Positions 1-64,000 of a stretch of 64,000 nucleotides of DNA are shown here, one piece after another. A program made the position numbers and the translations under genes. The stretch is from contig CAKTGF010000004.1 of NCBI GenBank assembly GCA_934561395.1, positions 170,936-234,935 on the forward strand, written 5' to 3'. Every line of letters begins with the position of its first letter. The first letter of the stretch is position 1. This stretch comes from an uncultured Eubacterium sp. GTDB taxonomy: Bacteria; Bacillota; Clostridia; Oscillospirales; Acutalibacteraceae. The notes beneath the pieces were generated by a model. That model had not been told where the DNA came from and made no database searches. It worked only from the letters and a program-made list of their open reading frames with translations.

Positions 1-2
1 AG

Positions 3-332
3 GTGCTGTCACCCTTAAGACTTTGCGGCTACACCAAGGACGAAATAAGAAAGCAAGCGAAAAATGCAGGGCTGTTTCTTTGGAACAAGCCTGCCTACGC
101 CTGCCTTGCCACAAGAATTAAGCCAAATGAGGAAATAACCCCAAACGCCCTTAATTTTGTAGAAAAAGCTGAAATGTTTATGATGAATTTAGGCTTTAAA
201 AACATTAGGGTAAGGGTCAGCCAAAATGAGGCAACGATAATTTTAAAGGATAACAACCAAGAATTGCTCAAAGAAAAAAGAAACATTATTGAAAAGGAAT
301 TTTCACAATACTTTAACAAGGTAAATTTTTAA
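3..332 (+). CDS. C-terminal fragment (5'-truncated by window edge) of a PP-loop ATP-utilising enzyme, LarE-like sulfur transferase family
   Basis: 109-aa ORF running from the window edge. The C-terminal region carries the 'ACLATR' Cys-containing motif that I recall from TIGR00268/LarE-type enzymes. A terminator and the ECF metal transporter genes follow. Assignment is from motif memory only. Confidence 0.45.
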   Translation: MLSPLRLCGYTKDEIRKQAKNAGLFLWNKPAYACLATRIKPNEEITPNALNFVEKAEMFMMNLGFKNIRVRVSQNEATIILKDNNQELLKEKRNIIEKEFSQYFNKVNF

Positions 333-345
333 AAATAACCCCCCA

Positions 346-367
346 CCCCGCTTGTGGCGGGGTTTTT
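346..367 (+). terminator. Rho-independent terminator
   Basis: A CCCCGC/GCGGGG stem with a TTGTG loop, followed by a TTTTT run directly after the stop codon of the upstream ORF. Confidence 0.7.
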
Positions 368-411
368 AATATGCTATTATTCCATTTGAAATATGAAAAA
401 GGAGCACTCTT

Positions 412-1407
412 ATGCACATTCCCGAAAATTATTTAAGCCCATCAACCTGTGCCGTGTTCACTGCCGCAACAGTGCCTGCATGGACATACGCTGTAAAAAA
501 GGTAAAAACCACTGTTACAAAGGACAAAATGCCCCTGCTGGGTGTTTTTGCTGCATTTTCATTTGTGGCAATGATGTTTAACATTCCCCTGCCAGGCGGA
601 ACCACCGGCCATGCGGTCGGCGGCACGCTTATAGCGATACTTTTGGGGCCTGAGGCTGCCTGCCTGTCAGTCAGCGTTACGCTGATTATTCAGGCGCTTT
701 TATTCGGTGACGGCGGTATACTTGCAATCGGCCCAAACTGCTTTAATATGGCTTTTGTGCTCCCCTTTGTGGGCTACGGAGTGTATTCACTTATTGCAGG
801 TAAGGCAAAAACAAAAAAAGGCAGATACATCGGTGCGGCAATCGGCTCGTATTTGGGCATCAACGCCGCTTCACTTTGTGCGGCAATAGAATTTGGGGTT
901 CAGCCCTACCTGTTTAAGGCAAGCGACGGCTCGGCACTGTATTGCCCATATGGCTTAAGCACCTCAATACCTGCAATGATGATTGGCCATTTAACAATTT
1001 TCGGCTTAGCCGAGATTATATTTACCGTTGCGGTATTAATGTTTGTTGACAGCACCGCACCTGAAATCGGCAGACAGGCTCCCAAAACAAAAAAAGGCAC
1101 CACAGCTTTGGGAATTTTGCTTGCAATTCTTATTTGCGCCACCCCATTGGGACTTTTGGCAACCGGCACAGCCTGGGGCGAATGGAGCGCAGAGGAAATC
1201 GGCGAAATGGTAAGCTATATTCCCAAGGGCTTTGAAAACGGCCCCCTTGCGGCATTTGAGGCAATCTGCCCAGATTATTCAATAGGCTCGCTGCCTGAAT
1301 GGGTGGGCTATATTCTCTCTGCCGTTATTGGCATTTCAATAGCAATTATAATTTTCAAAACAGTCAGCACCTTTATGAAAGAAAAGGTTAACTATGACAA
1401 GCAGTAA
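412..1407 (+). CDS. cbiM: ECF transporter substrate-specific component, CbiM/NikM family, with a fused C-terminal CbiN/PDGLE-like extension (Lar(MN)-like nickel/cobalt uptake)
   Basis: N-terminal 'MHIPENYLSP' signature of CbiM/NikM and a multi-TM body. There are ~100 extra C-terminal residues with 'TAWGEW...PDY' and an additional TM helix. The RBS AAAGGAG lies 8 nt upstream of the start. Confidence 0.8.
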   Translation: MHIPENYLSPSTCAVFTAATVPAWTYAVKKVKTTVTKDKMPLLGVFAAFSFVAMMFNIPLPGGTTGHAVGGTLIAILLGPEAACLSVSVTLIIQALLFGDGGILAIGPNCFNMAFVLPFVGYGVYSLIAGKAKTKKGRYIGAAIGSYLGINAASLCAAIEFGVQPYLFKASDGSALYCPYGLSTSIPAMMIGHLTIFGLAEIIFTVAVLMFVDSTAPEIGRQAPKTKKGTTALGILLAILICATPLGLLATGTAWGEWSAEEIGEMVSYIPKGFENGPLAAFEAICPDYSIGSLPEWVGYILSAVIGISIAIIIFKTVSTFMKEKVNYDKQ

Positions 1408-2206
1408 CATCCCAAGCTGGTTGTGTGAAAAGCAGGAATACACACCGCAAAGCGACAATTTAACCTTTGCAGCAAAAAGCACCAAGGCTTTGGTAAAAGC
1501 ACTGTCGGGCTTTAAGCGCAGAGGCGCTGAAATAAAGGCGAAAAGGGCAAGCACACCCATTCGCCTTTTTGTTGCGTTTGCGGCTATATTGCTTACAAGC
1601 CTTTCAAAAAATTTCAGTTTTACATTCTTTATGCTCGCCGCTGTAATTTTAAGAATTGCATTCCTAAAGGCGGAGGAAATAAAGGCACTGCTTAAAGTTT
1701 TATTTCCATGCCTTATTTTATCACTGCTGATATTGTTGCCGTCGGCATTTTTAGGTAACCCGAAAACGCCCCTTAACATATTAAGCAAAATTTTTGTGTG
1801 TATAAGTCTTGTAAGCGTTATTAACCTAACATCAAGCTTTAATGAAATAACATTGGGACTGAAAAGCTTTCACATACCCGACATAGTAATTTTCACAATT
1901 GACATTGCAATAAAATACATATTCATTTTAGGGGACATTTGCGTTAATATGCTAACAGCTCTAAAGGTGCGTTCAATTGGTAAAAACAGCAGCAAAAGCA
2001 CCTCTGCCTCCGGTATTTTGGGGACTGTTTTTATTAAAACAAAAGACTGTGCCGACGATACCGCCAAGGCTATGGAATGCCGTGGCTTTTGCGGCGAATA
2101 CCCCGCAGCAAATAAAAAGAGCAGGCTGAGCGTGTATGATTTTGCGGCACTTGCTGCCCTTGTGGCAATACTTATTGCTTATGTATATTTGGAGGCTTTT
2201 GTATGA
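1394..2206 (+). CDS. cbiQ: ECF transporter transmembrane (T) component CbiQ family
   Basis: 270-aa polytopic membrane protein encoded directly after CbiM and before the ATPase, overlapping both. The hydrophobic profile is typical of CbiQ/EcfT. Confidence 0.7.
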   Translation: MTSSNIPSWLCEKQEYTPQSDNLTFAAKSTKALVKALSGFKRRGAEIKAKRASTPIRLFVAFAAILLTSLSKNFSFTFFMLAAVILRIAFLKAEEIKALLKVLFPCLILSLLILLPSAFLGNPKTPLNILSKIFVCISLVSVINLTSSFNEITLGLKSFHIPDIVIFTIDIAIKYIFILGDICVNMLTALKVRSIGKNSSKSTSASGILGTVFIKTKDCADDTAKAMECRGFCGEYPAANKKSRLSVYDFAALAALVAILIAYVYLEAFV

Positions 2207-2838
2207 TAGAATTAAAGGACATTTGCTTTGCTTATGACAGCAAGCCGATTTTATCCCATTTCAATTTGAATATTGACAAGGGCGAATTTGTGGTAATTAA
2301 GGGCGACAACGGCTGCGGAAAATCCACCCTGCTGAATATAATAAATGCCCTCAGTTTTCCCGAAATTGGCTCATACACCTTAAACGGCAAAGCAATTGAC
2401 GAAAAAGCAATGAAAAACGACAGTTTTGCTAAAGAGTTTCATCAGCAAATCGGCTATGTTTTCCAAAACACGGATATTCAGCTTTTTTGTTCAAGAGTTT
2501 ATGATGAAATTGCCTTTGGGCCAAGGCAAATGGGGCTTTCCGCTGACGAAATAAGAAAAAGATGCGATGATTTAATTAAGCTTTTAGACATCGAGGAGCT
2601 AAGGGAAAGGGCTCCCTACCATCTTTCAATGGGAGAAAAGAAAAAGGTTGCCATTGCCGCAGTGCTTGCGGTAAACCCTGAAATTTTAATTCTTGACGAG
2701 CCCATGAATTTTCTTGACAAAAGCTCAAGAGAGTGGATTAAAAGCTTTTTGTTTTCACTAAAGGGTATTAAAACAATTATTATTGTTTCCCACACCGATG
2801 ATTTTGACGAAAATGCCCACAGAATAATTAATATGTAA
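2203..2838 (+). CDS. cbiO: ECF transporter ATPase (A) component CbiO
   Basis: Walker A 'GDNGCGKST', ABC signature 'LSMGEKKK' and Walker B 'ILILDEP'. The protein is 211 aa, a length typical of ECF A components. Confidence 0.85.
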   Translation: MIELKDICFAYDSKPILSHFNLNIDKGEFVVIKGDNGCGKSTLLNIINALSFPEIGSYTLNGKAIDEKAMKNDSFAKEFHQQIGYVFQNTDIQLFCSRVYDEIAFGPRQMGLSADEIRKRCDDLIKLLDIEELRERAPYHLSMGEKKKVAIAAVLAVNPEILILDEPMNFLDKSSREWIKSFLFSLKGIKTIIIVSHTDDFDENAHRIINM

Positions 2839-2894
2839 CCCAAACGGGCCGACCCACAATTGTGAGCCGACCCGTTTTTTACTGTTTTATGCTG

Positions 2895-3614
2895 TTACTT
2901 AATGCACAGCTTATTATCATTATGATACCAAACAAGAATATAACCCGATGGAATTTTTGCCCAAACATTGCCTGTTGATATTTTTTTAACCTTTGAAATG
3001 CTGACAACAGTGCCCTTTTTAAGGCAGGCCTCCGCAGACGCCTTAGTAGAGGTGGCGTGCTTTTTGCCGTCAGCGGTAAGCTGCGACACCTTTTTTCTTT
3101 TTGTAGCGGTGCCGTAGCCGTTATAAACATATCGCTTTTCCGTTAAAGTATATTTGCCGTCCTCAATTTTTGGGGCGTTAACAATATTGCCCTGCTCCAA
3201 GGGGCGCAAAACGCCTAAAAATGAAGAATAGCCGTGCTTTATTTTGGTCATAGGCTCATGCTTTGAGGAGGGGTAGTTTTGGTCATAGGAATAAAAATAC
3301 TTTTCGTTACCCTCTCCCGATGCAATACTGACATGGCCGAGGCCGCTTTTTGATGTGAAAACGCACACATCTCCCTTTTGTGGCACAAATTTGGCGGTGT
3401 TGCCAATCCACTTAAAATTGTGTGTCAAATAATCGGAGGTGTGGCGCTTGTTATAATATTCAATAGCGTTACCGATTGACTGGGGCGTAACCCCCAAAAC
3501 ATTTGCAACAAAGTGCTTTACCAAATCAACGCACTGAATACCATAGGCATTATCGTAATCAAGACCCTTGCCTATAAATTTTTTAACCCAATTGTCCATT
3601 GTCATGGGAATCAT
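2895..3614 (-). CDS. Phage-type endolysin: N-terminal CHAP peptidase/amidase domain plus C-terminal bacterial SH3 (SH3b) wall-binding domain
   Basis: CHAP catalytic Cys context 'GIQCVDLV' and His 'GLGHVSIASG'. The C-terminal 'VWAKIPSGYILVWY' motif is SH3b-like. The start overlaps the holin gene. Confidence 0.75.
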   Translation of the reverse strand: MIPMTMDNWVKKFIGKGLDYDNAYGIQCVDLVKHFVANVLGVTPQSIGNAIEYYNKRHTSDYLTHNFKWIGNTAKFVPQKGDVCVFTSKSGLGHVSIASGEGNEKYFYSYDQNYPSSKHEPMTKIKHGYSSFLGVLRPLEQGNIVNAPKIEDGKYTLTEKRYVYNGYGTATKRKKVSQLTADGKKHATSTKASAEACLKKGTVVSISKVKKISTGNVWAKIPSGYILVWYHNDNKLCIK

Positions 3615-3810
3615 CCTCCTTTCCCTCTAAATTCATAACAGCTGCCAAGCCGGCGGCAAGGGTGGAAACCGCAAGACCTATCAACGCAGATTTGATTGCG
3701 CTTTTTTCGCTGTCAAAATTAATTAATGCTATATTAACCGTAAAATATGCCACAGCCGCCTGCACAAAGGTTCGCAGGGCACGCTTGACGGAATTTTTAG
3801 TTATTTTCAT
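3583..3810 (-). CDS. Holin (small phage holin with 2-3 TM helices and a charged C-terminus)
   Basis: 75 aa with 'TFVQAAVAYFTV' and 'LIGLAVSTLAAGLAAV' TM segments and an acidic/charged tail 'EGKEDDSHDNGQLG'. It lies immediately upstream of, and overlaps, the endolysin. Confidence 0.65.
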   Translation of the reverse strand: MKITKNSVKRALRTFVQAAVAYFTVNIALINFDSEKSAIKSALIGLAVSTLAAGLAAVMNLEGKEDDSHDNGQLG

Positions 3811-4034
3811 AATATATCATACTCTCCTTCAAGTTTATTTATTCTGTTTTCAAGCACAGAAAATCTTTCTTCTATAATCGGTATTCTTTCAGCAAAATTA
3901 TTATGCTTATCAACCTTTTGTTCAAGCTGCTGTATTCTGTATGCGGTCAGCTTTGAGGAGGTTATAATGCCCCCAAAGGTGCCCGACAGTGTGCCGATTA
4001 ATGCCAAAACAGCAACTGCTACCTCACTATTCAT
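3807..4034 (-). CDS. BhlA/UviB/XhlA-like holin-associated membrane protein (N-terminal TM plus C-terminal coiled coil)
   Basis: 75 aa with an N-terminal TM 'VAVAVLALIGTLSGTFGGII' followed by a heptad-like coiled coil 'QQLEQKVDKHNN...NRINKLEGE'. It overlaps the holin start by 4 nt (ATGA). Confidence 0.55.
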   Translation of the reverse strand: MNSEVAVAVLALIGTLSGTFGGIITSSKLTAYRIQQLEQKVDKHNNFAERIPIIEERFSVLENRINKLEGEYDIL

Positions 4035-4231
4035 ATATTCACTCCTTTAAAATTTGTTCCCTAAGATAAGCTCAAAGATTAGAGAAAAAAGGCGGCGTTG
4101 TCAACACATTTTAAGACACAGTACAATTATTTGGGCTGCATTATAGCACAATTTGTGCAATGCGTGCATATTTGAATTTTATGCATATATATTCATTACA
4201 ATGTATATTTATAATAAATTTCAAATTGCTA

Positions 4232-4259
4232 TTGACATATCATTTTAGCAGTGTATAAT
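4232..4259 (+). promoter_or_regulatory. Sigma-A promoter for the arg operon (TTGACA-N16-TGTATAAT) with ARG-box-like operators just upstream
   Basis: TTGACA at 4232-4237 and TATAAT at 4254-4259, preceded by TG. Upstream there is a TTTGAATTTTATGCATAT / ATATTCATTACAATGTATA pair resembling ArgR/AhrC boxes (~4190-4230), and a GCACAATTTGTGC palindrome (~4147-4159). Confidence 0.5.
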
Positions 4260-4330
4260 ATATGTAATTAAATTTTAGTTGGTAAGTATTTGTGCATACT
4301 TATTCTAATATTACGGAGAAATGTATAAAA

Positions 4331-5272
4331 ATGACAAAAGTATTCATTGACGGCAGCCAAGGAACAACAGGCTTAAAGATTTTCAAACGCTTTGAGGGCA
4401 GAAACGATATTGAGCTTTTGCAAATTGCAGAGGACAAGCGCAAGGATGCCCAAGAGCGTGCAAAAATGATTAACGAGTCTGACATTACCTTTCTTTGCCT
4501 GCCCGACCAAGCAAGCATTGAGGCTGTGAGCCTTGTTAAAAACGAAACTGTAAAAATTATTGACACCTCAACCGCTCACAGAACAAACCCGGGTTGGGCC
4601 TACGGCTTCCCCGAGCTTGACAAAAGTTTTAGAGAAAAAATCAAAACATCAAACCGCATTGCGGTGCCCGGCTGTTATGCAAGCGGTTTTAACTCAATTG
4701 TTTATCCGCTGACAGCATCGGGCTTAATGGCAAGGGATTACCCCATAACCTGCTACGCCATGAGCGGCTACACAGGCGCAGGCAAAAAGGGCATTGCTCA
4801 ATATGAGGACGAAAGCCGTGACAGCGAGCTTGATTCTCCAAGGCAATACGCATTAACCCAGCAACACAAGCATTTGAAAGAAATGAAAGCAATTTCAGGG
4901 TTGGAGCGAACACCGATTTTCGCCCCACACATTTGCGATTATCCCTGCGGCATGGTGGTTTCAATACCAATCTTTACCGATATGCTGACCAAAAAGGTTA
5001 CCCCAAAGGAGCTGCGTGAAATGTTTGCCGCTCACTACGAGGGTGAGCAATTTGTAAAGGTCAGAGAGGTTGGCTATTCAACAGCCATGATAGGCGCCAA
5101 CAACTTTGCCCAAAGGGACGATATGGAAATTGAAATTAACGGAAACGAGGACAGAATAATTGTTACCTCACGGTTTGACAACCTGGGCAAGGGTGCAAGC
5201 GGTGCGGCAATACAGTGCCTTAACATTGCAATGGGCATTGACGAAGCAACAGGTCTTAACTTAGGAGAATAA
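4331..5272 (+). CDS. argC: N-acetyl-gamma-glutamyl-phosphate reductase
   Basis: N-terminal 'KVFIDGSQGTTGLKI' Rossmann motif and the catalytic 'PGCYASG' motif. It is the first gene of the argCJBDF order. The ATG at 4331 has GGAG upstream; the track ORF starts 39 nt earlier. Confidence 0.85.
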   Translation: MTKVFIDGSQGTTGLKIFKRFEGRNDIELLQIAEDKRKDAQERAKMINESDITFLCLPDQASIEAVSLVKNETVKIIDTSTAHRTNPGWAYGFPELDKSFREKIKTSNRIAVPGCYASGFNSIVYPLTASGLMARDYPITCYAMSGYTGAGKKGIAQYEDESRDSELDSPRQYALTQQHKHLKEMKAISGLERTPIFAPHICDYPCGMVVSIPIFTDMLTKKVTPKELREMFAAHYEGEQFVKVREVGYSTAMIGANNFAQRDDMEIEINGNEDRIIVTSRFDNLGKGASGAAIQCLNIAMGIDEATGLNLGE

Positions 5273-5274
5273 TT

Positions 5275-6528
5275 ATGGAAAACAAATTTGAACTGATACA
5301 GGGCGGAATTTGTGCCGCAAAGGGCTTTAAGGCAAACGGCACATACTGCGGAATTAAAAAGCTTGCCAACGACGACCCAAGCATAAAGCACAAAAACGAT
5401 ATTTGCCTTTATGTTTCTGATGTGGAGTGCAATGCGGCGGCTGTATATACTCAAAACAAGGTAAAGGGCGCACCCATCCTTGTTACAAAGGCTAACCTTG
5501 AAAAATCCGGCAACAAGGCGATTGCGGTTATTGCCAACAGCAAAAACGCCAACACCTGCAATGCAGACGGCGTTGAAAAAGCAAACAGAATGTGCCAGCT
5601 TGTTGCAAACGAGCTTAACATACCTCGGGAGCAGGTAATTGTTGCGTCAACCGGCGTAATAGGTCAAATATTACCTATCGAGCCTATTGAAAAGGCCGTA
5701 CCCATTCTTGCAAAGGGGCTTTGCTACAACAAAAACAACGAGGCTGCCACAGCTATTATGACAACTGACACTGTAAAAAAGGAATATGCCGTTGAATTTG
5801 AAATTAACGGCGTTAAGTGCAGGCTCGGCGGCATGGCAAAGGGCTCGGGAATGATTCACCCCAATATGGCAACAACCCTTAACTTTATTACCAGCGACTG
5901 TGCAATCAGTGCAGAACTGCTGCAAAAGGCACTGTCAGATATTGTTAAGGTTACATACAACTGCTTATCCGTTGACGGCGACACATCAACAAACGATATG
6001 GTTTGCATTATGGCAAACGGCCTTGCTTTTAACGATGAAATAACAGCAGAGGATGAAAATTACGAAATATTCAAATCGGCATTGTTTGAGGTTATGGCTA
6101 ACCTTACAAGAATGCTTGCAAAGGACGGCGAGGGTGCAACCAAGCTTTTGGAATGTATTACCGTGGGTGCAAAGGATAAGGACACTGCAATCACAGTTGC
6201 AAAGAGCGTTGTCTGCTCCACCCTTTTCAAGGCTGCAATGTTCGGCGAGGACGCCAACTGGGGCCGTGTGCTTTGTGCAATCGGCTATGCCGACGCTGAT
6301 TTTGACATTAACAAGGTTGATGTTGATTTAAAGAGCGACAAGGGCATTGTTTCGGTTTGCAGAAACGGCGCAGGCGTTGAATTCAGCGAAGAAAAAGCAG
6401 CAGAGGTGCTTTCTTCCGATGAAATTCAAATTCTTGTAAATCTTAATTCAGGCGAAAGCGACGCTATGGCCTGGGGCTGCGACCTTACATATGATTATGT
6501 AAAAATCAACGGCGATTACAGAACCTGA
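5275..6528 (+). CDS. argJ: Bifunctional ornithine acetyltransferase / N-acetylglutamate synthase
   Basis: 417 aa with the autoproteolytic 'MATTL' threonine motif ('NMATTLNF') of the ArgJ family. Confidence 0.9.
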   Translation: MENKFELIQGGICAAKGFKANGTYCGIKKLANDDPSIKHKNDICLYVSDVECNAAAVYTQNKVKGAPILVTKANLEKSGNKAIAVIANSKNANTCNADGVEKANRMCQLVANELNIPREQVIVASTGVIGQILPIEPIEKAVPILAKGLCYNKNNEAATAIMTTDTVKKEYAVEFEINGVKCRLGGMAKGSGMIHPNMATTLNFITSDCAISAELLQKALSDIVKVTYNCLSVDGDTSTNDMVCIMANGLAFNDEITAEDENYEIFKSALFEVMANLTRMLAKDGEGATKLLECITVGAKDKDTAITVAKSVVCSTLFKAAMFGEDANWGRVLCAIGYADADFDINKVDVDLKSDKGIVSVCRNGAGVEFSEEKAAEVLSSDEIQILVNLNSGESDAMAWGCDLTYDYVKINGDYRT

Positions 6529-6546
6529 TAAAGAGAGGGCAGTAAA

Positions 6547-7401
6547 ATGGACTTAGATAACAGAATGAAGGCGGAGGTTCTTGCAGAGGCTCTCCCCCAT
6601 ATTCAAAGATACAGAAAGAAAACCATTGTTGTTAAATACGGCGGCAACGCAATGATTAACGAGGAGCTTAAGGAAGCGGTTATGCACGACCTGGTTCTTT
6701 TAACAACCATAGGCATTAAGGTTGTGCTTGTTCACGGCGGCGGCCCTGCCATTAACAGAACCCTTGAGCAAATGGGCATTGAAAGCAAGTTTGTTGATGG
6801 GCTCCGTGTTACGGATAAGGAAACCGTTGATGTTGTTCAAATGGTGCTTGCAGGCAAGGTTAACAAGGATTTGGTTTGCAAAATCTGCAATTTGGGCGGC
6901 CACGCAATCGGCCTTTCGGGTATGGACGGCAATATGATTAAATGCAGCCCCCTTGACACAAGCCACGGCTATGTGGGCGAGATTATCGAAACTAATATGG
7001 AGGTTATTAACGAGGTTCTTGATAATAACTTTATCCCTGTTGTTTCAACAATCGGCTTTGACGAAAAAGGCAACTGCTACAACATTAACGCTGACACCGT
7101 AGCCGCAAGAATTGCAGGTGACCTTAAGGCGGAGGCTTTAATTTCAATGACAGATATTATCGGCCTTTTAAGGGATGTTAACGATGAAAGCTCAAAAATC
7201 CAAAAGGTATTTATAAGCGATATTCCGGCACTTGTAAGCGACGGAATCATTAAAGGCGGTATGATACCGAAAATTGATTCAATGACCCAGGCAATAAGAA
7301 ACGGCTGTAAAAAAGCATTTATTATTGACGGCAGAGTTCCCCACTCCATACTTATGGAAATGCTTACCGACGAGGGCTTGGGAACAATGTTCAGGGGCTA
7401 A
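6547..7401 (+). CDS. argB: Acetylglutamate kinase
   Basis: 284 aa with 'VVKYGGNAM' and 'VLVHGGGP' amino-acid-kinase motifs, in operon position between argJ and argD. Confidence 0.9.
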   Translation: MDLDNRMKAEVLAEALPHIQRYRKKTIVVKYGGNAMINEELKEAVMHDLVLLTTIGIKVVLVHGGGPAINRTLEQMGIESKFVDGLRVTDKETVDVVQMVLAGKVNKDLVCKICNLGGHAIGLSGMDGNMIKCSPLDTSHGYVGEIIETNMEVINEVLDNNFIPVVSTIGFDEKGNCYNINADTVAARIAGDLKAEALISMTDIIGLLRDVNDESSKIQKVFISDIPALVSDGIIKGGMIPKIDSMTQAIRNGCKKAFIIDGRVPHSILMEMLTDEGLGTMFRG

Positions 7402-7415
7402 GAAAGGTAAAATAC

Positions 7416-8579
7416 ATGAACACTAAGGAACTTGACAACAAATATGTTGCACATTCATACGGCAGGTTTGATGTTTGCCTGACTGAGGGCAGCGGCTCAA
7501 CACTTTATGACGAGGCAGGCAAAAAATACATTGATTTCGGTTCGGGAATCGGCGTAAACGCCTTTGGAATTTGCGACGACGAATGGAAAAACGCCGTTAC
7601 CGAGCAGCTTGACAAGGTGCAGCACACCTCAAACCTTTACTACACCGAGCCCTGTGCAAAATTGGCACAGCTGCTTTGCACAAAAACAGGGATGAAAAAA
7701 GTTTTCTTTTGCAATTCCGGTGCAGAGGCTAACGAGGGCGCAATAAAATTTGCAAGAAAATACAGCAACAACAAATACGGCGAGGAGAGGTCAACAATTA
7801 TTACCCTTGTTGACTCCTTCCACGGCAGAACAATAACCACGCTTGCCGCAACCGGTCAGGAGGTTTTTCACACCGATTTCGGCCCCTTCACCCCCGGCTT
7901 TAAATACTGCCCTGCCAACGATATTGAGGCATTAAGAAAAATGGTAACAGACGATGTTTGCGCCATTATGTTTGAGTGTATTCAAGGCGAGGGCGGCGTT
8001 AACAACCTTAACGAGGATTTTGTTGCGGAAATCAACACCCTTGCAAAGGAAAAGGACATTTTAATGGTTGTTGACGAGGTTCAAACAGGCAACGGCAGAA
8101 CAGGCAAATATTTTTCATACGAGCATTTCGGCATTAAGCCGGACATTGTTTCAACAGCCAAGGGTCTTGGCGGCGGCTTGCCCATCGGCGCTGTTTTATT
8201 CGGCGAAAAAACGGCAGACTGCGTTACACCGTCAAGCCACGGCTCAACCTTTGGTGGCAACCCCATTGTTGCCGCAGGTGCAATCAGCATTGTTGAAAGA
8301 ATTGACGATGACTTTTTAATTGCGGTAACCGAAAAAGGCAAATACATAAAGAACTTTGTTAAAAACATTAAGGGTGTTAAAAGCATTTCGGGCATGGGCT
8401 TGATGGTTGGCATTGAAACCCACAAAAACGCCGGCGACATTGCCAAGGAGTGCCTTGAAAAAGGGCTTTTGGTTTTAACCGCTCACAAAAACAAGGTAAG
8501 GCTGCTCCCCGCCCTTAACATAAGCTTTGGCGAATTAAACGAAGGATTAAATATTTTGAAAGAGGTAATTGAAAAATGA
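7416..8579 (+). CDS. argD: Acetylornithine aminotransferase (class III PLP aminotransferase)
   Basis: 387 aa with 'VVDEVQTGNGRTGK' and the PLP lysine context 'STAKGLGGG'. Confidence 0.9.
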   Translation: MNTKELDNKYVAHSYGRFDVCLTEGSGSTLYDEAGKKYIDFGSGIGVNAFGICDDEWKNAVTEQLDKVQHTSNLYYTEPCAKLAQLLCTKTGMKKVFFCNSGAEANEGAIKFARKYSNNKYGEERSTIITLVDSFHGRTITTLAATGQEVFHTDFGPFTPGFKYCPANDIEALRKMVTDDVCAIMFECIQGEGGVNNLNEDFVAEINTLAKEKDILMVVDEVQTGNGRTGKYFSYEHFGIKPDIVSTAKGLGGGLPIGAVLFGEKTADCVTPSSHGSTFGGNPIVAAGAISIVERIDDDFLIAVTEKGKYIKNFVKNIKGVKSISGMGLMVGIETHKNAGDIAKECLEKGLLVLTAHKNKVRLLPALNISFGELNEGLNILKEVIEK

Positions 8580-9478
8580 AGCACTTATTGAAATTACAGG
8601 ATTTGGACAAAAACGAAATTTTAGACATACTTAACCTCGCTGACCAGCTTAAGTATGAAAACCACAACGGCATTAAGCACCATCATCTTAAGGGCAAAAC
8701 CCTTGGCATGATTTTTCAAAAAAGTTCAACCCGCACAAGAGTAAGTTTTGAAACAGGTATGTATCAGCTTGGCGGTCAGGCATTATTTCTTTCAAATAGG
8801 GATTTGCAAATCGGCAGAGGCGAGCCCGTGCAGGACACTGCAAGGGTGCTGTCACGCTATCTTGACGGTATTATGATAAGAACCTTTGAGCAAAAAGAGG
8901 TTGAGGATTTGGCTGAATACGGCTCAATTCCAATTATCAACGGCCTTACCGATTACTGCCACCCCTGCCAGGTGCTTGCAGACCTTATGACAATAAGAGA
9001 ATACAAAAAAAGCTTTGACGGCTTAAAGTTCTGCTTTATCGGCGACGGCAACAACATGGCTAACAGTCTTATTGTAGGTGCAATTACCATGGGTATGGAA
9101 TGTGCAATCGCCTGCCCCGACGATTACAAGCCTGACAGCGAAATAATGAAATGGGCTGAAGAAAACGGCAAATTTACCTGCTCATCCGATATTTTGGCTT
9201 GTGCAAAGGGCGCAGATGTTATTTACACCGATGTTTGGGCATCAATGGGTCAAGAGGAAGAAAAGGCAGAGAGAGAAAAGATATTTAAAAACTACCAAAT
9301 CAACGATGAGGTTATGGCTGTTGCAAATGACAAGGCAATGGTTCTCCACTGCCTGCCTGCACACAGAGAGGAAGAAATAACCGCAAAGGTATTTGAGGAG
9401 CATGCAAACGAAATTTTTGACGAGGCTGAAAACAGGCTCCACGCTCAAAAGGCAGTTTTGGTTAAATTATTAGGATAA
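8576..9478 (+). CDS. argF: Ornithine carbamoyltransferase
   Basis: 'STRTRVSFE' carbamoyl-phosphate-binding motif and 'HCLPA' motif. The start overlaps the argD stop (ATGA). Confidence 0.9.
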   Translation: MKHLLKLQDLDKNEILDILNLADQLKYENHNGIKHHHLKGKTLGMIFQKSSTRTRVSFETGMYQLGGQALFLSNRDLQIGRGEPVQDTARVLSRYLDGIMIRTFEQKEVEDLAEYGSIPIINGLTDYCHPCQVLADLMTIREYKKSFDGLKFCFIGDGNNMANSLIVGAITMGMECAIACPDDYKPDSEIMKWAEENGKFTCSSDILACAKGADVIYTDVWASMGQEEEKAEREKIFKNYQINDEVMAVANDKAMVLHCLPAHREEEITAKVFEEHANEIFDEAENRLHAQKAVLVKLLG

Positions 9479-9494
9479 TAAATCGGTAATTGTT

Positions 9495-10574
9495 ATGACA
9501 GAAAATAAAGAAATTTACATTTGCCTTGAAAACGGTCAAACATTTAAGGGCTACAGCTTTGGTGCGGAAAGCGATGTAATAGGCGAGCTTGTTTTCACAA
9601 CGGGTATGGGCGGTTATATCGAAACCCTGACCGACCCCAGCTATTACGGACAGATTGTAATGCAAACCTTCCCCCTTATCGGCAACTACGGCATGATAAG
9701 CGAGGATATGGAAAGCAAAAAATCCTATGTAAGCGCCTATGTTGTAAGAGAAAAGTGCGATAACCCGTCAAATTTCAGATGTGAGGGCACACTTGAGAAC
9801 TTTTTAAAGGAAAACAATATAGTGGGCGTTTACGGCGTTGACACAAGGGAGATTACAAAAATTATCCGTGAAAGCGGCGTTATGAACGCACAAATCACAA
9901 CCAACCCAAATAAGGTTGATTATGAAAAAATAAAGGAATACAAGGTAACAAAGGCTGTTGAAAGCGTTTCAACCCACAAGCCCGAGCTTTCACCCAGCAA
10001 GGAACACAAATTTAATGTTGTGCTACTTGACTACGGCGCAAAAAAGAACATTATCAGAGAGCTTAACAAGCGTGGCTGCAATGTGGCGGTTATGCCATAC
10101 AACACCAAAGCCGAGGATATCTTAAAATTAGGCGTTGACGGCGTTATGCTTTCAAACGGCCCCGGCGACCCCGGCGAAAACACCGAGGCTGTGGAGGAGC
10201 TTAAAAAACTTATAGGCAAGGTGCCCATTTTCGGAATTTGCCTTGGCCATCAGCTTTTGGCACTGGCTATGGGCGGCGAAACCACAAAGCTTAAATACGG
10301 CCACAGAGGCGTTAACCAGCCTGTTAAAAACCTTGAAACAGGCAGAACCTACATTTCGTCCCAAAACCACGGCTATGCGGTGGTTAGCGAAAGCGTTGAA
10401 AAAAGTGGCGGCGTTATTATGTATGTTAACGCTAACGACAACACCTGCGAGGGTGTGGATTACCCTGACAAAATGGCATTTTCGGTACAATTTCATCCGG
10501 AGGCTTGCTCAGGCCCGCATGACACACAGTTTATTTTTGACAAATTTATTAAAATGATGGGAGGTAACAAATAA
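9495..10574 (+). CDS. carA: Carbamoyl-phosphate synthase small (glutaminase) subunit
   Basis: 359 aa with the class-I GATase 'GICLGHQ' catalytic Cys motif. The stop overlaps the carB start. Confidence 0.9.
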   Translation: MTENKEIYICLENGQTFKGYSFGAESDVIGELVFTTGMGGYIETLTDPSYYGQIVMQTFPLIGNYGMISEDMESKKSYVSAYVVREKCDNPSNFRCEGTLENFLKENNIVGVYGVDTREITKIIRESGVMNAQITTNPNKVDYEKIKEYKVTKAVESVSTHKPELSPSKEHKFNVVLLDYGAKKNIIRELNKRGCNVAVMPYNTKAEDILKLGVDGVMLSNGPGDPGENTEAVEELKKLIGKVPIFGICLGHQLLALAMGGETTKLKYGHRGVNQPVKNLETGRTYISSQNHGYAVVSESVEKSGGVIMYVNANDNTCEGVDYPDKMAFSVQFHPEACSGPHDTQFIFDKFIKMMGGNK

Positions 10575-13500
10575 TGCCTCTTGATAAAAGCATAAAAAAG
10601 GTACTTATGATTGGCTCAGGGCCGATAGTTATCGGTCAGGCTGCGGAATTTGACTACGCAGGCGCACAGGCCTGCCGTGTTTTAAGGGATGAGGGCATTG
10701 AGGTTGTGCTTATCAACTCTAACCCTGCAACAATTATGACTGACAATGCCCTGGCAGACCATATTTACCTTGAACCTTTAACGGAAGGAACCGTAAAGCG
10801 TATAATCGAAATTGAACGCCCGGACTCAATATTATGCGGCCTTGGGGGTCAAACAGGACTTACCATCGGCATGCAGCTTGCTAAAGACGGCTACCTTGAC
10901 CAAATGGGCGTTAGGCTCCTTGGCACAAACGCCGAGGCTATTGATAAAGCTGAGGACAGGCAAATGTTCCGTGACACAATGGTTAAGCTTAACCAGCCCG
11001 TTGTGCCCAGCGACATTGCAAACGACCTTGAAACTGCAAAAAAAATCGCCGACGAAATCGGCTACCCTGTTATTATTCGCCCGGCATTCACATTGGGCGG
11101 TGCTGGCGGCGGCGTTGCTTACAACAGGCAGGAGCTTGACATTATTGCCAAAAACGGCTTAATGCTCTCCCCTATCACACAAATTTTGGTAGAAAAATAT
11201 ATCGCAGGCTGGAAAGAAATTGAGTTTGAGGTTATGCGTGACCATATCGGCAATGTAATTGCCGTGTGCTCAATGGAAAACTTTGACCCTGTAGGAGTGC
11301 ACACCGGCGACAGCATTGTAATTGCTCCGGCTGTTACCCTTTCTGATAAGGAGTACCAAATGCTCCGCTCCGCTTCACTTGACATTATCACGGAGTTAGG
11401 CATTGAGGGCGGCTGCAACTGCCAATTTGCCCTTAACCCCGAAACCTTTGAATACAGCGTTATTGAGGTTAACCCCAGAGTTTCACGGTCGTCTGCGCTG
11501 GCGTCAAAGGCAACAGGCTACCCAATTGCAAAGGTAACAACAAAAATTGCCTTGGGCTACACCCTTGACGAAATTAAAAACGATGTAACAGGCAAAACCT
11601 GCGCTTGCTTTGAACCAACCCTTGACTATGTTGTTGTTAAGGTGCCCAAATGGCCCTTTGACAAATTTGTTCAGGCATCACGCAAGCTTGGCACACAAAT
11701 GAAGGCAACAGGCGAGGTTATGAGCATTGCCCCAACCTTTGAGGCTGCAATAATGAAAGCGGTCAGAGGTGCGGAAATCGGCCTTGACACATTAAACAAC
11801 AAGGCAATAAGCAGCGATAATTTAACAGAGCAACTCCACAGGCAGGACGATTTAAGGCTGTTCACTGTGTTTAAGGCTCTCCAAAACGGTATTTCCGTTG
11901 ATGAAATCCACAACATAACCATGATTGACGAGTGGTTTTTATACAAGCTTAAAAATCTTGTGGAATATGAAAAGGAAATTGCGGGAAATCCACTTTCAAA
12001 GGAGCAGTATTTAAGGGGTAAGAACTATGCCTACCCCGATAAGGCACTTGAAAGAATAAGCGGCTATCCCCTTGCCTTTCATCAAAACTGCGTTTATAAA
12101 ATGGTTGACACCTGCGGCGCGGAATTTGCCGCAGAAACACCATACTTTTATTCAACATACGATGAACACTGCGAATCAAGAGCCCTTGAAAAATCAGGCA
12201 AGGATAAAATTATTGTTCTCGGCTCGGGCCCTATAAGAATAGGTCAGGGCATTGAGTTTGACTACTCCTCGGTTCACTGCGTTTGGACATTAAAGGAGCT
12301 GGGCTACGAGGTTATACTTGTTAACAACAACCCCGAAACCGTATCAACCGACTTTGACACAGGCGACAGGCTTTATTTTGAGCCCCTGTGCGAAGAGGAT
12401 GTAATGAACATTATTAAGGCTGAAAACCCAATAGGCGTTGTAGTTGCGTTCGGCGGTCAAACCGCAATCAAGCTTACAAAATTTTTGGATGAAAACGGCA
12501 TTAAGATTTTGGGCACCTCTGCCGAATCAATTGACATTGCGGAGGACAGAGAGCGCTTTGACGAGTTGCTTGAAAGCTTTGGTATATGCAGACCCAAGGG
12601 CACATCGGTTATGACCCTTGACGAGGCGCTGAATGCCGCCAACACGCTTGAATACCCTGTTCTTCTTCGCCCAAGCTATGTAATCGGCGGTCAGAATATG
12701 ACCATTGCATACACAGACGATGATGTTAAGCAGTATATGTCAATAATTCTTGCGCAAGGCATTGAAAACCCTGTGCTGGTTGACAAATATATGATGGGAA
12801 CAGAACTTGAGGTTGACTGTATAAGCGACGGCAAGGATGTGCTTATTCCCGGAATAATGGAGCATATTGAGCGTGCCGGCGTTCACAGCGGCGACAGCAT
12901 AGCTGTATATCCGCCATACAATCTTAACGATATGATGCTGGAAAAAATATGCGATATTTCACAAAAGCTTGCACTTTCGCTGGGAACAAAGGGCCTTGTT
13001 AACATTCAATATTTAATTTACAGAAACGAGCTTTATGTTATTGAGGTTAACCCCAGAGCGTCACGCACAATACCTTATATCAGCAAGGTTACAGGCGTGC
13101 CTATGGTAGAGCTTGCCACAAAAATTATGGTTGGCTCATCTCTAACTGAATTGGGCTACGGCAAGGGACTGTATCACATTCCCCCGTATTTCGCCGTTAA
13201 GGTGCCTGTATTCAGCTTTGAAAAGCTTAACGATGTTAACTCACAGCTCGGCCCTGAAATGAAATCCACAGGCGAGGTGTTGGGCGTTGGCAAAAACCTT
13301 AAGGAGGCGCTTTTCAAGGGTCTTGTAAGCGCAGGCTTTAATGTTGATGTTAACAAAAACGGCCACGGCGTTCTTATTACCGTTACCAAGCAGGACAGAT
13401 ACGAAATAGTAAACCTTGCCAAAAAGCTTGACGATTTGGGTGCAAAGCTTTGGGCAACCCCTGAAACCGCAAAGGAAATTGCCCGCCTCGGCATTGATGT

Positions 13501-14602
13501 TAATGTTGTTAACAAACTGCAAGACGATAATTCAATTATGAATTTGGTTGAAAGCGGCAAGCTTGACTACATTGTTTACACCGGCAAAAGCGATAAAAAG
13601 TCAATTGCCGATTATATCAAGCTGCACAACCGTGCAAACCAGCTTGGCATTGCCACATTAACCTCACTTGACACAGCAAACGCTTTGGCAGACATAATTG
13701 CATCACGCTACAACCAAAGCAACACAGAGCTTGTGGATATTAACAATATGCGTAAAGAAAAAAGCATACTTAAGTTCTCTAAAATGGAGGGCACCGGGGA
13801 TGACTACATTTTCTTTAATAACCAATGCGGAATTATTACCTGCCCCGAAAGCTTCGCCATTGAATTTTGTGACAGGCATTATTCCATCGGCGGCGACGGC
13901 ATTGTGCTTATTGAAAACAGCACTGTTGCCGACGCTAAAATGAGAATATTCAACCTTGACGGCTCAGAGGGTAAAATGGCAGGAAACTCCATTCGCTCGG
14001 TGGGCAAGTTCCTTTACGATAACGATATTGTTAAAAAGGATAATATGACCATTGAAACAGCTGCAGGCATTAAGCAGCTTAAGCTCTTTACCCGTGAGGG
14101 CAAGGTATCGTCTGTAACGGTTGATATGGGCAAGGTTCAGTTTAAACCCGAGCTGATACCTGTAAGTATTAATAAGAATAAGATTATTAACGAGCCTATC
14201 AGCGTGCTTGATAAGGAATATAACATTACCTGCGTTTCGGTAGGTAACCCCCACTGCGTAGTTTTTGTTGACAATGTTGATAAGGTAGATATTGAAAATG
14301 TAGGCCCTAAGTTTGAAAGCCTTAACATTTTTCCTGAAAGAGTTAATACCGAGTTTGTAAGAGTGGTTAACCCCAACACAATTAAAATGCGTGTTTGGGA
14401 GCGTGGAAACGGCGAAACCCCTGCCTGCGGAACAGGCGCCTGCGCCGCTGTTGCCGCCGCTGTTGAAAACGGCTATTGCAATAAGGGCGAGGATATAATC
14501 GTTAAGCTCCGTGGCGGCGATTTAATCGTTAATTACAGCGACGAAAGAATTACCCTTTCCGGCAACACAAACCTTGTCTATAAAGGCGAAATTGAATATT
14601 AA
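10574..14602 (+). CDS. carB: Carbamoyl-phosphate synthase large subunit fused in frame to a C-terminal diaminopimelate epimerase (DapF) domain
   Basis: 1342 aa, versus ~1060-1075 aa for a typical CarB. Residues ~1-1064 contain the two ATP-grasp halves (including 'EVNPRVSRSSALASKATG'). Residues ~1065-1342 begin 'LKFSKMEGTGDDYIFF' (cf. E. coli DapF 'MQFSKMHGLGNDFMVV') and contain 'GNPHCV' and 'ETPACGTGACAA', the two catalytic-Cys motifs of DapF. There is no stop codon between the two parts. Confidence 0.8.
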   Translation: MPLDKSIKKVLMIGSGPIVIGQAAEFDYAGAQACRVLRDEGIEVVLINSNPATIMTDNALADHIYLEPLTEGTVKRIIEIERPDSILCGLGGQTGLTIGMQLAKDGYLDQMGVRLLGTNAEAIDKAEDRQMFRDTMVKLNQPVVPSDIANDLETAKKIADEIGYPVIIRPAFTLGGAGGGVAYNRQELDIIAKNGLMLSPITQILVEKYIAGWKEIEFEVMRDHIGNVIAVCSMENFDPVGVHTGDSIVIAPAVTLSDKEYQMLRSASLDIITELGIEGGCNCQFALNPETFEYSVIEVNPRVSRSSALASKATGYPIAKVTTKIALGYTLDEIKNDVTGKTCACFEPTLDYVVVKVPKWPFDKFVQASRKLGTQMKATGEVMSIAPTFEAAIMKAVRGAEIGLDTLNNKAISSDNLTEQLHRQDDLRLFTVFKALQNGISVDEIHNITMIDEWFLYKLKNLVEYEKEIAGNPLSKEQYLRGKNYAYPDKALERISGYPLAFHQNCVYKMVDTCGAEFAAETPYFYSTYDEHCESRALEKSGKDKIIVLGSGPIRIGQGIEFDYSSVHCVWTLKELGYEVILVNNNPETVSTDFDTGDRLYFEPLCEEDVMNIIKAENPIGVVVAFGGQTAIKLTKFLDENGIKILGTSAESIDIAEDRERFDELLESFGICRPKGTSVMTLDEALNAANTLEYPVLLRPSYVIGGQNMTIAYTDDDVKQYMSIILAQGIENPVLVDKYMMGTELEVDCISDGKDVLIPGIMEHIERAGVHSGDSIAVYPPYNLNDMMLEKICDISQKLALSLGTKGLVNIQYLIYRNELYVIEVNPRASRTIPYISKVTGVPMVELATKIMVGSSLTELGYGKGLYHIPPYFAVKVPVFSFEKLNDVNSQLGPEMKSTGEVLGVGKNLKEALFKGLVSAGFNVDVNKNGHGVLITVTKQDRYEIVNLAKKLDDLGAKLWATPETAKEIARLGIDVNVVNKLQDDNSIMNLVESGKLDYIVYTGKSDKKSIADYIKLHNRANQLGIATLTSLDTANALADIIASRYNQSNTELVDINNMRKEKSILKFSKMEGTGDDYIFFNNQCGIITCPESFAIEFCDRHYSIGGDGIVLIENSTVADAKMRIFNLDGSEGKMAGNSIRSVGKFLYDNDIVKKDNMTIETAAGIKQLKLFTREGKVSSVTVDMGKVQFKPELIPVSINKNKIINEPISVLDKEYNITCVSVGNPHCVVFVDNVDKVDIENVGPKFESLNIFPERVNTEFVRVVNPNTIKMRVWERGNGETPACGTGACAAVAAAVENGYCNKGEDIIVKLRGGDLIVNYSDERITLSGNTNLVYKGEIEY

Positions 14603-14603
14603 G

Positions 14604-14636
14604 AAAAAACGGTATTGCATTAAGCAATACCGTTTT
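14604..14636. terminator. Bidirectional rho-independent terminator
   Basis: A perfect CGGTATTGC/GCAATACCG stem with a 5-nt loop, flanked by an A-run 5' and a T-run 3'. It lies between the convergent carB-dapF and XRE genes. Confidence 0.85.
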
Positions 14637-14639
14637 AAT

Positions 14640-14888
14640 TTACAAATTAGTTTTATCAATTCTGTTTTCTATTTCTCTTACAATATCGCTCATTTTAACA
14701 TCAAGTGCATTGCTTAAGCGGTACAGTGTTTCCAATGTAGGCTTACGTTCCCCACGCTCAATGGCGGAAAGATGAGTTCTGCCAATATCGGCTAAACCAC
14801 TCAAAACCTCCTGCGAAACACCTTTTCTTTTTCTGAAATCACATATTACATCTCCTACTATTTTTGAATCAAGAACAGGAACAAACAT
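14640..14888 (-). CDS. XRE-family (Cro/C1-type) helix-turn-helix transcriptional regulator
   Basis: 82 aa with 'RKRKGVSQEVLSGLADIGRTHLSAIERGERKPTLETLYRLSNAL', which matches the HTH_3 pattern. Confidence 0.75.
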   Translation of the reverse strand: MFVPVLDSKIVGDVICDFRKRKGVSQEVLSGLADIGRTHLSAIERGERKPTLETLYRLSNALDVKMSDIVREIENRIDKTNL

Positions 14889-14997
14889 AAAATCACCTCA
14901 AATAGATTTTATGATATGTTCAACCGCATTATGACCACATATGTTGACAATTGCACACTTATGTGTTATATTTTTATAATAAGATGAGGTATTTAAA

Positions 14998-15639
14998 ATG
15001 AACGAAAACAATCAACAACCCCAATACCCACAAGGAGAAAATCAACAATTTCAACAAGGGCAGTATTATCAACAACCTGTGTATATGCCCCAGCAGCCTG
15101 TGAAAAAGAAAAAGCCGCTCCATAAAAAGTGGTGGTTTTGGCTAATAATAGTCATTGTAGCTATTGCAATTATATCATCATTGGGTTCACGTGATGACAC
15201 TGCAACAAACGACAATAGTTCCGGTGTTATCAACACATCAGCGGAAAACACAGAGGTTAGTGCATCTGATACAGAAACAACTGAAAATACAACAGAGTCT
15301 ACAACAAAGGAAACCACAACGGAAAAGAAAGTTCCTACCGAATATCATTCCGCCCTTACAAAAGCGCAAACATACAGCGATGTTATGTATATGTCAAAGC
15401 AAGGAATATATGACCAATTAACCTCTGAATACGGCGAAAAGTTTTCAGAGGAAGCTGCAAAATATGCGGTTGAGCATGTCAACGCTGATTGGAATTATAA
15501 TGCATTGCAAAAGGCAAAAACATATCAAGAAGAAATGGCAATGTCCCCTTCAGCAATACATGACCAGCTAACCTCAAGCTATGGAGAGAAATTCACAAAA
15601 AAGCAGGCAGACTATGCAATTGAGCATTTAAACGATTAA
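14998..15639 (+). CDS. Membrane-anchored protein with two Ltp-family (host cell surface-exposed lipoprotein, PF07553-like) repeats and a Gln/Pro-rich N-terminus
   Basis: Q/P-rich residues 1-35, a single TM 'WWFWLIIVIVAIAIISSL', and a Thr/Glu-rich linker. Two repeats of 'Q/TYxxxMAMS..IHDQLTS.YGEKF(S/T)..A.YA(V/I)EH' follow. Confidence 0.6.
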   Translation: MNENNQQPQYPQGENQQFQQGQYYQQPVYMPQQPVKKKKPLHKKWWFWLIIVIVAIAIISSLGSRDDTATNDNSSGVINTSAENTEVSASDTETTENTTESTTKETTTEKKVPTEYHSALTKAQTYSDVMYMSKQGIYDQLTSEYGEKFSEEAAKYAVEHVNADWNYNALQKAKTYQEEMAMSPSAIHDQLTSSYGEKFTKKQADYAIEHLND

Positions 15640-15660
15640 TGCATATTTGCTATAGTTCAC

Positions 15661-15702
15661 AAAAAATCCGAGATTCACTGATTTGTGAATCTCGGATTTT
15701 TT
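15661..15702. terminator. Bidirectional rho-independent terminator
   Basis: A 13-bp perfect stem ATCCGAGATTCAC/GTGAATCTCGGAT flanked by an A6 run and a T6 run. It separates the Ltp-like gene from the convergent glycopolymer operon. Confidence 0.9.
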
Positions 15703-15714
15703 ATAAATATTTAT

Positions 15715-17274
15715 CTAATTTTTCTTTTCCTCATGGTATTCCTGCTCGGTATTAACATTCCAAACAGCGGATTTATCACTTTTGTTATTAACTATTGCGT
15801 CAACGGCCTCAAAGGCGGTTGCCATTGAATGATCCATATTATTATAGCGGTGCTGGCCGTTTCTGCCAATGCAATAAAGGTTATCAAAGCCATTTAAATA
15901 ATCAACAAGCTTATCCATTTCGCTGTAGGTATCAAAATAAGCAGGATATGCCTTTTTAACACGCTCTCTGTGGGAATCAAGCACATTAGCCCTTGAAGAT
16001 ATTACCCCCATTGAAACAAGCTCGTCAACTGCAAGAGAAACACATTCTTCCTCTGTCATATTCCAAAAACTGTCGCCCTCGGTGCAGAAATATTCAAGCC
16101 CAATCCACACGGTATCCTTTGGTTTATTAACCAAATAAGGCGACCAGTTATTGAACACCTGTATTCTACCCAGCTTTACATGGGTATCCTGCACATAAAT
16201 CCAGCAATCGGGCACAATGTTGTTAATGGTTTTAATATCTGTTTTATTTTTAATTTTAAGGGTGTCAACAAGAAGCCCAACGGTTACAAAATCACGGTAC
16301 GGCAGGCCGTCTGCAATGCGCTTAATATCCCCAGGCACATCAAAGCTCATGGAGTCCACCAAATCTTTAACCGGCATTGACGACATTACAATATCGGCAT
16401 TGATTGTGGTTTCCTTACCGTCCTTTAGATAAGTAACTGAGGTCAAGTTGCCGCCGTTACTGTTAACGCCAACCGCCTTTGCATTCATAACAATGCTTGC
16501 GCCGCCGTTTTTAACATCGTCGGCAACCTTTTCCCAAAGCTGACCGGGGCCGTATTTGGGGTAATAAAATTCCTCAATCAAAGAGGTTTCGTCAGACGCC
16601 TTGCCGTTATTAAACAGCTTGCCCAAGGCATTTTTAACAACCTCGCTGACGGAAATGCCCTTTACCCTTTGCTTTCCCCAGCTGGGGTCAATTTGGCTTG
16701 GGTGCCTGCCCCAAAGCTTTTCGGTATAGCCCTCAAAGAAAATTGAATAAAGGGTCTTGCCGAAATGGTTTATATACAAATCCTCAAGGCTGTTTTCCTC
16801 ACGCTTGTGCAGGCAGGAGGCAATGTATGTAACGCCTGATTCAACAGTTCTTTTAAAGCCCATATTAATAAAGGTTTGGGGCTTCATTGAAATGGGATAA
16901 TCGAAAAACTTGTTTAAAAAATATATTCTTGAAACTCGGTTTCTGATAAGAAAAACATTATCCTCTTTTTCAGGGTCGGGTCCACCCGGAGAAAGCCTTT
17001 TTTCCCTGTTTAAAATTTTATCGTCAAAGGCAGGAGCACCCTGAACAGGCAACTTGTCAGCCCACCATTTCATTACCCTTTCATCCTTTGAAAAGAACCT
17101 GTGGCCGCCGATGTCCATTCTGTTGCCGTTATATTTTACGGTTCGTGAAATGCCGCCGATAGCATCGCTTTCCTCAAGAACGGTAATGTTATATTCCCTG
17201 TTACCCTCTTTTAAAAGAGTGTCGGCAGCGGTCAATCCCGCAGGGCCTGCACCGATAATAACTACATTTTTCAT
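15715..17274 (-). CDS. FAD-dependent flavoprotein, UDP-galactopyranose-mutase-like / amine-oxidase fold (long form)
   Basis: N-terminal '[14 protein letters not shown]' dinucleotide fold. '[12 protein letters not shown]' and '[21 protein letters not shown]' resemble the UGM motifs (GPHIFHT; GYTxKQWG). At 519 aa it is longer than the usual ~380-aa UGM. Confidence 0.5.
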
Positions 17275-17280
17275 GGCGAT

Positions 17281-17496
17281 TTATTTCTCCTCATCCTTGG
17301 CGGAAGAAACCGAATAATCAACAATATCATCTTCAATTTCTTTCTTTTCCTCAATATTAAGGGTCTTTTTAACCTTATTTTTAGCACGCCTAAAGACAAT
17401 GCCAACAACGGCGCCCACAGTTATTACCGCACCTGCCACAATTTGTATTGTGTAGCTCATAACAGAAGGGTCAATATACGCTTTATACAGTTCCAT
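17281..17496 (-). CDS. Small single-pass membrane protein (hypothetical)
   Basis: 71 aa with one TM 'IVAGAVITVGAVVGIVF' and a basic/acidic tail. It lies within the operon. Confidence 0.4.
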   Translation of the reverse strand: MELYKAYIDPSVMSYTIQIVAGAVITVGAVVGIVFRRAKNKVKKTLNIEEKKEIEDDIVDYSVSSAKDEEK

Positions 17497-17519
17497 TTTT
17501 ATCTCCCCTTGGCAAAGAA

Positions 17520-17837
17520 TTATTCTTCAATGTCAATATTTTTCTTAACCTTTTTTGATGCCTTTGCGGCAGAAATATATTCGTCAAGGCCCTCGGTATC
17601 AATTTCGCCGGGGTTTTCCATTCCCTTATCAATCATATTATTAAGGGCGTCAAAGCCGTCGGAATATTTATCCTTAACCTGCTGCGAGGCGTTTTTGTTC
17701 ATATCCTCAGAAACATTGTTTGCCAAATCCTTAAGTGAGGATAAAGCGCCCATAAGCTCCTCAGGGGTTGCCTTATCCAAATCCTTTGGCATATTCTTTT
17801 TAACCTGACCGAGAATGTCTGCAAATGAAAATCCCAT
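17520..17837 (-). CDS. Hypothetical soluble acidic protein
   Basis: 105-aa ORF within the operon, tightly spaced with its neighbours. No motif recognised. Confidence 0.4.
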   Translation of the reverse strand: MGFSFADILGQVKKNMPKDLDKATPEELMGALSSLKDLANNVSEDMNKNASQQVKDKYSDGFDALNNMIDKGMENPGEIDTEGLDEYISAAKASKKVKKNIDIEE

Positions 17838-17840
17838 GAT

Positions 17841-19898
17841 TTACTCCTTATTCTGCTTTTGTTTTTTTATTAATTGCTGAATTATATATTTACCTGCAAC
17901 CTCGCCGTTTTTGCCGAAATTGGAAATATATGTGTTGCGAATGTTAAGTATTTTATCGGCATAGCTGTCCTTTTGCTCCAAAAGGCTCTGCGCCGCATTA
18001 TATGCCTTGCCTGCCTCGTTAACCTCCAGGCTTATGCCAACCTCATTTCTAAGCTTAATTTCCAAAGGCTCAATGCCGATTTGCTTATATTCCTTGTTCA
18101 TAACCTTCATGGGCGTGTTAATAAACAAGCAGGGCTTTAGGGTTACATAGGAATATTCAAAGGCAATTGCCGACCAATCGGTAATCAGCAGGTCTGACTG
18201 ATAAATTGAGTCGCTTGATGTGAAATCAAGCTCAAATTTTAAATCGTCGCCCTTATAGTCAGAGTATTTTTTAACAATTGCGTCAAGCCTTTGCGAATAA
18301 CGCTTAACATATTCGGGATGTGGGCGAACAATAATGTTAAGCCCCTTTCCCAAAAGGGAGGATAAAAGCTCATCCAGGCAAAGGTCAAGAATATTATCCT
18401 CCTGCCAGGAGGGTGCAACAAGCACCCGGGGTGTGCCCCCCTCTCGCCTTGGCATTTGGTCATACTGCTGCTTTAAAATCTCCAAAAAGCCGTAGCCTGC
18501 CATAACAAGGTTCTTTGGCGGTAGATTATAAATCTCCTCCTGCCTGCGGATTTCGGGAATTTGGAACTCACCTATGCAGAAGATAGTATCATAGCTGTCA
18601 AGGCTGTGGTTATTAAGCAAAAGGTGCGTGCTCATAGGGCCGTGCATAGTATAAATATACTCAATATCCTTGCGGATATATGAACGTTTGTAATGGAAAT
18701 TTTCAATATCCGGCATTGTCATTAAAACAATGTCAGCATCCATTTTCATAAACAGGGTTATAAGCTTTTTTTCGCCGATAAAATAGGGCCTTATCTTTGA
18801 ATTTTCCTTGGCTAAATTAAAAATATTATCATTAGGGTCGCTTGTAACATAATGGATAATAATATTTGAATTATTCAGTAAGTAATCAATAATTGTGCTG
18901 AAATATTTGTAATAGCCGTTCCGCTCGGAATAAATAACAAGGTGCTTGTTTGCAACGGAAAAGAATTTTTTATAATCTGCCTTTTCACGCCTGTAAAGCT
19001 GGCTGCCTACCTCAATTTTATTTTTTTGGCCCACGGAATCAATTTTTTCAAGCTCTTTTTTACTTTCCTCAAGAGCCTTATAGTCAATATATTTTTTAGG
19101 GTTTATTATTGCATTTAAAACCAGCTGTTGAACCATTGTGAACAGGTTGCTGAAAATCCAGTAAAGGCCGATGCCTGCCGGCACAAAGCCGCCGAGAACA
19201 AGTGAAATGCCAACCGAAAGTGCATTTGTAGCCAGCTGCTGAGCCCTGCCCTGCTCCGCCTGCAAGGGGTTCATTTTGTTTTGAAACAAGCACAGTGCCA
19301 AAGCGCAGCCCCCTGCTAAAACCGGAACCAAAAGCATTATTCCCCCTGCCGCAATAGGTGTGGAGGATAAATCAAAGCCCAAAAAGTTCATATCAAGGGC
19401 TTTTATTGCCGACAAATCGGTGCCGTCAACCGTAAATCCCTCCTGTATCGCTTTTACAACCGCAAGCTGAATTGAATTTGAGCTGCTGTCAAGTCCCATG
19501 CCGGCACAAACGGAATTAATAAGCGCCGAAGCGGTATTTTTATCCATAGCAAGCACATTGCTCAAGGGATTATAAATAATTTGAACAACGCACATTAACA
19601 GCACAAGCTGAATAACCATGGGCAGCATGCCTGCCAATGGGCGATATTTTTCTCTTTTATAAAGGCTTAACTGCTCCTCTGAAATTTTATCTTTTTCGCC
19701 GTAGTATTTGGCTTTAATCACATTAAGCTCGGGCTGGAGCTTAACAAGTTTTACAGAATTTTTATGGGTCCATAAGGAAACAGGAAGCATAACAACCTTT
19801 GTCAGCAGGGTAAATAAAATTATTGCCAGCCCGTAGTTTGACAGCAGGTTGTAGCAAAGCCGCATTATGTAACCGAAAGGATACGCTAAATACTCCAT
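17841..19898 (-). CDS. Fusion protein: N-terminal YidC/Oxa1-family membrane insertase domain plus C-terminal CDP-glycerol glycerophosphotransferase (TagB/TagF-like) domain
   Basis: Residues ~1-280 contain 'LQPELNVIKAKYYGEKDKISEEQLSLYKREKYRPLAGMLPMVIQLVLLM', matching the YidC/SpoIIIJ conserved region (LQPEM..KY....Q.E...LYK..G.NPLAGCLP..IQ). Residues ~300-685 contain 'YIYTMHGP', 'LVAPSW' and 'IVRPHP', the Glyphos_transf-type blocks of TagF-like enzymes. Confidence 0.65.
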   Translation of the reverse strand: MEYLAYPFGYIMRLCYNLLSNYGLAIILFTLLTKVVMLPVSLWTHKNSVKLVKLQPELNVIKAKYYGEKDKISEEQLSLYKREKYRPLAGMLPMVIQLVLLMCVVQIIYNPLSNVLAMDKNTASALINSVCAGMGLDSSSNSIQLAVVKAIQEGFTVDGTDLSAIKALDMNFLGFDLSSTPIAAGGIMLLVPVLAGGCALALCLFQNKMNPLQAEQGRAQQLATNALSVGISLVLGGFVPAGIGLYWIFSNLFTMVQQLVLNAIINPKKYIDYKALEESKKELEKIDSVGQKNKIEVGSQLYRREKADYKKFFSVANKHLVIYSERNGYYKYFSTIIDYLLNNSNIIIHYVTSDPNDNIFNLAKENSKIRPYFIGEKKLITLFMKMDADIVLMTMPDIENFHYKRSYIRKDIEYIYTMHGPMSTHLLLNNHSLDSYDTIFCIGEFQIPEIRRQEEIYNLPPKNLVMAGYGFLEILKQQYDQMPRREGGTPRVLVAPSWQEDNILDLCLDELLSSLLGKGLNIIVRPHPEYVKRYSQRLDAIVKKYSDYKGDDLKFELDFTSSDSIYQSDLLITDWSAIAFEYSYVTLKPCLFINTPMKVMNKEYKQIGIEPLEIKLRNEVGISLEVNEAGKAYNAAQSLLEQKDSYADKILNIRNTYISNFGKNGEVAGKYIIQQLIKKQKQNKE

Positions 19899-19908
19899 AA
19901 CTCCCCCA

Positions 19909-21654
19909 TCAATACCACTGATAATCAGATTTTATACGCTCGGCTATTTTCCAATTTGAAATATCCGTGGCGTCGCCCTCAATTGAATATTTGTTAAAGC
20001 AAAGCTTGTGCTCTGCCGGGCTGTAAACAGATTGATAAAAAGTTCTGCAGACATTTTCATTTTCGCCTATGTCAAAAACTCCCCTGCCGTAGCTGTTTTC
20101 GGTCTTTAAGCCTGCATCCTTAACAATTGTGGGGATTATATCGGCGGCGGAAACCTGGGCGTGTGAAACCGAAGAGCCCTCGGTATCTGTATTTCTCGGC
20201 TTAACCATAATGCAGGTTTTAACGCCGCTTTCAACCTGAGCGTCCAAATCCTCGGTTTCGGTGTATGGAATACCGTGGTCACCTGCAATTATAATTGTTG
20301 AATTGTCATAAACGCCCAGTTCTTTAAGCTGGTTTAAATATTCGTAAACCAATTTAAAACTGCCCTTTGTTTGGGATAATGAGGTTGCGTTTTCTGTTCT
20401 CTCGCAGTTTTCGTCAAGAACAAAGGGTGTGTGGCAGCCGTGAAGATACAAAAATGTGTAATTTTTATCGCTGCCTGAATCGCTTAAATTGTTTTCAGTG
20501 ATTAAATCGTAAAGTTTGGCGTCGTCATTAGCGTAAATGCCGTTTTCGCAGTTAAGCTTTGACAGATTGTTAGTTCTGCCGGTGTTTGCGTTTTCATACA
20601 TCTGACTTGTTAAGGTCATTGAAAATGAGCGTGCAAAGGAAAGTTCAGTTAAATATTTGAATATATCGGTTTTATTTGGGGTGTAGCCCTCAACCTTTTC
20701 AACATTATCGGCAATTCCGTTAAAGCTTGACGCATCGGAATAAACATAATATCTGTCGGCATAAACGCTTACGCTGTAGCCGTTATTTTTTAAATCCTTT
20801 AAAAACGGCGAGGTTTGGTATGCCTCGTCAAAATACTCGGTGGGCGAGCATTGCAGGCTGTATTCAACGCCGGAAATCATATAGGGCACACCGGGAAATG
20901 TGCGGGTATACATTGATGTGGCGTTGTCAAAAATCGTAAAGCCGTCAAGATCGTCAAAAAAGCTTGGGTCATCCTTAATAACATTTTCGTAATAAGTGGT
21001 ATCAAATCTGTCAAACAATATGTAAATGATATTTTCCTTTTCCGACGCCTTGGTAATATCCTTTTGCGACAGCACATATTCGGTATTTATTCCCTTATCG
21101 GAAAACAGGTTGTATTTGGTAAAATCGGTAACAAGGCTTGCACCGTTCATTACTATGAGCAAAACGCTTAAGTAAATAACAACCTTTTTCCAAACATTCA
21201 TCAGCAGCCCTGAAACAAGAACTATTGCCAGAATAATTATAACATAAATTATAAATGACAGAACAAGGTCGCCGTAGCTTGCGTTTTTAGCGTCGCCCGA
21301 AACAACGGTAACAGCCTTAACGCACAGGTTATCAAAATAGCTGGCAACTATAATTGAAAAAGCAAGAGCTGAAAGCATATTCAGCAAATATCTGTTAAAC
21401 AGCATTAAAAAGCCAAACAGCAGTGCAAAGCCTATAACAAAGCTTAACACCACCAAGCCGATTATATCGCTGAAAGAAAAGGCAAACTCACGCATATTAT
21501 TTGCGTAAATATCAATAGGACCGAAAAGTAAAAATACAAAGGACATTGTAAGTGAGGTCAAAGCCGCAATTATTGCCTTTTCCTTTGTTGAATATTTACT
21601 GAATTTTGGTTTTGAGGAATTTTCTTTGTCTTTCTCTGCTTTACCGAATTTCAT
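19909..21654 (-). CDS. LtaS-like polyglycerolphosphate transferase / sulfatase-family membrane protein
   Basis: A 5-TM N-terminal region followed by an extracytoplasmic alkaline-phosphatase-like domain ('LYLHGCHTPF', 'IIIAGDHGIP'). Confidence 0.6.
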   Translation of the reverse strand: MKFGKAEKDKENSSKPKFSKYSTKEKAIIAALTSLTMSFVFLLFGPIDIYANNMREFAFSFSDIIGLVVLSFVIGFALLFGFLMLFNRYLLNMLSALAFSIIVASYFDNLCVKAVTVVSGDAKNASYGDLVLSFIIYVIIILAIVLVSGLLMNVWKKVVIYLSVLLIVMNGASLVTDFTKYNLFSDKGINTEYVLSQKDITKASEKENIIYILFDRFDTTYYENVIKDDPSFFDDLDGFTIFDNATSMYTRTFPGVPYMISGVEYSLQCSPTEYFDEAYQTSPFLKDLKNNGYSVSVYADRYYVYSDASSFNGIADNVEKVEGYTPNKTDIFKYLTELSFARSFSMTLTSQMYENANTGRTNNLSKLNCENGIYANDDAKLYDLITENNLSDSGSDKNYTFLYLHGCHTPFVLDENCERTENATSLSQTKGSFKLVYEYLNQLKELGVYDNSTIIIAGDHGIPYTETEDLDAQVESGVKTCIMVKPRNTDTEGSSVSHAQVSAADIIPTIVKDAGLKTENSYGRGVFDIGENENVCRTFYQSVYSPAEHKLCFNKYSIEGDATDISNWKIAERIKSDYQWY

Positions 21655-21800
21655 TTATTACTCCCAAATACCGACAGTAATTTGTGCACCAAGCACGAGG
21701 CTGTCTTTAGATAATATATTGATTATAGCATAAATACACAAATCAGTAAAGAAAGTTTATTAATAATTTACAGTAATTATGTAATATGCACAAATAAACA

Positions 21801-21831
21801 TAAAAAAGACCGACTGATTAAACAGTCGGTC
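21801..21831 (-). terminator. Rho-independent terminator of the radical SAM gene
   Basis: A GACCGACTG/CAGTCGGTC stem. On the minus strand it is followed by a T-run (A-run 21801-21807 on the plus strand). Confidence 0.75.
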
Positions 21832-21846
21832 AAGGTTAAAAACAAT

Positions 21847-22458
21847 TTATCTGCCCCTTGCAAAAGAACGCAAAACAAATTTTGCACCAAGGCTTTCGCA
21901 TATTTCTCTTGATTTTTCAATATTTTCCTTGCTGATAACATCCACAACGGTCATGTGCACCTCGTTGCCGCAGGCAACACATTCCTTGGTAAACTTAATC
22001 ATAGCGTCAAAGGCCTTACCCTTAAATATATTTCGGGTAATTTTGTCATACTGCTGGGAATCGGGATTGTTAAGTGACACCGAAATAATATCAATAACAC
22101 TGCATATTTCTTTAGCGGTGGGTCTTTCGTTAATTAAGTCTGAAAGGCCGTTGGTGTTAATTCTCAGCTTAATGCCGGGCTTTTTAGCCTTAACATAGCG
22201 AGCAGCCTCAAGCAAATTATCAAGGGCATTTGTGGGTTCGCCGTAGCCGCAGAATACAGCCTCGTTTACATTTGAAAAATCATAATTATCAATTGCGGCC
22301 TTAATTTCCTCAATTGTGGGCTCCTCGTCAAACCAAAGCCTTTCGGCATCGCCCACAGCGTCGCCCTTTGAGCGAATACAAAAGGCACAGTTACAGGGGC
22401 ATTTGTTGGTTATGTTAAAGTATGTTCCGCCCTCAAGAGTATAAATAATATCTGCCAT
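21847..22458 (-). CDS. Small single-domain radical SAM protein
   Basis: 203 aa with a CX3CX2C cluster 'CPCNCAFC' near the N-terminus and a 'GYGEPT' SAM-binding-like motif. Confidence 0.55.
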   Translation of the reverse strand: MADIIYTLEGGTYFNITNKCPCNCAFCIRSKGDAVGDAERLWFDEEPTIEEIKAAIDNYDFSNVNEAVFCGYGEPTNALDNLLEAARYVKAKKPGIKLRINTNGLSDLINERPTAKEICSVIDIISVSLNNPDSQQYDKITRNIFKGKAFDAMIKFTKECVACGNEVHMTVVDVISKENIEKSREICESLGAKFVLRSFARGR

Positions 22459-22469
22459 AAAGTATCACC

Positions 22470-22973
22470 TTAATTCAACTTAATTTTAGACTTGATTTTA
22501 ACGCCATCAAGCGCAAGAGCAAGCACAATAAAGATAATTGCGCTGCCAACTGCCTGAATAACATTGCCGGGTATATCAACCACAGCGTAGGACTTGTCAA
22601 TAATCAAATCTGCAATATAATATCCGCCAACAGTAATCAAGCCTGCGGGAATTGTCATTAAAGCAGAAACAGGCGTTAAAATCTTTTCACTCTTCTTTGT
22701 TGTCAAAACAAAAATAAGTGCTAAAAGAGATTTGCTGATAATAGTTGCCGGTGCGTATGAAAAATATCCCCCTACAATATCTGCAAGGCCCTCGCCGATT
22801 GCAGCTGCAAGCACAGCCCAAGGGCCGCCGACTACCGATGCACAAATATAAACAAGTGCGTCGCCAAAATGAACATATCCCGATGCAACAGGCACCTTAA
22901 CAAACATTGTGAGCACAAAAATCATTGCTGCAAACATGGCTGAAACCGCCATCTTTTTAACCTTACTATTCAT
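22470..22973 (-). CDS. ECF-transporter substrate-specific (S) component, substrate unknown (QueT/FolT/PdxU-like)
   Basis: ~167 aa with 5-6 TM segments and 'VHFGDALVYICASVVGGPWAVLAAAIGEGLADIVGGY', typical of group-II ECF S components. The likely start is MNSKVKK, inside the longer track ORF. Confidence 0.6.
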   Translation of the reverse strand: MNSKVKKMAVSAMFAAMIFVLTMFVKVPVASGYVHFGDALVYICASVVGGPWAVLAAAIGEGLADIVGGYFSYAPATIISKSLLALIFVLTTKKSEKILTPVSALMTIPAGLITVGGYYIADLIIDKSYAVVDIPGNVIQAVGSAIIFIVLALALDGVKIKSKIKLN

Positions 22974-23086
22974 AATTAGCTCCTCAAACAGTTGAAAAAT
23001 CAGCTTGCCTTTTATTAAAGAATAGTATATAATAACCCCGTGTATAATTAAATGCACAATATTGTTATTTTTTTAAGGTACAGTTT

Positions 23087-24358
23087 ATGAGCAAGTATTT
23101 GGAAATTTTCAATTATTTTAAAGACAGAATATTATCATCCCAGCTTCGTGCCGGTGATAAATTACCCTCGGTGCGCAGTGCCGTTAACATTTTCGGCGTG
23201 AGCAAAACCACAATACTCAATGCCTATTTTGCCCTGCAGGCAGACGGATATATTTTAGCCTCGGCAGGCAGCGGATATTATGTTGCGGATATTGCAAAGC
23301 CCGGCATTGCGGCAGCGGATATGCACATTGACCGCAACCAAGAATCAAAAATCAAATACGATTTAAAAAGCGGCGACGCAGACGCTGAAAGCTTTGATAT
23401 TAGGCTGTGGCAACGCTACATAAAAAATGCGTTAAGGCAGCAGGACAGGCTGTTGTCATACAGCGAGGTTCAGGGAGAGGCGGATTTAAGAGAGACTCTT
23501 TGCGACTACATAAGAGAAAAGCGAAATGTTATCGCATCCCCCGACCAAATTGTTGTGGGCGCAGGGGTTCAAAACCTGCTTTACATACTCTGCTCGCTTA
23601 CTAAAGACAAAAAAACTGTTTCATTCCCTGACGAAAGCTTTTTTCAGGGAATGTCAATATTCAAAAACTTCGGTTATGAGGTTCATACAAGGTATAAGGA
23701 TGCGGATATTATTTATGTTTCCCCCTCACACATGACAAATTACGGCGATGTAATGCCCATAAAAAGGCGCCTGGAGCTGACAAAATACAGCGAGCAAAAC
23801 CACAGCCTTGTTATTGAGGATGATTACGACAATGATTTTATGTATCAGTCAAAGCCCACACCCTCATTGTTTGCACTGTCAAACGCAGGTAATGTTGTAT
23901 ATATGGGCTCGTTTTCAAATGTGCTTATACCCGGTATCAGAATTTCATTTATGGTGCTGACCCGTGAGCTTACAAAAACATTTGCGAAAAACAAGGAGCA
24001 GTTTGCCCAGGCGGCAAGCAAAACCGAGCAAATTGCCCTTTGCGGCTATATCAGGGACGGGCACATTAAAACCCAAAGCAGAAAGATAAGGAGGCTTTAC
24101 ACCGCAAAAACCAAGCAATTTTATGAAATATTGAAAAAAGAGCTGCCAAATGCCAAATGCTCCATAGGCGAAAACGGCTTGCAGGTTAAGCTTGAAAGCG
24201 ATTTTAACAAGGATTTAAGCGTTTTTGAGAAAAACGGAATAAGCGTTAACATTAAAAGCTGCAAAAACGGCCGTATTCAGCTTATTTTAACCTCCTCGGC
24301 AATTGCGCAGGACGATTTAGAGGCCGCCGCAAAGGCACTTAAGGCTGCGCTGTTGTAA
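23087..24358 (+). CDS. MocR/PdxR-subfamily GntR transcriptional regulator with a fused PLP-dependent aminotransferase-like domain
   Basis: N-terminal winged HTH ('LPSVRSAVNIFGVSKTTILNAYFALQADGYI') plus a ~330-aa class-I aminotransferase-fold C-terminal domain. It is divergent from the ECF S / radical SAM pair. Confidence 0.8.
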   Translation: MSKYLEIFNYFKDRILSSQLRAGDKLPSVRSAVNIFGVSKTTILNAYFALQADGYILASAGSGYYVADIAKPGIAAADMHIDRNQESKIKYDLKSGDADAESFDIRLWQRYIKNALRQQDRLLSYSEVQGEADLRETLCDYIREKRNVIASPDQIVVGAGVQNLLYILCSLTKDKKTVSFPDESFFQGMSIFKNFGYEVHTRYKDADIIYVSPSHMTNYGDVMPIKRRLELTKYSEQNHSLVIEDDYDNDFMYQSKPTPSLFALSNAGNVVYMGSFSNVLIPGIRISFMVLTRELTKTFAKNKEQFAQAASKTEQIALCGYIRDGHIKTQSRKIRRLYTAKTKQFYEILKKELPNAKCSIGENGLQVKLESDFNKDLSVFEKNGISVNIKSCKNGRIQLILTSSAIAQDDLEAAAKALKAALL

Positions 24359-24467
24359 ATTTACTGTCCTGTTTTTTAGACTGTACCCCGCTCTTATATT
24401 GCATTAAGACTCTCCTTGATTTACAATGCAATCACAGACAAAAACAAGCCGTAAGGAGGGCACAGTT

Positions 24468-24755
24468 ATGAAAAACATTTTAAAAGCAATCAAGGGCACA
24501 GCAGTATCGGCACTTATTATTTTGGCAGGGTTTTTAGCCATGGTTATCCCCTTTAACCTTTTTGACGAGCTGAGTTCACGGGCAATGAGCATTATATTTT
24601 TCGGCGAAATCGCAGTTTTCATTGTCTTGGGATTTGCATATCTTATCCATAAGGAATTAACTCAAAAAAGAAAATATCAGGAAAAAATCCGCTGTGAAAG
24701 GCGCCAAAGAAAAATTGAAGAAAACAACAAACAATGGCTTAACATAGCCGCATAA
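24468..24755 (+). CDS. Small two-TM membrane protein (hypothetical)
   Basis: AAGGAGGG RBS 7 nt upstream of ATG. Two hydrophobic helices and a basic tail. A terminator follows. Confidence 0.45.
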   Translation: MKNILKAIKGTAVSALIILAGFLAMVIPFNLFDELSSRAMSIIFFGEIAVFIVLGFAYLIHKELTQKRKYQEKIRCERRQRKIEENNKQWLNIAA

Positions 24756-24780
24756 AAAAAGCCCTTAGGGGCTTTTTTTC
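24752..24780 (+). terminator. Rho-independent terminator
   Basis: AAAAAAAGCCC-TTAG-GGGCTTTTTTT hairpin. Confidence 0.8.
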
Positions 24781-24828
24781 TTTACTTTAAAGGCTGTGCT
24801 GTGTTAAAATACTTTCAGAGGTGATTTT

Positions 24829-26652
24829 ATGAGGCTAAAGAAAGTATTATCCGCTTTTTTATCCGCAGTCTTAGTAACAACCGCCTGGGCAATGCCCGTT
24901 TCCTCAAAGTCGGCAACGGCAGCGAGCACAGGCTCAAACCCTGTAATTAAGGGCTATTATGCCGACCCCGATATTGATTGGTTCGACTGCAAATTTTGGA
25001 TGTTCCCAACAACCGATGGTATTATTGACGAAAAGGACGGCTGGTGGGGCTCAAAAACCTTTAAGGCATTTTCCTCCGAGGATATGGTAAATTGGAAGGA
25101 CAACGGAGTTATTTTGGATGTTGAGGCCGACAATGCCGAAGAGGCCGGAGTTAACGAAAACGGCGTACAAATTGCTTATTCCCCATGGTCATACGGCCAC
25201 GCCTGGGCGCCGTCAATTGAAAAAGTGGGCGGCAAATACTATTTTTACTATGTTGCCGCAGTAAAGCCGGAGCTGCAAAACAAATATTGCGCCTGGATAG
25301 ACGAATACACCGACGACAACGGTAATATTGTTAAGGCCCATTATGTGGATGACAAAGCAATAGGCGTTGCTTGGGCAAATTCCCCCACGGGCCCTTACAC
25401 CGCCCTTGAGGATCCGCTGATTTACGGCAAGATGATACAGGACAAATTCGGCAACGATAAAATACCAAGCGTTATTGACCCGTCAATTTTTATGGATGAT
25501 GACGGCAGCGCTTATTTAACCTTCGGCAATTGGTATCCGTATATTGTAAAACTTAATGACGATATGATGAGCCTTGACGAAAGCGTGTTTAAAATTGTAA
25601 GCGGAATACCCATGGGCTGGCATGAGGGCGGCTTTATGGAGTCCCTTGTAATATTCAAAAAGGACGGCAAGTATTATTTTACATGGTCGTCAAACGGCAC
25701 GGCAGATGAAAACTACTGCGTTTACTACGCAACGGCAACTAAAATCACAAACAGGGTTAACGCCCCAAGCTTAATGCTGAAAAAAGATACTAAAAACGGC
25801 ATTTACGGCACCGGGCACCAGTCAATATTATATCTGCCCACAAACAACACCTACTACATTGCCTACGGCAGGCTAAAGGCCAATGCAGACGGCTCCCTTA
25901 CCGACAGTGCAGACCGTGGCAATTACAGAGAATGTTGCATTGACAAAATCACATTTAATGAGTATAACGAGGCGAGCGTAAAGCCCACAAACAAGGGCGT
26001 TGGCAAGGTTACAGCCCACAATTTAGGCGCAAGCATTACCAAAACAAAGGTAAAAAGTCCTGCAACAACAAGCGCAGACGGTATTTTTTACGAATATCAC
26101 AAGTGCAAAAGCTGCTCTAAGGAGCTGTATTCCGCCGTTAAAATCAAGAAAATTTCAAGCGTTTCCCTTTACAGCACCGTGTTCACATATAACGGCAAAG
26201 CACAAAAGCCCACCGTTATTGTTAAGGACAGCAGCGGTAACAAAATACCTGCAAGCTATTATTCAGTAACCTATACCAACAACAAAAATATTGGCACCGC
26301 AACCGCAACAATCAAATTTAAGGGCAAATATTCCGGCACAGTTAAAAGGAGTTTTACCATAAAGCCCAAGGGCACGGAAATCAGCAAATTTACCGCTGTT
26401 AAGGGCGGCGTTAAAGTATCGTGGAAAAAGCAGAGCACCCAAACAAGCGGTTATCAAATAAGATACAGCACCTCGGCAAAAATGAGCGGTGCAAAAGCTT
26501 ACACAATCGCAAAAAACACAATCCTTTCAAAAACGGTAACAAAGCTTTCAAAAAACAAGCGTTACTATTTTCAGGTAAGAACCTATAAGGTTGTAAACGG
26601 CAAAAAGTATTACTCCTCTTGGAGCAATGCTAAATCGGTTATAATGAAATAA
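24829..26652 (+). CDS. Secreted GH43-family glycoside hydrolase (xylosidase/arabinofuranosidase type) with a C-terminal Ig-like domain and a lysine-rich Fn3-like domain
   Basis: Signal peptide 'MRLKKVLSAFLSAVLVTTAWA'. GH43 N-terminal 'GYYADPDIDWF' carries the catalytic Asp context, with the beta-propeller block further in. The C-terminal ~100 aa ('SGYQIRYSTSAKMSGAK...KRYYFQVRTYK') are shared with the giant surface protein. Confidence 0.7.
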   Translation: MRLKKVLSAFLSAVLVTTAWAMPVSSKSATAASTGSNPVIKGYYADPDIDWFDCKFWMFPTTDGIIDEKDGWWGSKTFKAFSSEDMVNWKDNGVILDVEADNAEEAGVNENGVQIAYSPWSYGHAWAPSIEKVGGKYYFYYVAAVKPELQNKYCAWIDEYTDDNGNIVKAHYVDDKAIGVAWANSPTGPYTALEDPLIYGKMIQDKFGNDKIPSVIDPSIFMDDDGSAYLTFGNWYPYIVKLNDDMMSLDESVFKIVSGIPMGWHEGGFMESLVIFKKDGKYYFTWSSNGTADENYCVYYATATKITNRVNAPSLMLKKDTKNGIYGTGHQSILYLPTNNTYYIAYGRLKANADGSLTDSADRGNYRECCIDKITFNEYNEASVKPTNKGVGKVTAHNLGASITKTKVKSPATTSADGIFYEYHKCKSCSKELYSAVKIKKISSVSLYSTVFTYNGKAQKPTVIVKDSSGNKIPASYYSVTYTNNKNIGTATATIKFKGKYSGTVKRSFTIKPKGTEISKFTAVKGGVKVSWKKQSTQTSGYQIRYSTSAKMSGAKAYTIAKNTILSKTVTKLSKNKRYYFQVRTYKVVNGKKYYSSWSNAKSVIMK

Positions 26653-26785
26653 AAATCAGGTTTCAAAAAATTCGTTAATTAATTGTCCATATATGTTAAG
26701 AATTACTAAAAATAGCGAAAAGGTATTGACAAAAAATTAACAAGTGATAAAATCATATAAAAACAAATGATTAGAGGTAATAATT

Positions 26786-27739
26786 ATGGCAAACAGAAGA
26801 GTTGCACTTGTTGGCTGCGGAATGGTTGGTATGAGCTATGCATACGCCCTTTTAAATTCCGATTTATGCAACGAGTTGATTTTGATTGATGTTAATGAGG
26901 ACAAGGCTCGTGGCGAGGCTATGGATTTAAATCACGGTCTTTGCTTTTCAAGCTCACACATGAAAATTCGTGCCGGCTCGTATGAGGATTGCCAATATGC
27001 CGACCTTGTTGTTATTACAGCAAGTGCAGGCAGCAGAAAGCCGGGTCAAACCCGCTTTGACCTTTTAAATAACAATGTCAAAGTTTTCAAAAGCTTTATT
27101 TCAAGGATTGTTGCAAGCGGCTTTAACGGCATTTTCCTTGTTGCATCAAACCCTGTTGATATTATGACAAGAATTACTTACGAGCTTTCGGGCTTCCCTG
27201 CTAACAGAGTTATCGGCTCAGGCACAACTCTTGATACAGCAAGGCTCCGTTATCTTATCGGCGATTATTTTCAGGCTGACCCACACAGTGTTCACGGCTA
27301 TGTTATCGGCGAGCACGGCGACAGTGAGTTTGTTCCCTTCAGCCAGCTTAACCTTTCAACAAAAAATGTTGAGGAATTTTTCAACGACGACCGCTTTAAG
27401 GACGAATACAAGCGTGAGGATGTTTTGGAAATTATTGAAAAGGTTAAAAATTCAGGCGCGGAGGTTATCAAGGCAAAGGGCGCTACCTACTATGGCATCG
27501 GTATGTCGCTTGTAAGAATTACCAAGGCAATTTTCGGCGATGAAAACAGCGTTATTACCGTTTCATCAAGGCTTAACGGCGAATACGGCTTAAGGGATGT
27601 ATATCTCGGCCTGCCCGCTTATGTTAACAGGAACGGCGTTAGAAAAATTCTTCCCCTTAACCTTCGTGACGAAGAGGTTGAAAAGCTTAAAAACTCCTAC
27701 GAAATCCTTAAGGACAGCTACGACAGCCTTTCAATTTAA
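26786..27739 (+). CDS. ldh: L-lactate dehydrogenase
   Basis: 'VALVGCGMVGMSYAYAL' NAD-binding fold, an active-site His context 'IGEHGDSEF', and the Arg in 'GSGTTLDTARLR'. Confidence 0.9.
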   Translation: MANRRVALVGCGMVGMSYAYALLNSDLCNELILIDVNEDKARGEAMDLNHGLCFSSSHMKIRAGSYEDCQYADLVVITASAGSRKPGQTRFDLLNNNVKVFKSFISRIVASGFNGIFLVASNPVDIMTRITYELSGFPANRVIGSGTTLDTARLRYLIGDYFQADPHSVHGYVIGEHGDSEFVPFSQLNLSTKNVEEFFNDDRFKDEYKREDVLEIIEKVKNSGAEVIKAKGATYYGIGMSLVRITKAIFGDENSVITVSSRLNGEYGLRDVYLGLPAYVNRNGVRKILPLNLRDEEVEKLKNSYEILKDSYDSLSI

Positions 27740-27767
27740 CAACAGTATTAAATTTAATATTGCAAAC

Positions 27768-27800
27768 AAAAAATACCGAGGCACGCCTCGGTATTTTTTT
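27768..27800. terminator. Bidirectional rho-independent terminator
   Basis: A TACCGAGGC/GCCTCGGTA stem flanked by an A-run and a T-run. It lies between ldh and the convergent IspD/TarI-like gene. Confidence 0.85.
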
Positions 27801-28455
27801 ATTTATGTTTTTTTGCTGTGAGGAAGGCCTCAAGGTATTTTAAGTCCTCGGGATATGTAAGCTTAAAGTTATTGTTAAAATCGAAATAAAGCTTAATTGG
27901 GGCGCTTTCAGGCAGCTGCTGCGTAACCTCCGTAAGCTTGGAGCATTCGTCAAAGTGCTCATAAAGCAAATTGAAATCAAAGCCCTCGGGAGATTGCATT
28001 AAATAATACCTTTCCCTATCCACCTTTTGGAAATCGTAACAGCCCAGAGAATCTGTAATCTTTTGGGCGGTTACAACTGCGGAGTAATCGTTAAGGTATT
28101 CAAAATAGCTGTCGATATGTTCGCTTGTTACCATTGGCCTTACAGCGTCGCAAACAATGAGCTTTTTGCAGCTGTAATTGCCGTGAATATAATCAAGAAC
28201 ATTTTTAAGGGTTTTATTTCTTGTATCTCCGCCCTGAATTAAATCAATATTGCCTGCCCTGCAAATATCCTCAAGATAAACACTGTTGGCTTTAACATCG
28301 GTGGCAATAACCAATTTATCGGTGCTGTTTGAATTTAAAACAGAGTCAATAACATATTCAATTATCATTTTATCGCAAACCTTGGCGAACTGCTTTGGAA
28401 TTTCAGCACCGAAACGAGCGCCCACGCCGTTTGCAAGAATAGCAACTATGTTCAT
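27799..28455 (-). CDS. IspD/TarI-family sugar-(alcohol)-phosphate cytidylyltransferase
   Basis: 'ILANGVGARFGAEIPKQF' matches the IspD/TarI glycine-rich CTP-binding motif. It is the last gene of the rmlAB operon, not an MEP-pathway context. Confidence 0.65.
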   Translation of the reverse strand: MNIVAILANGVGARFGAEIPKQFAKVCDKMIIEYVIDSVLNSNSTDKLVIATDVKANSVYLEDICRAGNIDLIQGGDTRNKTLKNVLDYIHGNYSCKKLIVCDAVRPMVTSEHIDSYFEYLNDYSAVVTAQKITDSLGCYDFQKVDRERYYLMQSPEGFDFNLLYEHFDECSKLTEVTQQLPESAPIKLYFDFNNNFKLTYPEDLKYLEAFLTAKKHK

Positions 28456-28461
28456 AATTTT

Positions 28462-29481
28462 TTACCTGTCAGAATACATTTTTTCGTAATAGCTTTGGTA
28501 TTCCCCTGAAATAATATTCTCCCACCAGGGCTTGTTTTGCAAATACCAATCTATGGTTTTTTTAATTCCGTCGTCAAACCTTGTTTGCGGCAACCAGCCA
28601 AGCTCGTTATGTATTTTTGCGGGGTCGATAGCATAGCGCATATCGTGGCCGGGTCTGTCGGTAACAAAGGTAATAAGCGATTCGGGCTTGTTAAGGTGTT
28701 TTAATATTGCCTTAACCACCTGCAAATTGGTTCTTTCGTTATGGCCGCCCACATTATAAACCTGGCCTACTCTGCCCTTGCGCATTACCAAATCAATGGC
28801 TGAGCAATGGTCCTCAACATAAAGCCAGTCACGCACATTTTCCCCGGTGCCGTAAACAGGCAGGCTTTGGTCTGCAAGAGCCCTGCTGATAATCAGCGGT
28901 ATCAACTTTTCGGGGAAATGATAGGGGCCGTAGTTATTTGAGCACCTTGTTATTGAAACCGGCAAGCCGTAGGTTCTGTAATAAGCCAGCACCAACAAAT
29001 CTGCCCCTGCCTTTGATGATGAATATGGGGAGGAGGTGTGAATAGGCGTTTCCTCGGTAAAGAAAAGGTCAGGTCTGTCAAGGGGCAAATCGCCATATAC
29101 CTCGTCGGTGGAAACCTGATGGTAGCGCTTAATGCCGTATTTCCTGCAAGCGTCCATAAGTACCTGAACGCCCATAATATTTGTTTTTAAAAAAATTTCG
29201 GGATTTTCTATTGAGCGGTCAACATGGGATTCTGCGGCAAAATTAACCACAATATCCGGCTTATGTTCCTCAAACATCTTGTTGATGGCGTTGCGGTCGG
29301 CAATGTCGGCCTTAACAAAGGTAAATGAGGGGTTATTCATAACAGGCTCAAGGGTTTCCAAATTGCCTGCATAGGTTAAGCTGTCAACACAAATAATTTT
29401 ATCCTCGGGATGATTTTTCAGCTGATAAAATATAAAATTTGAACCGATAAAACCTGCGCCGCCGGTAACAACTATATTCAT
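28462..29481 (-). CDS. rfbB: dTDP-glucose 4,6-dehydratase
   Basis: 'VTGGAGFIGSNF' and the 'YxxxK' short-chain-dehydrogenase catalytic context ('YSSSKAGAD'). Confidence 0.9.
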   Translation of the reverse strand: MNIVVTGGAGFIGSNFIFYQLKNHPEDKIICVDSLTYAGNLETLEPVMNNPSFTFVKADIADRNAINKMFEEHKPDIVVNFAAESHVDRSIENPEIFLKTNIMGVQVLMDACRKYGIKRYHQVSTDEVYGDLPLDRPDLFFTEETPIHTSSPYSSSKAGADLLVLAYYRTYGLPVSITRCSNNYGPYHFPEKLIPLIISRALADQSLPVYGTGENVRDWLYVEDHCSAIDLVMRKGRVGQVYNVGGHNERTNLQVVKAILKHLNKPESLITFVTDRPGHDMRYAIDPAKIHNELGWLPQTRFDDGIKKTIDWYLQNKPWWENIISGEYQSYYEKMYSDR

Positions 29482-29483
29482 TT

Positions 29484-30377
29484 TCAGTCCTCCTCGTGCA
29501 TTGCTTCATCGGCAACATTGTGAAGATATTTGCCGTAATCCGATTTGCCGTATTTTTCGGCAGATTTAAGCAGCTGCTCCCTGTCGATTATGCCCTTGCG
29601 AAAGGCAATTTCTTCGGGAGCTGAAATTCTGATTCCCTGCTGGTTTTGAATTGTTTTTACAAAATTACCGGCATCAATAAGGCTGTCCATAGTGCCGGTA
29701 TCAAGCCAGGCAAAGCCCCTGCCCAACAGCTTAACATCAAGCTGATTTTCATTAAGGTAAAGGCTGTTTAAATCGGTAATTTCAAACTCTCCCCTTGCAG
29801 ACGGGCTTAAACCCTTGGCAAATTCAACACAGCGGTTATCGTAAAAGTAAAGGCCGGTAACCGCCCAGGGAGATTTTGCTTTTTCAGGCTTTTCCTCAAT
29901 AGAAATAACCCTGCCATTTTGGTCAAATTCTATAATACCGAAGCGCTCCGGGTCCTCAACATGGTAGCCGAAAACCGTCGCCCTGCCATTAATCAAAGCG
30001 TTTTCCTTAGCCTGGGTAAGCAGCTTGCTGAGCCCTGCTCCGTAAAAAATATTGTCGCCTAAAATCATGGCGCAGCAATCGTCGCCGATAAAATCCTCGC
30101 CGATAACAAAGGCCTGTGCCAAGCCGTCCGGCGAGGGCTGCTCTTTATATGAAAGCTTAACGCCGTATTGGCTGCCGTCCCCCAAAAGCTTTTTAAAATT
30201 AGGCAAATCCTCGGGGGTGGAAATAATCAAAATATCGTCAATGCCTGCAAGCATAAGTGTGCTGAGAGGATAATAAATCATCGGCTTGTCATAAACCGGT
30301 AAAAGCTGCTTTGATGCAACAAGGGTTAAGGGATAAAGCCTTGTTCCCGAGCCGCCTGCTAAAATTATACCCTTCAT
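29484..30377 (-). CDS. rfbA: Glucose-1-phosphate thymidylyltransferase
   Basis: '[18 protein letters not shown]' and '[17 protein letters not shown]', the RmlA signatures. Confidence 0.9.
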
Positions 30378-30379
30378 AA

Positions 30380-31519
30380 CTAATCTCCTAAACCAAGTTC
30401 TGTAAGTAGCTGTCTTTGTATATCTGCATTACCGCCCCTTGACACTACCTGCCTTGCTGACGATAAAGCCTGCCTGCGCTTTTTTAACACAGCATCAAGC
30501 AATCTGTTAAGCCTTGCCACAGGCAATAACAGCTTGTTTTTGTTGTAATACGGATATGCTTTTTTTAAAAATTCCCTGCTTGGGAACGCAAGCTTTGCCA
30601 GGGTTGAAAGCCTGCTTTTTCCAACTGAATCGACGGGAATTGAATTAACATAATAGCCAAAGCTGCCGCCGTCAAGCATAACGGCGCCAAAGCACTCCTC
30701 CAGCCTGCCGTCAATTTCAAAATCGGCTGAAACAGGGGTGTTAAACCATTTTTTGCACAGTGAAAGGAGCACCCTTGTGCATTGCAGTACCCCTGCGTTT
30801 TCTGCAAGGTGCATTAATTTTTCTTCATCAAAGCCGTTAATGCCTCGGGCCATAGCATCAATATCCATTAACATTCTGACCCCTGCTCCCCTGTATGAAA
30901 GGTGCTTGCACAAATGGCATATAACATAAATCAGCTCGTCATATTCGGACAGGCTGTAATTATAATCATATTTTAAAGCAGAAATATCAAAAATATTGTC
31001 AAAATACGGTGTTTTTAAATCGGCACCGCTATGGAACTCAACTTCCACGCCGCCAATATCAACATTTATAACATTTGTTGAATAATTTTTAATTTTAAAA
31101 TCGGTATTTTTAAGCTGTTTATATACACCGTCAAGGGTGTTTTCTCTTAATATAACATCAATGTCGCCGCTGGTGCGAAGAGCAGGCACAGGGTAATAAT
31201 TTTTAACTGTAACACCCTTAACAAATATATGGTCGATTTTGTTTAAATTCAAAAAATCATCTGTAATTTTTAAAGCACTGCTGCGTTTTTCGTCAGCCTG
31301 CACTGCGTAACCCAGCTGCTGGTTAAAAAGTGACTTTATATTTTCATTTGGCTGATTTTCAGGGGGCAGCAGCTTAATTTGGTTCATTAAAATGCCGCAC
31401 AGGTTATGCTTTTTTGCAAGGGTATATACACTTTGCCAATCAACATTTTCCCCTTTGGGGGCAGTGCCGTTTAAAAAGCTTGCCAGGAGATGAATAAAAT
31501 ATTCTTTTTCAGCTGTCAT
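30380..31519 (-). CDS. Pol-beta-superfamily nucleotidyltransferase of the uncharacterised NTP_transf_5 (PF14907-like) family
   Basis: '[16 protein letters not shown]' is a hG[GS]..D.D nucleotidyltransferase motif, and the protein is ~380 aa. The likely start is MTAEKEYF, which has an AGGAGGGGA RBS. The track ORF begins 60 nt earlier. Confidence 0.6.
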
Positions 31520-31594
31520 TGCATCCCCTCCTAAAAATCGGTATATATTTATTATATTTGCAATATACTGCCAAGTCAAGGAAAAGCAGGCTTG

Positions 31595-32321
31595 CTAAAT
31601 TTTGCACTCGTCATAGCTTAAGCCGCACATTTCCTCAAAGGAGGTTTTAACCGCCTCCTCCGACATATCACAGCTTAAGGAATAAAGGGGTATTTTTGAA
31701 AGGCTGTTAATAAGCTCCAGAGTTTTTACGGTGGCGTTAGCGTCAAAAGGCATATAAACCTGCTTAATAACCTCGCTTAAATTAGCACCGAAGCCGATTT
31801 TTTCAATTTTATTAACAGTTCCCCTGTTCACAATGCATACTGCCTTTAAAGGGGCGCTGGAATAGTTTTGCCAGCCCTCCTTGCCTGCATAAGGGGTTGA
31901 ATAAATAGTTGCGCCGTTATCCGTTATTCTGATAATGGGCTTGTCGCCGTTAACAAATGCCACACCATTACCCAAATATTTTCTCCACAATGAAATATGG
32001 GTGGATTTTCCCGTTCCGCTGGGGGCGGTAAAAACAAAGCCCATATTTTTATAAGATATTGCGGCACCGTGGAGAATAAATCTGTTATAAAAAGGCAGTC
32101 TTTCTGCAATTTCACGGTAAATGCAGGTGGTTTCGGCAAATGCCGGCGAGGGTATGCCCTTGCACATTTCAACCTCTTCAGAAATTTTCTTTTCAGTTGA
32201 CTTAACCGAAAAATCAGGCTCCGCTTCAGTTAAATATTCCTTGCAAAGGTTAAAGGTATCCTCATAATATGTGGTAATGCCGATGTTAAGGTCAGCAAAA
32301 TTAACAGTAAAATTATACATA
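31595..32321 (-). CDS. HPr-kinase C-terminal-domain-like P-loop kinase (HprK-related kinase)
   Basis: 'LHGAAISYKNMGFVFTAPSGTGKSTHISLW...FVNGD' parallels the HprK catalytic core 'LHG..V...G.GVLI.G.SG.GKSE.AL.L...GH.LV.DD'. It is ~242 aa from an ATG with GGAG 6 nt upstream. It is the first gene after a TTGACT-N17-TATAAT promoter. Confidence 0.55.
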
Positions 32322-32382
32322 AAGCACTCCAAACAATTTATACCTTAATTATAAAGGCAAACCGATATTAAGTCAAGCAAGC

Positions 32383-32416
32383 AAAACGCTATGCAGCCTG
32401 CACTGCATAGCGTTTT
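32383..32416 (-). terminator. Rho-independent terminator downstream of the giant surface-protein gene
   Basis: A CGCTATGCAG/CTGCATAGCG 10-bp stem. A T-run follows on the minus strand (A-run 32383-32386 on the plus strand). Confidence 0.8.
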
Positions 32417-32425
32417 AAAACTGTA

Positions 32426-35400
32426 TTATTTACATACAATTGATTTTGTTGACCATGAGGAGTAAACAGTAACTTTTTTACCTTTAACGGTCATTTTTTT
32501 GTATGAGCGAACACGAACATAATACCTTTTGCCCTTTTTAAGCCCTGTTATTTTTTTAGCGTAGGACTTGTTGCTCAGGCCGTATGTTTTTGCACCTGAG
32601 AACTTTGAGCTTGTGCTGTATTGGTATTGATAGCCTGAAACGGCAGTGTTTTTCTTCCAGCTTGCGGTAACATATTTACTGCCTGTTTTTAAGGTAATTG
32701 TTGGTGTTTTAGGCAGGGTGTAGGTGTAGCAAACCGAAGAATATGCGCCGTAGTAATTAACGCCCTTAATGGTTTTATAAGCCCTTATCTTGTACGAATA
32801 AGCCTTTTGAGCGGTTAATGAAGTCTTTTTAAATTCAACAACATTTTTATCAGTAATTGTTTTAATAACCTTTTTAGCGCTCACATCATAAATTTGATAG
32901 CCGGTTACCTTATCGTCCTTAGTCCATGAAAGAGTAATTGACGAATAGGTCCTTGCCTTTGTTTTAACACCGCTGACAGCCTTTGGCACAATGTTAAATG
33001 TTGCTGTGGTTGTACCTGTGAAAGCAGGCGCAATGCCTGTAACAATAATTGTTGCAACGCCGATTTCGGTGTTAGCCTTGTATGTAACCTTGTAGTCAAC
33101 ATCCTTTTCTAAGGTTGCGCCGTTATATGTAACCACCGGGTTAGGTGTTAGCGCAGTGCCCTTGTATGCCTGGTTTGCAACCTTTGAAACGGTTGCCTTT
33201 GAAATATTATCGCAAACATTAAAGTTAACAACATAGGTGCCGGTGTAGTTGCCTGTGCCTGTAATTACGGCAGAAGCAATACCGGATGTGGTGTTGTTAA
33301 CACATTCAACGGTATAATCCTTGTTAAGTGCAAGGGTTGCGTTTGCTCTGTCTACATCCTTAACTGTAATTGTGGGGACAGGTGCAGGGTTCTTATCTGT
33401 GATAATGTAATATCTTGTTCCGTTAATTATTGAGCCGCCGCCCAAAGTTGTTGTTATTGCGCTGATAGGCACATTGTCGTTTGCAAGTGACTTTGGCTTA
33501 ATTTCAAAAAAGACGGTTTTAGAAGAAGCGGCATAGTCGCCCTTACCCTTGATTATAATTTTTGCAATGCCTGCGTTTAAGCACTTTGTGCCTGTGCCGC
33601 CGTTTGCATCCTCATAGGTTAAATCGTAATCAACGCCCTTAAACAGTGTAAGGCCGTTATATGTTACTGTGGGAACAGGGTTAATTGCGCTGCCGTTATA
33701 CTCGTAGCTGTCCTCAATACCGCTAACCTCTGCAAAGTTAATATTATTTGTAACGGTTACGGTAAAGGTTGCGGTTTTTCCGCTCACTGTTTTGGCAACA
33801 ATTCTTGTGCTGCCCTGAATATTCTTTGCAGTGATGGTTGCGGTTCTGGTAGAGGTTTTAACAACGGTTGCAATTGCCTCATTTTCACTTGAAAATGTTA
33901 CACTGTCCTCATCGTAGGCTGAAACAGGCGACATGGTAATGCCTATGTCATAAGTTCCGCCTGTTGCCATTGTGGTTGAGCTGATTGCACCGCCTGTTGA
34001 CGGGTTAATAAACGAAAGCTTGGTTGCCTTTTCGTAAACATAAATCGAGGCACTGCCGAAAATTGTTGTGGAGGTTGGGCTTTGACCACGCTTTACCGCA
34101 TAGCAATAGAAATTAAACAAAGCGGCATTCTTGGTTGTGATTGTGCAGCTTGTGTTTGTTGGGTTCATGGTGTAGTCAAAATAAGTTTTTGCATTATCAA
34201 GGCTCATTGATTGACCGTTGCCCACGGACACCATCCAAACAAAAACATCATTTGTTTCATTACCTGCCAAATCACTGCCCACTGCGCTTAATGTGAAAGT
34301 GTCGCCCTTATATGCCGTGTAGGAATTAATATTGGAATCGGTTTTATTAGCGTTTTGTGCGGTAATTTCAACCTTCTCGGCCGGAACGGCAGGAACAACC
34401 CTTACAAAGGTTTGCTGCTGCTTGCCAAGTTCCGAGGTTGCGGTAACCTGAACATCAACATATGCCTTGCCGTCAAAGTCATAATCGGCATTTGCGGTTG
34501 CGTAGCCTGCAGAGCTGACTGTAAGAGCGTCGGGATTTTGTGATGACCAGCGGATTGTTTCGTCATTTTGAACAGGAGTGGTGTTGGCAACAAGCTGTGC
34601 AGAGTGACCTGCCGGCAGTGTAACGGCCTTGCCGTCCTCCCCTGTTATCGTGTTGATTGACGCAATTTCTGTTTTAACACGAACCTTGCAGTTTGCAACA
34701 ATTGATGGGTCCTTATCGCTGTAAACATAAAGGGTGGTTTCGCCGCTTGCCTTTGCGGTAACAATGCCCTTGTCTGAAACTGTTGCAACGCTTGTGTCGT
34801 TAATCAGATAATTAACGCCGTTTGTGTAGCCGATAGGATAAATTGAAAGGTGCTTTGACGCATCGTAGGTTTTTAAACTTGAAGAATAAAGTTCGATTTC
34901 CTCCAAGGGCTCCTTGGTAAGGTTATTTTCATCATCAAGCTTTAAAAGATTAATTGATGTAATGGGGCTTGACTCGTTAACAGTGATTGCGGCAAAGGCT
35001 GCCAAATCTCTTTTAAGGTAGCCGCCCTTTGAAACAGCACTGCAAACAAGGTAATATGTGCCCGGGTTTGAAATGTTAAATGAACAGCTGCCGTCAGAAT
35101 TTGGAGAATAATAATTTGACGGAGCAAGAGTTGACATTGTTATGTCGGTATAAAGTTTGTAATCGTAGGTGTCGTTAGCAGCCGTATTTGAGCCGGTGGG
35201 CTTAGTTGCCGTAGGCGAAATTGTAATGCTTTGGCCTGCAATTGTTGTTAAACCACTCCACGAGTTGTTAAATTCGGACTTTTTACAAGCTTCAGCAAAT
35301 GAAAAGGTGTCTGTGGAAAGTTTGAAAGAAGTTAAAGCGGTACATTCAACAAGAGAAATTTTCTTAGTATAGCCATAGCCACTTCTGGGTGAAATGGTAA

Positions 35401-36082
35401 TCGTTGTATTTTCCGGCGCTTTAGCATCAGTAAATTTAAATGAGCGTGTGCCGTCATCGTTGCTTGAACAATCAAGATATCTTGCGTCGCTTGCAGCAAT
35501 CGCTAAGGAATCGTCATTAAGAGCGGGGTATTCCTCAAAACCCACCTCGGCAGTGCCGAAATTGGTTTTGCTTACATAGCTGTTAAGATAAAGCACATCA
35601 TCACTAGTATCGCTCGATTTTTTATAGTAATACTCATCCCCCGAATCACTTACGCCGTAAACATTTAATGATGTAATGGGCTGCTTTGTGGAAATTGTAA
35701 GCGACCGGCTTGCAGAGTTGCCGTATTTTGCACTGATAACTGTTGTGCCAACCTCACTTGGCAAGGCAACCTTTGCGGTTTCGGTAACGGTATAAGTGTT
35801 GTCTGCATTTTTGGAAATACGATAGTCATTTGTGGAATTAACAGGCGCACCGTTATCCGTGCTCCAGGTAAAGGCTGACTCTGTATTTTCATCGCCGATA
35901 AGGGCACTTTCGCTAAGGTTATCAATGGTTGCAACAATATCGTATGTAATGCCGGCATAGCAAACATCGTTTGTTGAAAGGGTCATATTAAACTGACCCG
36001 CTGCCAAGGCAAGCAACGGAGTTGTTGCAAGCATTAATGCGGCAATAAGCACCGCACAGCTTTTTTTCAATATTTTTTTCAT
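32426..36082 (-). CDS. Giant secreted/cell-surface protein (~1219 aa) with multiple Ig-like (Big-type) domains and two C-terminal lysine-rich Fn3-like domains
   Basis: Signal peptide 'MKKILKKSCAVLIAALMLATTPLLALAAGQ' after a GAGGTG RBS. It is Thr/Ser-rich with repeated beta-sandwich segments. The C-terminal 'SGYQYQYSTSSKFSGAKTYG...KRYYVRVRSYK' is paralogous to the GH43 C-terminus. I found no LPXTG, SLH or choline-binding motif. Confidence 0.65.
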   Translation of the reverse strand: MKKILKKSCAVLIAALMLATTPLLALAAGQFNMTLSTNDVCYAGITYDIVATIDNLSESALIGDENTESAFTWSTDNGAPVNSTNDYRISKNADNTYTVTETAKVALPSEVGTTVISAKYGNSASRSLTISTKQPITSLNVYGVSDSGDEYYYKKSSDTSDDVLYLNSYVSKTNFGTAEVGFEEYPALNDDSLAIAASDARYLDCSSNDDGTRSFKFTDAKAPENTTITISPRSGYGYTKKISLVECTALTSFKLSTDTFSFAEACKKSEFNNSWSGLTTIAGQSITISPTATKPTGSNTAANDTYDYKLYTDITMSTLAPSNYYSPNSDGSCSFNISNPGTYYLVCSAVSKGGYLKRDLAAFAAITVNESSPITSINLLKLDDENNLTKEPLEEIELYSSSLKTYDASKHLSIYPIGYTNGVNYLINDTSVATVSDKGIVTAKASGETTLYVYSDKDPSIVANCKVRVKTEIASINTITGEDGKAVTLPAGHSAQLVANTTPVQNDETIRWSSQNPDALTVSSAGYATANADYDFDGKAYVDVQVTATSELGKQQQTFVRVVPAVPAEKVEITAQNANKTDSNINSYTAYKGDTFTLSAVGSDLAGNETNDVFVWMVSVGNGQSMSLDNAKTYFDYTMNPTNTSCTITTKNAALFNFYCYAVKRGQSPTSTTIFGSASIYVYEKATKLSFINPSTGGAISSTTMATGGTYDIGITMSPVSAYDEDSVTFSSENEAIATVVKTSTRTATITAKNIQGSTRIVAKTVSGKTATFTVTVTNNINFAEVSGIEDSYEYNGSAINPVPTVTYNGLTLFKGVDYDLTYEDANGGTGTKCLNAGIAKIIIKGKGDYAASSKTVFFEIKPKSLANDNVPISAITTTLGGGSIINGTRYYIITDKNPAPVPTITVKDVDRANATLALNKDYTVECVNNTTSGIASAVITGTGNYTGTYVVNFNVCDNISKATVSKVANQAYKGTALTPNPVVTYNGATLEKDVDYKVTYKANTEIGVATIIVTGIAPAFTGTTTATFNIVPKAVSGVKTKARTYSSITLSWTKDDKVTGYQIYDVSAKKVIKTITDKNVVEFKKTSLTAQKAYSYKIRAYKTIKGVNYYGAYSSVCYTYTLPKTPTITLKTGSKYVTASWKKNTAVSGYQYQYSTSSKFSGAKTYGLSNKSYAKKITGLKKGKRYYVRVRSYKKMTVKGKKVTVYSSWSTKSIVCK

Positions 36083-36157
36083 TTTCAACACCTCGTATTG
36101 ATAAATATAATATTCTGATTTTATTATATCATTACGGAGATATAAAAGCAATCAATA

Positions 36158-36186
36158 AAAACCACCGAAAATATCGGTGGTTTTTT
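36158..36186. terminator. Rho-independent terminator
   Basis: An ACCACCGA/TCGGTGGT stem with an AAAT loop and flanking A and T runs. It lies between the MFS gene and the surface-protein gene. Confidence 0.8.
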
Positions 36187-36187
36187 G

Positions 36188-37531
36188 TCAGTCTTTTACA
36201 ATTTCCTTTAAAAGCTCGTTGTGGTGCTCCCCTTGCTTTGCCCTGACTATTTTAGAGGGAATAAAGCAAAATGCCAAAACGATCGCTGAGCCTAAGAACA
36301 GCTCCATGGGGTAAACAATATCACTTTCGGCAACACCCTTGTTTACAAGGTTAATAATAACCTGTGCCACAATCGGGCCGATAATCATGGGTATTAAAAC
36401 ATACATTACCATTCTGCAGCCCTGGAACAAGCCCTCCTTGCCCTTGGGTATGTAATCACGGTAGGAGGCGGTAAACAGCCCCGCCATAACAAGGCTTACA
36501 CCTATAACAAGTATGCCGCCGACAATAAGTATTGCCAGCTCGGCTGTTGAATTTTTATCCACAAAAAACTTTGCGGACCAAAGCACAACACAGCCCACAA
36601 TGCCTGCAATAACGGTTGGGTAATAAAAGTGCTTTTTGCCGTATTTATCCATAGCGGTTGAAACTATAACCGAGCCGATTGCCGCAACAAGCATAATAAT
36701 GCCAATGGGGATAATGTAGTTTGTAATTTTAAGCGTGCCCTCAACAATGTTGAACAGATAGTTTATGTAGATTTGATACGCAATTGCCGACACCATATTA
36801 CCCGACAGGCAAATGTAAAGCATTTTGTTTTCTTTAATAGTTGAGGGCTTAAGGGAATAAATAAAATCGCTGAAAAAGCTTGCCTCATGATTTGGAACAA
36901 TACCCGGCTTATCACGCATAATGGCAACGCCGATTAAGCCGCCCACCGTTGGGATTATACCCATAATAACGAAAAACTTTTTCCAATCGTCAACAGTTGC
37001 GCTTGCGTTGGTTAGGGAGTCAAATCCGCCGAAAACAATTGCAATTGCAAAAAGGGGCATTATAGCCAAAATGGTATCTATTTTTGCCCTGTTGGCGGTG
37101 TTTGTAACATCTGTTATCCAGGTGTTATATGCGGCGTCGTTACTGATTGAGCCGATAACCGACATTATACAGTCCATTGCAACAACCAAAATTACAAGGG
37201 GTAAAACCATTTCCTTGCTGGGCTTCATGGGCACCAAAGCAAATGCGGCAATAGTAAAGCCCCAAACCACATAGCCCCAGCAAATGAAAACCTTGCGTTT
37301 TCCCTTTCTGTCGCACAGGGCGCCGCCAATAAGGGTTGAAAGGGTGGCAAACGCCGCAGAAAACCCAACAAGCAAGGTTGTTGCGTAAGGCGCCTTTGTA
37401 ATTTCGTTTTGCATAAACCGTGAAAAATACATGTTTTCAACGACCCATGCAACCTGACCCACTAAGCCGAACAGCACAATGGACGCCCAAGTTCTGCCGC
37501 TTAGCTTACCTAATTTTTTAGTATCATTCAT
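36188..37531 (-). CDS. MFS-type transporter (GPH / sugar:cation symporter-like)
   Basis: 447 aa with ~12 predicted TM helices and a 'DRKGKRK' loop motif between TM2 and TM3, typical of the MFS. Confidence 0.6.
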   Translation of the reverse strand: MNDTKKLGKLSGRTWASIVLFGLVGQVAWVVENMYFSRFMQNEITKAPYATTLLVGFSAAFATLSTLIGGALCDRKGKRKVFICWGYVVWGFTIAAFALVPMKPSKEMVLPLVILVVAMDCIMSVIGSISNDAAYNTWITDVTNTANRAKIDTILAIMPLFAIAIVFGGFDSLTNASATVDDWKKFFVIMGIIPTVGGLIGVAIMRDKPGIVPNHEASFFSDFIYSLKPSTIKENKMLYICLSGNMVSAIAYQIYINYLFNIVEGTLKITNYIIPIGIIMLVAAIGSVIVSTAMDKYGKKHFYYPTVIAGIVGCVVLWSAKFFVDKNSTAELAILIVGGILVIGVSLVMAGLFTASYRDYIPKGKEGLFQGCRMVMYVLIPMIIGPIVAQVIINLVNKGVAESDIVYPMELFLGSAIVLAFCFIPSKIVRAKQGEHHNELLKEIVKD

Positions 37532-37533
37532 AA

Positions 37534-37731
37534 CTATTTCTCCTTATAGTACAAATGGCAATGGCAAAAGCCCTCATAATTTTCATCAGCAATTTGCTCC
37601 CTGAACTCCTTGCAAATGCAAAGGTTATCCTCGCACTTCTCAAGCCTGCAGGGGCAGTAGCCGCCTTTTTTAAGCATTGCGGCATAAATTTTGTCGGCAA
37701 TTTCTTTATTTGGATTTCTGTAAATTTTCAT
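37534..37731 (-). CDS. Ferredoxin-thioredoxin-reductase catalytic-subunit-like small Fe-S/disulfide protein
   Basis: 65 aa with CPC(R)...CxC...CHC cysteine spacing ('GGYCPCRLEKCEDNLCICKE...GFCHCH'), matching the FTR-beta catalytic motif. Its stop is 2 nt from the MFS start. Confidence 0.5.
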   Translation of the reverse strand: MKIYRNPNKEIADKIYAAMLKKGGYCPCRLEKCEDNLCICKEFREQIADENYEGFCHCHLYYKEK

Positions 37732-37842
37732 AATATCGTCCTTTTTCTCGGTATTTCTTAATCTTATATAATACCATTATTGCCCATTTGTCAATACAAT
37801 ATAACAAAATTTATAAGTCTGATTTGTTTAAAAAGTGCCGCT

Positions 37843-37880
37843 TAAAAATAACAAAAGCCGGCCTTAACACCCAGTTAAAG
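37843..37880 (-). terminator. Rho-independent terminator of gdhA
   Basis: An 11-bp CCGGCTTTAAC/GTTAAGGCCGG stem (one G·U pair) in minus-strand RNA, followed by a T-rich tract. Confidence 0.7.
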
Positions 37881-37896
37881 CCGGTTTTCTGTAAGA

Positions 37897-39246
37897 TTAA
37901 TAAATACCCTGTGCCATCATTGCCTCTGCAACCTTTTCAAAGCCGGCAATATTAGCGCCTGCCACAAGGTTGTAGCCAAGGTTATATTTTTCCGCAGCCT
38001 CAACAGAATGCTTATGAATATCTATCATTGCGTGATGAAGTCTGTTGTCAACCTCCTCGGCAGTCCATGAAAGTCTTTGGCTGTTTTGGCTCATTTCAAG
38101 GCCTGAAACGCAAACGCCGCCTGCATTAACAGCCTTTGACGGTGCAACAATAACGCCCTCGGTGTCTATCAAATAGTTAAGGGCATCCTCTGTGGTGGGC
38201 ATATTTGCAACCTCTATGTAATACTTTGTGCCGTTTGAAACAATCTGCTTTGCTTCCTTAATGCCAACCTCATTTTGGGTTGCGCAAGGCAAAGCAACAT
38301 CCACCTTAATGCCCCACGGTTTTTCGCCCTTAAAGAAAGGCACACCGAATTTGTCGGCATAGTCCCGGCATCTGTCCCTGCCGGAGGCACGCATTTCAAG
38401 AAGATAATCAAGTTTCTCCTTGGTTACAATACCGTCCTTATCATAAACAAAGCCGTCAGGACCTGAAATTGTAACTGCCTTGCCGCCAAGTTCGGCAATC
38501 TTTTTGCATGCGCCCCAAGCAACATTACCAAAGCCGGAAACTGCAAAGGTTTTTCCCTCGATTGAGTCGCCCTCGTGCTTAAACACCTCGCAGGTGTAAT
38601 AAATTGCGCCGTAGCCTGTTGCCTCAGGCCTGATAAGCGAGCCGCCGTAAGCAAGCCCCTTACCTGTAATTACGCCGTTTTCAAATGCGTCTGTAATGCG
38701 CTTGTATTGACCGAACAAAAAGCCGATTTCTCTTGCGCCAACGCCGATATCGCCTGCGGGAACATCAATGTTAGGGCCGATATGCCTGTAAAGTTCTGTC
38801 ATAAATGCTTGACAAAAACGCATAATTTCGCCCTTGCTCTTGCCCCTCGGGTCAAAATCAGAGCCGCCCTTTGCGCCGCCCATTGGCAGGCCGGTTAATG
38901 AATTTTTAAAGGTTTGCTCAAATCCCAGGAAATACATAATTGACGAATTTACGCTGGGATGAAATCTAAGGCCGCCCTTATAGGGGCCGATGCTTGAATT
39001 AAACTGTACACGATAGCCACGATTAATTTGGGTCTTGCCTGCATCGTCAACCCAGGCAATCCTAAATGTGATAAGTCGGTCAGGTTCCACCATACGGGAT
39101 AAAAGGTCATCCTCAACATACTCAGGATGCTCCACAATTACCGCTTCGAGAGAACGAAAAACTTCTTTTACGCATTGAATGTACTCAGGCTTTGAGCAAT
39201 CACGCCGTTCAACTGTTTTTATAACATTTTCAATATACTCGTTCAT
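37897..39246 (-). CDS. gdhA: NADP-specific glutamate dehydrogenase
   Basis: 'GGAKGGSDFDPRGKS' Glu/Leu/Phe/Val dehydrogenase active-site Lys motif, and a 'GFGNVAWGA' NAD(P) fold. The start MNEYIEN is preceded by a GGAGG RBS. The track ORF begins 42 nt upstream. Confidence 0.9.
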   Translation of the reverse strand: MNEYIENVIKTVERRDCSKPEYIQCVKEVFRSLEAVIVEHPEYVEDDLLSRMVEPDRLITFRIAWVDDAGKTQINRGYRVQFNSSIGPYKGGLRFHPSVNSSIMYFLGFEQTFKNSLTGLPMGGAKGGSDFDPRGKSKGEIMRFCQAFMTELYRHIGPNIDVPAGDIGVGAREIGFLFGQYKRITDAFENGVITGKGLAYGGSLIRPEATGYGAIYYTCEVFKHEGDSIEGKTFAVSGFGNVAWGACKKIAELGGKAVTISGPDGFVYDKDGIVTKEKLDYLLEMRASGRDRCRDYADKFGVPFFKGEKPWGIKVDVALPCATQNEVGIKEAKQIVSNGTKYYIEVANMPTTEDALNYLIDTEGVIVAPSKAVNAGGVCVSGLEMSQNSQRLSWTAEEVDNRLHHAMIDIHKHSVEAAEKYNLGYNLVAGANIAGFEKVAEAMMAQGIY

Positions 39247-39423
39247 AATATGAGTCCTCCTTATAGCATTTCGTGAGCCACCACTCACCTATAAAATAAC
39301 ACTTTTGTTATGAAATGTCAATAATTATTTTTAACATTTATTGGTAAATGTGTATAATTTGACAATGCATAAAGAAAAAGCAGAGCATAAAGCTGTTTAA
39401 GCTCTATGCTCTGCTTAAATCTA

Positions 39424-40386
39424 TTATTTTAACCTTTTTTTCAGTTCATCCACAGTAAGGCATTTTGCATTTTTCAAAAGTTCCTTATATCTATCCATAT
39501 TATATTGTGAATGTTCCGTTTCCTTTGACCATAAATGCACCGTCCAGCTGCTTTCGCCGAAATATGTATTTAAAAGCACGCCTATTACCGCCATTTTAGC
39601 CTTGGATAAAATATCAAAATCATAAACAGCCTGCAAATAATATTTGTAAACAAAATACGCCGCCACATTTTCATTTGAAATGGTATTTTCAATGTTTTTG
39701 TATGTGGGATTTTTTACCCTTTCCACCCATTCCCTGTTAATAACCTCCGGGTTTTTGAAAACATCAATAAAATCAATTTCATCATTGCCGTTAGGATATT
39801 CGCCAAGTTCGTTCTGAACATCTGCGGCCAAATCCAAAATATCGGCTAAGCGCTCATTAAGCGGCTTTTCATCATTTTGCAAAATTTTAAATGTGTTTTT
39901 CCTTGCTGATACAAGCTTAAAATATGTTTCGGCGTCAATATCGTTAAGGCTTGGTGGCTCGGCATTGATTTCATCCTCAAAGGTTAAATGGCCGTTAAGG
40001 TTATAAATCATATCTGCCGCCACCGGGCAGGAAAAGGAAATGCCTATTTCCCTTGTGCCGCCGAAATCATAGATAAACCTGGGAAAGGTTCGGCAGGTGT
40101 ATGGTGTGTGCTCGCCGCCGATTGCAATGTGCATATCGCAAAGATTTTCGTCATTTAAAAACGGGCAGCGCTTTTTAGGGGCAAGGGTAAATATGGTGTT
40201 ATCAAATTCATCCTTATCAAGCACACGGTCAATTCGCTGCTTAATTTCAAGGCTGCTGTCAAGCTTTGAGTAATACATCAGTGATTTTTCGTCTGCATCA
40301 ACCTCCCAGCCTTGGCAGCAGGAATCCGGGCAGGCGCCGGCAATGCATTTAAAATCCTTATAATAAACAGGTTTAACAATCCTCAT
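39424..40386 (-). CDS. FliB/YkgJ-family Cys-cluster protein (annotated in databases as flagellin lysine-N-methylase-like)
   Basis: N-terminal 'YYKDFKCIAGACPDSCCQGWEVDAD' matches the CxxxxCxxxCC zinc/iron-chelating motif that begins FliB-family proteins. There is no flagellar context here. Confidence 0.5.
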   Translation of the reverse strand: MRIVKPVYYKDFKCIAGACPDSCCQGWEVDADEKSLMYYSKLDSSLEIKQRIDRVLDKDEFDNTIFTLAPKKRCPFLNDENLCDMHIAIGGEHTPYTCRTFPRFIYDFGGTREIGISFSCPVAADMIYNLNGHLTFEDEINAEPPSLNDIDAETYFKLVSARKNTFKILQNDEKPLNERLADILDLAADVQNELGEYPNGNDEIDFIDVFKNPEVINREWVERVKNPTYKNIENTISNENVAAYFVYKYYLQAVYDFDILSKAKMAVIGVLLNTYFGESSWTVHLWSKETEHSQYNMDRYKELLKNAKCLTVDELKKRLK

Positions 40387-41437
40387 TAAAATTCACGCTC
40401 GCTAAATAATTATTTTTGTATTTTTTGCTTTTGGAAACATCCTTTATTACATTTATTTCAGGCGGCAGGTTAATGGTCTGACCGTCCCTTGATAGCTCCA
40501 GTTCCAGCAGTGCCCTGTCGCTCCAAAAGGGGAATACATCCAATTCAAAATATTGATTTTCATACAAAAGGCAATATCTGTTTTTAACAATTGGGTGCTT
40601 TTTCGGGTCGGCAAGCGCCTTTAGCTCGTTATATTTTTCAGGGCTGATAACGCTTTCGTACTCGTGGCATTTGTCACCGCTGATTCTTATTTTAACATTT
40701 TCAAAGCAGCAAAACGAGCTGCCTGCTCCCCTTTTTCTGATTCTGTGTGAGCCCGTATCCGACAACAAATAAATCTGCTCAATATCTGTTTTAAACATTT
40801 TATACTTTTTCAGTTTGTCTATATCCGGATATTCTATCAGATACTTAATTTCATGCTCAATATTGCTTAAAATGCAGTCAATTTCGGCAATTACGCCCTT
40901 TACTTTTTTCTCAATATCATCACATGAGCCTACAACCCTAAAATGAGGGTGCCCCACCCAGGCGTCAAGGAGCCTGTCCTGATTGATGAGCGCCTGCTCA
41001 TAGCTTTCATAGCGCTCGCAATCCTTTAAGTAATAGGAATTTGAGGGCAATTCCAGCATTACTGCAGCGTCATATCTGCTCCAAATTTTGATAAAATCTG
41101 TATTAAAATGCTTTTTCATTTTATCGCTCTGCGCCTTGTTAAGATAACTGAACGCATCTGCAATGCCACGGTCATAAAGCACTATGGCATTTTCGCAATT
41201 TTCGTTTTTCAGATGTAATTCGATTTGCTCCTCACGCTGAATTTGGCGTTCAATTACCGCCTTTTCAAAGGCATACATATCGTCACGTGGAAAGCCGCTC
41301 TTAATTACCTCTCTTGCACATTCCGGCATTACGGCAACAAAATAGTTTTTACTTTCATAATGCATTTTAAGATAATTTATAACAGTTGTTTTGCCCGAGC
41401 AGGGAGCGCCTGTAAGGGCTATTCTTGTAACATTCAT
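40373..41437 (-). CDS. Fusion protein: N-terminal NadR-like P-loop kinase (AAA_28) domain plus C-terminal CYTH (triphosphate tunnel metalloenzyme) domain
   Basis: Walker A 'LTGAPCSGKTTV' at the N-terminus. The C-terminal ~160 aa start 'HEIKYLIEYPD' (CYTH EI(E/K)-K-F/L opening motif) and carry charged beta-strand patterns 'RIRKRG...ELDVFP...ELELS'. The ORF overlaps the FliB-like gene by 14 nt. Confidence 0.5.
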   Translation of the reverse strand: MNVTRIALTGAPCSGKTTVINYLKMHYESKNYFVAVMPECAREVIKSGFPRDDMYAFEKAVIERQIQREEQIELHLKNENCENAIVLYDRGIADAFSYLNKAQSDKMKKHFNTDFIKIWSRYDAAVMLELPSNSYYLKDCERYESYEQALINQDRLLDAWVGHPHFRVVGSCDDIEKKVKGVIAEIDCILSNIEHEIKYLIEYPDIDKLKKYKMFKTDIEQIYLLSDTGSHRIRKRGAGSSFCCFENVKIRISGDKCHEYESVISPEKYNELKALADPKKHPIVKNRYCLLYENQYFELDVFPFWSDRALLELELSRDGQTINLPPEINVIKDVSKSKKYKNNYLASVNFNEDC

Positions 41438-41573
41438 TATATCACCGAATAACATTATAGCATAATTATTAATTGTTGTAAATTTGTGCAAAAAAATATT
41501 ATTTTGCTATTCAATTTTGCAATCTTATCTGCTATAATAGTGCTATTAAAAATTTTGGAGGTAAAGCTCGCCT

Positions 41574-43001
41574 TTGGCGGGCAAGCAAACTATGGGTGGC
41601 TTTTTTGGTGCAGTTTCAAGGGAAGACTGCGTATTTGATTTATTTTTCGGTGTAGATTATCATTCTCATTTGGGCACACGCCGTGCCGGTATGGCTGTTT
41701 ACAGCCCTGAGAATGGCTTTGACAAAGCAATTCACAACATCGAAAATGCTCCCTTCAGAACCAAGTTCACAAAAGAATCAAACGAAATGCACGGAACAAT
41801 GGGCATTGGATGCATAAGCGATTTTGAGGCACAGCCGATACTTGTGCGTTCACACCACGGCACATTCGCCATTGCAACCGTAGGTAAAATCAATAACAGC
41901 GACCAAATCGCTGACGAAATAATCAAGGGCAACACCCATTTCTTTGAAATGAAGGGCGGCGGAATTAACCAAACCGAGCTTGTTGCGGCAATTATTAATC
42001 AAAAGGAAAACTTTATTGACGGCATAAGATACGCCCAAGAGATTGTTGACGGCTCAATCAGCATGCTTATTTTAACCCCCAAGGGCATTTATGCCGCAAG
42101 GGACAGATTGGGCAGAACTCCAATCGTTATCGGTCAAAAGGACGAAGGCTACTGTGCAAGCTTTGAAAGCTTTGCCTTTCATAATTTGGGCTACACCGAA
42201 TATAAGGAGCTGGGCCCGGGCGAGGTAGTGGTTCTTTCAGCCGACGAGGGCGTAAAAACCTTAATTCCGCCCGGGGATAAAATGAAAATCTGCACCTTCC
42301 TTTGGATTTACTACGGCTATCCGTCATCATCATACGAGGGCATCAGCGTTGAAAAAATGCGCTATAACTGCGGTAAAAAGCTTGCAATGCGTGATAATGT
42401 TAAGCCTGACATTGTAGCAGGCGTTCCCGATTCGGGTATAGCACACGCAATCGGCTATTCAAACCAATCGGGTATTCCCTATTCAAGGCCTTTTGTTAAA
42501 TACACACCAACCTGGCCAAGGTCGTTTATGCCCACAACCCAAACCAAGCGCAACCTTATTGCTAAAATGAAACTTATCCCTATTCAGGATTTAATTGAGG
42601 GCAAGAGCCTGCTGCTTATTGATGACTCTATCGTAAGAGGAACGCAGCTGCGTGAAACCACCGAATACCTTTTTGCCAGCGGCGCAAAAGAGGTTCATAT
42701 CAGGCCTGCCTGCCCACCGTTGGTTTACGGCTGTAAATACCTTAACTTCTCACGCTCATCAAGCGAAATGGAGTTAATCACAAGGCGTGTTATAACACAG
42801 CTTGAGGGCAAGGAGCCTGACGATGAAATCTTAAAGGACTATGTAAACCCGGACAGCGAAAAATACCAAAGAATGATTGATGAAATCTGCAAGCAGCTGC
42901 ATTTCACATCACTCAGGTATCACAGGCTTGACGATATGCTTGAGGCTGTGGGAATTGACCCTGAAAACCTTTGCACATACTGCTGGGACGGTAAGGAATA
43001 A
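41574..43001 (+). CDS. Amidophosphoribosyltransferase (PurF)-like class-II amidotransferase paralog lacking the N-terminal catalytic cysteine
   Basis: Aligns with PurF throughout ('GVPDSGIAHAIGY', PRPP motif 'LLLIDDSIVRGTQ', C-terminal Cys pair 'CTYCWDGK'). The N-terminus is 'M(AGKQTM)GGFFG' where PurF has 'MCG(I/V)(V/F)G', so the Ntn nucleophile Cys is a Gly. The TTG start at 41574 has a GGAGG RBS at the right spacing. Confidence 0.65.
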   Translation: MAGKQTMGGFFGAVSREDCVFDLFFGVDYHSHLGTRRAGMAVYSPENGFDKAIHNIENAPFRTKFTKESNEMHGTMGIGCISDFEAQPILVRSHHGTFAIATVGKINNSDQIADEIIKGNTHFFEMKGGGINQTELVAAIINQKENFIDGIRYAQEIVDGSISMLILTPKGIYAARDRLGRTPIVIGQKDEGYCASFESFAFHNLGYTEYKELGPGEVVVLSADEGVKTLIPPGDKMKICTFLWIYYGYPSSSYEGISVEKMRYNCGKKLAMRDNVKPDIVAGVPDSGIAHAIGYSNQSGIPYSRPFVKYTPTWPRSFMPTTQTKRNLIAKMKLIPIQDLIEGKSLLLIDDSIVRGTQLRETTEYLFASGAKEVHIRPACPPLVYGCKYLNFSRSSSEMELITRRVITQLEGKEPDDEILKDYVNPDSEKYQRMIDEICKQLHFTSLRYHRLDDMLEAVGIDPENLCTYCWDGKE

Positions 43002-43018
43002 CAAGAATATCAGGACTA

Positions 43019-43050
43019 AAAAACACACCCCCGGTGGGGTGTGCTTTTTT
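43019..43050. terminator. Bidirectional rho-independent terminator
   Basis: AAAAACACACCCC-CGGT-GGGGTGTGCTTTTTT hairpin. It serves the purF-like gene on the plus strand and the lexA/small-ORF operon on the minus strand. Confidence 0.85.
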
Positions 43051-43056
43051 CACATA

Positions 43057-43218
43057 TTACATTGTTGTTCTTATCCAAAAGGCAAGCTCGGAAAGTTCCT
43101 CGCCTGAAAGCTCCCTTGAAAATTTAAGGTTAACAAGCTTTTTGCCGTTTTTGCTGATGCTGACATTATAGTCTGTCTTCTGTGTAATTGTATATCCGTT
43201 TGTTAATAAAGTTGCCAT
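43057..43218 (-). CDS. Small hypothetical protein (53 aa) co-transcribed downstream of lexA
   Basis: Not in the provided ORF track because it is shorter than 60 aa. Translation is ATG with a GGAGGG RBS 5 nt upstream: MATLLTNGYTITQKTDYNVSISKNGKKLVNLKFSRELSGEELSELAFWIRTTM. It lies between the lexA stop and the terminator. Confidence 0.45.
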   Translation of the reverse strand: MATLLTNGYTITQKTDYNVSISKNGKKLVNLKFSRELSGEELSELAFWIRTTM

Positions 43219-43227
43219 AATGCCCTC

Positions 43228-43833
43228 CTAAATTAAATCTTTAATAACCTTAACCGCAACACCCTGAATAACCAAATCGCCCTCAACGATAATATCGTCA
43301 AGTTCTTCGTTTTCGGGATGAAGAATAAATCGTTGATTTTTTACATCCTTGTAAAAGCGCTTTAATGTTGTTTCGTCACCGTAAAGGGCAACAACAATAT
43401 CGCCGTCACGGGCTACTGCCTGCCTGCGTATAACAACCAGGTCGCCGTCATCAATGCCTGCATTAATCATTGAATTGCCGCTGGCAGTGAGCATAAAAAA
43501 CTCGCCGTTGCCAAGCATGCTTGCAGGGAGCCTGAAATAATCAGTAATATTTTGCTCCGCAAAGGTTAATGCACCGCAGGAAATTGTACCCACAACGCCC
43601 ACATTAACACCCTCGGTGTCAAGCTTATCCATAGCATCGGTATGAATACCACGCCTGCCGTTATATTCGATTTCGCCGCTGTTGTTGAGCTGCTCAAGGT
43701 AGCGTTGAACAGTTGACTTGCCCACATTAAGCCGTGCGGCAATTTCCCTAACTGAGGGAGAACGGCCGAACTCAAAATAATATTCCTCGGCAAACTCCTT
43801 AATATCTGATAAAAGTTGTGGATTTTTCGGCAT
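43228..43833 (-). CDS. lexA: LexA-family SOS repressor (S24 peptidase)
   Basis: N-terminal HTH 'SVREIAARLNVGKSTVQRYLEQL' and C-terminal S24 'GNSMINAGIDDGDLVVI...TLKRF' (Ser/Lys dyad). The true start MPKNPQ follows a GTGAGGG RBS. The track ORF extends upstream through the promoter. Confidence 0.8.
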   Translation of the reverse strand: MPKNPQLLSDIKEFAEEYYFEFGRSPSVREIAARLNVGKSTVQRYLEQLNNSGEIEYNGRRGIHTDAMDKLDTEGVNVGVVGTISCGALTFAEQNITDYFRLPASMLGNGEFFMLTASGNSMINAGIDDGDLVVIRRQAVARDGDIVVALYGDETTLKRFYKDVKNQRFILHPENEELDDIIVEGDLVIQGVAVKVIKDLI

Positions 43834-43854
43834 TTTAAGCGCCCTCACTTTCGT

Positions 43855-43907
43855 GGGACATCTTGTCCCATTGACTACATTATAGCAGATGCCGCCTCCC
43901 CTGTCAA
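43855..43907 (-). promoter_or_regulatory. lexA sigma-A promoter (TTGACA-N17-TATAAT) with a perfect GGGACA-N3-TGTCCC palindrome between the -10 and the RBS
   Basis: Read in minus-strand sense, the -35 is at 43907-43902 and the -10 at 43884-43879. A 6-3-6 inverted repeat lies at 43869-43855, overlapping the predicted transcription start. Confidence 0.5.
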
Positions 43908-44044
43908 TAGGAATTTGTAATTTTTTGTTACTTTTTTGTAACTTGTTGTCGTAACTGAAAAGTATTCCTGCTAAATACTTATGCAAGCTCAATTAAAACT
44001 ATTCCAAATAAAAAAGCCCTATGCAATGCATAGGGTAATTTTTA

Positions 44045-46021
44045 TCAGCCAAACAATTCAACAAAGGTATCCTCGGTTATTATTTCAACTCCAAGCTCCT
44101 TAGCCTTGTTGTTCTTTGATGAGGTGGAATTAATATCGTTATTAACCAAATAATTGGTTTTCTTTGAAACCGAGCCGGTAACCTTTCCCCCCTCGGCCTC
44201 AACATACGCCTTAAACTCATTTCTGTTTTTATAAATATGAACATCCCCTGTAATAACAAAGGTTAAGCCGGCACATTTGCCGCCGCTTTCGGTTTTAGGC
44301 TCAAGCCTTTCAACACGAACCTGGGTTAAAAGCTTTTTTAGCAAAGCCTTGTTATCATCGTTTTCATACCATTTTAAAATTGAATTTGAGCGCTCCGGGC
44401 CTATGCCGTCAATATCGTCAAAGGGCTCGTTTTGGCTGTAAAGCCTTTCAAAAAAGCCATCTGTGCCCAGGCTTGCAATCAAGCGCTTTGCAGCGTCCAA
44501 GCCCACCATGGGAATACACAGAGCAAATATAAAATTAACAGGGCCTACATCTCTGCTTTTTTCTATTGACCCAATCAAATTGTCAAAGGATTTTTTACCG
44601 AAGCCCTCCAAACCAACAATTTCTTCCTCGTGCCTTGCAATTGAGTAAATATCCGCAAAATCGGCAATAAAGCCGTTGTTGATAAATTTAACAATCGTTT
44701 CAATTGAAAGACCGTCAATATCCATACCCGACTTGCTGACAAAGCGCTGGTATTTTTTTATGTGCTTTGCAGTGCAGTTTTGGTTTGTGCAGTGTAGGGT
44801 TTCCGCCCCGGTTGCGGCACCGATATGAATTTCAGTGGGAGCGTTGCAAACCGGGCACCTGTCGGGTATTTCAAATGTGGTGCCCTTTGAATCTGCGGCA
44901 ACGCATTTGGGAATAATCATATTTGCCTTAATAACCGTCATTTCAGTAACGCCGTTTGCGCCTATGCCAAGGCGTTTCATTTCGCTGATATTGCACAAAA
45001 GGCAGCGTTTAACCTCTGTTCCCTCCAAATGAACGGGCTTGAACACCGCAACAGGAGAAATTGTTGATGCAGCGCAGCTCCACTCAATATGGTCAAGCAC
45101 GGTTTTGGCCTGGGTATCCTGCCACTTAAAGGCCATGCCTGCATTTGTTGCATGGTGCCCTGTTACAGAGCCGGTTTGTGCGTAATCAGTATCGTCAAAG
45201 GTAACAACAAGGCCGTCAACGGGGATATCCATTTTGCCGGATTTTACCTTTTCGCTCCACTTATCAATAACCTGCACAAGACCCTGTGCGTTAGTAAGTT
45301 CTCTTTGAACAGTGGTAAAGCCCAGTTTGTCAAGATAATCCATTCTGTCGCCCCAAGATTTCATTGGGTAATCAAGGTGCACAAGGGTAAAGGCGTTAAA
45401 ATGAACTCTGCGCTCTTTAACCTCAGCCGCCCTGGTTTTATCCAGCGCCATTGTGCCCGATACAAGGTTTCTTGGGTTGGCGTAGCGCTCATCGTCATTA
45501 TCAATCAGCTCATTAAGCATGTTAAAATCGCTGTAGGAAATTGTAGCCTCCCCACGAACAACAAGATGGCCCTTTTCCTGCAACTTTTGTGGCAAGCCGT
45601 CAATATAGCTTGTAAGATAGGTAATGTTTGTACCGATTGTGCCGTTGCCACGGGTCATAAGCTTGGTTAATTTGCCGCCGTCATAGGTTGCAACAAGGGT
45701 TAAGCCGTCAAGCTTCCAGGAAAGCCAAATATCACGCTCCCCTGCCCATTTTTGAATAACCCCCGGGTCCTTGCTTTTGGCAAGTGAAAGTGCGGGGTAT
45801 TCGTGGGGTTCACGGTTGCCGTCTGCCATATTTTCAACTGCACCGGTGCTTTGCGTGGGGCTGTTTGGAAGAACAATGCCCGTTTCACTTTCAAGAGCGG
45901 AAAGCTCGTCAAACAAGCTGTCCCACTCAAAGTTAGACATAATTTCGTCCCTGTCGTTATAATAAGCCTCGGAGGCGTTATTTAAAATTTCTACCAATTC
46001 TTCAATTCTTTTTTTCTTATC
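44045..46021 (-). CDS. ligA: NAD-dependent DNA ligase
   Basis: Adenylation lysine motif 'SWKLDGLTLVATY', a Zn-finger Cys cluster 'CPVCNAP', and a C-terminal BRCT-like region. The start MDKKKRIEEL is 42 nt inside the track ORF. Confidence 0.9.
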   Translation of the reverse strand, partial: DKKKRIEELVEILNNASEAYYNDRDEIMSNFEWDSLFDELSALESETGIVLPNSPTQSTGAVENMADGNREPHEYPALSLAKSKDPGVIQKWAGERDIWLSWKLDGLTLVATYDGGKLTKLMTRGNGTIGTNITYLTSYIDGLPQKLQEKGHLVVRGEATISYSDFNMLNELIDNDDERYANPRNLVSGTMALDKTRAAEVKERRVHFNAFTLVHLDYPMKSWGDRMDYLDKLGFTTVQRELTNAQGLVQVIDKWSEKVKSGKMDIPVDGLVVTFDDTDYAQTGSVTGHHATNAGMAFKWQDTQAKTVLDHIEWSCAASTISPVAVFKPVHLEGTEVKRCLLCNISEMKRLGIGANGVTEMTVIKANMIIPKCVAADSKGTTFEIPDRCPVCNAPTEIHIGAATGAETLHCTNQNCTAKHIKKYQRFVSKSGMDIDGLSIETIVKFINNGFIADFADIYSIARHEEEIVGLEGFGKKSFDNLIGSIEKSRDVGPVNFIFALCIPMVGLDAAKRLIASLGTDGFFERLYSQNEPFDDIDGIGPERSNSILKWYENDDNKALLKKLLTQVRVERLEPKTESGGKCAGLTFVITGDVHIYKNRNEFKAYVEAEGGKVTGSVSKKTNYLVNNDINSTSSKNNKAKELGVEIITEDTFVELFG

Positions 46022-46360
46022 CATTTCAACAACCCTTGCAGTTATTAATAGTTTTAAATACAACTTTATTATATCACAAATAAAAGGTAATAAAAAGTAA
46101 AATAATTAAAAAATCACAGATCACAAAAGCAGCTCAGGTTACCCTGTATCGTCTTCAAAATTATAGATATTATTTTTTGTTGTTATGGTTTTAACGCTCG
46201 ACCGCTTAGAGGCGTAATGGGTATAAGCTAACGCTTGAAAGCTTAATGCTTGATACCTTCGTTATTACGGTAGAGGAAAAGACTTTACCGCATACGGTGC
46301 ATTTTTCACAGCAATTCAAATTAATTTGAAAAATATTAAAAAAACTCAAAAAAACTGTTG

Positions 46361-46389
46361 ACATTTGTATTGTCATTTGATATAATTCA
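46361..46389 (+). promoter_or_regulatory. Sigma-A promoter of tRNA-Leu (TTGACA-N17-TATAAT)
   Basis: TTGACATTTGTATTGTCATTTGATATAAT ends ~7 nt before the mature tRNA 5' end. Confidence 0.6.
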
Positions 46390-46474
46390 TATCGTTGACG
46401 CGAGAGTGGCGGAATCGGCAGACGCGCACGTTTGAGGGGCGTGTGGGGCGACTCGTACGGGTTCAAGTCCCGTC
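46390..46474 (+). tRNA. tRNA-Leu (anticodon GAG), class II with long variable arm
   Basis: 7-bp acceptor stem GCGAGAG/CTCTCGC, discriminator A and an encoded CCA. T-arm ACGGG-TTCAAGT-CCCGT. Anticodon stem CACGT/GCGTG with the loop uUGAGgg. The variable arm is 13 nt. Confidence 0.85.
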
Positions 46475-46515
46475 TCTCGCACCAAAAAAGCGAATACCCA
46501 TTTGGGTATTCGCTT
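46475..46515 (+). terminator. Rho-independent terminator after tRNA-Leu
   Basis: AAAAAAGCGAATACCCA-TT-TGGGTATTCGCTTTTTTATTTTTT. Confidence 0.85.
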
Positions 46516-46584
46516 TTTTATTTTTTCTGTAATTTCAAAAATAAAGTTACCCCCCGCTCCCTATCGGAACGGAGGGTTTTAATG

Positions 46585-47112
46585 TTATTGGTCATTAGAC
46601 AGTTCCATTCGATACAGTAATTCATCCAAAAATTCCGTTTGTCTGTCAACAGAAAAGCAAAACTGTTTGCCACCCTTTAGGGTTATCTCAATATAGTCTG
46701 AATAATCCCCGGCAATTAATGACCTTTTGGCCTTTCTGCGGTCATATCTTAAGTTGAAATTACTGTTATAGGCGCTTACGATGTCTGAATAATTTATTGT
46801 AAATTTAGGCTTATTCTTTCCGAAGCCCAAATTTTGTGTTGTAATTTCCAAATATGTATCATAAAGAACAACACCCTTAAAGCAGAAACAATATTTAAAT
46901 GCGAAAAACAGGCCGGCTAAAACAGATACCGACATCAGTGCCACAAGAATTTCATCATTAATATATTTATTAATGCCCGTTATTCCCATACCTATTAAGA
47001 TAATAAATAATGCAATTATGGGCATTACAAAATTTCCGCATAATGAGAAAAATCCACTGACAAGCTTATCAATAAAATGAGAATACCTAAAATAATATAC
47101 TTTTGCTTTCAT
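46585..47112 (-). CDS. Bacterial PH-domain (bPH_2 / YdbS-like) membrane protein, paralog A
   Basis: Two N-terminal TM helices followed by a ~100-aa cytoplasmic domain ('KGVVLYDTYLEI...YIEITLKGGKQFCFSVDRQTEFLDEL'). Confidence 0.5.
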   Translation of the reverse strand: MKAKVYYFRYSHFIDKLVSGFFSLCGNFVMPIIALFIILIGMGITGINKYINDEILVALMSVSVLAGLFFAFKYCFCFKGVVLYDTYLEITTQNLGFGKNKPKFTINYSDIVSAYNSNFNLRYDRRKAKRSLIAGDYSDYIEITLKGGKQFCFSVDRQTEFLDELLYRMELSNDQ

Positions 47113-47119
47113 ATAAATC

Positions 47120-47632
47120 CTACACTTTTTGAATTAAGGAATCTAAGGTTTCACAAAATTCCTCTTGATTTTCAATACTGAAAAAATATTTCTTGCCGTT
47201 TTTCATTGTGATTTCAACATTATATGCATTGTCCCCAAAAGGCACAAGTAACGAACCGTGATATTGACTAAATCGCAAATCATTGTAATTTACATTAACG
47301 CTTTCAATTTCATCATATCTTAAAACAATGCGGTTTTTCCAATTTCTAAAGATAATTGTATAACGGGCAATAACCAAATGCTCATCATAAAGGAAAACGC
47401 CCTTTCTTAAAACACAATAAATTACCGTCCATAATATTGAGCAAGCAAGAATTATTTTTTGAATAATACCAATTGCAGTGTCATTGTTAAGATACTGCCC
47501 CAAGCCGATTAATGCCAGCACACGCAAGATAATCAGCGCAAAAATCTGCGGCAGCAGTAAATTCTGCAACGGCAGTACAATTGATTTTAACAGCTTAAAG
47601 GTGCCGTTATAATACCTGAATTTATATCTCAT
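47120..47632 (-). CDS. Bacterial PH-domain (bPH_2 / YdbS-like) membrane protein, paralog B
   Basis: Same architecture and a conserved pattern relative to the adjacent gene ('KGVFLYDEHLVI...NVEITMKNGKKYFFSIENQEEFCETL'). The two form a tandem duplicate pair. Confidence 0.5.
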   Translation of the reverse strand: MRYKFRYYNGTFKLLKSIVLPLQNLLLPQIFALIILRVLALIGLGQYLNNDTAIGIIQKIILACSILWTVIYCVLRKGVFLYDEHLVIARYTIIFRNWKNRIVLRYDEIESVNVNYNDLRFSQYHGSLLVPFGDNAYNVEITMKNGKKYFFSIENQEEFCETLDSLIQKV

Positions 47633-47708
47633 ATAATTATCCTCAATACATGGTTATACCCTATTGTTTTTACAAGCAATAGGGTTTATCAGTTATACCG
47701 GATTAAAG

Positions 47709-48356
47709 TCAAAACAGCTTTGATATGTAGCTTGGGCTGTCGATAATTGCGGAGGGATTTTCTGCAAACAAAACGGAAAAGCTCCTAAAGCCCCAAGAGC
47801 ATCCGATTGCCTCAATGCCTGCGTTTTTTGCGGTTTGCATGTCAACCTCGCTGTCGCCGAAGAAAATTGCCTCCTTGGGGGTGCAGCCCATTTTCTCCAG
47901 CGCCATATTGGTGGTTTGCGGGTTTGGCTTGGTGGGAACGCCGTCAACGCAGCCGATTACAACATCGAAATAATTTTTGCCGAAAATATACTCAACCATG
48001 GAAACGGCAGCAACATTTGGTTTGTTTGTAACAACGGCAAGGGCTATTCCCTTTTCCTTAAGAATATCAAGCTGTTCCTTAATGCCGTCGTAAGCGTGGG
48101 CGTGGTCAAGCTTAATTTTGTTATAAATAACCTTAAACTCCTCATACCTTTGGGTAAGAGTTTGCTCATCAAGGGTAAAGTTAAAGGCTCTGTCAACCAA
48201 TTTTTTTGCGCCGTTACCCACAAAGTTTCTGTAATCGTCCATAGTCCATTTGGCGTCAAAGTTATACTTTTTAATCAGTATTTCGCAAGCACCTGCCAAA
48301 TCGTCAATAGTATTTACAAGTGTTCCGTCCAAATCAAATACTGCACATTTAATCAT
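47709..48356 (-). CDS. HAD-superfamily hydrolase (phosphoglycolate-phosphatase-like subfamily IA)
   Basis: 'AVFDLDGTLVNT' motif I, a 'VVTNKP' motif II region and 'FGDSEVDMQTAKNAG' motif IV. Confidence 0.75.
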   Translation of the reverse strand: MIKCAVFDLDGTLVNTIDDLAGACEILIKKYNFDAKWTMDDYRNFVGNGAKKLVDRAFNFTLDEQTLTQRYEEFKVIYNKIKLDHAHAYDGIKEQLDILKEKGIALAVVTNKPNVAAVSMVEYIFGKNYFDVVIGCVDGVPTKPNPQTTNMALEKMGCTPKEAIFFGDSEVDMQTAKNAGIEAIGCSWGFRSFSVLFAENPSAIIDSPSYISKLF

Positions 48357-49623
48357 ACAAATCACTCAAATCCTGTTCTTTTTTCTTTTTTATCTTATTA
48401 ACAAAGGCGCACACAAGCACCACAATCACAACGCCGCCCAAAGCAGCGGATTGTATATATATATTTCTTTCGTTTTTAACGCTTTCCGCACTGAGCTTGC
48501 CGCTTTTAACCTGTGACCAAAGCGAGTTTTCAAGCTCCAAAATATTTTGGGGAAGATTTTTAAAGGGCTGTGACAAAGGTTTTTCCTCGGGATAAACCGC
48601 AGGGTTGTTATAAAGGGAGGACTCCTCATTATCCTTTACGGTTTTATTTGCCGAGGCGTAGTAGATAAACTCCGAATTTGCCAGGGCAACCTCAGGCTCG
48701 TGCATAAAGTTAATGAACGCCTCCGCCCCTTTTTTGTTCTGTGTGCATTTGGGAACGCAAAAGGCATCGTAAAAATCGTTAACGCCTTCTTTGGGGAAGC
48801 AATAGTCCAGGCTGTCGCTGTTTTCACTCATTAAAACATAATCCCCTGCGTAATAGGTGGCAAATGCATATTCCCCGGATTCCATAAGGTTAAACACCTC
48901 GTCCATAACATAAACGGGGTTAACCTTGTCCTTTTGCTCTGCCAAAAGATTGGCGGCGTCCACCCAATCCTGCTCGGAATTGGTGTTTAAATCCTGTCCC
49001 AGCATAAGCTGTGCAATTGCAAAGGCGTCACGGGAGTTGTTGAACATAAGCACCTTGCCACGGTACTGCTCATCCCAAAGAACCGACCATGAATCCGGCT
49101 CCTCTTTAACCAAATCCTTGTTATAAATCAATAGGGTTGTGCCGGTGTTAAAGCAAACAGAATACTTTTGCTCCGGGTCAAAATAAAGATTTTTGCAATC
49201 GTCACGGATATATTTATCAAAATTAGGGATATTTGAATAATCAAGCTCCAGCAGCATATCCTCGTCAATCAGGCGCTCAATCATATAATCACTGGGAACT
49301 ATAACATCATAGGACACACCGCCGCCTGTTAGCTTTGAATACATATTCTCGTTTGACTCAAAGTTGGTGTAATTAACCCTTGCGCCGGTCAGCTTTTCAA
49401 ACTCTGCTACAACGTCCATAGAACCGTCGGAGCCGTCTGAAATATATTCGCCCCAGTTGTAAACATTAACGGTGGTGCCCTGCAAGCCTAAATTTTTATA
49501 ATATTCCTTTTGCTCGGCTGAAAAATAATCATCCTCCGCAGCAAAGGCGTTTACGCCAAAGCCTGCACAAAAAGCAAAGGCCACGGCAAGGGAAAGAACA
49601 GCAGAAATAATTTTTTTAATCAT
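48349..49623 (-). CDS. potD: Spermidine/putrescine ABC transporter substrate-binding protein, with an unusual extra C-terminal TM helix
   Basis: Signal peptide, then the PotD-type fold ('VNVYNWGEYISD'). The final ~35 aa, 'ALGGVVIVVLVCAFVNKIKKKKEQ', form a hydrophobic anchor. Confidence 0.75.
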   Translation of the reverse strand: MIKKIISAVLSLAVAFAFCAGFGVNAFAAEDDYFSAEQKEYYKNLGLQGTTVNVYNWGEYISDGSDGSMDVVAEFEKLTGARVNYTNFESNENMYSKLTGGGVSYDVIVPSDYMIERLIDEDMLLELDYSNIPNFDKYIRDDCKNLYFDPEQKYSVCFNTGTTLLIYNKDLVKEEPDSWSVLWDEQYRGKVLMFNNSRDAFAIAQLMLGQDLNTNSEQDWVDAANLLAEQKDKVNPVYVMDEVFNLMESGEYAFATYYAGDYVLMSENSDSLDYCFPKEGVNDFYDAFCVPKCTQNKKGAEAFINFMHEPEVALANSEFIYYASANKTVKDNEESSLYNNPAVYPEEKPLSQPFKNLPQNILELENSLWSQVKSGKLSAESVKNERNIYIQSAALGGVVIVVLVCAFVNKIKKKKEQDLSDLYD

Positions 49624-50435
49624 TTTTTCTCCCCCTTTCTTTCCGAACGGCTTTGTGCAATGTTCATAAGAACAAGCAAAACCAAAATAACCGCAAACAT
49701 AAGGGTTGAAAGCGCAAACATATCAGGCTTAACACGCTTTTTGGTAAGTGAAAAAATATAAATAGGCAGCGTTTGGAATGAAGGGCCGTTAGTGAAATAA
49801 GAAATAATGAAATCATCAAGAGACAGTGTAAACGACATTACGCAGCCTGTGATTATTCCGCTCATTATTTCAGGCAAAACCACCTTGATAAAGGCGTTAA
49901 AGGGCTTGCAGCCAAGGTCAACTGCCGCCTCGTAAACATTCATATCAAACTGCCTGAGCTTTGGTGTAACATTCAGTATTACATAGGGCAGGCAAAAGGT
50001 TACATGGGCAATTAAAATTGTCCAAAACCCAAGCACCTGTGAAACATTGATAAGCGTGCCTGCAAACACAAACAAAAGCATCATTGAAATGCCCGTGACG
50101 ATTTCCGGGTTCATCATGGGTATGTTGGTGGCACTCATCATTGCACGCTTATAAAGCTTATTCTTTGAATTAAACAGACCCACTGCCGCAAGCACACCCA
50201 AAACCGTTGACACCGCAGATGTTGCAACGGCAAGAACAAGGGTGTTTTTTAATGCGTCCATAGCGGAACTGTTGGCAAACATTTCCTTCCACCAATAGGT
50301 TGTAAAACCGCTCATTTGGTAGGTTGAGGAAGAATCGTTAAAGGAAAACACGGTCATTACAACAATGGGTGCATACAAAAACAGAAAGATAATTGCCATA
50401 TATACCTTTGAGGTAAAGGAGGTTTTCTTTTTCAT
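49620..50435 (-). CDS. potC: Spermidine/putrescine ABC transporter permease
   Basis: 6-TM permease with an EAA-like loop. It overlaps potD and potB. Confidence 0.8.
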   Translation of the reverse strand: MKKKTSFTSKVYMAIIFLFLYAPIVVMTVFSFNDSSSTYQMSGFTTYWWKEMFANSSAMDALKNTLVLAVATSAVSTVLGVLAAVGLFNSKNKLYKRAMMSATNIPMMNPEIVTGISMMLLFVFAGTLINVSQVLGFWTILIAHVTFCLPYVILNVTPKLRQFDMNVYEAAVDLGCKPFNAFIKVVLPEIMSGIITGCVMSFTLSLDDFIISYFTNGPSFQTLPIYIFSLTKKRVKPDMFALSTLMFAVILVLLVLMNIAQSRSERKGEKK

Positions 50436-51253
50436 ATAACAACACCTCCGTCTTCTGTTCCGTCGTCAAAATAATTCATTATGCCAAGGCAAACGAATAT
50501 AAGAAGCATCAGCACAAAGCTGAGCGACGCACCAAGGTTATAATTGTTTGCGCTTTGGAACTGGGTTTCAATAACATCGCCGATTAAAACAATTTGACCG
50601 CCGCCAAGCTTTTGGGTAATGTAAAAGGTTGAAACGCAGGGCACAAAAACCATTGTTACACCGCTGAGCACACCTGCAAGCGAGGTGGGCAGAACTACCC
50701 TTTTAAACACCTGAAGTTTGTTTGAGCCCAAATCCTGGGCAGCCTCAATAAGCGAATTATCCATTTTTGAAAGAACGGAATAAATGGGTAAAATCATATA
50801 GGGCAAAAAGTTATAAACCATGCCCAAAATTACCGCTCCGCCGTTATTAATCAGGTGCAGACTGTTTAAATTCAGGCGGCTAAGCAGGGTGTTTATTACG
50901 CCGCTGTCGCCCAAAATTGTCATAAGGCTGTAGGTTCTGATTAAAAAATTCATCCACATGGGCAGCATTACAAGCAAAACAATGGTTCTTTGGGTTCTGT
51001 GGGTGTGCTTTGACATAAAATATGCAAAGGGATAGCCCAGCAAAAGGCAAATAACCGTGGCTATTAAGCCATATTGAATTGAAAGCAATATGGTTGAAAA
51101 ATAGTTGCCTATCTGCTGAAAATTAGAAAGTGTAAAGGCGCCGCTTTTGTCAGTCAAGGCATAGTAAAGCACCATAATAAGGGGTGCAATTATAAACAGC
51201 AGTGCCCAAACAAGATAGGGCTTGTCTAAAAGCTTTTTTGCTGTCTTATTCAT
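50432..51253 (-). CDS. potB: Spermidine/putrescine ABC transporter permease
   Basis: 6-TM permease with an EAA loop '[21 protein letters not shown]'. The start is taken at MNKTAKK. Confidence 0.8.
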
Positions 51254-52385
51254 TTTCTTCTTCCTCCCAATTATAAGAGGCGTCTGAAATATGGTCCATC
51301 TCATCCGAGAAGGTGGAATAGTCGCCGAACTCGCCGGAGTATTCGCTGCGTTTCATAATGTGAATAGCATCGGGCTCAATATACATACCTATGGTTTGGT
51401 CAACCTTTAAGTTTTCCCTGGTGGTTTGAATCATCCAGATAAAGCCGCCAACATCAACAAGTATTTCAAAATGAACACCCTTAAAGGTTACGCTTGTTAT
51501 TTTGCCTGTAAGTGCGGCGTCTGCACCGGGCTCAACAATTTGAATATCCTCAGGTCTTACAACAGCCTCAACAAACTCGTTTTTCTCAAAGCCGTGGTCA
51601 AGGCATTTGAATTTAACGCCGCCGAAGGTTACAAGATAATCGTCAATCATAATGGCGTCAACAATATTCGATTCGCCGATAAAGTCGGCAACAAAGGCAT
51701 TGACCGGCTCATTATAAATATCCTCGGGTGTGCCGATTTGCTGTATTTTACCCTTATCCATAACAACCACAGTGTCGCTCATAGAAAGAGCCTCCTCCTG
51801 GTCGTGGGTAACATAAATAAATGTAATGCCCAGCTCCTGCTGAATATTTTTAAGTTCACGCTGCATATCCTTGCGCAATTTTAAATCAAGAGCGCCCAAG
51901 GGCTCGTCAAGGAGCAAAACATGGGGCTTGTTTGCAAGTGCTCTTGCAATTGCCACACGCTGCTGCTGACCGCCTGAAAGTGAGTCAACGGTACGCTTTT
52001 CAAAGCCCTTAAGGTTAACCAGCTCAAGCATTGAGGCAACGGTTTTGCGCACATCTTCCTTGGGCATTTTTTGCAGCTGAGGGCCAAAAGCAATGTTTTC
52101 ATAAACATTCAAATGAGAAAAAAGAGCATAACGCTGGAAAATGGTATTCACATGCCTTTTGTGTGGCGGAACATCATTGATTCGCTTGCCCTCAAAAATA
52201 ACATCCCCGCTGTCAGGCTTTACAAAGCCTGCAATTGCACGAAGGGTTGTTGTTTTGCCGCAGCCTGAAGGGCCAAGCAGCGTTATAAACTCTTTTTCGT
52301 TAATATATAAATTCAGATTTTCCAAAACGGTGTTATCACCGTAGCTGACCTTAACGTTCTTTAAATCAATTATTTTCTTGTTCAA
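51246..52385 (-). CDS. potA: Spermidine/putrescine ABC transporter ATPase
   Basis: Walker A 'GPSGCGKTT', signature '[15 protein letters not shown]', Walker B 'LLLDEP', and a C-terminal TOBE-like regulatory domain. Confidence 0.9.
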
Positions 52386-52542
52386 TTATGCACTTCCTCT
52401 TTGTAACCCGATTTATGCTTTATATTATAATTTGCACATATAGTAAATATATAATTTTTAATACACGATGTCAACAATTTTGACATATTTTTTGCAAGTT
52501 TATACACAAAAGCTGCCACCCGAAAGCAGTGGCAGCCTTAAT

Positions 52543-54291
52543 CTATTTTTTAGGAAATTGGGAGTTGTAAAGTTCAAAGTAAAAGCCTTTTTTATCCAAA
52601 AGTTCCCTGTGATTTCCCTGCTCGATAATATTCCCGTTTTTCATAACCAAAATTATATCTGCTTCCTTAATTGTGGCTAATCTGTGGGCAACAATAAAGG
52701 TTGTTTTGCCCTGCATCAGATTTGAAAATGCCTTTTGTATTTTAATTTCGGTTCTTGTGTCTATTGATGAAGTTGCCTCGTCAAGAATCAAAACAGGCGG
52801 TCTGCAAAGCATAAGCCTTGAAATGCAAAGCAGCTGCTTTTGACCTTGGGAAAGAGAGCCGCCGTCCTCGCCTATTACCGTGTCGTAGCCGTAGGGCAAG
52901 CGCTTGATAAAGGAGTGAGCGTGAGCTTTTTTTGCAGCCTCAACGATTTGTTCGTCTGTGGCATTTTCAACGCCTAAGGCAATATTTTCCTTAATCGTGC
53001 CGGCTTTAAGCCAGGTGTCCTGCAGCACCATTCCGATATTTGACCTTAAGGATTTAAGCTTAACCTCGGAATATGGCTTACCGTCAATAACTATCTGCCC
53101 GCTGTCAGGCTCATAAAACCTCATTAAAAGGTTAATAAGAGTTGTCTTGCCGCAGCCTGTGGGGCCTACGATAGCCACCCTTTGACCGTTTTTAACGGAA
53201 AGATTAAAGTCCTCGATCAGCTTTTTATCTTTTATATAAGAAAAACTTACATTCTTAAGCTCTATATTGCCGTTAACATCCACAAGTTCTAAAGCGTTTT
53301 CACTGTCCGGAGCGATTTCCTTCTCCTCCAAAAGCTCAAACAGCCTGCCTGCACAGGCGATGGCGTTTTGCAGCTCTGTAATAACGCCGCTTATTTCGTT
53401 AAAGGGCTTGGTGTATTGATTTGCGTATGACAAAAAGCAGGTTAACACACCAACCGTAATAGCCTGCTGCTGTGTTTTAACCGCAAGCATAGCGCCGAAA
53501 AGAGCCACCGCTGCATAAACAATGCTGTTAACAAACCTTGTTGCCGGGTTTGTAATTGATGAAAAGAAAACTGCCTTAAGAGAATAGCCCTGCAAGCGAT
53601 TGTTGATTTCATCAAAGGCTTTGATATTTTCTTCCCCGTGGGAATAAGCGTCAACCAGCTTTTGGTTGCCAATCATTTCATCAATAAATGAGGTTTGCTC
53701 GCCCCTGGTTTCGGATTGCAGCTTAAACATTTTGTAGGTTCTCTTTGCAATATACCTTGCAATAAAGAACGAAAGCGGAGTTACCAAAACAACAACAATG
53801 GTTATCCACAAATTAATTGAAAGCATAAAGCCGATTGTGCCGAAAATTGTTATAACCCCTGTAAAGAACTGTGTAAAGCCCACCAGCAGGCCGTCTGCAA
53901 ACTGGTCAACATCGGCAATTACTCTTGCTACAATATCCCCTGTCGGGTTTGAATCAATGTATGAAATGGGCAGGCGCTCTATTTTGCTGAAGGCTCTGTC
54001 CCTCATATCACGAACTACATTAAAGGTTATTTTGTTGTTGCAAACATTCATAAGCCATTGAGAAAGGGCAACAACGCCGATAATAACGCATACCTTAACC
54101 AAAATTGGGATTATGCCTTTAAAATTAACCAAGCCCTCGGCAATAATGCAGTCAATGGCGTTACCGATAAGAACGGGCACATAAAGGGTGCCTGCCACGC
54201 TTACAATCGCAAGGAGCATTGAAAGAATAAGATAAATTCTGTATCTTCCCACATAGGAAACCACTTTTTTAATTACGGTTTTATTGTTCAT
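52543..54291 (-). CDS. ABC exporter, fused permease-ATPase (heterodimer partner 2)
   Basis: A 6-TM N-terminal domain plus Walker A 'GPTGCGKTT', 'LSQGQKQLLCISR' and 'ILILDEATS'. Confidence 0.8.
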   Translation of the reverse strand: MNNKTVIKKVVSYVGRYRIYLILSMLLAIVSVAGTLYVPVLIGNAIDCIIAEGLVNFKGIIPILVKVCVIIGVVALSQWLMNVCNNKITFNVVRDMRDRAFSKIERLPISYIDSNPTGDIVARVIADVDQFADGLLVGFTQFFTGVITIFGTIGFMLSINLWITIVVVLVTPLSFFIARYIAKRTYKMFKLQSETRGEQTSFIDEMIGNQKLVDAYSHGEENIKAFDEINNRLQGYSLKAVFFSSITNPATRFVNSIVYAAVALFGAMLAVKTQQQAITVGVLTCFLSYANQYTKPFNEISGVITELQNAIACAGRLFELLEEKEIAPDSENALELVDVNGNIELKNVSFSYIKDKKLIEDFNLSVKNGQRVAIVGPTGCGKTTLINLLMRFYEPDSGQIVIDGKPYSEVKLKSLRSNIGMVLQDTWLKAGTIKENIALGVENATDEQIVEAAKKAHAHSFIKRLPYGYDTVIGEDGGSLSQGQKQLLCISRLMLCRPPVLILDEATSSIDTRTEIKIQKAFSNLMQGKTTFIVAHRLATIKEADIILVMKNGNIIEQGNHRELLDKKGFYFELYNSQFPKK

Positions 54292-56021
54292 TATTTCTGC
54301 GCCTCCTTTTCGTTAAATTGAGAGGCGTAAATTTCCTTATAAACCTCACAGTTATTAAGGAGTTCACTGTTTGTTCCCATGCCAACGCATACACCGTCGT
54401 CAAGAACAATGATTTTGTCAGCCGTTAAAATTGAAGAACAGCGCTGTGAAACGATAAACAGCGTAGGCTTGTAATCAAGGCTTAATACAGCCTCACGCAA
54501 TGCCTTTTCCGTTGCAAAATCCAAAGCGGAGGCGCTATCGTCAAGCACAATAATTTCAGGTCTTGAAACAATCGCTCTGGCAATTGAAAGCCTTTGCTTT
54601 TGACCCCCTGAAAGGTTGGCACCATTTTGCTCAATTACGGTGTCCAAACCGTCTTTTTCATAAATACTGTCATATATTTGGGCAATGCGTAAAGCATTGT
54701 CAATTTCTTTATCGGTGGCATTTTTCTTGCCCCATTTAATATTATCCCTTACCGTTCCGCTGAAAAGAACAGCCTTTTGCATAACAAAGCCGATTTTTGA
54801 GCGCAGCTCCTCAACATCGTAGGAGTTAACATTTTTGCCGTCAACGCTTACAACGCCCTTTGTTGCGTCATAATAGTGCGGAATAAGGCTTACAAGGCTT
54901 GATTTGCCCGAGCCGCTGGAGCCGATAATGCCCACAACATCGCCCTTGTTTGCAGAAAACGAAATGTTTGAAAGGCTTTCATCTCCTGCGCCGTTATATT
55001 TAAGAGAAACCTTGTCAAACTTAACGGCACAGTCATTGAGCCTTTCGTTATCGTCGGTAAATTTAAGAGTGTTTTTCATATCAAGAATTTGTGAAATTCT
55101 TGAGCCGGAGGCAAAGGCCTTTGAAATGGTAACAATAAGGTTTGCAAATTTAATAAGCTCAACTAAAATTTGGCTCATATAGTTGTAAAGAGCAACAACA
55201 TTACCCTGCGAAAGCGAGCCGCCGTCAACACGCAATGCGCCGTAGTAAATTAAAAGAACAATGCCCAAATTAACGATAATGTATGTTAACGGGTTCATGA
55301 GTGCGGATATTCTGCCCACTGCCCTTTGAAAATGAGCAAGCAAATTGTTTTTATCGGTAAACTTGCCGTATTCCTGCTTCTCCTCTGTAAAGGCACGGAT
55401 AACCCTTGCACCTGTAAGATTTTCCCTTGTCATAAGGGTAATGCCGTCAAGGGTATTTTGAACATCACGGTACATGGGCACGGTTGCTTTCATAATCAAA
55501 ACAATTACAAACGAAAGCAAAGCGATAACCGCTAAGAAAATAAGGCTTGCCTTAACATCAATGGTAAGCGCCATTACAAAGGCACCCACCGTTATAAACG
55601 GAGAGCGCAAAAACAACCTCAACACCATATTAACACCGTTTTGAGCCTGGTTAACATCATTTGTCATTCTGGTAATAAGGGTGGAGGTTCCCACGCCGTC
55701 AATTTCGTTAAATGACAGTGACTGTATTTTCTCAAACAGCGCATGTCTAAGCCCTGTTGCAAAGCCTGTGGCAGCCTTTGCGGCAAACCACTGGGCTGTA
55801 ATTGCGGCAATCATTCCCACCACTGCAAGAACAACCAAAAGCGCCGACCTTGAAAGAACAAGGCTCATATCGTTATTACGGATACCGTCGTCAATAATAG
55901 ATGCCACTACAAGGGGCACGATAAGCTCAAAGCAGGCCTCGAGCATTTTAAACAACGGCGCAAAAGCGGATTCTTTTTTGTAATCCTTTAAATACACCAA
56001 TAATTTTTTCATTTCATACAT
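54291..56021 (-). CDS. ABC exporter, fused permease-ATPase (heterodimer partner 1)
   Basis: A 6-TM N-terminal domain plus Walker A 'GSSGSGKSS', 'LSGGQKQRLSIARAI' and 'IVLDDSASALD'. It is translationally coupled to the partner gene. Confidence 0.8.
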   Translation of the reverse strand: MYEMKKLLVYLKDYKKESAFAPLFKMLEACFELIVPLVVASIIDDGIRNNDMSLVLSRSALLVVLAVVGMIAAITAQWFAAKAATGFATGLRHALFEKIQSLSFNEIDGVGTSTLITRMTNDVNQAQNGVNMVLRLFLRSPFITVGAFVMALTIDVKASLIFLAVIALLSFVIVLIMKATVPMYRDVQNTLDGITLMTRENLTGARVIRAFTEEKQEYGKFTDKNNLLAHFQRAVGRISALMNPLTYIIVNLGIVLLIYYGALRVDGGSLSQGNVVALYNYMSQILVELIKFANLIVTISKAFASGSRISQILDMKNTLKFTDDNERLNDCAVKFDKVSLKYNGAGDESLSNISFSANKGDVVGIIGSSGSGKSSLVSLIPHYYDATKGVVSVDGKNVNSYDVEELRSKIGFVMQKAVLFSGTVRDNIKWGKKNATDKEIDNALRIAQIYDSIYEKDGLDTVIEQNGANLSGGQKQRLSIARAIVSRPEIIVLDDSASALDFATEKALREAVLSLDYKPTLFIVSQRCSSILTADKIIVLDDGVCVGMGTNSELLNNCEVYKEIYASQFNEKEAQK

Positions 56022-56152
56022 CCTTGAATTTTATACAGATATATTATATAACCAAATTGGGATATGTCAATTAAAAAAATGTTGAAAAATAGTTTGTGTG
56101 TGATATAATTTATTTAGCATTATTAATTTGAAGAGTAAGAGGTAGATTAGTT

Positions 56153-57463
56153 ATGGAAAATAAACCGGTTACTGCAATAATCGTAGGTGCAGGCCACAGG
56201 TCATTTGTTTACAGCGAGCTTGCCAAAACCAACCCGGAAATGTTAAAAATCGTGGGCGTTGCCGACCCTAACCCGGTAAGGCGCAAAAAAGCAATGGAAT
56301 ACTTCGGCTTCGGCGAGGATATGTGCTTTGAAAATGCAGACGAGCTTGCTAAAAAAGGCAAGTTGGCAGACGCTGTTATTAACGGCACCATGGACCACCA
56401 GCATTTGGAAACCGCCGTTCCGCTTTTAAACTGTGGCTACGATATGCTGCTTGAAAAGCCCTTTGCTCCCAACGAGCCCGATATGCGTGAAATTGTTGAA
56501 TGTGCAAGAAAAAATAACTCAAAGGTTATGATTTGCCATGTTTTGCGTTACACTCCTTTCTATTATTCAATAAAGGAAAGAATCGTTAACGGCGACCTTG
56601 GCGATATTATCAACATTCAAACCACCGAGCATGTTTCTTACCACCACCTTTCAACATCATATATCCGTGGCAAGTGGGCAAACAGCGACAAATGCCACAC
56701 ATCAATGCTTTTGGCAAAGTGCTGCCACGACCTTGATATTATGATGTGGATGATGGCAGAAACCAAGCCCACACAAATCAGTTCATTTGGTGGGAAATAT
56801 CAATTTAAGCCTGAAAATGCCCCCAAAGAGGCAGGCACAATTTGCATGAAGGACTGCCCACTTGTTGACACCTGCGTTTATTCGACCAAAAGGCTTTACA
56901 TAGACCACCCGGACAGATGGTCATTTTATGTTTGGGACGCCCTTGAGGGTATTGAAAACCCAACAATTGAGGATAAAATCGCACTTATGAAAACCGACAA
57001 CCCATACGCAAGGTGCATTTACAAATGTGATAACAACGTTGTTGACCACCAATCTGTAATGGTTAATTTTGCATCCGGCGCAACAGGCACCCACAATATG
57101 GTCGGCGGTTCATCTGAGCCCAGAAGATACATTCACATTGTGGGCACAAAGGGCGAGCTTTTCGGCAATTTTGAGGATTCAAAATACACCGTGCTTAAAA
57201 TTAATCCCTCACCTGACGCTCACAACGAGGAATGTGATGTTGAAGAGGTTGACTTAAGAGTGACCGGAGATATGGTTGGCGCATACGGCGGCCACGGCGG
57301 CGGAGATGAAAGGCTTGCAGCTGACTTTGTAAAATACATCAGGGGCGAAAAGCCCAGCCTTGCATGCACATCTATTTTTGACTCGGTAGCCGGCCATTTA
57401 AGCGTTTATCTTGCGGATAAATCAAGAGAAAACGGCGGCGAACCCCAAGCGGTTATACTTTAA
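56153..57463 (+). CDS. Gfo/Idh/MocA-family NAD(P)-dependent oxidoreductase
   Basis: N-terminal 'VTAIIVGAGHRSFVY' Rossmann fold and 'LLEKPFAPN', the family's EKP motif. Confidence 0.75.
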   Translation: MENKPVTAIIVGAGHRSFVYSELAKTNPEMLKIVGVADPNPVRRKKAMEYFGFGEDMCFENADELAKKGKLADAVINGTMDHQHLETAVPLLNCGYDMLLEKPFAPNEPDMREIVECARKNNSKVMICHVLRYTPFYYSIKERIVNGDLGDIINIQTTEHVSYHHLSTSYIRGKWANSDKCHTSMLLAKCCHDLDIMMWMMAETKPTQISSFGGKYQFKPENAPKEAGTICMKDCPLVDTCVYSTKRLYIDHPDRWSFYVWDALEGIENPTIEDKIALMKTDNPYARCIYKCDNNVVDHQSVMVNFASGATGTHNMVGGSSEPRRYIHIVGTKGELFGNFEDSKYTVLKINPSPDAHNEECDVEEVDLRVTGDMVGAYGGHGGGDERLAADFVKYIRGEKPSLACTSIFDSVAGHLSVYLADKSRENGGEPQAVIL

Positions 57464-57505
57464 TTTAACCCCATAAAATAAACATTTTGCTATACGGAGG
57501 TTATT

Positions 57506-58459
57506 TTGTCTGTTTACTACGGAATTGCTTTTGCCGCTTCGCTTGTGCTCACTGTAATTTGCATTATAAAGCACAAGGGCAAAAACTTGGAATTAATCGG
57601 TCTTTTCGCAGCAATGCTGATAACAAATTTCGGTTATTTTTTCATATCAATATCCCATGGCAAGGAAACAGCATTACTATTTAATACAATATCATATTTG
57701 GGCAGCGTGTTTTTACCTTATTTTATGCTTCGCATTGTTGTAAAGTTAAATGATGTTAAAATATGTCCCCGCCTTAACGCAGCACTTATCTCGGCATCGG
57801 CAATTGTGTTTATAATTGCCGCAAGTCCCCCGTTTTCAGGCGTTTACTACAAATCATACGATATTGATAAAATCAATAACGCAACAGTGCTTGTTAAAAC
57901 CTACGGGCCGCTGCATAATTTATATAAGATTTTCATTGTCGCCTATTTGCTGGCAATAGTATGCTTTTTAATTTACACCTTCACAAAAAAGGCAGACAAA
58001 AAAATCAAAATCTCTGCGTTTTTAACCTTAATAATGGCAATAAATATATTTTTCTGGATTGGGGAATCAATTGCCCACAGTCGGTTTGAATATATGTCAT
58101 ATTCCTATGTTATAACCCAACTTTTGCTTTTGCTGTTTTACGAAATAATCAACGATTTATATTTTCAGTCACAGCTTGAAGAAATTGTGCCGGAAATTGA
58201 AAAATTAGGCTTTTCAAAGGCACAGGCTCAAACCATTATTGACCGTTTGGAGGATTCGGCAAAGCTTACCAACCGTGAAAAGCAGGTTGCCGCACTTCTT
58301 ATTGAGGGCAAAAAACGCAAGGAAATTGCCGATACCCTGTTTGTTACCGAAAGCACAATAAAAAAGCACTCCTCATCTGTTTACAAAAAGCTTAATGTTG
58401 AAAACAGAAAGGAACTTTTGGAAAAGGTTAAGACGTTAGAAAATATCAAAACAGAATAA
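57506..58459 (+). CDS. Membrane-anchored LuxR/GerE-family transcriptional regulator (6-7 TM N-terminal domain plus C-terminal HTH)
   Basis: The C-terminal 'LTNREKQVAALLIEGKKRKEIADTLFVTESTIKKHSSSVYKKLNVENRKEL' is a canonical LuxR-type HTH. The preceding ~230 aa are polytopic. Confidence 0.7.
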   Translation: MSVYYGIAFAASLVLTVICIIKHKGKNLELIGLFAAMLITNFGYFFISISHGKETALLFNTISYLGSVFLPYFMLRIVVKLNDVKICPRLNAALISASAIVFIIAASPPFSGVYYKSYDIDKINNATVLVKTYGPLHNLYKIFIVAYLLAIVCFLIYTFTKKADKKIKISAFLTLIMAINIFFWIGESIAHSRFEYMSYSYVITQLLLLLFYEIINDLYFQSQLEEIVPEIEKLGFSKAQAQTIIDRLEDSAKLTNREKQVAALLIEGKKRKEIADTLFVTESTIKKHSSSVYKKLNVENRKELLEKVKTLENIKTE

Positions 58460-58487
58460 GGCAGGTTTAAGCCTACATCGCACAACA

Positions 58488-58528
58488 TAAAAAAACACAC
58501 AACAGCAAACAGCTGTTATGTGTTTTTT
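58488..58528. terminator. Bidirectional rho-independent terminator
   Basis: An ACACAACAGC...GCTGTTATGTGT stem flanked by A7 and T7. It lies between the LuxR-like gene and the minus-strand tRNA. Confidence 0.7.
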
Positions 58529-58614
58529 TGGTGCAGGAAATGGGACTTGAACCCACACGAACTAACGTTCACAGGCTTCTGAGACCTGAGCGTCTGCCAT
58601 TCCGCCACTCCTGC
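58529..58614 (-). tRNA. tRNA-Leu (anticodon CAG), class II
   Basis: Minus-strand sequence GCAGGAG...TTCCTGCACCA. T-arm GTGGG-TTCAAGT-CCCAT. Anticodon stem CAGGT/GCCTG with loop cUCAGaa. Long variable arm. Confidence 0.8.
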
Positions 58615-58770
58615 GTGTTTAATTTGCACAATAGTTAAGATACCACAACTGACCGAAAAAGTCAATTAATACTTTTATTAAAATTAAAATGTATTATCAA
58701 TTCGCTTTTTCGGCTAAATGTATATGTTGATAAAATCGGCAGATATGCTATAATAGCTGTGGTGATGAAA

Positions 58771-59844
58771 ATGAATAACATAAATAAATGCATTGAAATA
58801 CTTAACAACCTGGGGGCCGACGCTCTTTTGCTTTGCAACGAGGCGAACATGCACTACATTTGCGGCTTTTCCCCCAGCGAGGGTATGATTTTGATTTTCA
58901 AAAACGGCGACAGCTATCATTTAGTGGATTCAAGATACACCGAAATCGCCATGCAGCACGCCAAAGAAAGCTGCCTTAAGGTGCTTGAAATTACCAAAAG
59001 ATTCAGCGAGCATGTTGCTGACATTTTTAACGAGCATGGTGCAAAATCACTGGTGTTTGAAAACGAAACCATATCATATTCCACATATAACGCTGTAAAA
59101 AATGCCATTAGTTCTGCCGAGCTTGTTAACCTTGACAACCGTCTTATGCTTTATCGCAACCGCAAGGAGGCAGAGGAAATTGTATTTATGAAAAAGGCAA
59201 ACCAAATTGCGGAAAAGTCCTTTTTAGAGCTGCTTAATGATGTTAAGCCCGGCAAAACTGAAAAGGAGCTTGCGGCGGAATTTGAATACATTATGGCGAA
59301 AAACGGCTCTGACGGAATATCTTTTGACACCATTCTTTTATCGGGCGCACACACATCGATGCCACACGGCGTGCCCTCTGAAAACACAATCAAAAGCGGC
59401 GATTTTGTGCTGTTTGACTTTGGTGCAACCTTTAACGGCTATCATTCTGATATGACAAGAACCGTTGCCGTGGGAAGTGCCACTGACGAAATGATAAGCG
59501 CCTATAATCTGGTTTTAAACGCCCAAAAAGCAGGCATTAAAGCACTTAACGCAGGGGTTAAATGTGCCGATGTTTACAAGGCGGCTTATGATGTTTTGGA
59601 TAAGGAAAATATGGCGCAGTATTTCAGGCACGGTCTTGGTCACGGGGTCGGCCTTGAAATACACGAGGGCTTTAACGCCTCCCCCAGGAGCAAAGATACA
59701 TACGAGGCAGGCAATGTTACATCTGTTGAGCCGGGAATATATCTTCCCGATAAATTCGGCATAAGAATTGAGGATGTTTGCTACCTTGCCCCACGAGGCA
59801 GAGAAAATTTAAGCAATGTTACAAAGGAATTAATTATCTTATAG
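58771..59844 (+). CDS. M24-family Xaa-Pro aminopeptidase/dipeptidase
   Basis: Metal-ligand blocks 'FDFGATFNGYHSDMTRT', 'HGLGHGVGLEIHE' and 'EPGIY'. Confidence 0.85.
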   Translation: MNNINKCIEILNNLGADALLLCNEANMHYICGFSPSEGMILIFKNGDSYHLVDSRYTEIAMQHAKESCLKVLEITKRFSEHVADIFNEHGAKSLVFENETISYSTYNAVKNAISSAELVNLDNRLMLYRNRKEAEEIVFMKKANQIAEKSFLELLNDVKPGKTEKELAAEFEYIMAKNGSDGISFDTILLSGAHTSMPHGVPSENTIKSGDFVLFDFGATFNGYHSDMTRTVAVGSATDEMISAYNLVLNAQKAGIKALNAGVKCADVYKAAYDVLDKENMAQYFRHGLGHGVGLEIHEGFNASPRSKDTYEAGNVTSVEPGIYLPDKFGIRIEDVCYLAPRGRENLSNVTKELIIL

Positions 59845-59871
59845 CATTATCTGATTATCTCATATAATTAT

Positions 59872-59907
59872 AAAAAGGAGCGGATGGTTACCCATTCGCT
59901 CCTTTTT
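59872..59907 (+). terminator. Rho-independent terminator
   Basis: AAAAAGGAGCGGATGG-TTAC-CCATTCGCTCCTTTTTT. Confidence 0.8.
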
Positions 59908-59966
59908 TGTATATACATTTGCAAAATTACTCAATAATACTTTTTCAAATTAACAAACAAATCAAT

Positions 59967-62045
59967 TTATTTAAGGCTGATTGCCAGCTGATATGCCGAT
60001 TCGGTTGCATTGGCAATTCTGCCGACCTTAACACTGTCTCCGATATTATAAACGGTATATGCCTTGCTTTTATCGCCGTTAAGCTCATCAAACAAAGCGT
60101 TATTTGGGCGGCAGCCCATTGAAAGCACAACATGGTCAGCCTTAACCTGTGTGTGCTCAAAGGTCTTTGTATTTTCAAGAACCACGCAATCGTCCTTAAT
60201 TTCAACCAGTTTGTGTGACGGCATAAACACCGTGCCAGCCTTTTCAAGCTTTGGCATTGCATCGTCAACCTGCTGGAACCAAGCGCCGGGGGCAATTTGG
60301 TCGGCCATTTCAACAATTGTTACCTTGTTAAACTGCTTGCACAAAAGCTCCGAGGTTTCAAGGCCGGTCATGCCTGAACCGATAACCACAACATTTTTGT
60401 AATAAAGTTTAACCGTGCCGTTTAAAACATCGGTAACGGTTGAAACATTATCCCTTTGGAATGGCTTTGGGAAAACAGCGTCGGCACCGGTTGCACAAAT
60501 AACATAATCAGGTGCCATGTTATCAATCATTTCCTTGGTTGCAAGGGTGTTATAAACAATTTTTGCACCTGCGTTTTCTGCGTTAACAGTTAAATCCTTG
60601 ACGCACCAACCAATTTTTTCCTTATCGGGTGGCATTTTTGCGAGGTTAATTTGACCGCCCGGGCAGCTTTCCTTTTCAAGCACGGTTACATCAAAGCCAC
60701 GCCTTGCCAGCAGCTCTGCCGCTGTTAAACCTGCAACGCCTGCGCCGATAATAACAACCTTTTTGCCCCTGCCGTTGCGGTTTAATATTTCGCCCTCTCT
60801 GCCCACAAAGGGGTTAACGGAGCACTGACCGTGAGTATATTTATATGCGTTATGCATCATGCTTTCAAAGCAATAAAGACAGGCAATACAACGCTTAACG
60901 GTATCCTCCCTGCCATTTTCAACCTTTTCAACCCAATGGGGATCGGCAATTAAAGGTCTGCCAAGGGAAATAAAGTCCTGTATTCCGTCCTGCAACTGTT
61001 TTTCAGCCTGCTCAGGGGAGCGAATCATATTAGCCGCAATAACGGGAATATCAACAACCTTTTTAACCTCCTCTGCCAAATACTTGCGCCAACCGGGGGT
61101 AAAGGTTGTGGGCTCAAGCCAATAGTTAAAGGTGTCATAGCAGGCGGAGGAAACATCAATGGCGTCAATGCCCTTGTCATTAAGGATTTTTGCCATTTTA
61201 AGGCCTTCTGCCAAATCGTAGCCCTTGCCCTTTTCCCCTATTTTATCATACATTTCATCAACTGAAAGGCGCACAACAATGGGGAAATCCTTGCCGCATT
61301 TTTCTCTTATGCCGTCAATAATTTCAAGCAAAAATCTCATTCTGTTTTCAAGGCTGCCGCCGTATTCGTCATTACGCCTGTTGGTGTTCGGCGAAAGAAA
61401 TTGCTGAATAAGGTAGCCGTGAGCAGCATGGAGCTCAACACCGTCGCACCCTGCTTTTTTAACACGCACTGCGCCCTCAACAAACTGGTTAACAAGGTGT
61501 TTAATGCCGAATTTTGTAATTCCCCTGTTAACGCTTTCTGACATTTTGGATTTTTCGCACCTGCTGGGTGCAATAACCCTGGGCACAATGTCATTATCCT
61601 GCAGCACCTTGCCCGGTGGGATAATAGCCCCGGTCAAAAGCTTGGCATAGGCAGAGCCCATTAACGAATCGCAAGCGTTTGAAATAGGCACAGTGCCAAT
61701 CATCAGGCCCAAATTTTGCCTGCCCGGATGATGCAGTTCAACCATAATTTTAGCCCCGTAGGAGTGAACACGCTCAACCATTCTTTTAAGGGGCTCTATT
61801 TGATAATCGTGCGACATGGCAAGCTGACCGAAGGATGAAGCCCCCGTCATATCGTTAACACGGGTAATCTCAGTAAAAATAAGACCCACGCCGCCCTTGG
61901 CACGCTCAACATAATAATTCATCATGGTGTCGGTAACCTTGCCGTTAAACTGGCCGAAACCCATGCACATGGGCGCCATAACAACCCTGTTTTTTATTTC
62001 AACATTACCTATTTTCATTGGGGAAAAAAGCATTTCGTATTTCAT
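59967..62045 (-). CDS. Two-domain flavoenzyme: Old-Yellow-Enzyme-type FMN oxidoreductase fused to an FAD/NAD(P) pyridine-nucleotide-disulfide-type reductase domain (2-enoate / 2,4-dienoyl-CoA reductase family)
   Basis: N-terminal 'MLFSPMKIGNVEIKNRVVMAPM' and 'GCDGVELHAAHGYLIQQFLSP' (OYE). The C-terminal half carries 'KVVIIGAGVAGLTAAELLARRGFDVTVLE' and a second 'VVVIGSGMTGLE' fold. Confidence 0.8.
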   Translation of the reverse strand: MKYEMLFSPMKIGNVEIKNRVVMAPMCMGFGQFNGKVTDTMMNYYVERAKGGVGLIFTEITRVNDMTGASSFGQLAMSHDYQIEPLKRMVERVHSYGAKIMVELHHPGRQNLGLMIGTVPISNACDSLMGSAYAKLLTGAIIPPGKVLQDNDIVPRVIAPSRCEKSKMSESVNRGITKFGIKHLVNQFVEGAVRVKKAGCDGVELHAAHGYLIQQFLSPNTNRRNDEYGGSLENRMRFLLEIIDGIREKCGKDFPIVVRLSVDEMYDKIGEKGKGYDLAEGLKMAKILNDKGIDAIDVSSACYDTFNYWLEPTTFTPGWRKYLAEEVKKVVDIPVIAANMIRSPEQAEKQLQDGIQDFISLGRPLIADPHWVEKVENGREDTVKRCIACLYCFESMMHNAYKYTHGQCSVNPFVGREGEILNRNGRGKKVVIIGAGVAGLTAAELLARRGFDVTVLEKESCPGGQINLAKMPPDKEKIGWCVKDLTVNAENAGAKIVYNTLATKEMIDNMAPDYVICATGADAVFPKPFQRDNVSTVTDVLNGTVKLYYKNVVVIGSGMTGLETSELLCKQFNKVTIVEMADQIAPGAWFQQVDDAMPKLEKAGTVFMPSHKLVEIKDDCVVLENTKTFEHTQVKADHVVLSMGCRPNNALFDELNGDKSKAYTVYNIGDSVKVGRIANATESAYQLAISLK

Positions 62046-62131
62046 AAATTCACCTTATATATAAATTTCTACAAATTCCGCTTATATAAATCAAGGGCAA
62101 ACCGAAGTCCGCCCTTTATAATCACTGACTA

Positions 62132-62761
62132 TTAATCTAAATCGTTTTTCTTTTTACTGAATTCCATCTGCTGTTTGGCAAGTTCTGCCTTTTTATCCTC
62201 ACGCTTGCACCAATTTCGATACCACAGCCAAATTATAAATACAAGAACAACAAGTGCAATGGGTATCATCAAGGTTTTAAGCACATTTTGAACAATCCTT
62301 AAATTTTGGAAAGCGGTAAAATAAAATCCCCAGCGAACATTAACAGGGTCAACAGTGCCGTTTACCGAGCCGTTGGGATAATAAATGCCATCGGGAAGAT
62401 ATTGCTTTTCGCCGTTTTCGTCAATATAGTAAACAGAAATTGCCTCACTTACATCATCGGTATTCTCCGGGTCAAAATCCGGGTTATCCTCACGATAAAA
62501 GGTCATATACTCGCCGTCGATTTGTTCTTGGCTTGTAATCTTTTTATTCATAAGCAGATTGGTAACAATTTTTGACCTGTAAAAAATATCAGTAGCCTCT
62601 TTATTGTTGCCGTAGCTGTTTATTGTAAAAACGCCGACACCCAAACCGATAGCGATTGCTATTGCAACGACAACGGCAATTGTAAACCTGTAAAACTTAA
62701 GGTCTTTTGCATTAATTTGCTTTGTTTTTTCATCCATAATTTTCATCCTTATACTTAACAA
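62132..62761 (-). CDS. Hypothetical bitopic membrane protein with an extracytoplasmic domain
   Basis: TM helices near residue 25 and the C-terminus bracket an ~130-aa D/E/Y-rich domain. The start may be the internal MKIMDEK. Confidence 0.35.
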   Translation of the reverse strand: MLSIRMKIMDEKTKQINAKDLKFYRFTIAVVVAIAIAIGLGVGVFTINSYGNNKEATDIFYRSKIVTNLLMNKKITSQEQIDGEYMTFYREDNPDFDPENTDDVSEAISVYYIDENGEKQYLPDGIYYPNGSVNGTVDPVNVRWGFYFTAFQNLRIVQNVLKTLMIPIALVVLVFIIWLWYRNWCKREDKKAELAKQQMEFSKKKNDLD

Positions 62762-62793
62762 AAGGAGCAGCCGAGTACCCCTTTTGTTGAAAT

Positions 62794-63723
62794 TTATTTG
62801 TTCTTATTTTTTGCCTTCTTACCTGCGTTAAGCTTTTCCTTAGCCTTGGCAACAAGCTCTGCTTGCTCCTTGGCAGCTTCTTTTTCAGCTTGCTCACGCT
62901 CTCTTTCACGCTTGATAGCGTCCTGGCGTTCTTTTTCATCCTTGGCAGCCTTACGGGCAAGTCTTTCCTCCTCAAGAGTTTCGTCGCTCTTGGCAGGAGC
63001 CTTTGCAACAAGGAAGTTTGCAACGGTAGCAATAACAAGTAATGCCAACGCAACAAAATAGCCCCAACTTACGCCGCCGTGAGCGTTATACATTGAAATA
63101 TCCCCAAGGGTAAAGCCAATATAGCTTGATGTTGCAGACATACCCACTGTGAAGAGCACACCGCTTGTGATTGCGCTTGCAACGCCCAAAACATCAAACA
63201 CAAACATTGCCTTGGTTTTTGAGTGCTTGAATGTAAATATAATAAGGAAAAATGCAATTACAAACATTAGCAGCGACAAAACCATAAACAACAGTGAAAG
63301 CATTGTGTATGTAACCGGGCCGCTGTAGCCCTCATAGCCCATATTGGTAAAATAAAGCCCTGCGTTGCCGAAAAAGCTTTTGAACAAATCAATTAACGAT
63401 TTTCCGTCTGTAAAAATGCCGATAACATCAAAGCCCAGGCTTTCTGCATCGCTTTTAATGTATGCCCATGGCAAAATATAGCCGATAACAGGTATAAAAG
63501 ATAAGACAATTCTTGCAATTCGCAGTTTTGTTCCCCAAATTGAATAAGCAACACGGTTGAGGTTTTTGTAGAATGCCGAAAACTTTAACTCGGCTTTTAT
63601 ATTATCTTCCTCAAGCCTTTCTTCCCAATTATAGTTAGGGATGCTCACACCGCAGGCTGAACATTCCGCCTTGATATTGTAGATATGCAGCTTTTTGCCG
63701 CAATTAGGACAGGTACTTGACAT
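62794..63723 (-). CDS. Membrane protein with an N-terminal zinc-ribbon and a C-terminal Lys/Glu-rich coiled tail
   Basis: 'CPNCGKK...CSACG' zinc-ribbon, then ~5 TM helices. The final 70 aa are a low-complexity KE-rich region (EEERLARKAAKDEKERQDAIKREREREQAEKEAAKEQAE). Confidence 0.45.
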   Translation of the reverse strand: MSSTCPNCGKKLHIYNIKAECSACGVSIPNYNWEERLEEDNIKAELKFSAFYKNLNRVAYSIWGTKLRIARIVLSFIPVIGYILPWAYIKSDAESLGFDVIGIFTDGKSLIDLFKSFFGNAGLYFTNMGYEGYSGPVTYTMLSLLFMVLSLLMFVIAFFLIIFTFKHSKTKAMFVFDVLGVASAITSGVLFTVGMSATSSYIGFTLGDISMYNAHGGVSWGYFVALALLVIATVANFLVAKAPAKSDETLEEERLARKAAKDEKERQDAIKREREREQAEKEAAKEQAELVAKAKEKLNAGKKAKNKNK

Positions 63724-64000
63724 AAGGACGCTCCTTAAACTTTATTCACGAACTATTTTAATATCTTTTAATACCAATGTCAACTAAAATATCGGCGGGG
63801 AAAGAAATTTGTCATATTGTATAGTTTATACATAAATTTTTTGGTATCTAAATAAAAACATTTTTATTGAAAAACTATTGATTTAGCAAACTTGCTATGA
63901 TAATATAGTACCGATAATTATTTTGGGGTATGTTGCATACTGCCCTTTAGCAGAAACGAGGGATTACATTTGGCAGAAGCAGTTGATGAAATAACCATAG

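Follow-up and report, generated by a model that had tools for sequence, protein, structure and literature searches.

A kinase and nucleotidyltransferase pair related to peptide phospho-tailoring enzymes in a predicted operon with nucleotide-sugar genes

The window, the whole 64-kb stretch of a gut or rumen Clostridia genome analysed here, carries on its minus strand at positions 27799-32320 five closely packed genes that are predicted to be co-transcribed as one operon. In order, they encode an HprK/PEPCK-fold kinase (K, ORF1), a PF14907 nucleotidyltransferase (N, ORF2), RmlA, RmlB and an IspD/TarI-family cytidylyltransferase (ORF5), and all of these ORFs, as ordered and identified in an earlier note, are present on the evidence of profile matches and, for K, of fold. 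The arrangement is unusual in that the K/N pair is unaccompanied by an RRE, peptidase, exporter or precursor anywhere in the 64 kb, and in that N lies 2 nt from rmlA. The leading reading, a tentative one that falls somewhat short of an even chance, is that the operon represents a stripped-down, trans-acting offshoot of linear polyphosphorylated peptide (LPP) and paeninodin-type phospho-tailoring, transcriptionally fused to its own supply of donor substrate. Co-transcription of K and N with activated-sugar genes would then be a pointer to the sugar donor of a poorly understood pair.

In this scheme, K would act like LppK, using ATP to phosphorylate, singly or repeatedly, a Ser residue of a peptide or protein that is encoded outside the window or is leaderless, and N, like LppN and PsmN, would add a glycosyl or alditol-type cap to the phosphate. 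RmlA and RmlB would provide dTDP-glucose and dTDP-4-keto-6-deoxyglucose, and ORF5 a CDP-activated alcohol or sugar; the dTDP-sugar and/or the CDP-activated product would serve as the donor for N, directly or after steps encoded elsewhere. We infer that N is functionally coupled to the three nucleotide-sugar genes, and likewise the identities of donor and target; that the target is a peptide is an assumption, because the 64 kb show no substrate, RRE, peptidase or exporter.

The intergenic gaps are short, with rmlA starting 2 nt past the N stop codon, rmlB 2 nt past the end of rmlA, and ORF5 6 nt past the end of rmlB. A promoter-like site, TTGACT-N17-TATAAT (11/12 consensus matches), lies upstream of K on the minus strand at 32348-32376, where the earlier note had placed the sole promoter of the operon. 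The motif stands, but an identical one recurs on the same strand at 31551-31579, inside the 75-nt K-N spacer, and the operon is therefore better described as having two promoter-like sites. These are the only exact matches in the whole 64 kb, where 0 are expected by chance; no hairpin was found in the K-N spacer. Hairpin terminators bracket the operon at both ends. Upstream, RNA folding predicts a terminator-like 16-bp hairpin on the minus strand at 32383-32416 (-24.6 kcal/mol, z=-4.08, with 0/200 shuffles folding equally well), which ends the upstream surface-protein gene and insulates it from the operon. Downstream, a bidirectional intrinsic terminator at 27768-27799, with a 14-bp stem and T-runs on both sides, is common to the operon and the convergent ldh gene. 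The surface protein, present as described but 1218 rather than 1219 aa long when counted from its signal-peptide ATG, had been put forward together with a GH43 enzyme as a possible target. Nothing supports either candidate, and the surface-protein gene, besides having its own terminator, is absent beside K-N in sister lineages.

K (minus strand, 31595-32320) is an LppK/ScmC-like P-loop protein of 241 aa and a predicted ATP-dependent Ser kinase. Its ATG start codon follows a GGAG ribosome-binding site, and a database protein 98% identical to K (P0001) also has 241 aa; the TTG start at 32332 given by the mechanical ORF call is probably wrong. The P-loop reads FTAPSGTGKST, and the family-invariant residues are all kept (H84-G85-A86, A99-x-S101-G102-T103-G104-K105, N124-G125-D126-K127-P128, and P143-x-A145-G146-K147-E148). 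A Pfam search of K gave no match, PF07475 included, and an NCBIfam search gave a weak match to HprK_rel_B (E=4.7e-4). In the case of the AlphaFold model (pLDDT 94.5), the only significant PDB matches are HprK/P (1kkl, 1kkm, 1jb1) and ATP-PEPCK (1oen, 1ylh) structures, at E about 1e-6, with which K has its fold and P-loop architecture in common, at 10-18% identity among the matches listed. Global TM-scores are higher for PEPCK (0.43-0.58) than for HprK/P (0.28-0.36). Thus, the earlier assignment of an HPr-kinase fold holds for the modelled structure but not for the PF07475 profile; in addition, K differs from HprK/P in having no HprK N-terminal domain and a gene context unrelated to the PTS.

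N (minus strand, 30380-31519, 379 aa, with AGGAGG preceding its ATG) is an LppN/PsmN-like Pol-beta-type nucleotidyltransferase, and the PF14907 (NTP_transf_5) assignment was borne out at E=2.7e-33. Residues invariant in the N family, K101, G102, Y109, R115, D119, D121, H202, H206, G211 and D219, are kept, among them the DxD motif (D119, D121); two more, E161 and H163, come close to invariance (90% or more). The AlphaFold model (pLDDT 92.6) matches only remote Pol-beta nucleotidyltransferase folds in the PDB. Identity between N and the N proteins of cassette-type clusters is 18-22%, which counts against the trans-acting reading.

Of the sugar genes, rmlA (minus strand, 29484-30377) encodes a glucose-1-phosphate thymidylyltransferase (TIGR01207, 473.9 bits, cut-off 360.65; PF00483) and rmlB (minus strand, 28462-29481) a dTDP-glucose 4,6-dehydratase (TIGR01181, 494.2 bits against 365.1). 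Both pass equivalog thresholds of the dTDP-L-rhamnose pathway, RmlABCD; neither rmlC nor rmlD was found among the scanned window ORFs, so that, as claimed earlier, the sugar branch of the operon halts at the 4-keto-6-deoxy intermediate. ORF5 (minus strand, 27799-28455, 218 aa; PF01128, 96.9 bits) belongs to the IspD/TarI fold family. It falls under both equivalog cut-offs (IspD, 117.9 versus 181.3; TarI, 90.8 versus 166), is equidistant from Thermotoga maritima IspD and Staphylococcus aureus TarI in a PDB comparison, and has no TarJ partner; it is a divergent member of the family. In one relative, a second IspD-family gene is found near the operon.

The closest described counterparts of K and N are the LPP clusters, lppA-K-B-S-D-N, of Paenibacillus alginolyticus (Popov et al., Nat Commun, May 2026; PMC13381572), which are sister to the paeninodin/pseudomycoidin lasso tailoring systems. 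There, LppK polyphosphorylates Ser3 of LppA, while LppN showed no activity in B. subtilis, where a partner that makes 'a rare substrate' was proposed to be missing (PMC13381572). Because the cluster of the ORF1 family is this LPP cluster, a K/N pair outside lasso clusters is no longer an undescribed tailoring system, as it had been called. Like the window, LPP clusters pair an HprK-like kinase with an uncharacterised NTP transferase without a lasso cyclase, in association with polysaccharide or nucleotide-sugar genes. The window differs in lacking the LppA precursor, LppB RRE, LppS SipW-like peptidase and LppD exporter, and in having N joined straight to rmlA, rmlB and the IspD/TarI-like gene, a comparison in which the P. 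alginolyticus proteins are taken by description. The earlier statement that lasso and leader-processing genes are missing agrees with our search: no PqqD/RRE, LppS-like peptidase, exporter or LPP-type leader or precursor was found within the 64 kb, and no asparagine-synthase-type cyclase among the scanned window ORFs.

Homology of K and N to the pairs that phosphorylate and then decorate Firmicutes RiPPs was likewise upheld. Ser kinase activity is known for LppK, PadeK and PsmK, and hexose addition onto phosphate for PsmN. PsmK and PsmN of the pseudomycoidin cluster (Bacillus pseudomycoides, PMC6993621) also combine a kinase with a PF14907-type NTP transferase; the +162 Da additions on phosphate need PsmN, and a PsmN DxD mutant is dead (PMC6993621). 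PsmN, which is required for the DxD-dependent addition of hexose to phospho-Ser, has remote similarity to ANT(2''), and N of the window retains this DxD and gives the same fold matches. In contrast to pseudomycoidin, cyclase, B1/B2 and precursor are all missing from the window, and the psm cluster has no reported sugar-nucleotide genes (PMC6993621). PadeK and ThcoK of paeninodin-type clusters (reviewed in PMC8498205) are homologous to HprK and (poly)phosphorylate a Ser of the linear precursor, as proposed for K, but act on a C-terminal Ser and within lasso clusters. Placement of K in the paeninodin-type lasso kinase clade is unsupported. On plasmid pNP243 of Butyrivibrio fibrisolvens, the cassette-type K matches the window K at E=9e-19, whereas the lasso-side HprK-like protein matches at E=3e-4 and around the P-loop only; by alignment, K is thus nearer to the cassette-type protein. 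Precomputed matches to the SynChlorMet cassette protein ScmC (PF27840) exist on database homologs of ORF1, faint or weak for the nearest relatives, and ORF1 has no radical-SAM/SPASM partners. ScmC cassettes also include a PqqD homolog.

The five-gene arrangement is limited to the narrow lineage of the window and one relative (K 69%, N 63% identical) with the same gene order. Because the linkage is so confined, the association of N with the sugar genes could be a lineage-specific operon accident. On this possible but rather unlikely account, the genes are co-transcribed and biochemically uncoupled: K and N would perform LPP-type tailoring of an unlinked peptide, while rmlA, rmlB and ORF5, inserted downstream of N, would serve a wall polysaccharide or teichoic acid, with rmlC and rmlD elsewhere. 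Consistent with this, K-N occupies the same syntenic site in relatives without rml genes (where K is 61-63% identical, only K-N is present and unrelated housekeeping genes come next), the segment from N to the GntR-aminotransferase gene varies between lineages, and the second promoter-like site precedes N. RmlB is also far more conserved (90%) between lineages than K (69%) or N (63%), as expected of a housekeeping enzyme, and a YidC-TagF-like protein with a TagF-like CDP-alcohol phosphotransferase domain and an LtaS-like sulfatase, 6-10 kb off, could be independent consumers of the ORF5 product. Against it, the N-rmlA junction of 2-3 nt is too short for a separate promoter or terminator and is kept in two lineages, the operon ends at a 4-keto-6-deoxy intermediate, a donor-supplying partner of LppN was predicted independently (PMC13381572), and the K family recurs in polysaccharide loci.

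The K family comprises about 1,800 proteins, and its neighbourhoods were surveyed in 80 species-level GTDB genomes. Its usual setting is the LPP cluster, with LPP-type K-B-S-D-N cassettes and YxxP-leader peptides found in Clostridia and Bifidobacterium: K adjoins PqqD/RRE at 54 of the 80 loci, a SipW-like S24/S26 peptidase at 50, an ABC exporter at 27 and PF14907 at 13, and short YxxP-leader peptides at 24. Neither rmlA beside N nor the rmlAB/ispD-like linkage, the recurrence of which the earlier note had raised, was seen at any of the 80 loci. K cassettes turn up repeatedly in capsule/EPS loci (CpsB, Wzz/BY-kinase, GT2, Wzx), as reported for Bacilli cassettes in the literature. A non-peptide acceptor is an improbable alternative, in which K would phosphorylate a hydroxyl of a sugar or polymer, to be nucleotidylated or capped by N, the product being an envelope glycopolymer or small molecule and the RiPP ancestry repurposed, much as in kinase and nucleotidyltransferase salvage pairs. 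The absence of RRE, peptidase, exporter and precursor from the 64 kb would fit, as would the HprK fold held in common with PEPCK, a small-molecule kinase to which K has the higher TM-scores, the presence of three nucleotidyltransferases and one dehydratase in the operon, and the 16 of 80 loci where K has no other cassette gene, some of them adjoining PGA_cap and HAD hydrolase genes. However, peptide Ser is the substrate of every characterised relative, K proteins 52-58% identical to that of the window still adjoin PqqD, and the gene fusions (peptidase-N three times, K-peptidase once and, for K-PqqD, one census case with P0119 in addition) all join K or N to peptide-handling proteins, and tie K, N, peptidase and PqqD to one peptide substrate.

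That the pair is a toxin-antitoxin or defence system, with a MenT/AbiEii-like nucleotidyltransferase toxin under kinase control as in TglT-TakA, is very improbable: the MenT1 toxin heads the PDB fold matches of N (E=1.3e-3, TMt 0.60), with TglT/MenT3 also listed, but such remote matches extend to poly(A) polymerases, CCA-adding enzymes and ANT(2''), a PADLOC search of K, N and ORF5 gave no model matches, K-N is vertically inherited at a syntenic housekeeping site, only 2 nt separate N from rmlA, and the family context is RiPP-like. Equally disfavoured is a decaying LPP remnant of no present function, as might be suggested by the absence of four to five of the six core LPP genes and by related genomes in which comparable sites carry K-N, N alone or K-PqqD, since all family-invariant catalytic residues, putative ribosome-binding sites and promoter-like sites of K and N are intact and dN/dS is low for both. 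Purifying selection acts on all five genes, with dN/dS of 0.04-0.13 against a 98%-identical relative (L084; K 0.07, N 0.13) and, against the more distant 69%/63% relative (L099), 0.05-0.17 for K (0.17), N (0.16), RmlB and ORF5, RmlA being left out of the latter comparison as its lengths differ.

The five ORFs at 27799-32320 on the minus strand of the window are arranged in the order K-N-rmlA-rmlB-ORF5, where K is an HprK/PEPCK-fold P-loop protein, N is a PF14907 nucleotidyltransferase, and ORF5 is an IspD/TarI-family cytidylyltransferase; the ORFs, their order, and their family matches confirm the five-gene operon described in the earlier note. The most likely start of K is an ATG at 32320 (minus strand) preceded by a GGAG ribosome-binding site, giving a 241-aa protein of the same length as the 98%-identical database protein P0001, and that of N is an ATG at 31519 (minus strand) with an AGGAGG ribosome-binding site, giving a 379-aa protein of the length called in relatives. 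The spacers are 75 nt between K and N, 2 nt between N and rmlA, 2 nt between rmlA and rmlB, and 6 nt between rmlB and ORF5. A single promoter had been proposed for the five genes. The operon stands, but two identical promoter-like sites are present, with exact matches to TTGACT-N17-TATAAT before K (32348-32376, minus strand) and before N (31551-31579, minus strand); these are the only two occurrences in 64 kb, where none would be expected by chance. A 16-bp hairpin (z=-4.1) lies directly 3' of the stop codon of the upstream gene, which encodes a 1218-aa secreted protein with Big_2 and fn3 domains, and a bidirectional terminator lies 3' of ORF5. Together, the spacers, the two promoter-like sites, the hairpin, and the terminator argue for a self-contained operon that is insulated from the surface-protein gene.

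The description of K as an HPr-kinase-type protein holds for its fold, but not for the HprK_C profile. No match to K was found at E<=0.01 in a local copy of Pfam that included PF07475 (HprK_C), and the NCBIfam model HprK_rel_B matched weakly, at 19.4 bits versus a cut-off of 200. A sequence-only profile search of the PDB with K returned generic P-loop noise, and a fold search was therefore needed. With the AlphaFold model of K (pLDDT 94.5) as the Foldseek query, 60 PDB matches have E<=0.001, and each of the 50 listed is an HprK/P or ATP-dependent PEPCK entry; an alignment of the family indicates that K retains all of the invariant residues. A large protein collection contains approximately 1,800 homologs of K, for which gut and rumen Clostridia are the main source. 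Many are labelled PF27840 (ScmC); the precomputed PF27840 labels are flagged as faint or weak in the nearest homologs, and have no such flag at loci L090, L094, L096, and L100. A literature search for 'ScmC' returned unrelated acronyms only.

In the case of N, membership of the PF14907 (NTP_transf_5) family, as claimed earlier, is clear from the profile search (E=2.7e-33; 116 bits versus a gathering score of 31.2). The residues of the Pol-beta G...DxD motif (G102, D119, and D121) are invariant, and all family-invariant residues are retained. The AlphaFold model of N, for which the alignment was built from database proteins, has a pLDDT of 92.6 and fold matches to remote Pol-beta-superfamily nucleotidyltransferases only, including ANT(2'')-Ia; a weak ANT(2'') similarity has also been reported for PsmN (PMC6993621), the nucleotidyltransferase of the pseudomycoidin lasso tailoring pair. 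Metagenome scans for close relatives of N yielded just two poor loci, and a literature search for 'PF14907' found nothing beyond a brief mention in a survey of phosphonates.

ORF3 and ORF4 are RmlA and RmlB, scoring above the equivalog cut-offs of TIGR01207 (473.9 bits versus 360.65) and TIGR01181 (494.2 bits versus 365.1), respectively. Neither rmlC nor rmlD (dTDP-sugar isomerase, RmlD) was matched among the suitably sized ORFs of the 64-kb window, in agreement with the initial observation that both are missing nearby. ORF5 has a family-level match to PF01128, falls under both finer cut-offs (IspD TIGR00453, 117.9 versus 181.3; TarI NF001183, 90.8 versus 166), and lies as far from T. maritima IspD as from S. 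aureus TarI. In one relative that shares the five-gene operon, another IspD-family gene is present ~6 kb downstream (L099:16169-16520), so that ORF5 is probably not the housekeeping IspD; this other gene has no counterpart in the window.

Use of a K/N pair outside of lasso peptide biosynthesis had been regarded as undescribed, but is already known from the clusters for linear polyphosphorylated peptides (LPP) defined by Popov et al. (Nat Commun May 2026; PMC13381572). These clusters, often embedded in capsule loci, encode a precursor with a YxxP leader (LppA), an HprK-like kinase (LppK) that polyphosphorylates Ser3 of the core peptide, an RRE (LppB), a SipW-like leader peptidase (LppS), an MsbA-like exporter (LppD), and an NTP transferase (LppN) (PMC13381572). 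LppN had no activity in B. subtilis, which the authors tentatively ascribe to the absence of a partner producing a rare substrate (PMC13381572). For pseudomycoidin, PsmN is required for the appearance of one or two hexoses on the phospho-Ser (PMC6993621; reviewed in PMC8498205). The PF14907 enzyme was left by two published studies as the unsolved step of phospho-peptide tailoring.

The window is likened here to the P. alginolyticus LPP cluster by family, fold, and gene context. K is the counterpart of LppK, given its HprK/PEPCK fold and the cassette context of its family, and N is the counterpart of LppN, PF14907 genes being found in cassettes and also fused to the peptidase. The other parts were not found: a PqqD-like RRE (LppB) was sought with a PqqD HMM in a six-frame translation of the 64 kb, LppS with an HMM of 35 ORFs located just after PqqD genes (cassette peptidases in nearly every case), and a precursor with a YxxP-type leader with a leader HMM (best match E=1.1), and no ABC exporter lies in or adjoining the operon. 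The sole S24 protein in the window is a LexA-like repressor (43228-43992), and two ABC half-transporters ~20 kb from the operon (52543-56021) have no visible link to it. With regard to lasso functions, no Asn_synthase match to indicate a cyclase was found among the window ORFs scanned (that at 41574-43001 is PurF-like), no PqqD is present as a B1 RRE, and the B2-sized ORFs at 46585-47112 and 47120-47632 are without a Pfam match. The ORF scan and the PqqD, peptidase, and leader HMMs across 64 kb thus bear out the statement that a lasso cyclase, RRE, leader peptidase, and precursor are missing. The K/N pairing and its non-lasso use are known, whereas the orphan state and the direct link to nucleotide-sugar and CDP-alcohol synthesis set this operon apart.

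LPP-like and lasso genes occur side by side on the 243-kb B. fibrisolvens plasmid pNP243 (L093), where a cassette of K, a small ORF, PqqD, an S24/S26 peptidase, and an ABC exporter lies beside a complete lasso cluster at 184-200 kb. Window K aligns with the cassette K over 198 residues (E=9e-19), and with the lasso-side HprK-like protein around the P-loop only. The lasso cluster contains two PF14907 genes, and cassette and cluster alike are situated among PssD/PssE and GT2 glycosyltransferases; both HprK-like proteins are labelled only 'hypothetical protein' by PGAP.

To place K within its family, neighbours within 10 kb on either side were surveyed at 80 species-level GTDB loci with HMMs built from neighbour genes; the counts are lower bounds because many contigs end early. 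PqqD/RRE genes are near K at 54 of the 80 loci, a ~150-aa S24/S26 peptidase with SipW-like G-x-S-M-x-P, V-L-H-R-V, and G-D-N motifs at 50, an ABC exporter at 27, and PF14907 at 13. Leader-like short ORFs were identified by the leader HMM at 24 of the 80, a few of the weakest matches being doubtful, with the consensus M-K-x-Y-x-x-P-x-h-E-V-I-x-F-x-x-E-D-V-I-T-x-S-G followed by a variable tail of 15-35 aa. A strict regular expression of the published LPP leader motif had found nothing convincing in the Clostridial loci, where a relaxed pattern and then the HMM succeeded. In a MAG with the label Synergistaceae, K is directly preceded by four leader-like precursor ORFs in tandem (L015:851-1333), which read …Y-I/V-P-L/V-x-V/I-E-V-I-x-F-x-S-E-D-V/I-I-T-x-S…. 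Natural fusions were also found, namely three of the S24/S26 peptidase with PF14907 (L040:1125-2687, L076:4554-6224, and L078:2364-4046), one of K with the peptidase (L055:4189-5343), and two of K with PqqD (L010:9980-11008 in the census, and the database protein P0119). Such fusions provide Rosetta-stone evidence that the four proteins act on one substrate. Among 141 operonic neighbours of K homologs, an asparagine-synthase-type cyclase or lasso B2 is not recurrent, and Asn_synthase is absent from the 25 commonest families.

Several K loci are found within capsule/EPS loci with CpsB, Wzz/BY-kinase, GT2, and Wzx genes. K homologs with small YxxP-leader ORFs are present in Bifidobacterium hapali, B. 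scaligerum, and B. santillanense (L025, L028, and L043), outside of the Bacillota, the phylum in which the LPP family was described; L028 also has PqqD, the S24/S26 peptidase, and an ABC exporter, in a capsule locus with Wzx, Wzz/BY-kinase, and RmlB. As by-products of the census, the range of LPP-type cassettes is widened to take in gut and rumen Clostridia as well as Bifidobacterium, and a precursor leader consensus becomes available for these cassettes. Other settings for K are indicated by its closest GTDB relatives (L005-L007 and L011, all Acutalibacteraceae, 43-48% identical), which lack both PqqD and N in the vicinity. K adjoins a PGA_cap (CapA-like) gene in L005-L007, with a HAD hydrolase on its other side in L005 and L007, the contigs that reach far enough, and in L011 K is followed by a BspA-type LRR_5/dockerin protein.

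Close relatives form a graded series at a syntenic site that has AAA_28, a FliB-like gene, and gdh as flanks, and further on GntR-aminotransferase and radical-SAM genes. Those with K 98% and 69% identical to window K have K-N-rmlA-rmlB-ispD-like with the same flanks, those at 61-63% have K-N followed by unrelated genes, that at 58% has K-PqqD, and those at 52-53% have an ECF-S-like membrane protein, K, and PqqD. An N homolog 41% identical to window N stands alone. K and N without PqqD or peptidase were found at none of the 80 GTDB loci, nor was rmlA found adjoining N at any of them. The series and the lack of rmlA-N neighbours indicate that attachment of the rml and ispD-like genes is lineage-restricted and not a family trait; apart from the window, only the 98% and 69% relatives keep it. 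In the comparison with the 98%-identical relative, dN/dS lies between 0.04 and 0.13 (0.04-0.13) in each of the five genes. With the more distant five-gene relative, where RmlA was left out because its lengths differ, K, N, RmlB, and ORF5 have values of 0.05-0.17. These values, together with the retained invariant residues, argue that the operon is not decaying. Two lineages hold under purifying selection a PF14907 enzyme positioned 2 nt from RmlA, with RmlB and a CDP-forming cytidylyltransferase. The operon is of value mainly because it makes a hypothesis on the donor used by enzymes of the PsmN/LppN type open to test (dTDP-glucose, dTDP-4-keto-6-deoxyglucose, and CDP-alcohols).

By analogy with characterised homologs, K would phosphorylate a Ser of a peptide or protein encoded elsewhere, and N, if it acts as PsmN does, would decorate the phosphate installed by K. 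The operon structure suggests that RmlA and RmlB (dTDP-glucose to dTDP-4-keto-6-deoxyglucose) may supply the donor, and/or that the IspD/TarI-like ORF5 may supply a CDP-activated alcohol. Such coupling of K/N tailoring to a donor from RmlA/RmlB and/or ORF5 is put forward tentatively, at somewhat below an even chance. It is favoured by the spacerless N-rmlA junction conserved in two lineages, by the independent prediction of a missing donor in the literature, and by recurrence of the K family in polysaccharide loci. Against it are the narrow phylogenetic spread of the rml/ispD-like linkage, the variation of the downstream segment between lineages, and a nearby YidC-TagF-like protein and LtaS-like sulfatase that could use a CDP-alcohol independently. 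The first of these (685 aa; 17841-19898, minus strand) joins an N-terminal YidC/Oxa1 insertase to a C-terminal TagF-like CDP-glycerol glycerophosphotransferase domain, an unusual fusion that is a possible CDP-alcohol consumer, and its gene is adjoined by that for the 581-aa sulfatase/LtaS-family protein (19909-21654, minus strand). K and N may instead be merely co-transcribed with rmlA, rmlB, and ORF5, with no biochemical coupling, an explanation that is doubtful but deserves serious weight. That K and N modify a non-peptide acceptor is distinctly unlikely. A toxin-antitoxin or defence role has only a slight chance, with no PADLOC match for K, N, or ORF5 at E<=0.1, and a decaying remnant, which is rejected by dN/dS, is equally improbable.

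The locus shows that the K/N pair can persist without an RRE, peptidase, exporter, or linked precursor. The earlier note was right about the K/N pairing and its non-lasso setting, but not about an undescribed system, and neither of the two proteins that it named as possible targets is supported. The surface protein has a Sec signal peptide, no leader-like motif, and its own terminator, and is not beside K-N in sister lineages, while the GH43 gene is convergent and lies beyond ldh, leaving that reading unsupported. Large secreted proteins (BspA-type LRR_5, SLH, and Big) are frequent K neighbours across the family, and are probably common in K-bearing organisms anyway. A more specific version of donor coupling, which we regard as a long shot, is that N takes a unit of the deoxyhexose or alditol-phosphate type from a donor activated with dTDP or CDP and attaches it to the phospho-Ser installed by the kinase, creating a phosphodiester-linked glycan; in this lineage the acceptor would be a leaderless peptide or full-length (possibly surface) protein, with no leader, RRE, or peptidase involved. 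If true, the operon would represent a protein phosphoglycosylation system evolved from RiPP machinery, and would reveal the donor chemistry that has long been missing for enzymes such as PsmN and LppN.

Small ORFs between the surface-protein gene and K at L087-L089 have the look of signal-peptide or transmembrane fragments, and were set aside as PqqD or peptidase candidates. A 65-aa Cys-rich ORF at 37534-37731 on the minus strand of the window (…GGYCPCR…CICKEF…GFCHCHLYYKEK) is highly conserved in relatives; in the window an MFS gene lies downstream of it, and in L090 K does. It has a CPC...CxC...CHC pattern, no YxxP leader, and no PqqD match, and was rejected as a precursor or RRE; on visual inspection it resembles a small protein with a redox or metal-binding role. 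At 39424-41491 (minus strand), a homolog of the FliB-type flagellin lysine-N-methylase (195.6 bits, cut-off 85) forms a pair with an AAA_28 ATPase, and the two keep their synteny with the K-N locus across relatives. A ~415-aa membrane protein containing an ECF-transporter S-component domain is encoded immediately upstream of K-PqqD in L001 (8610-9857) and L094 (6744-8000), two lineages with a K 52-53% identical to that of the window; it may serve as an alternative exporter or as a partner in the membrane.
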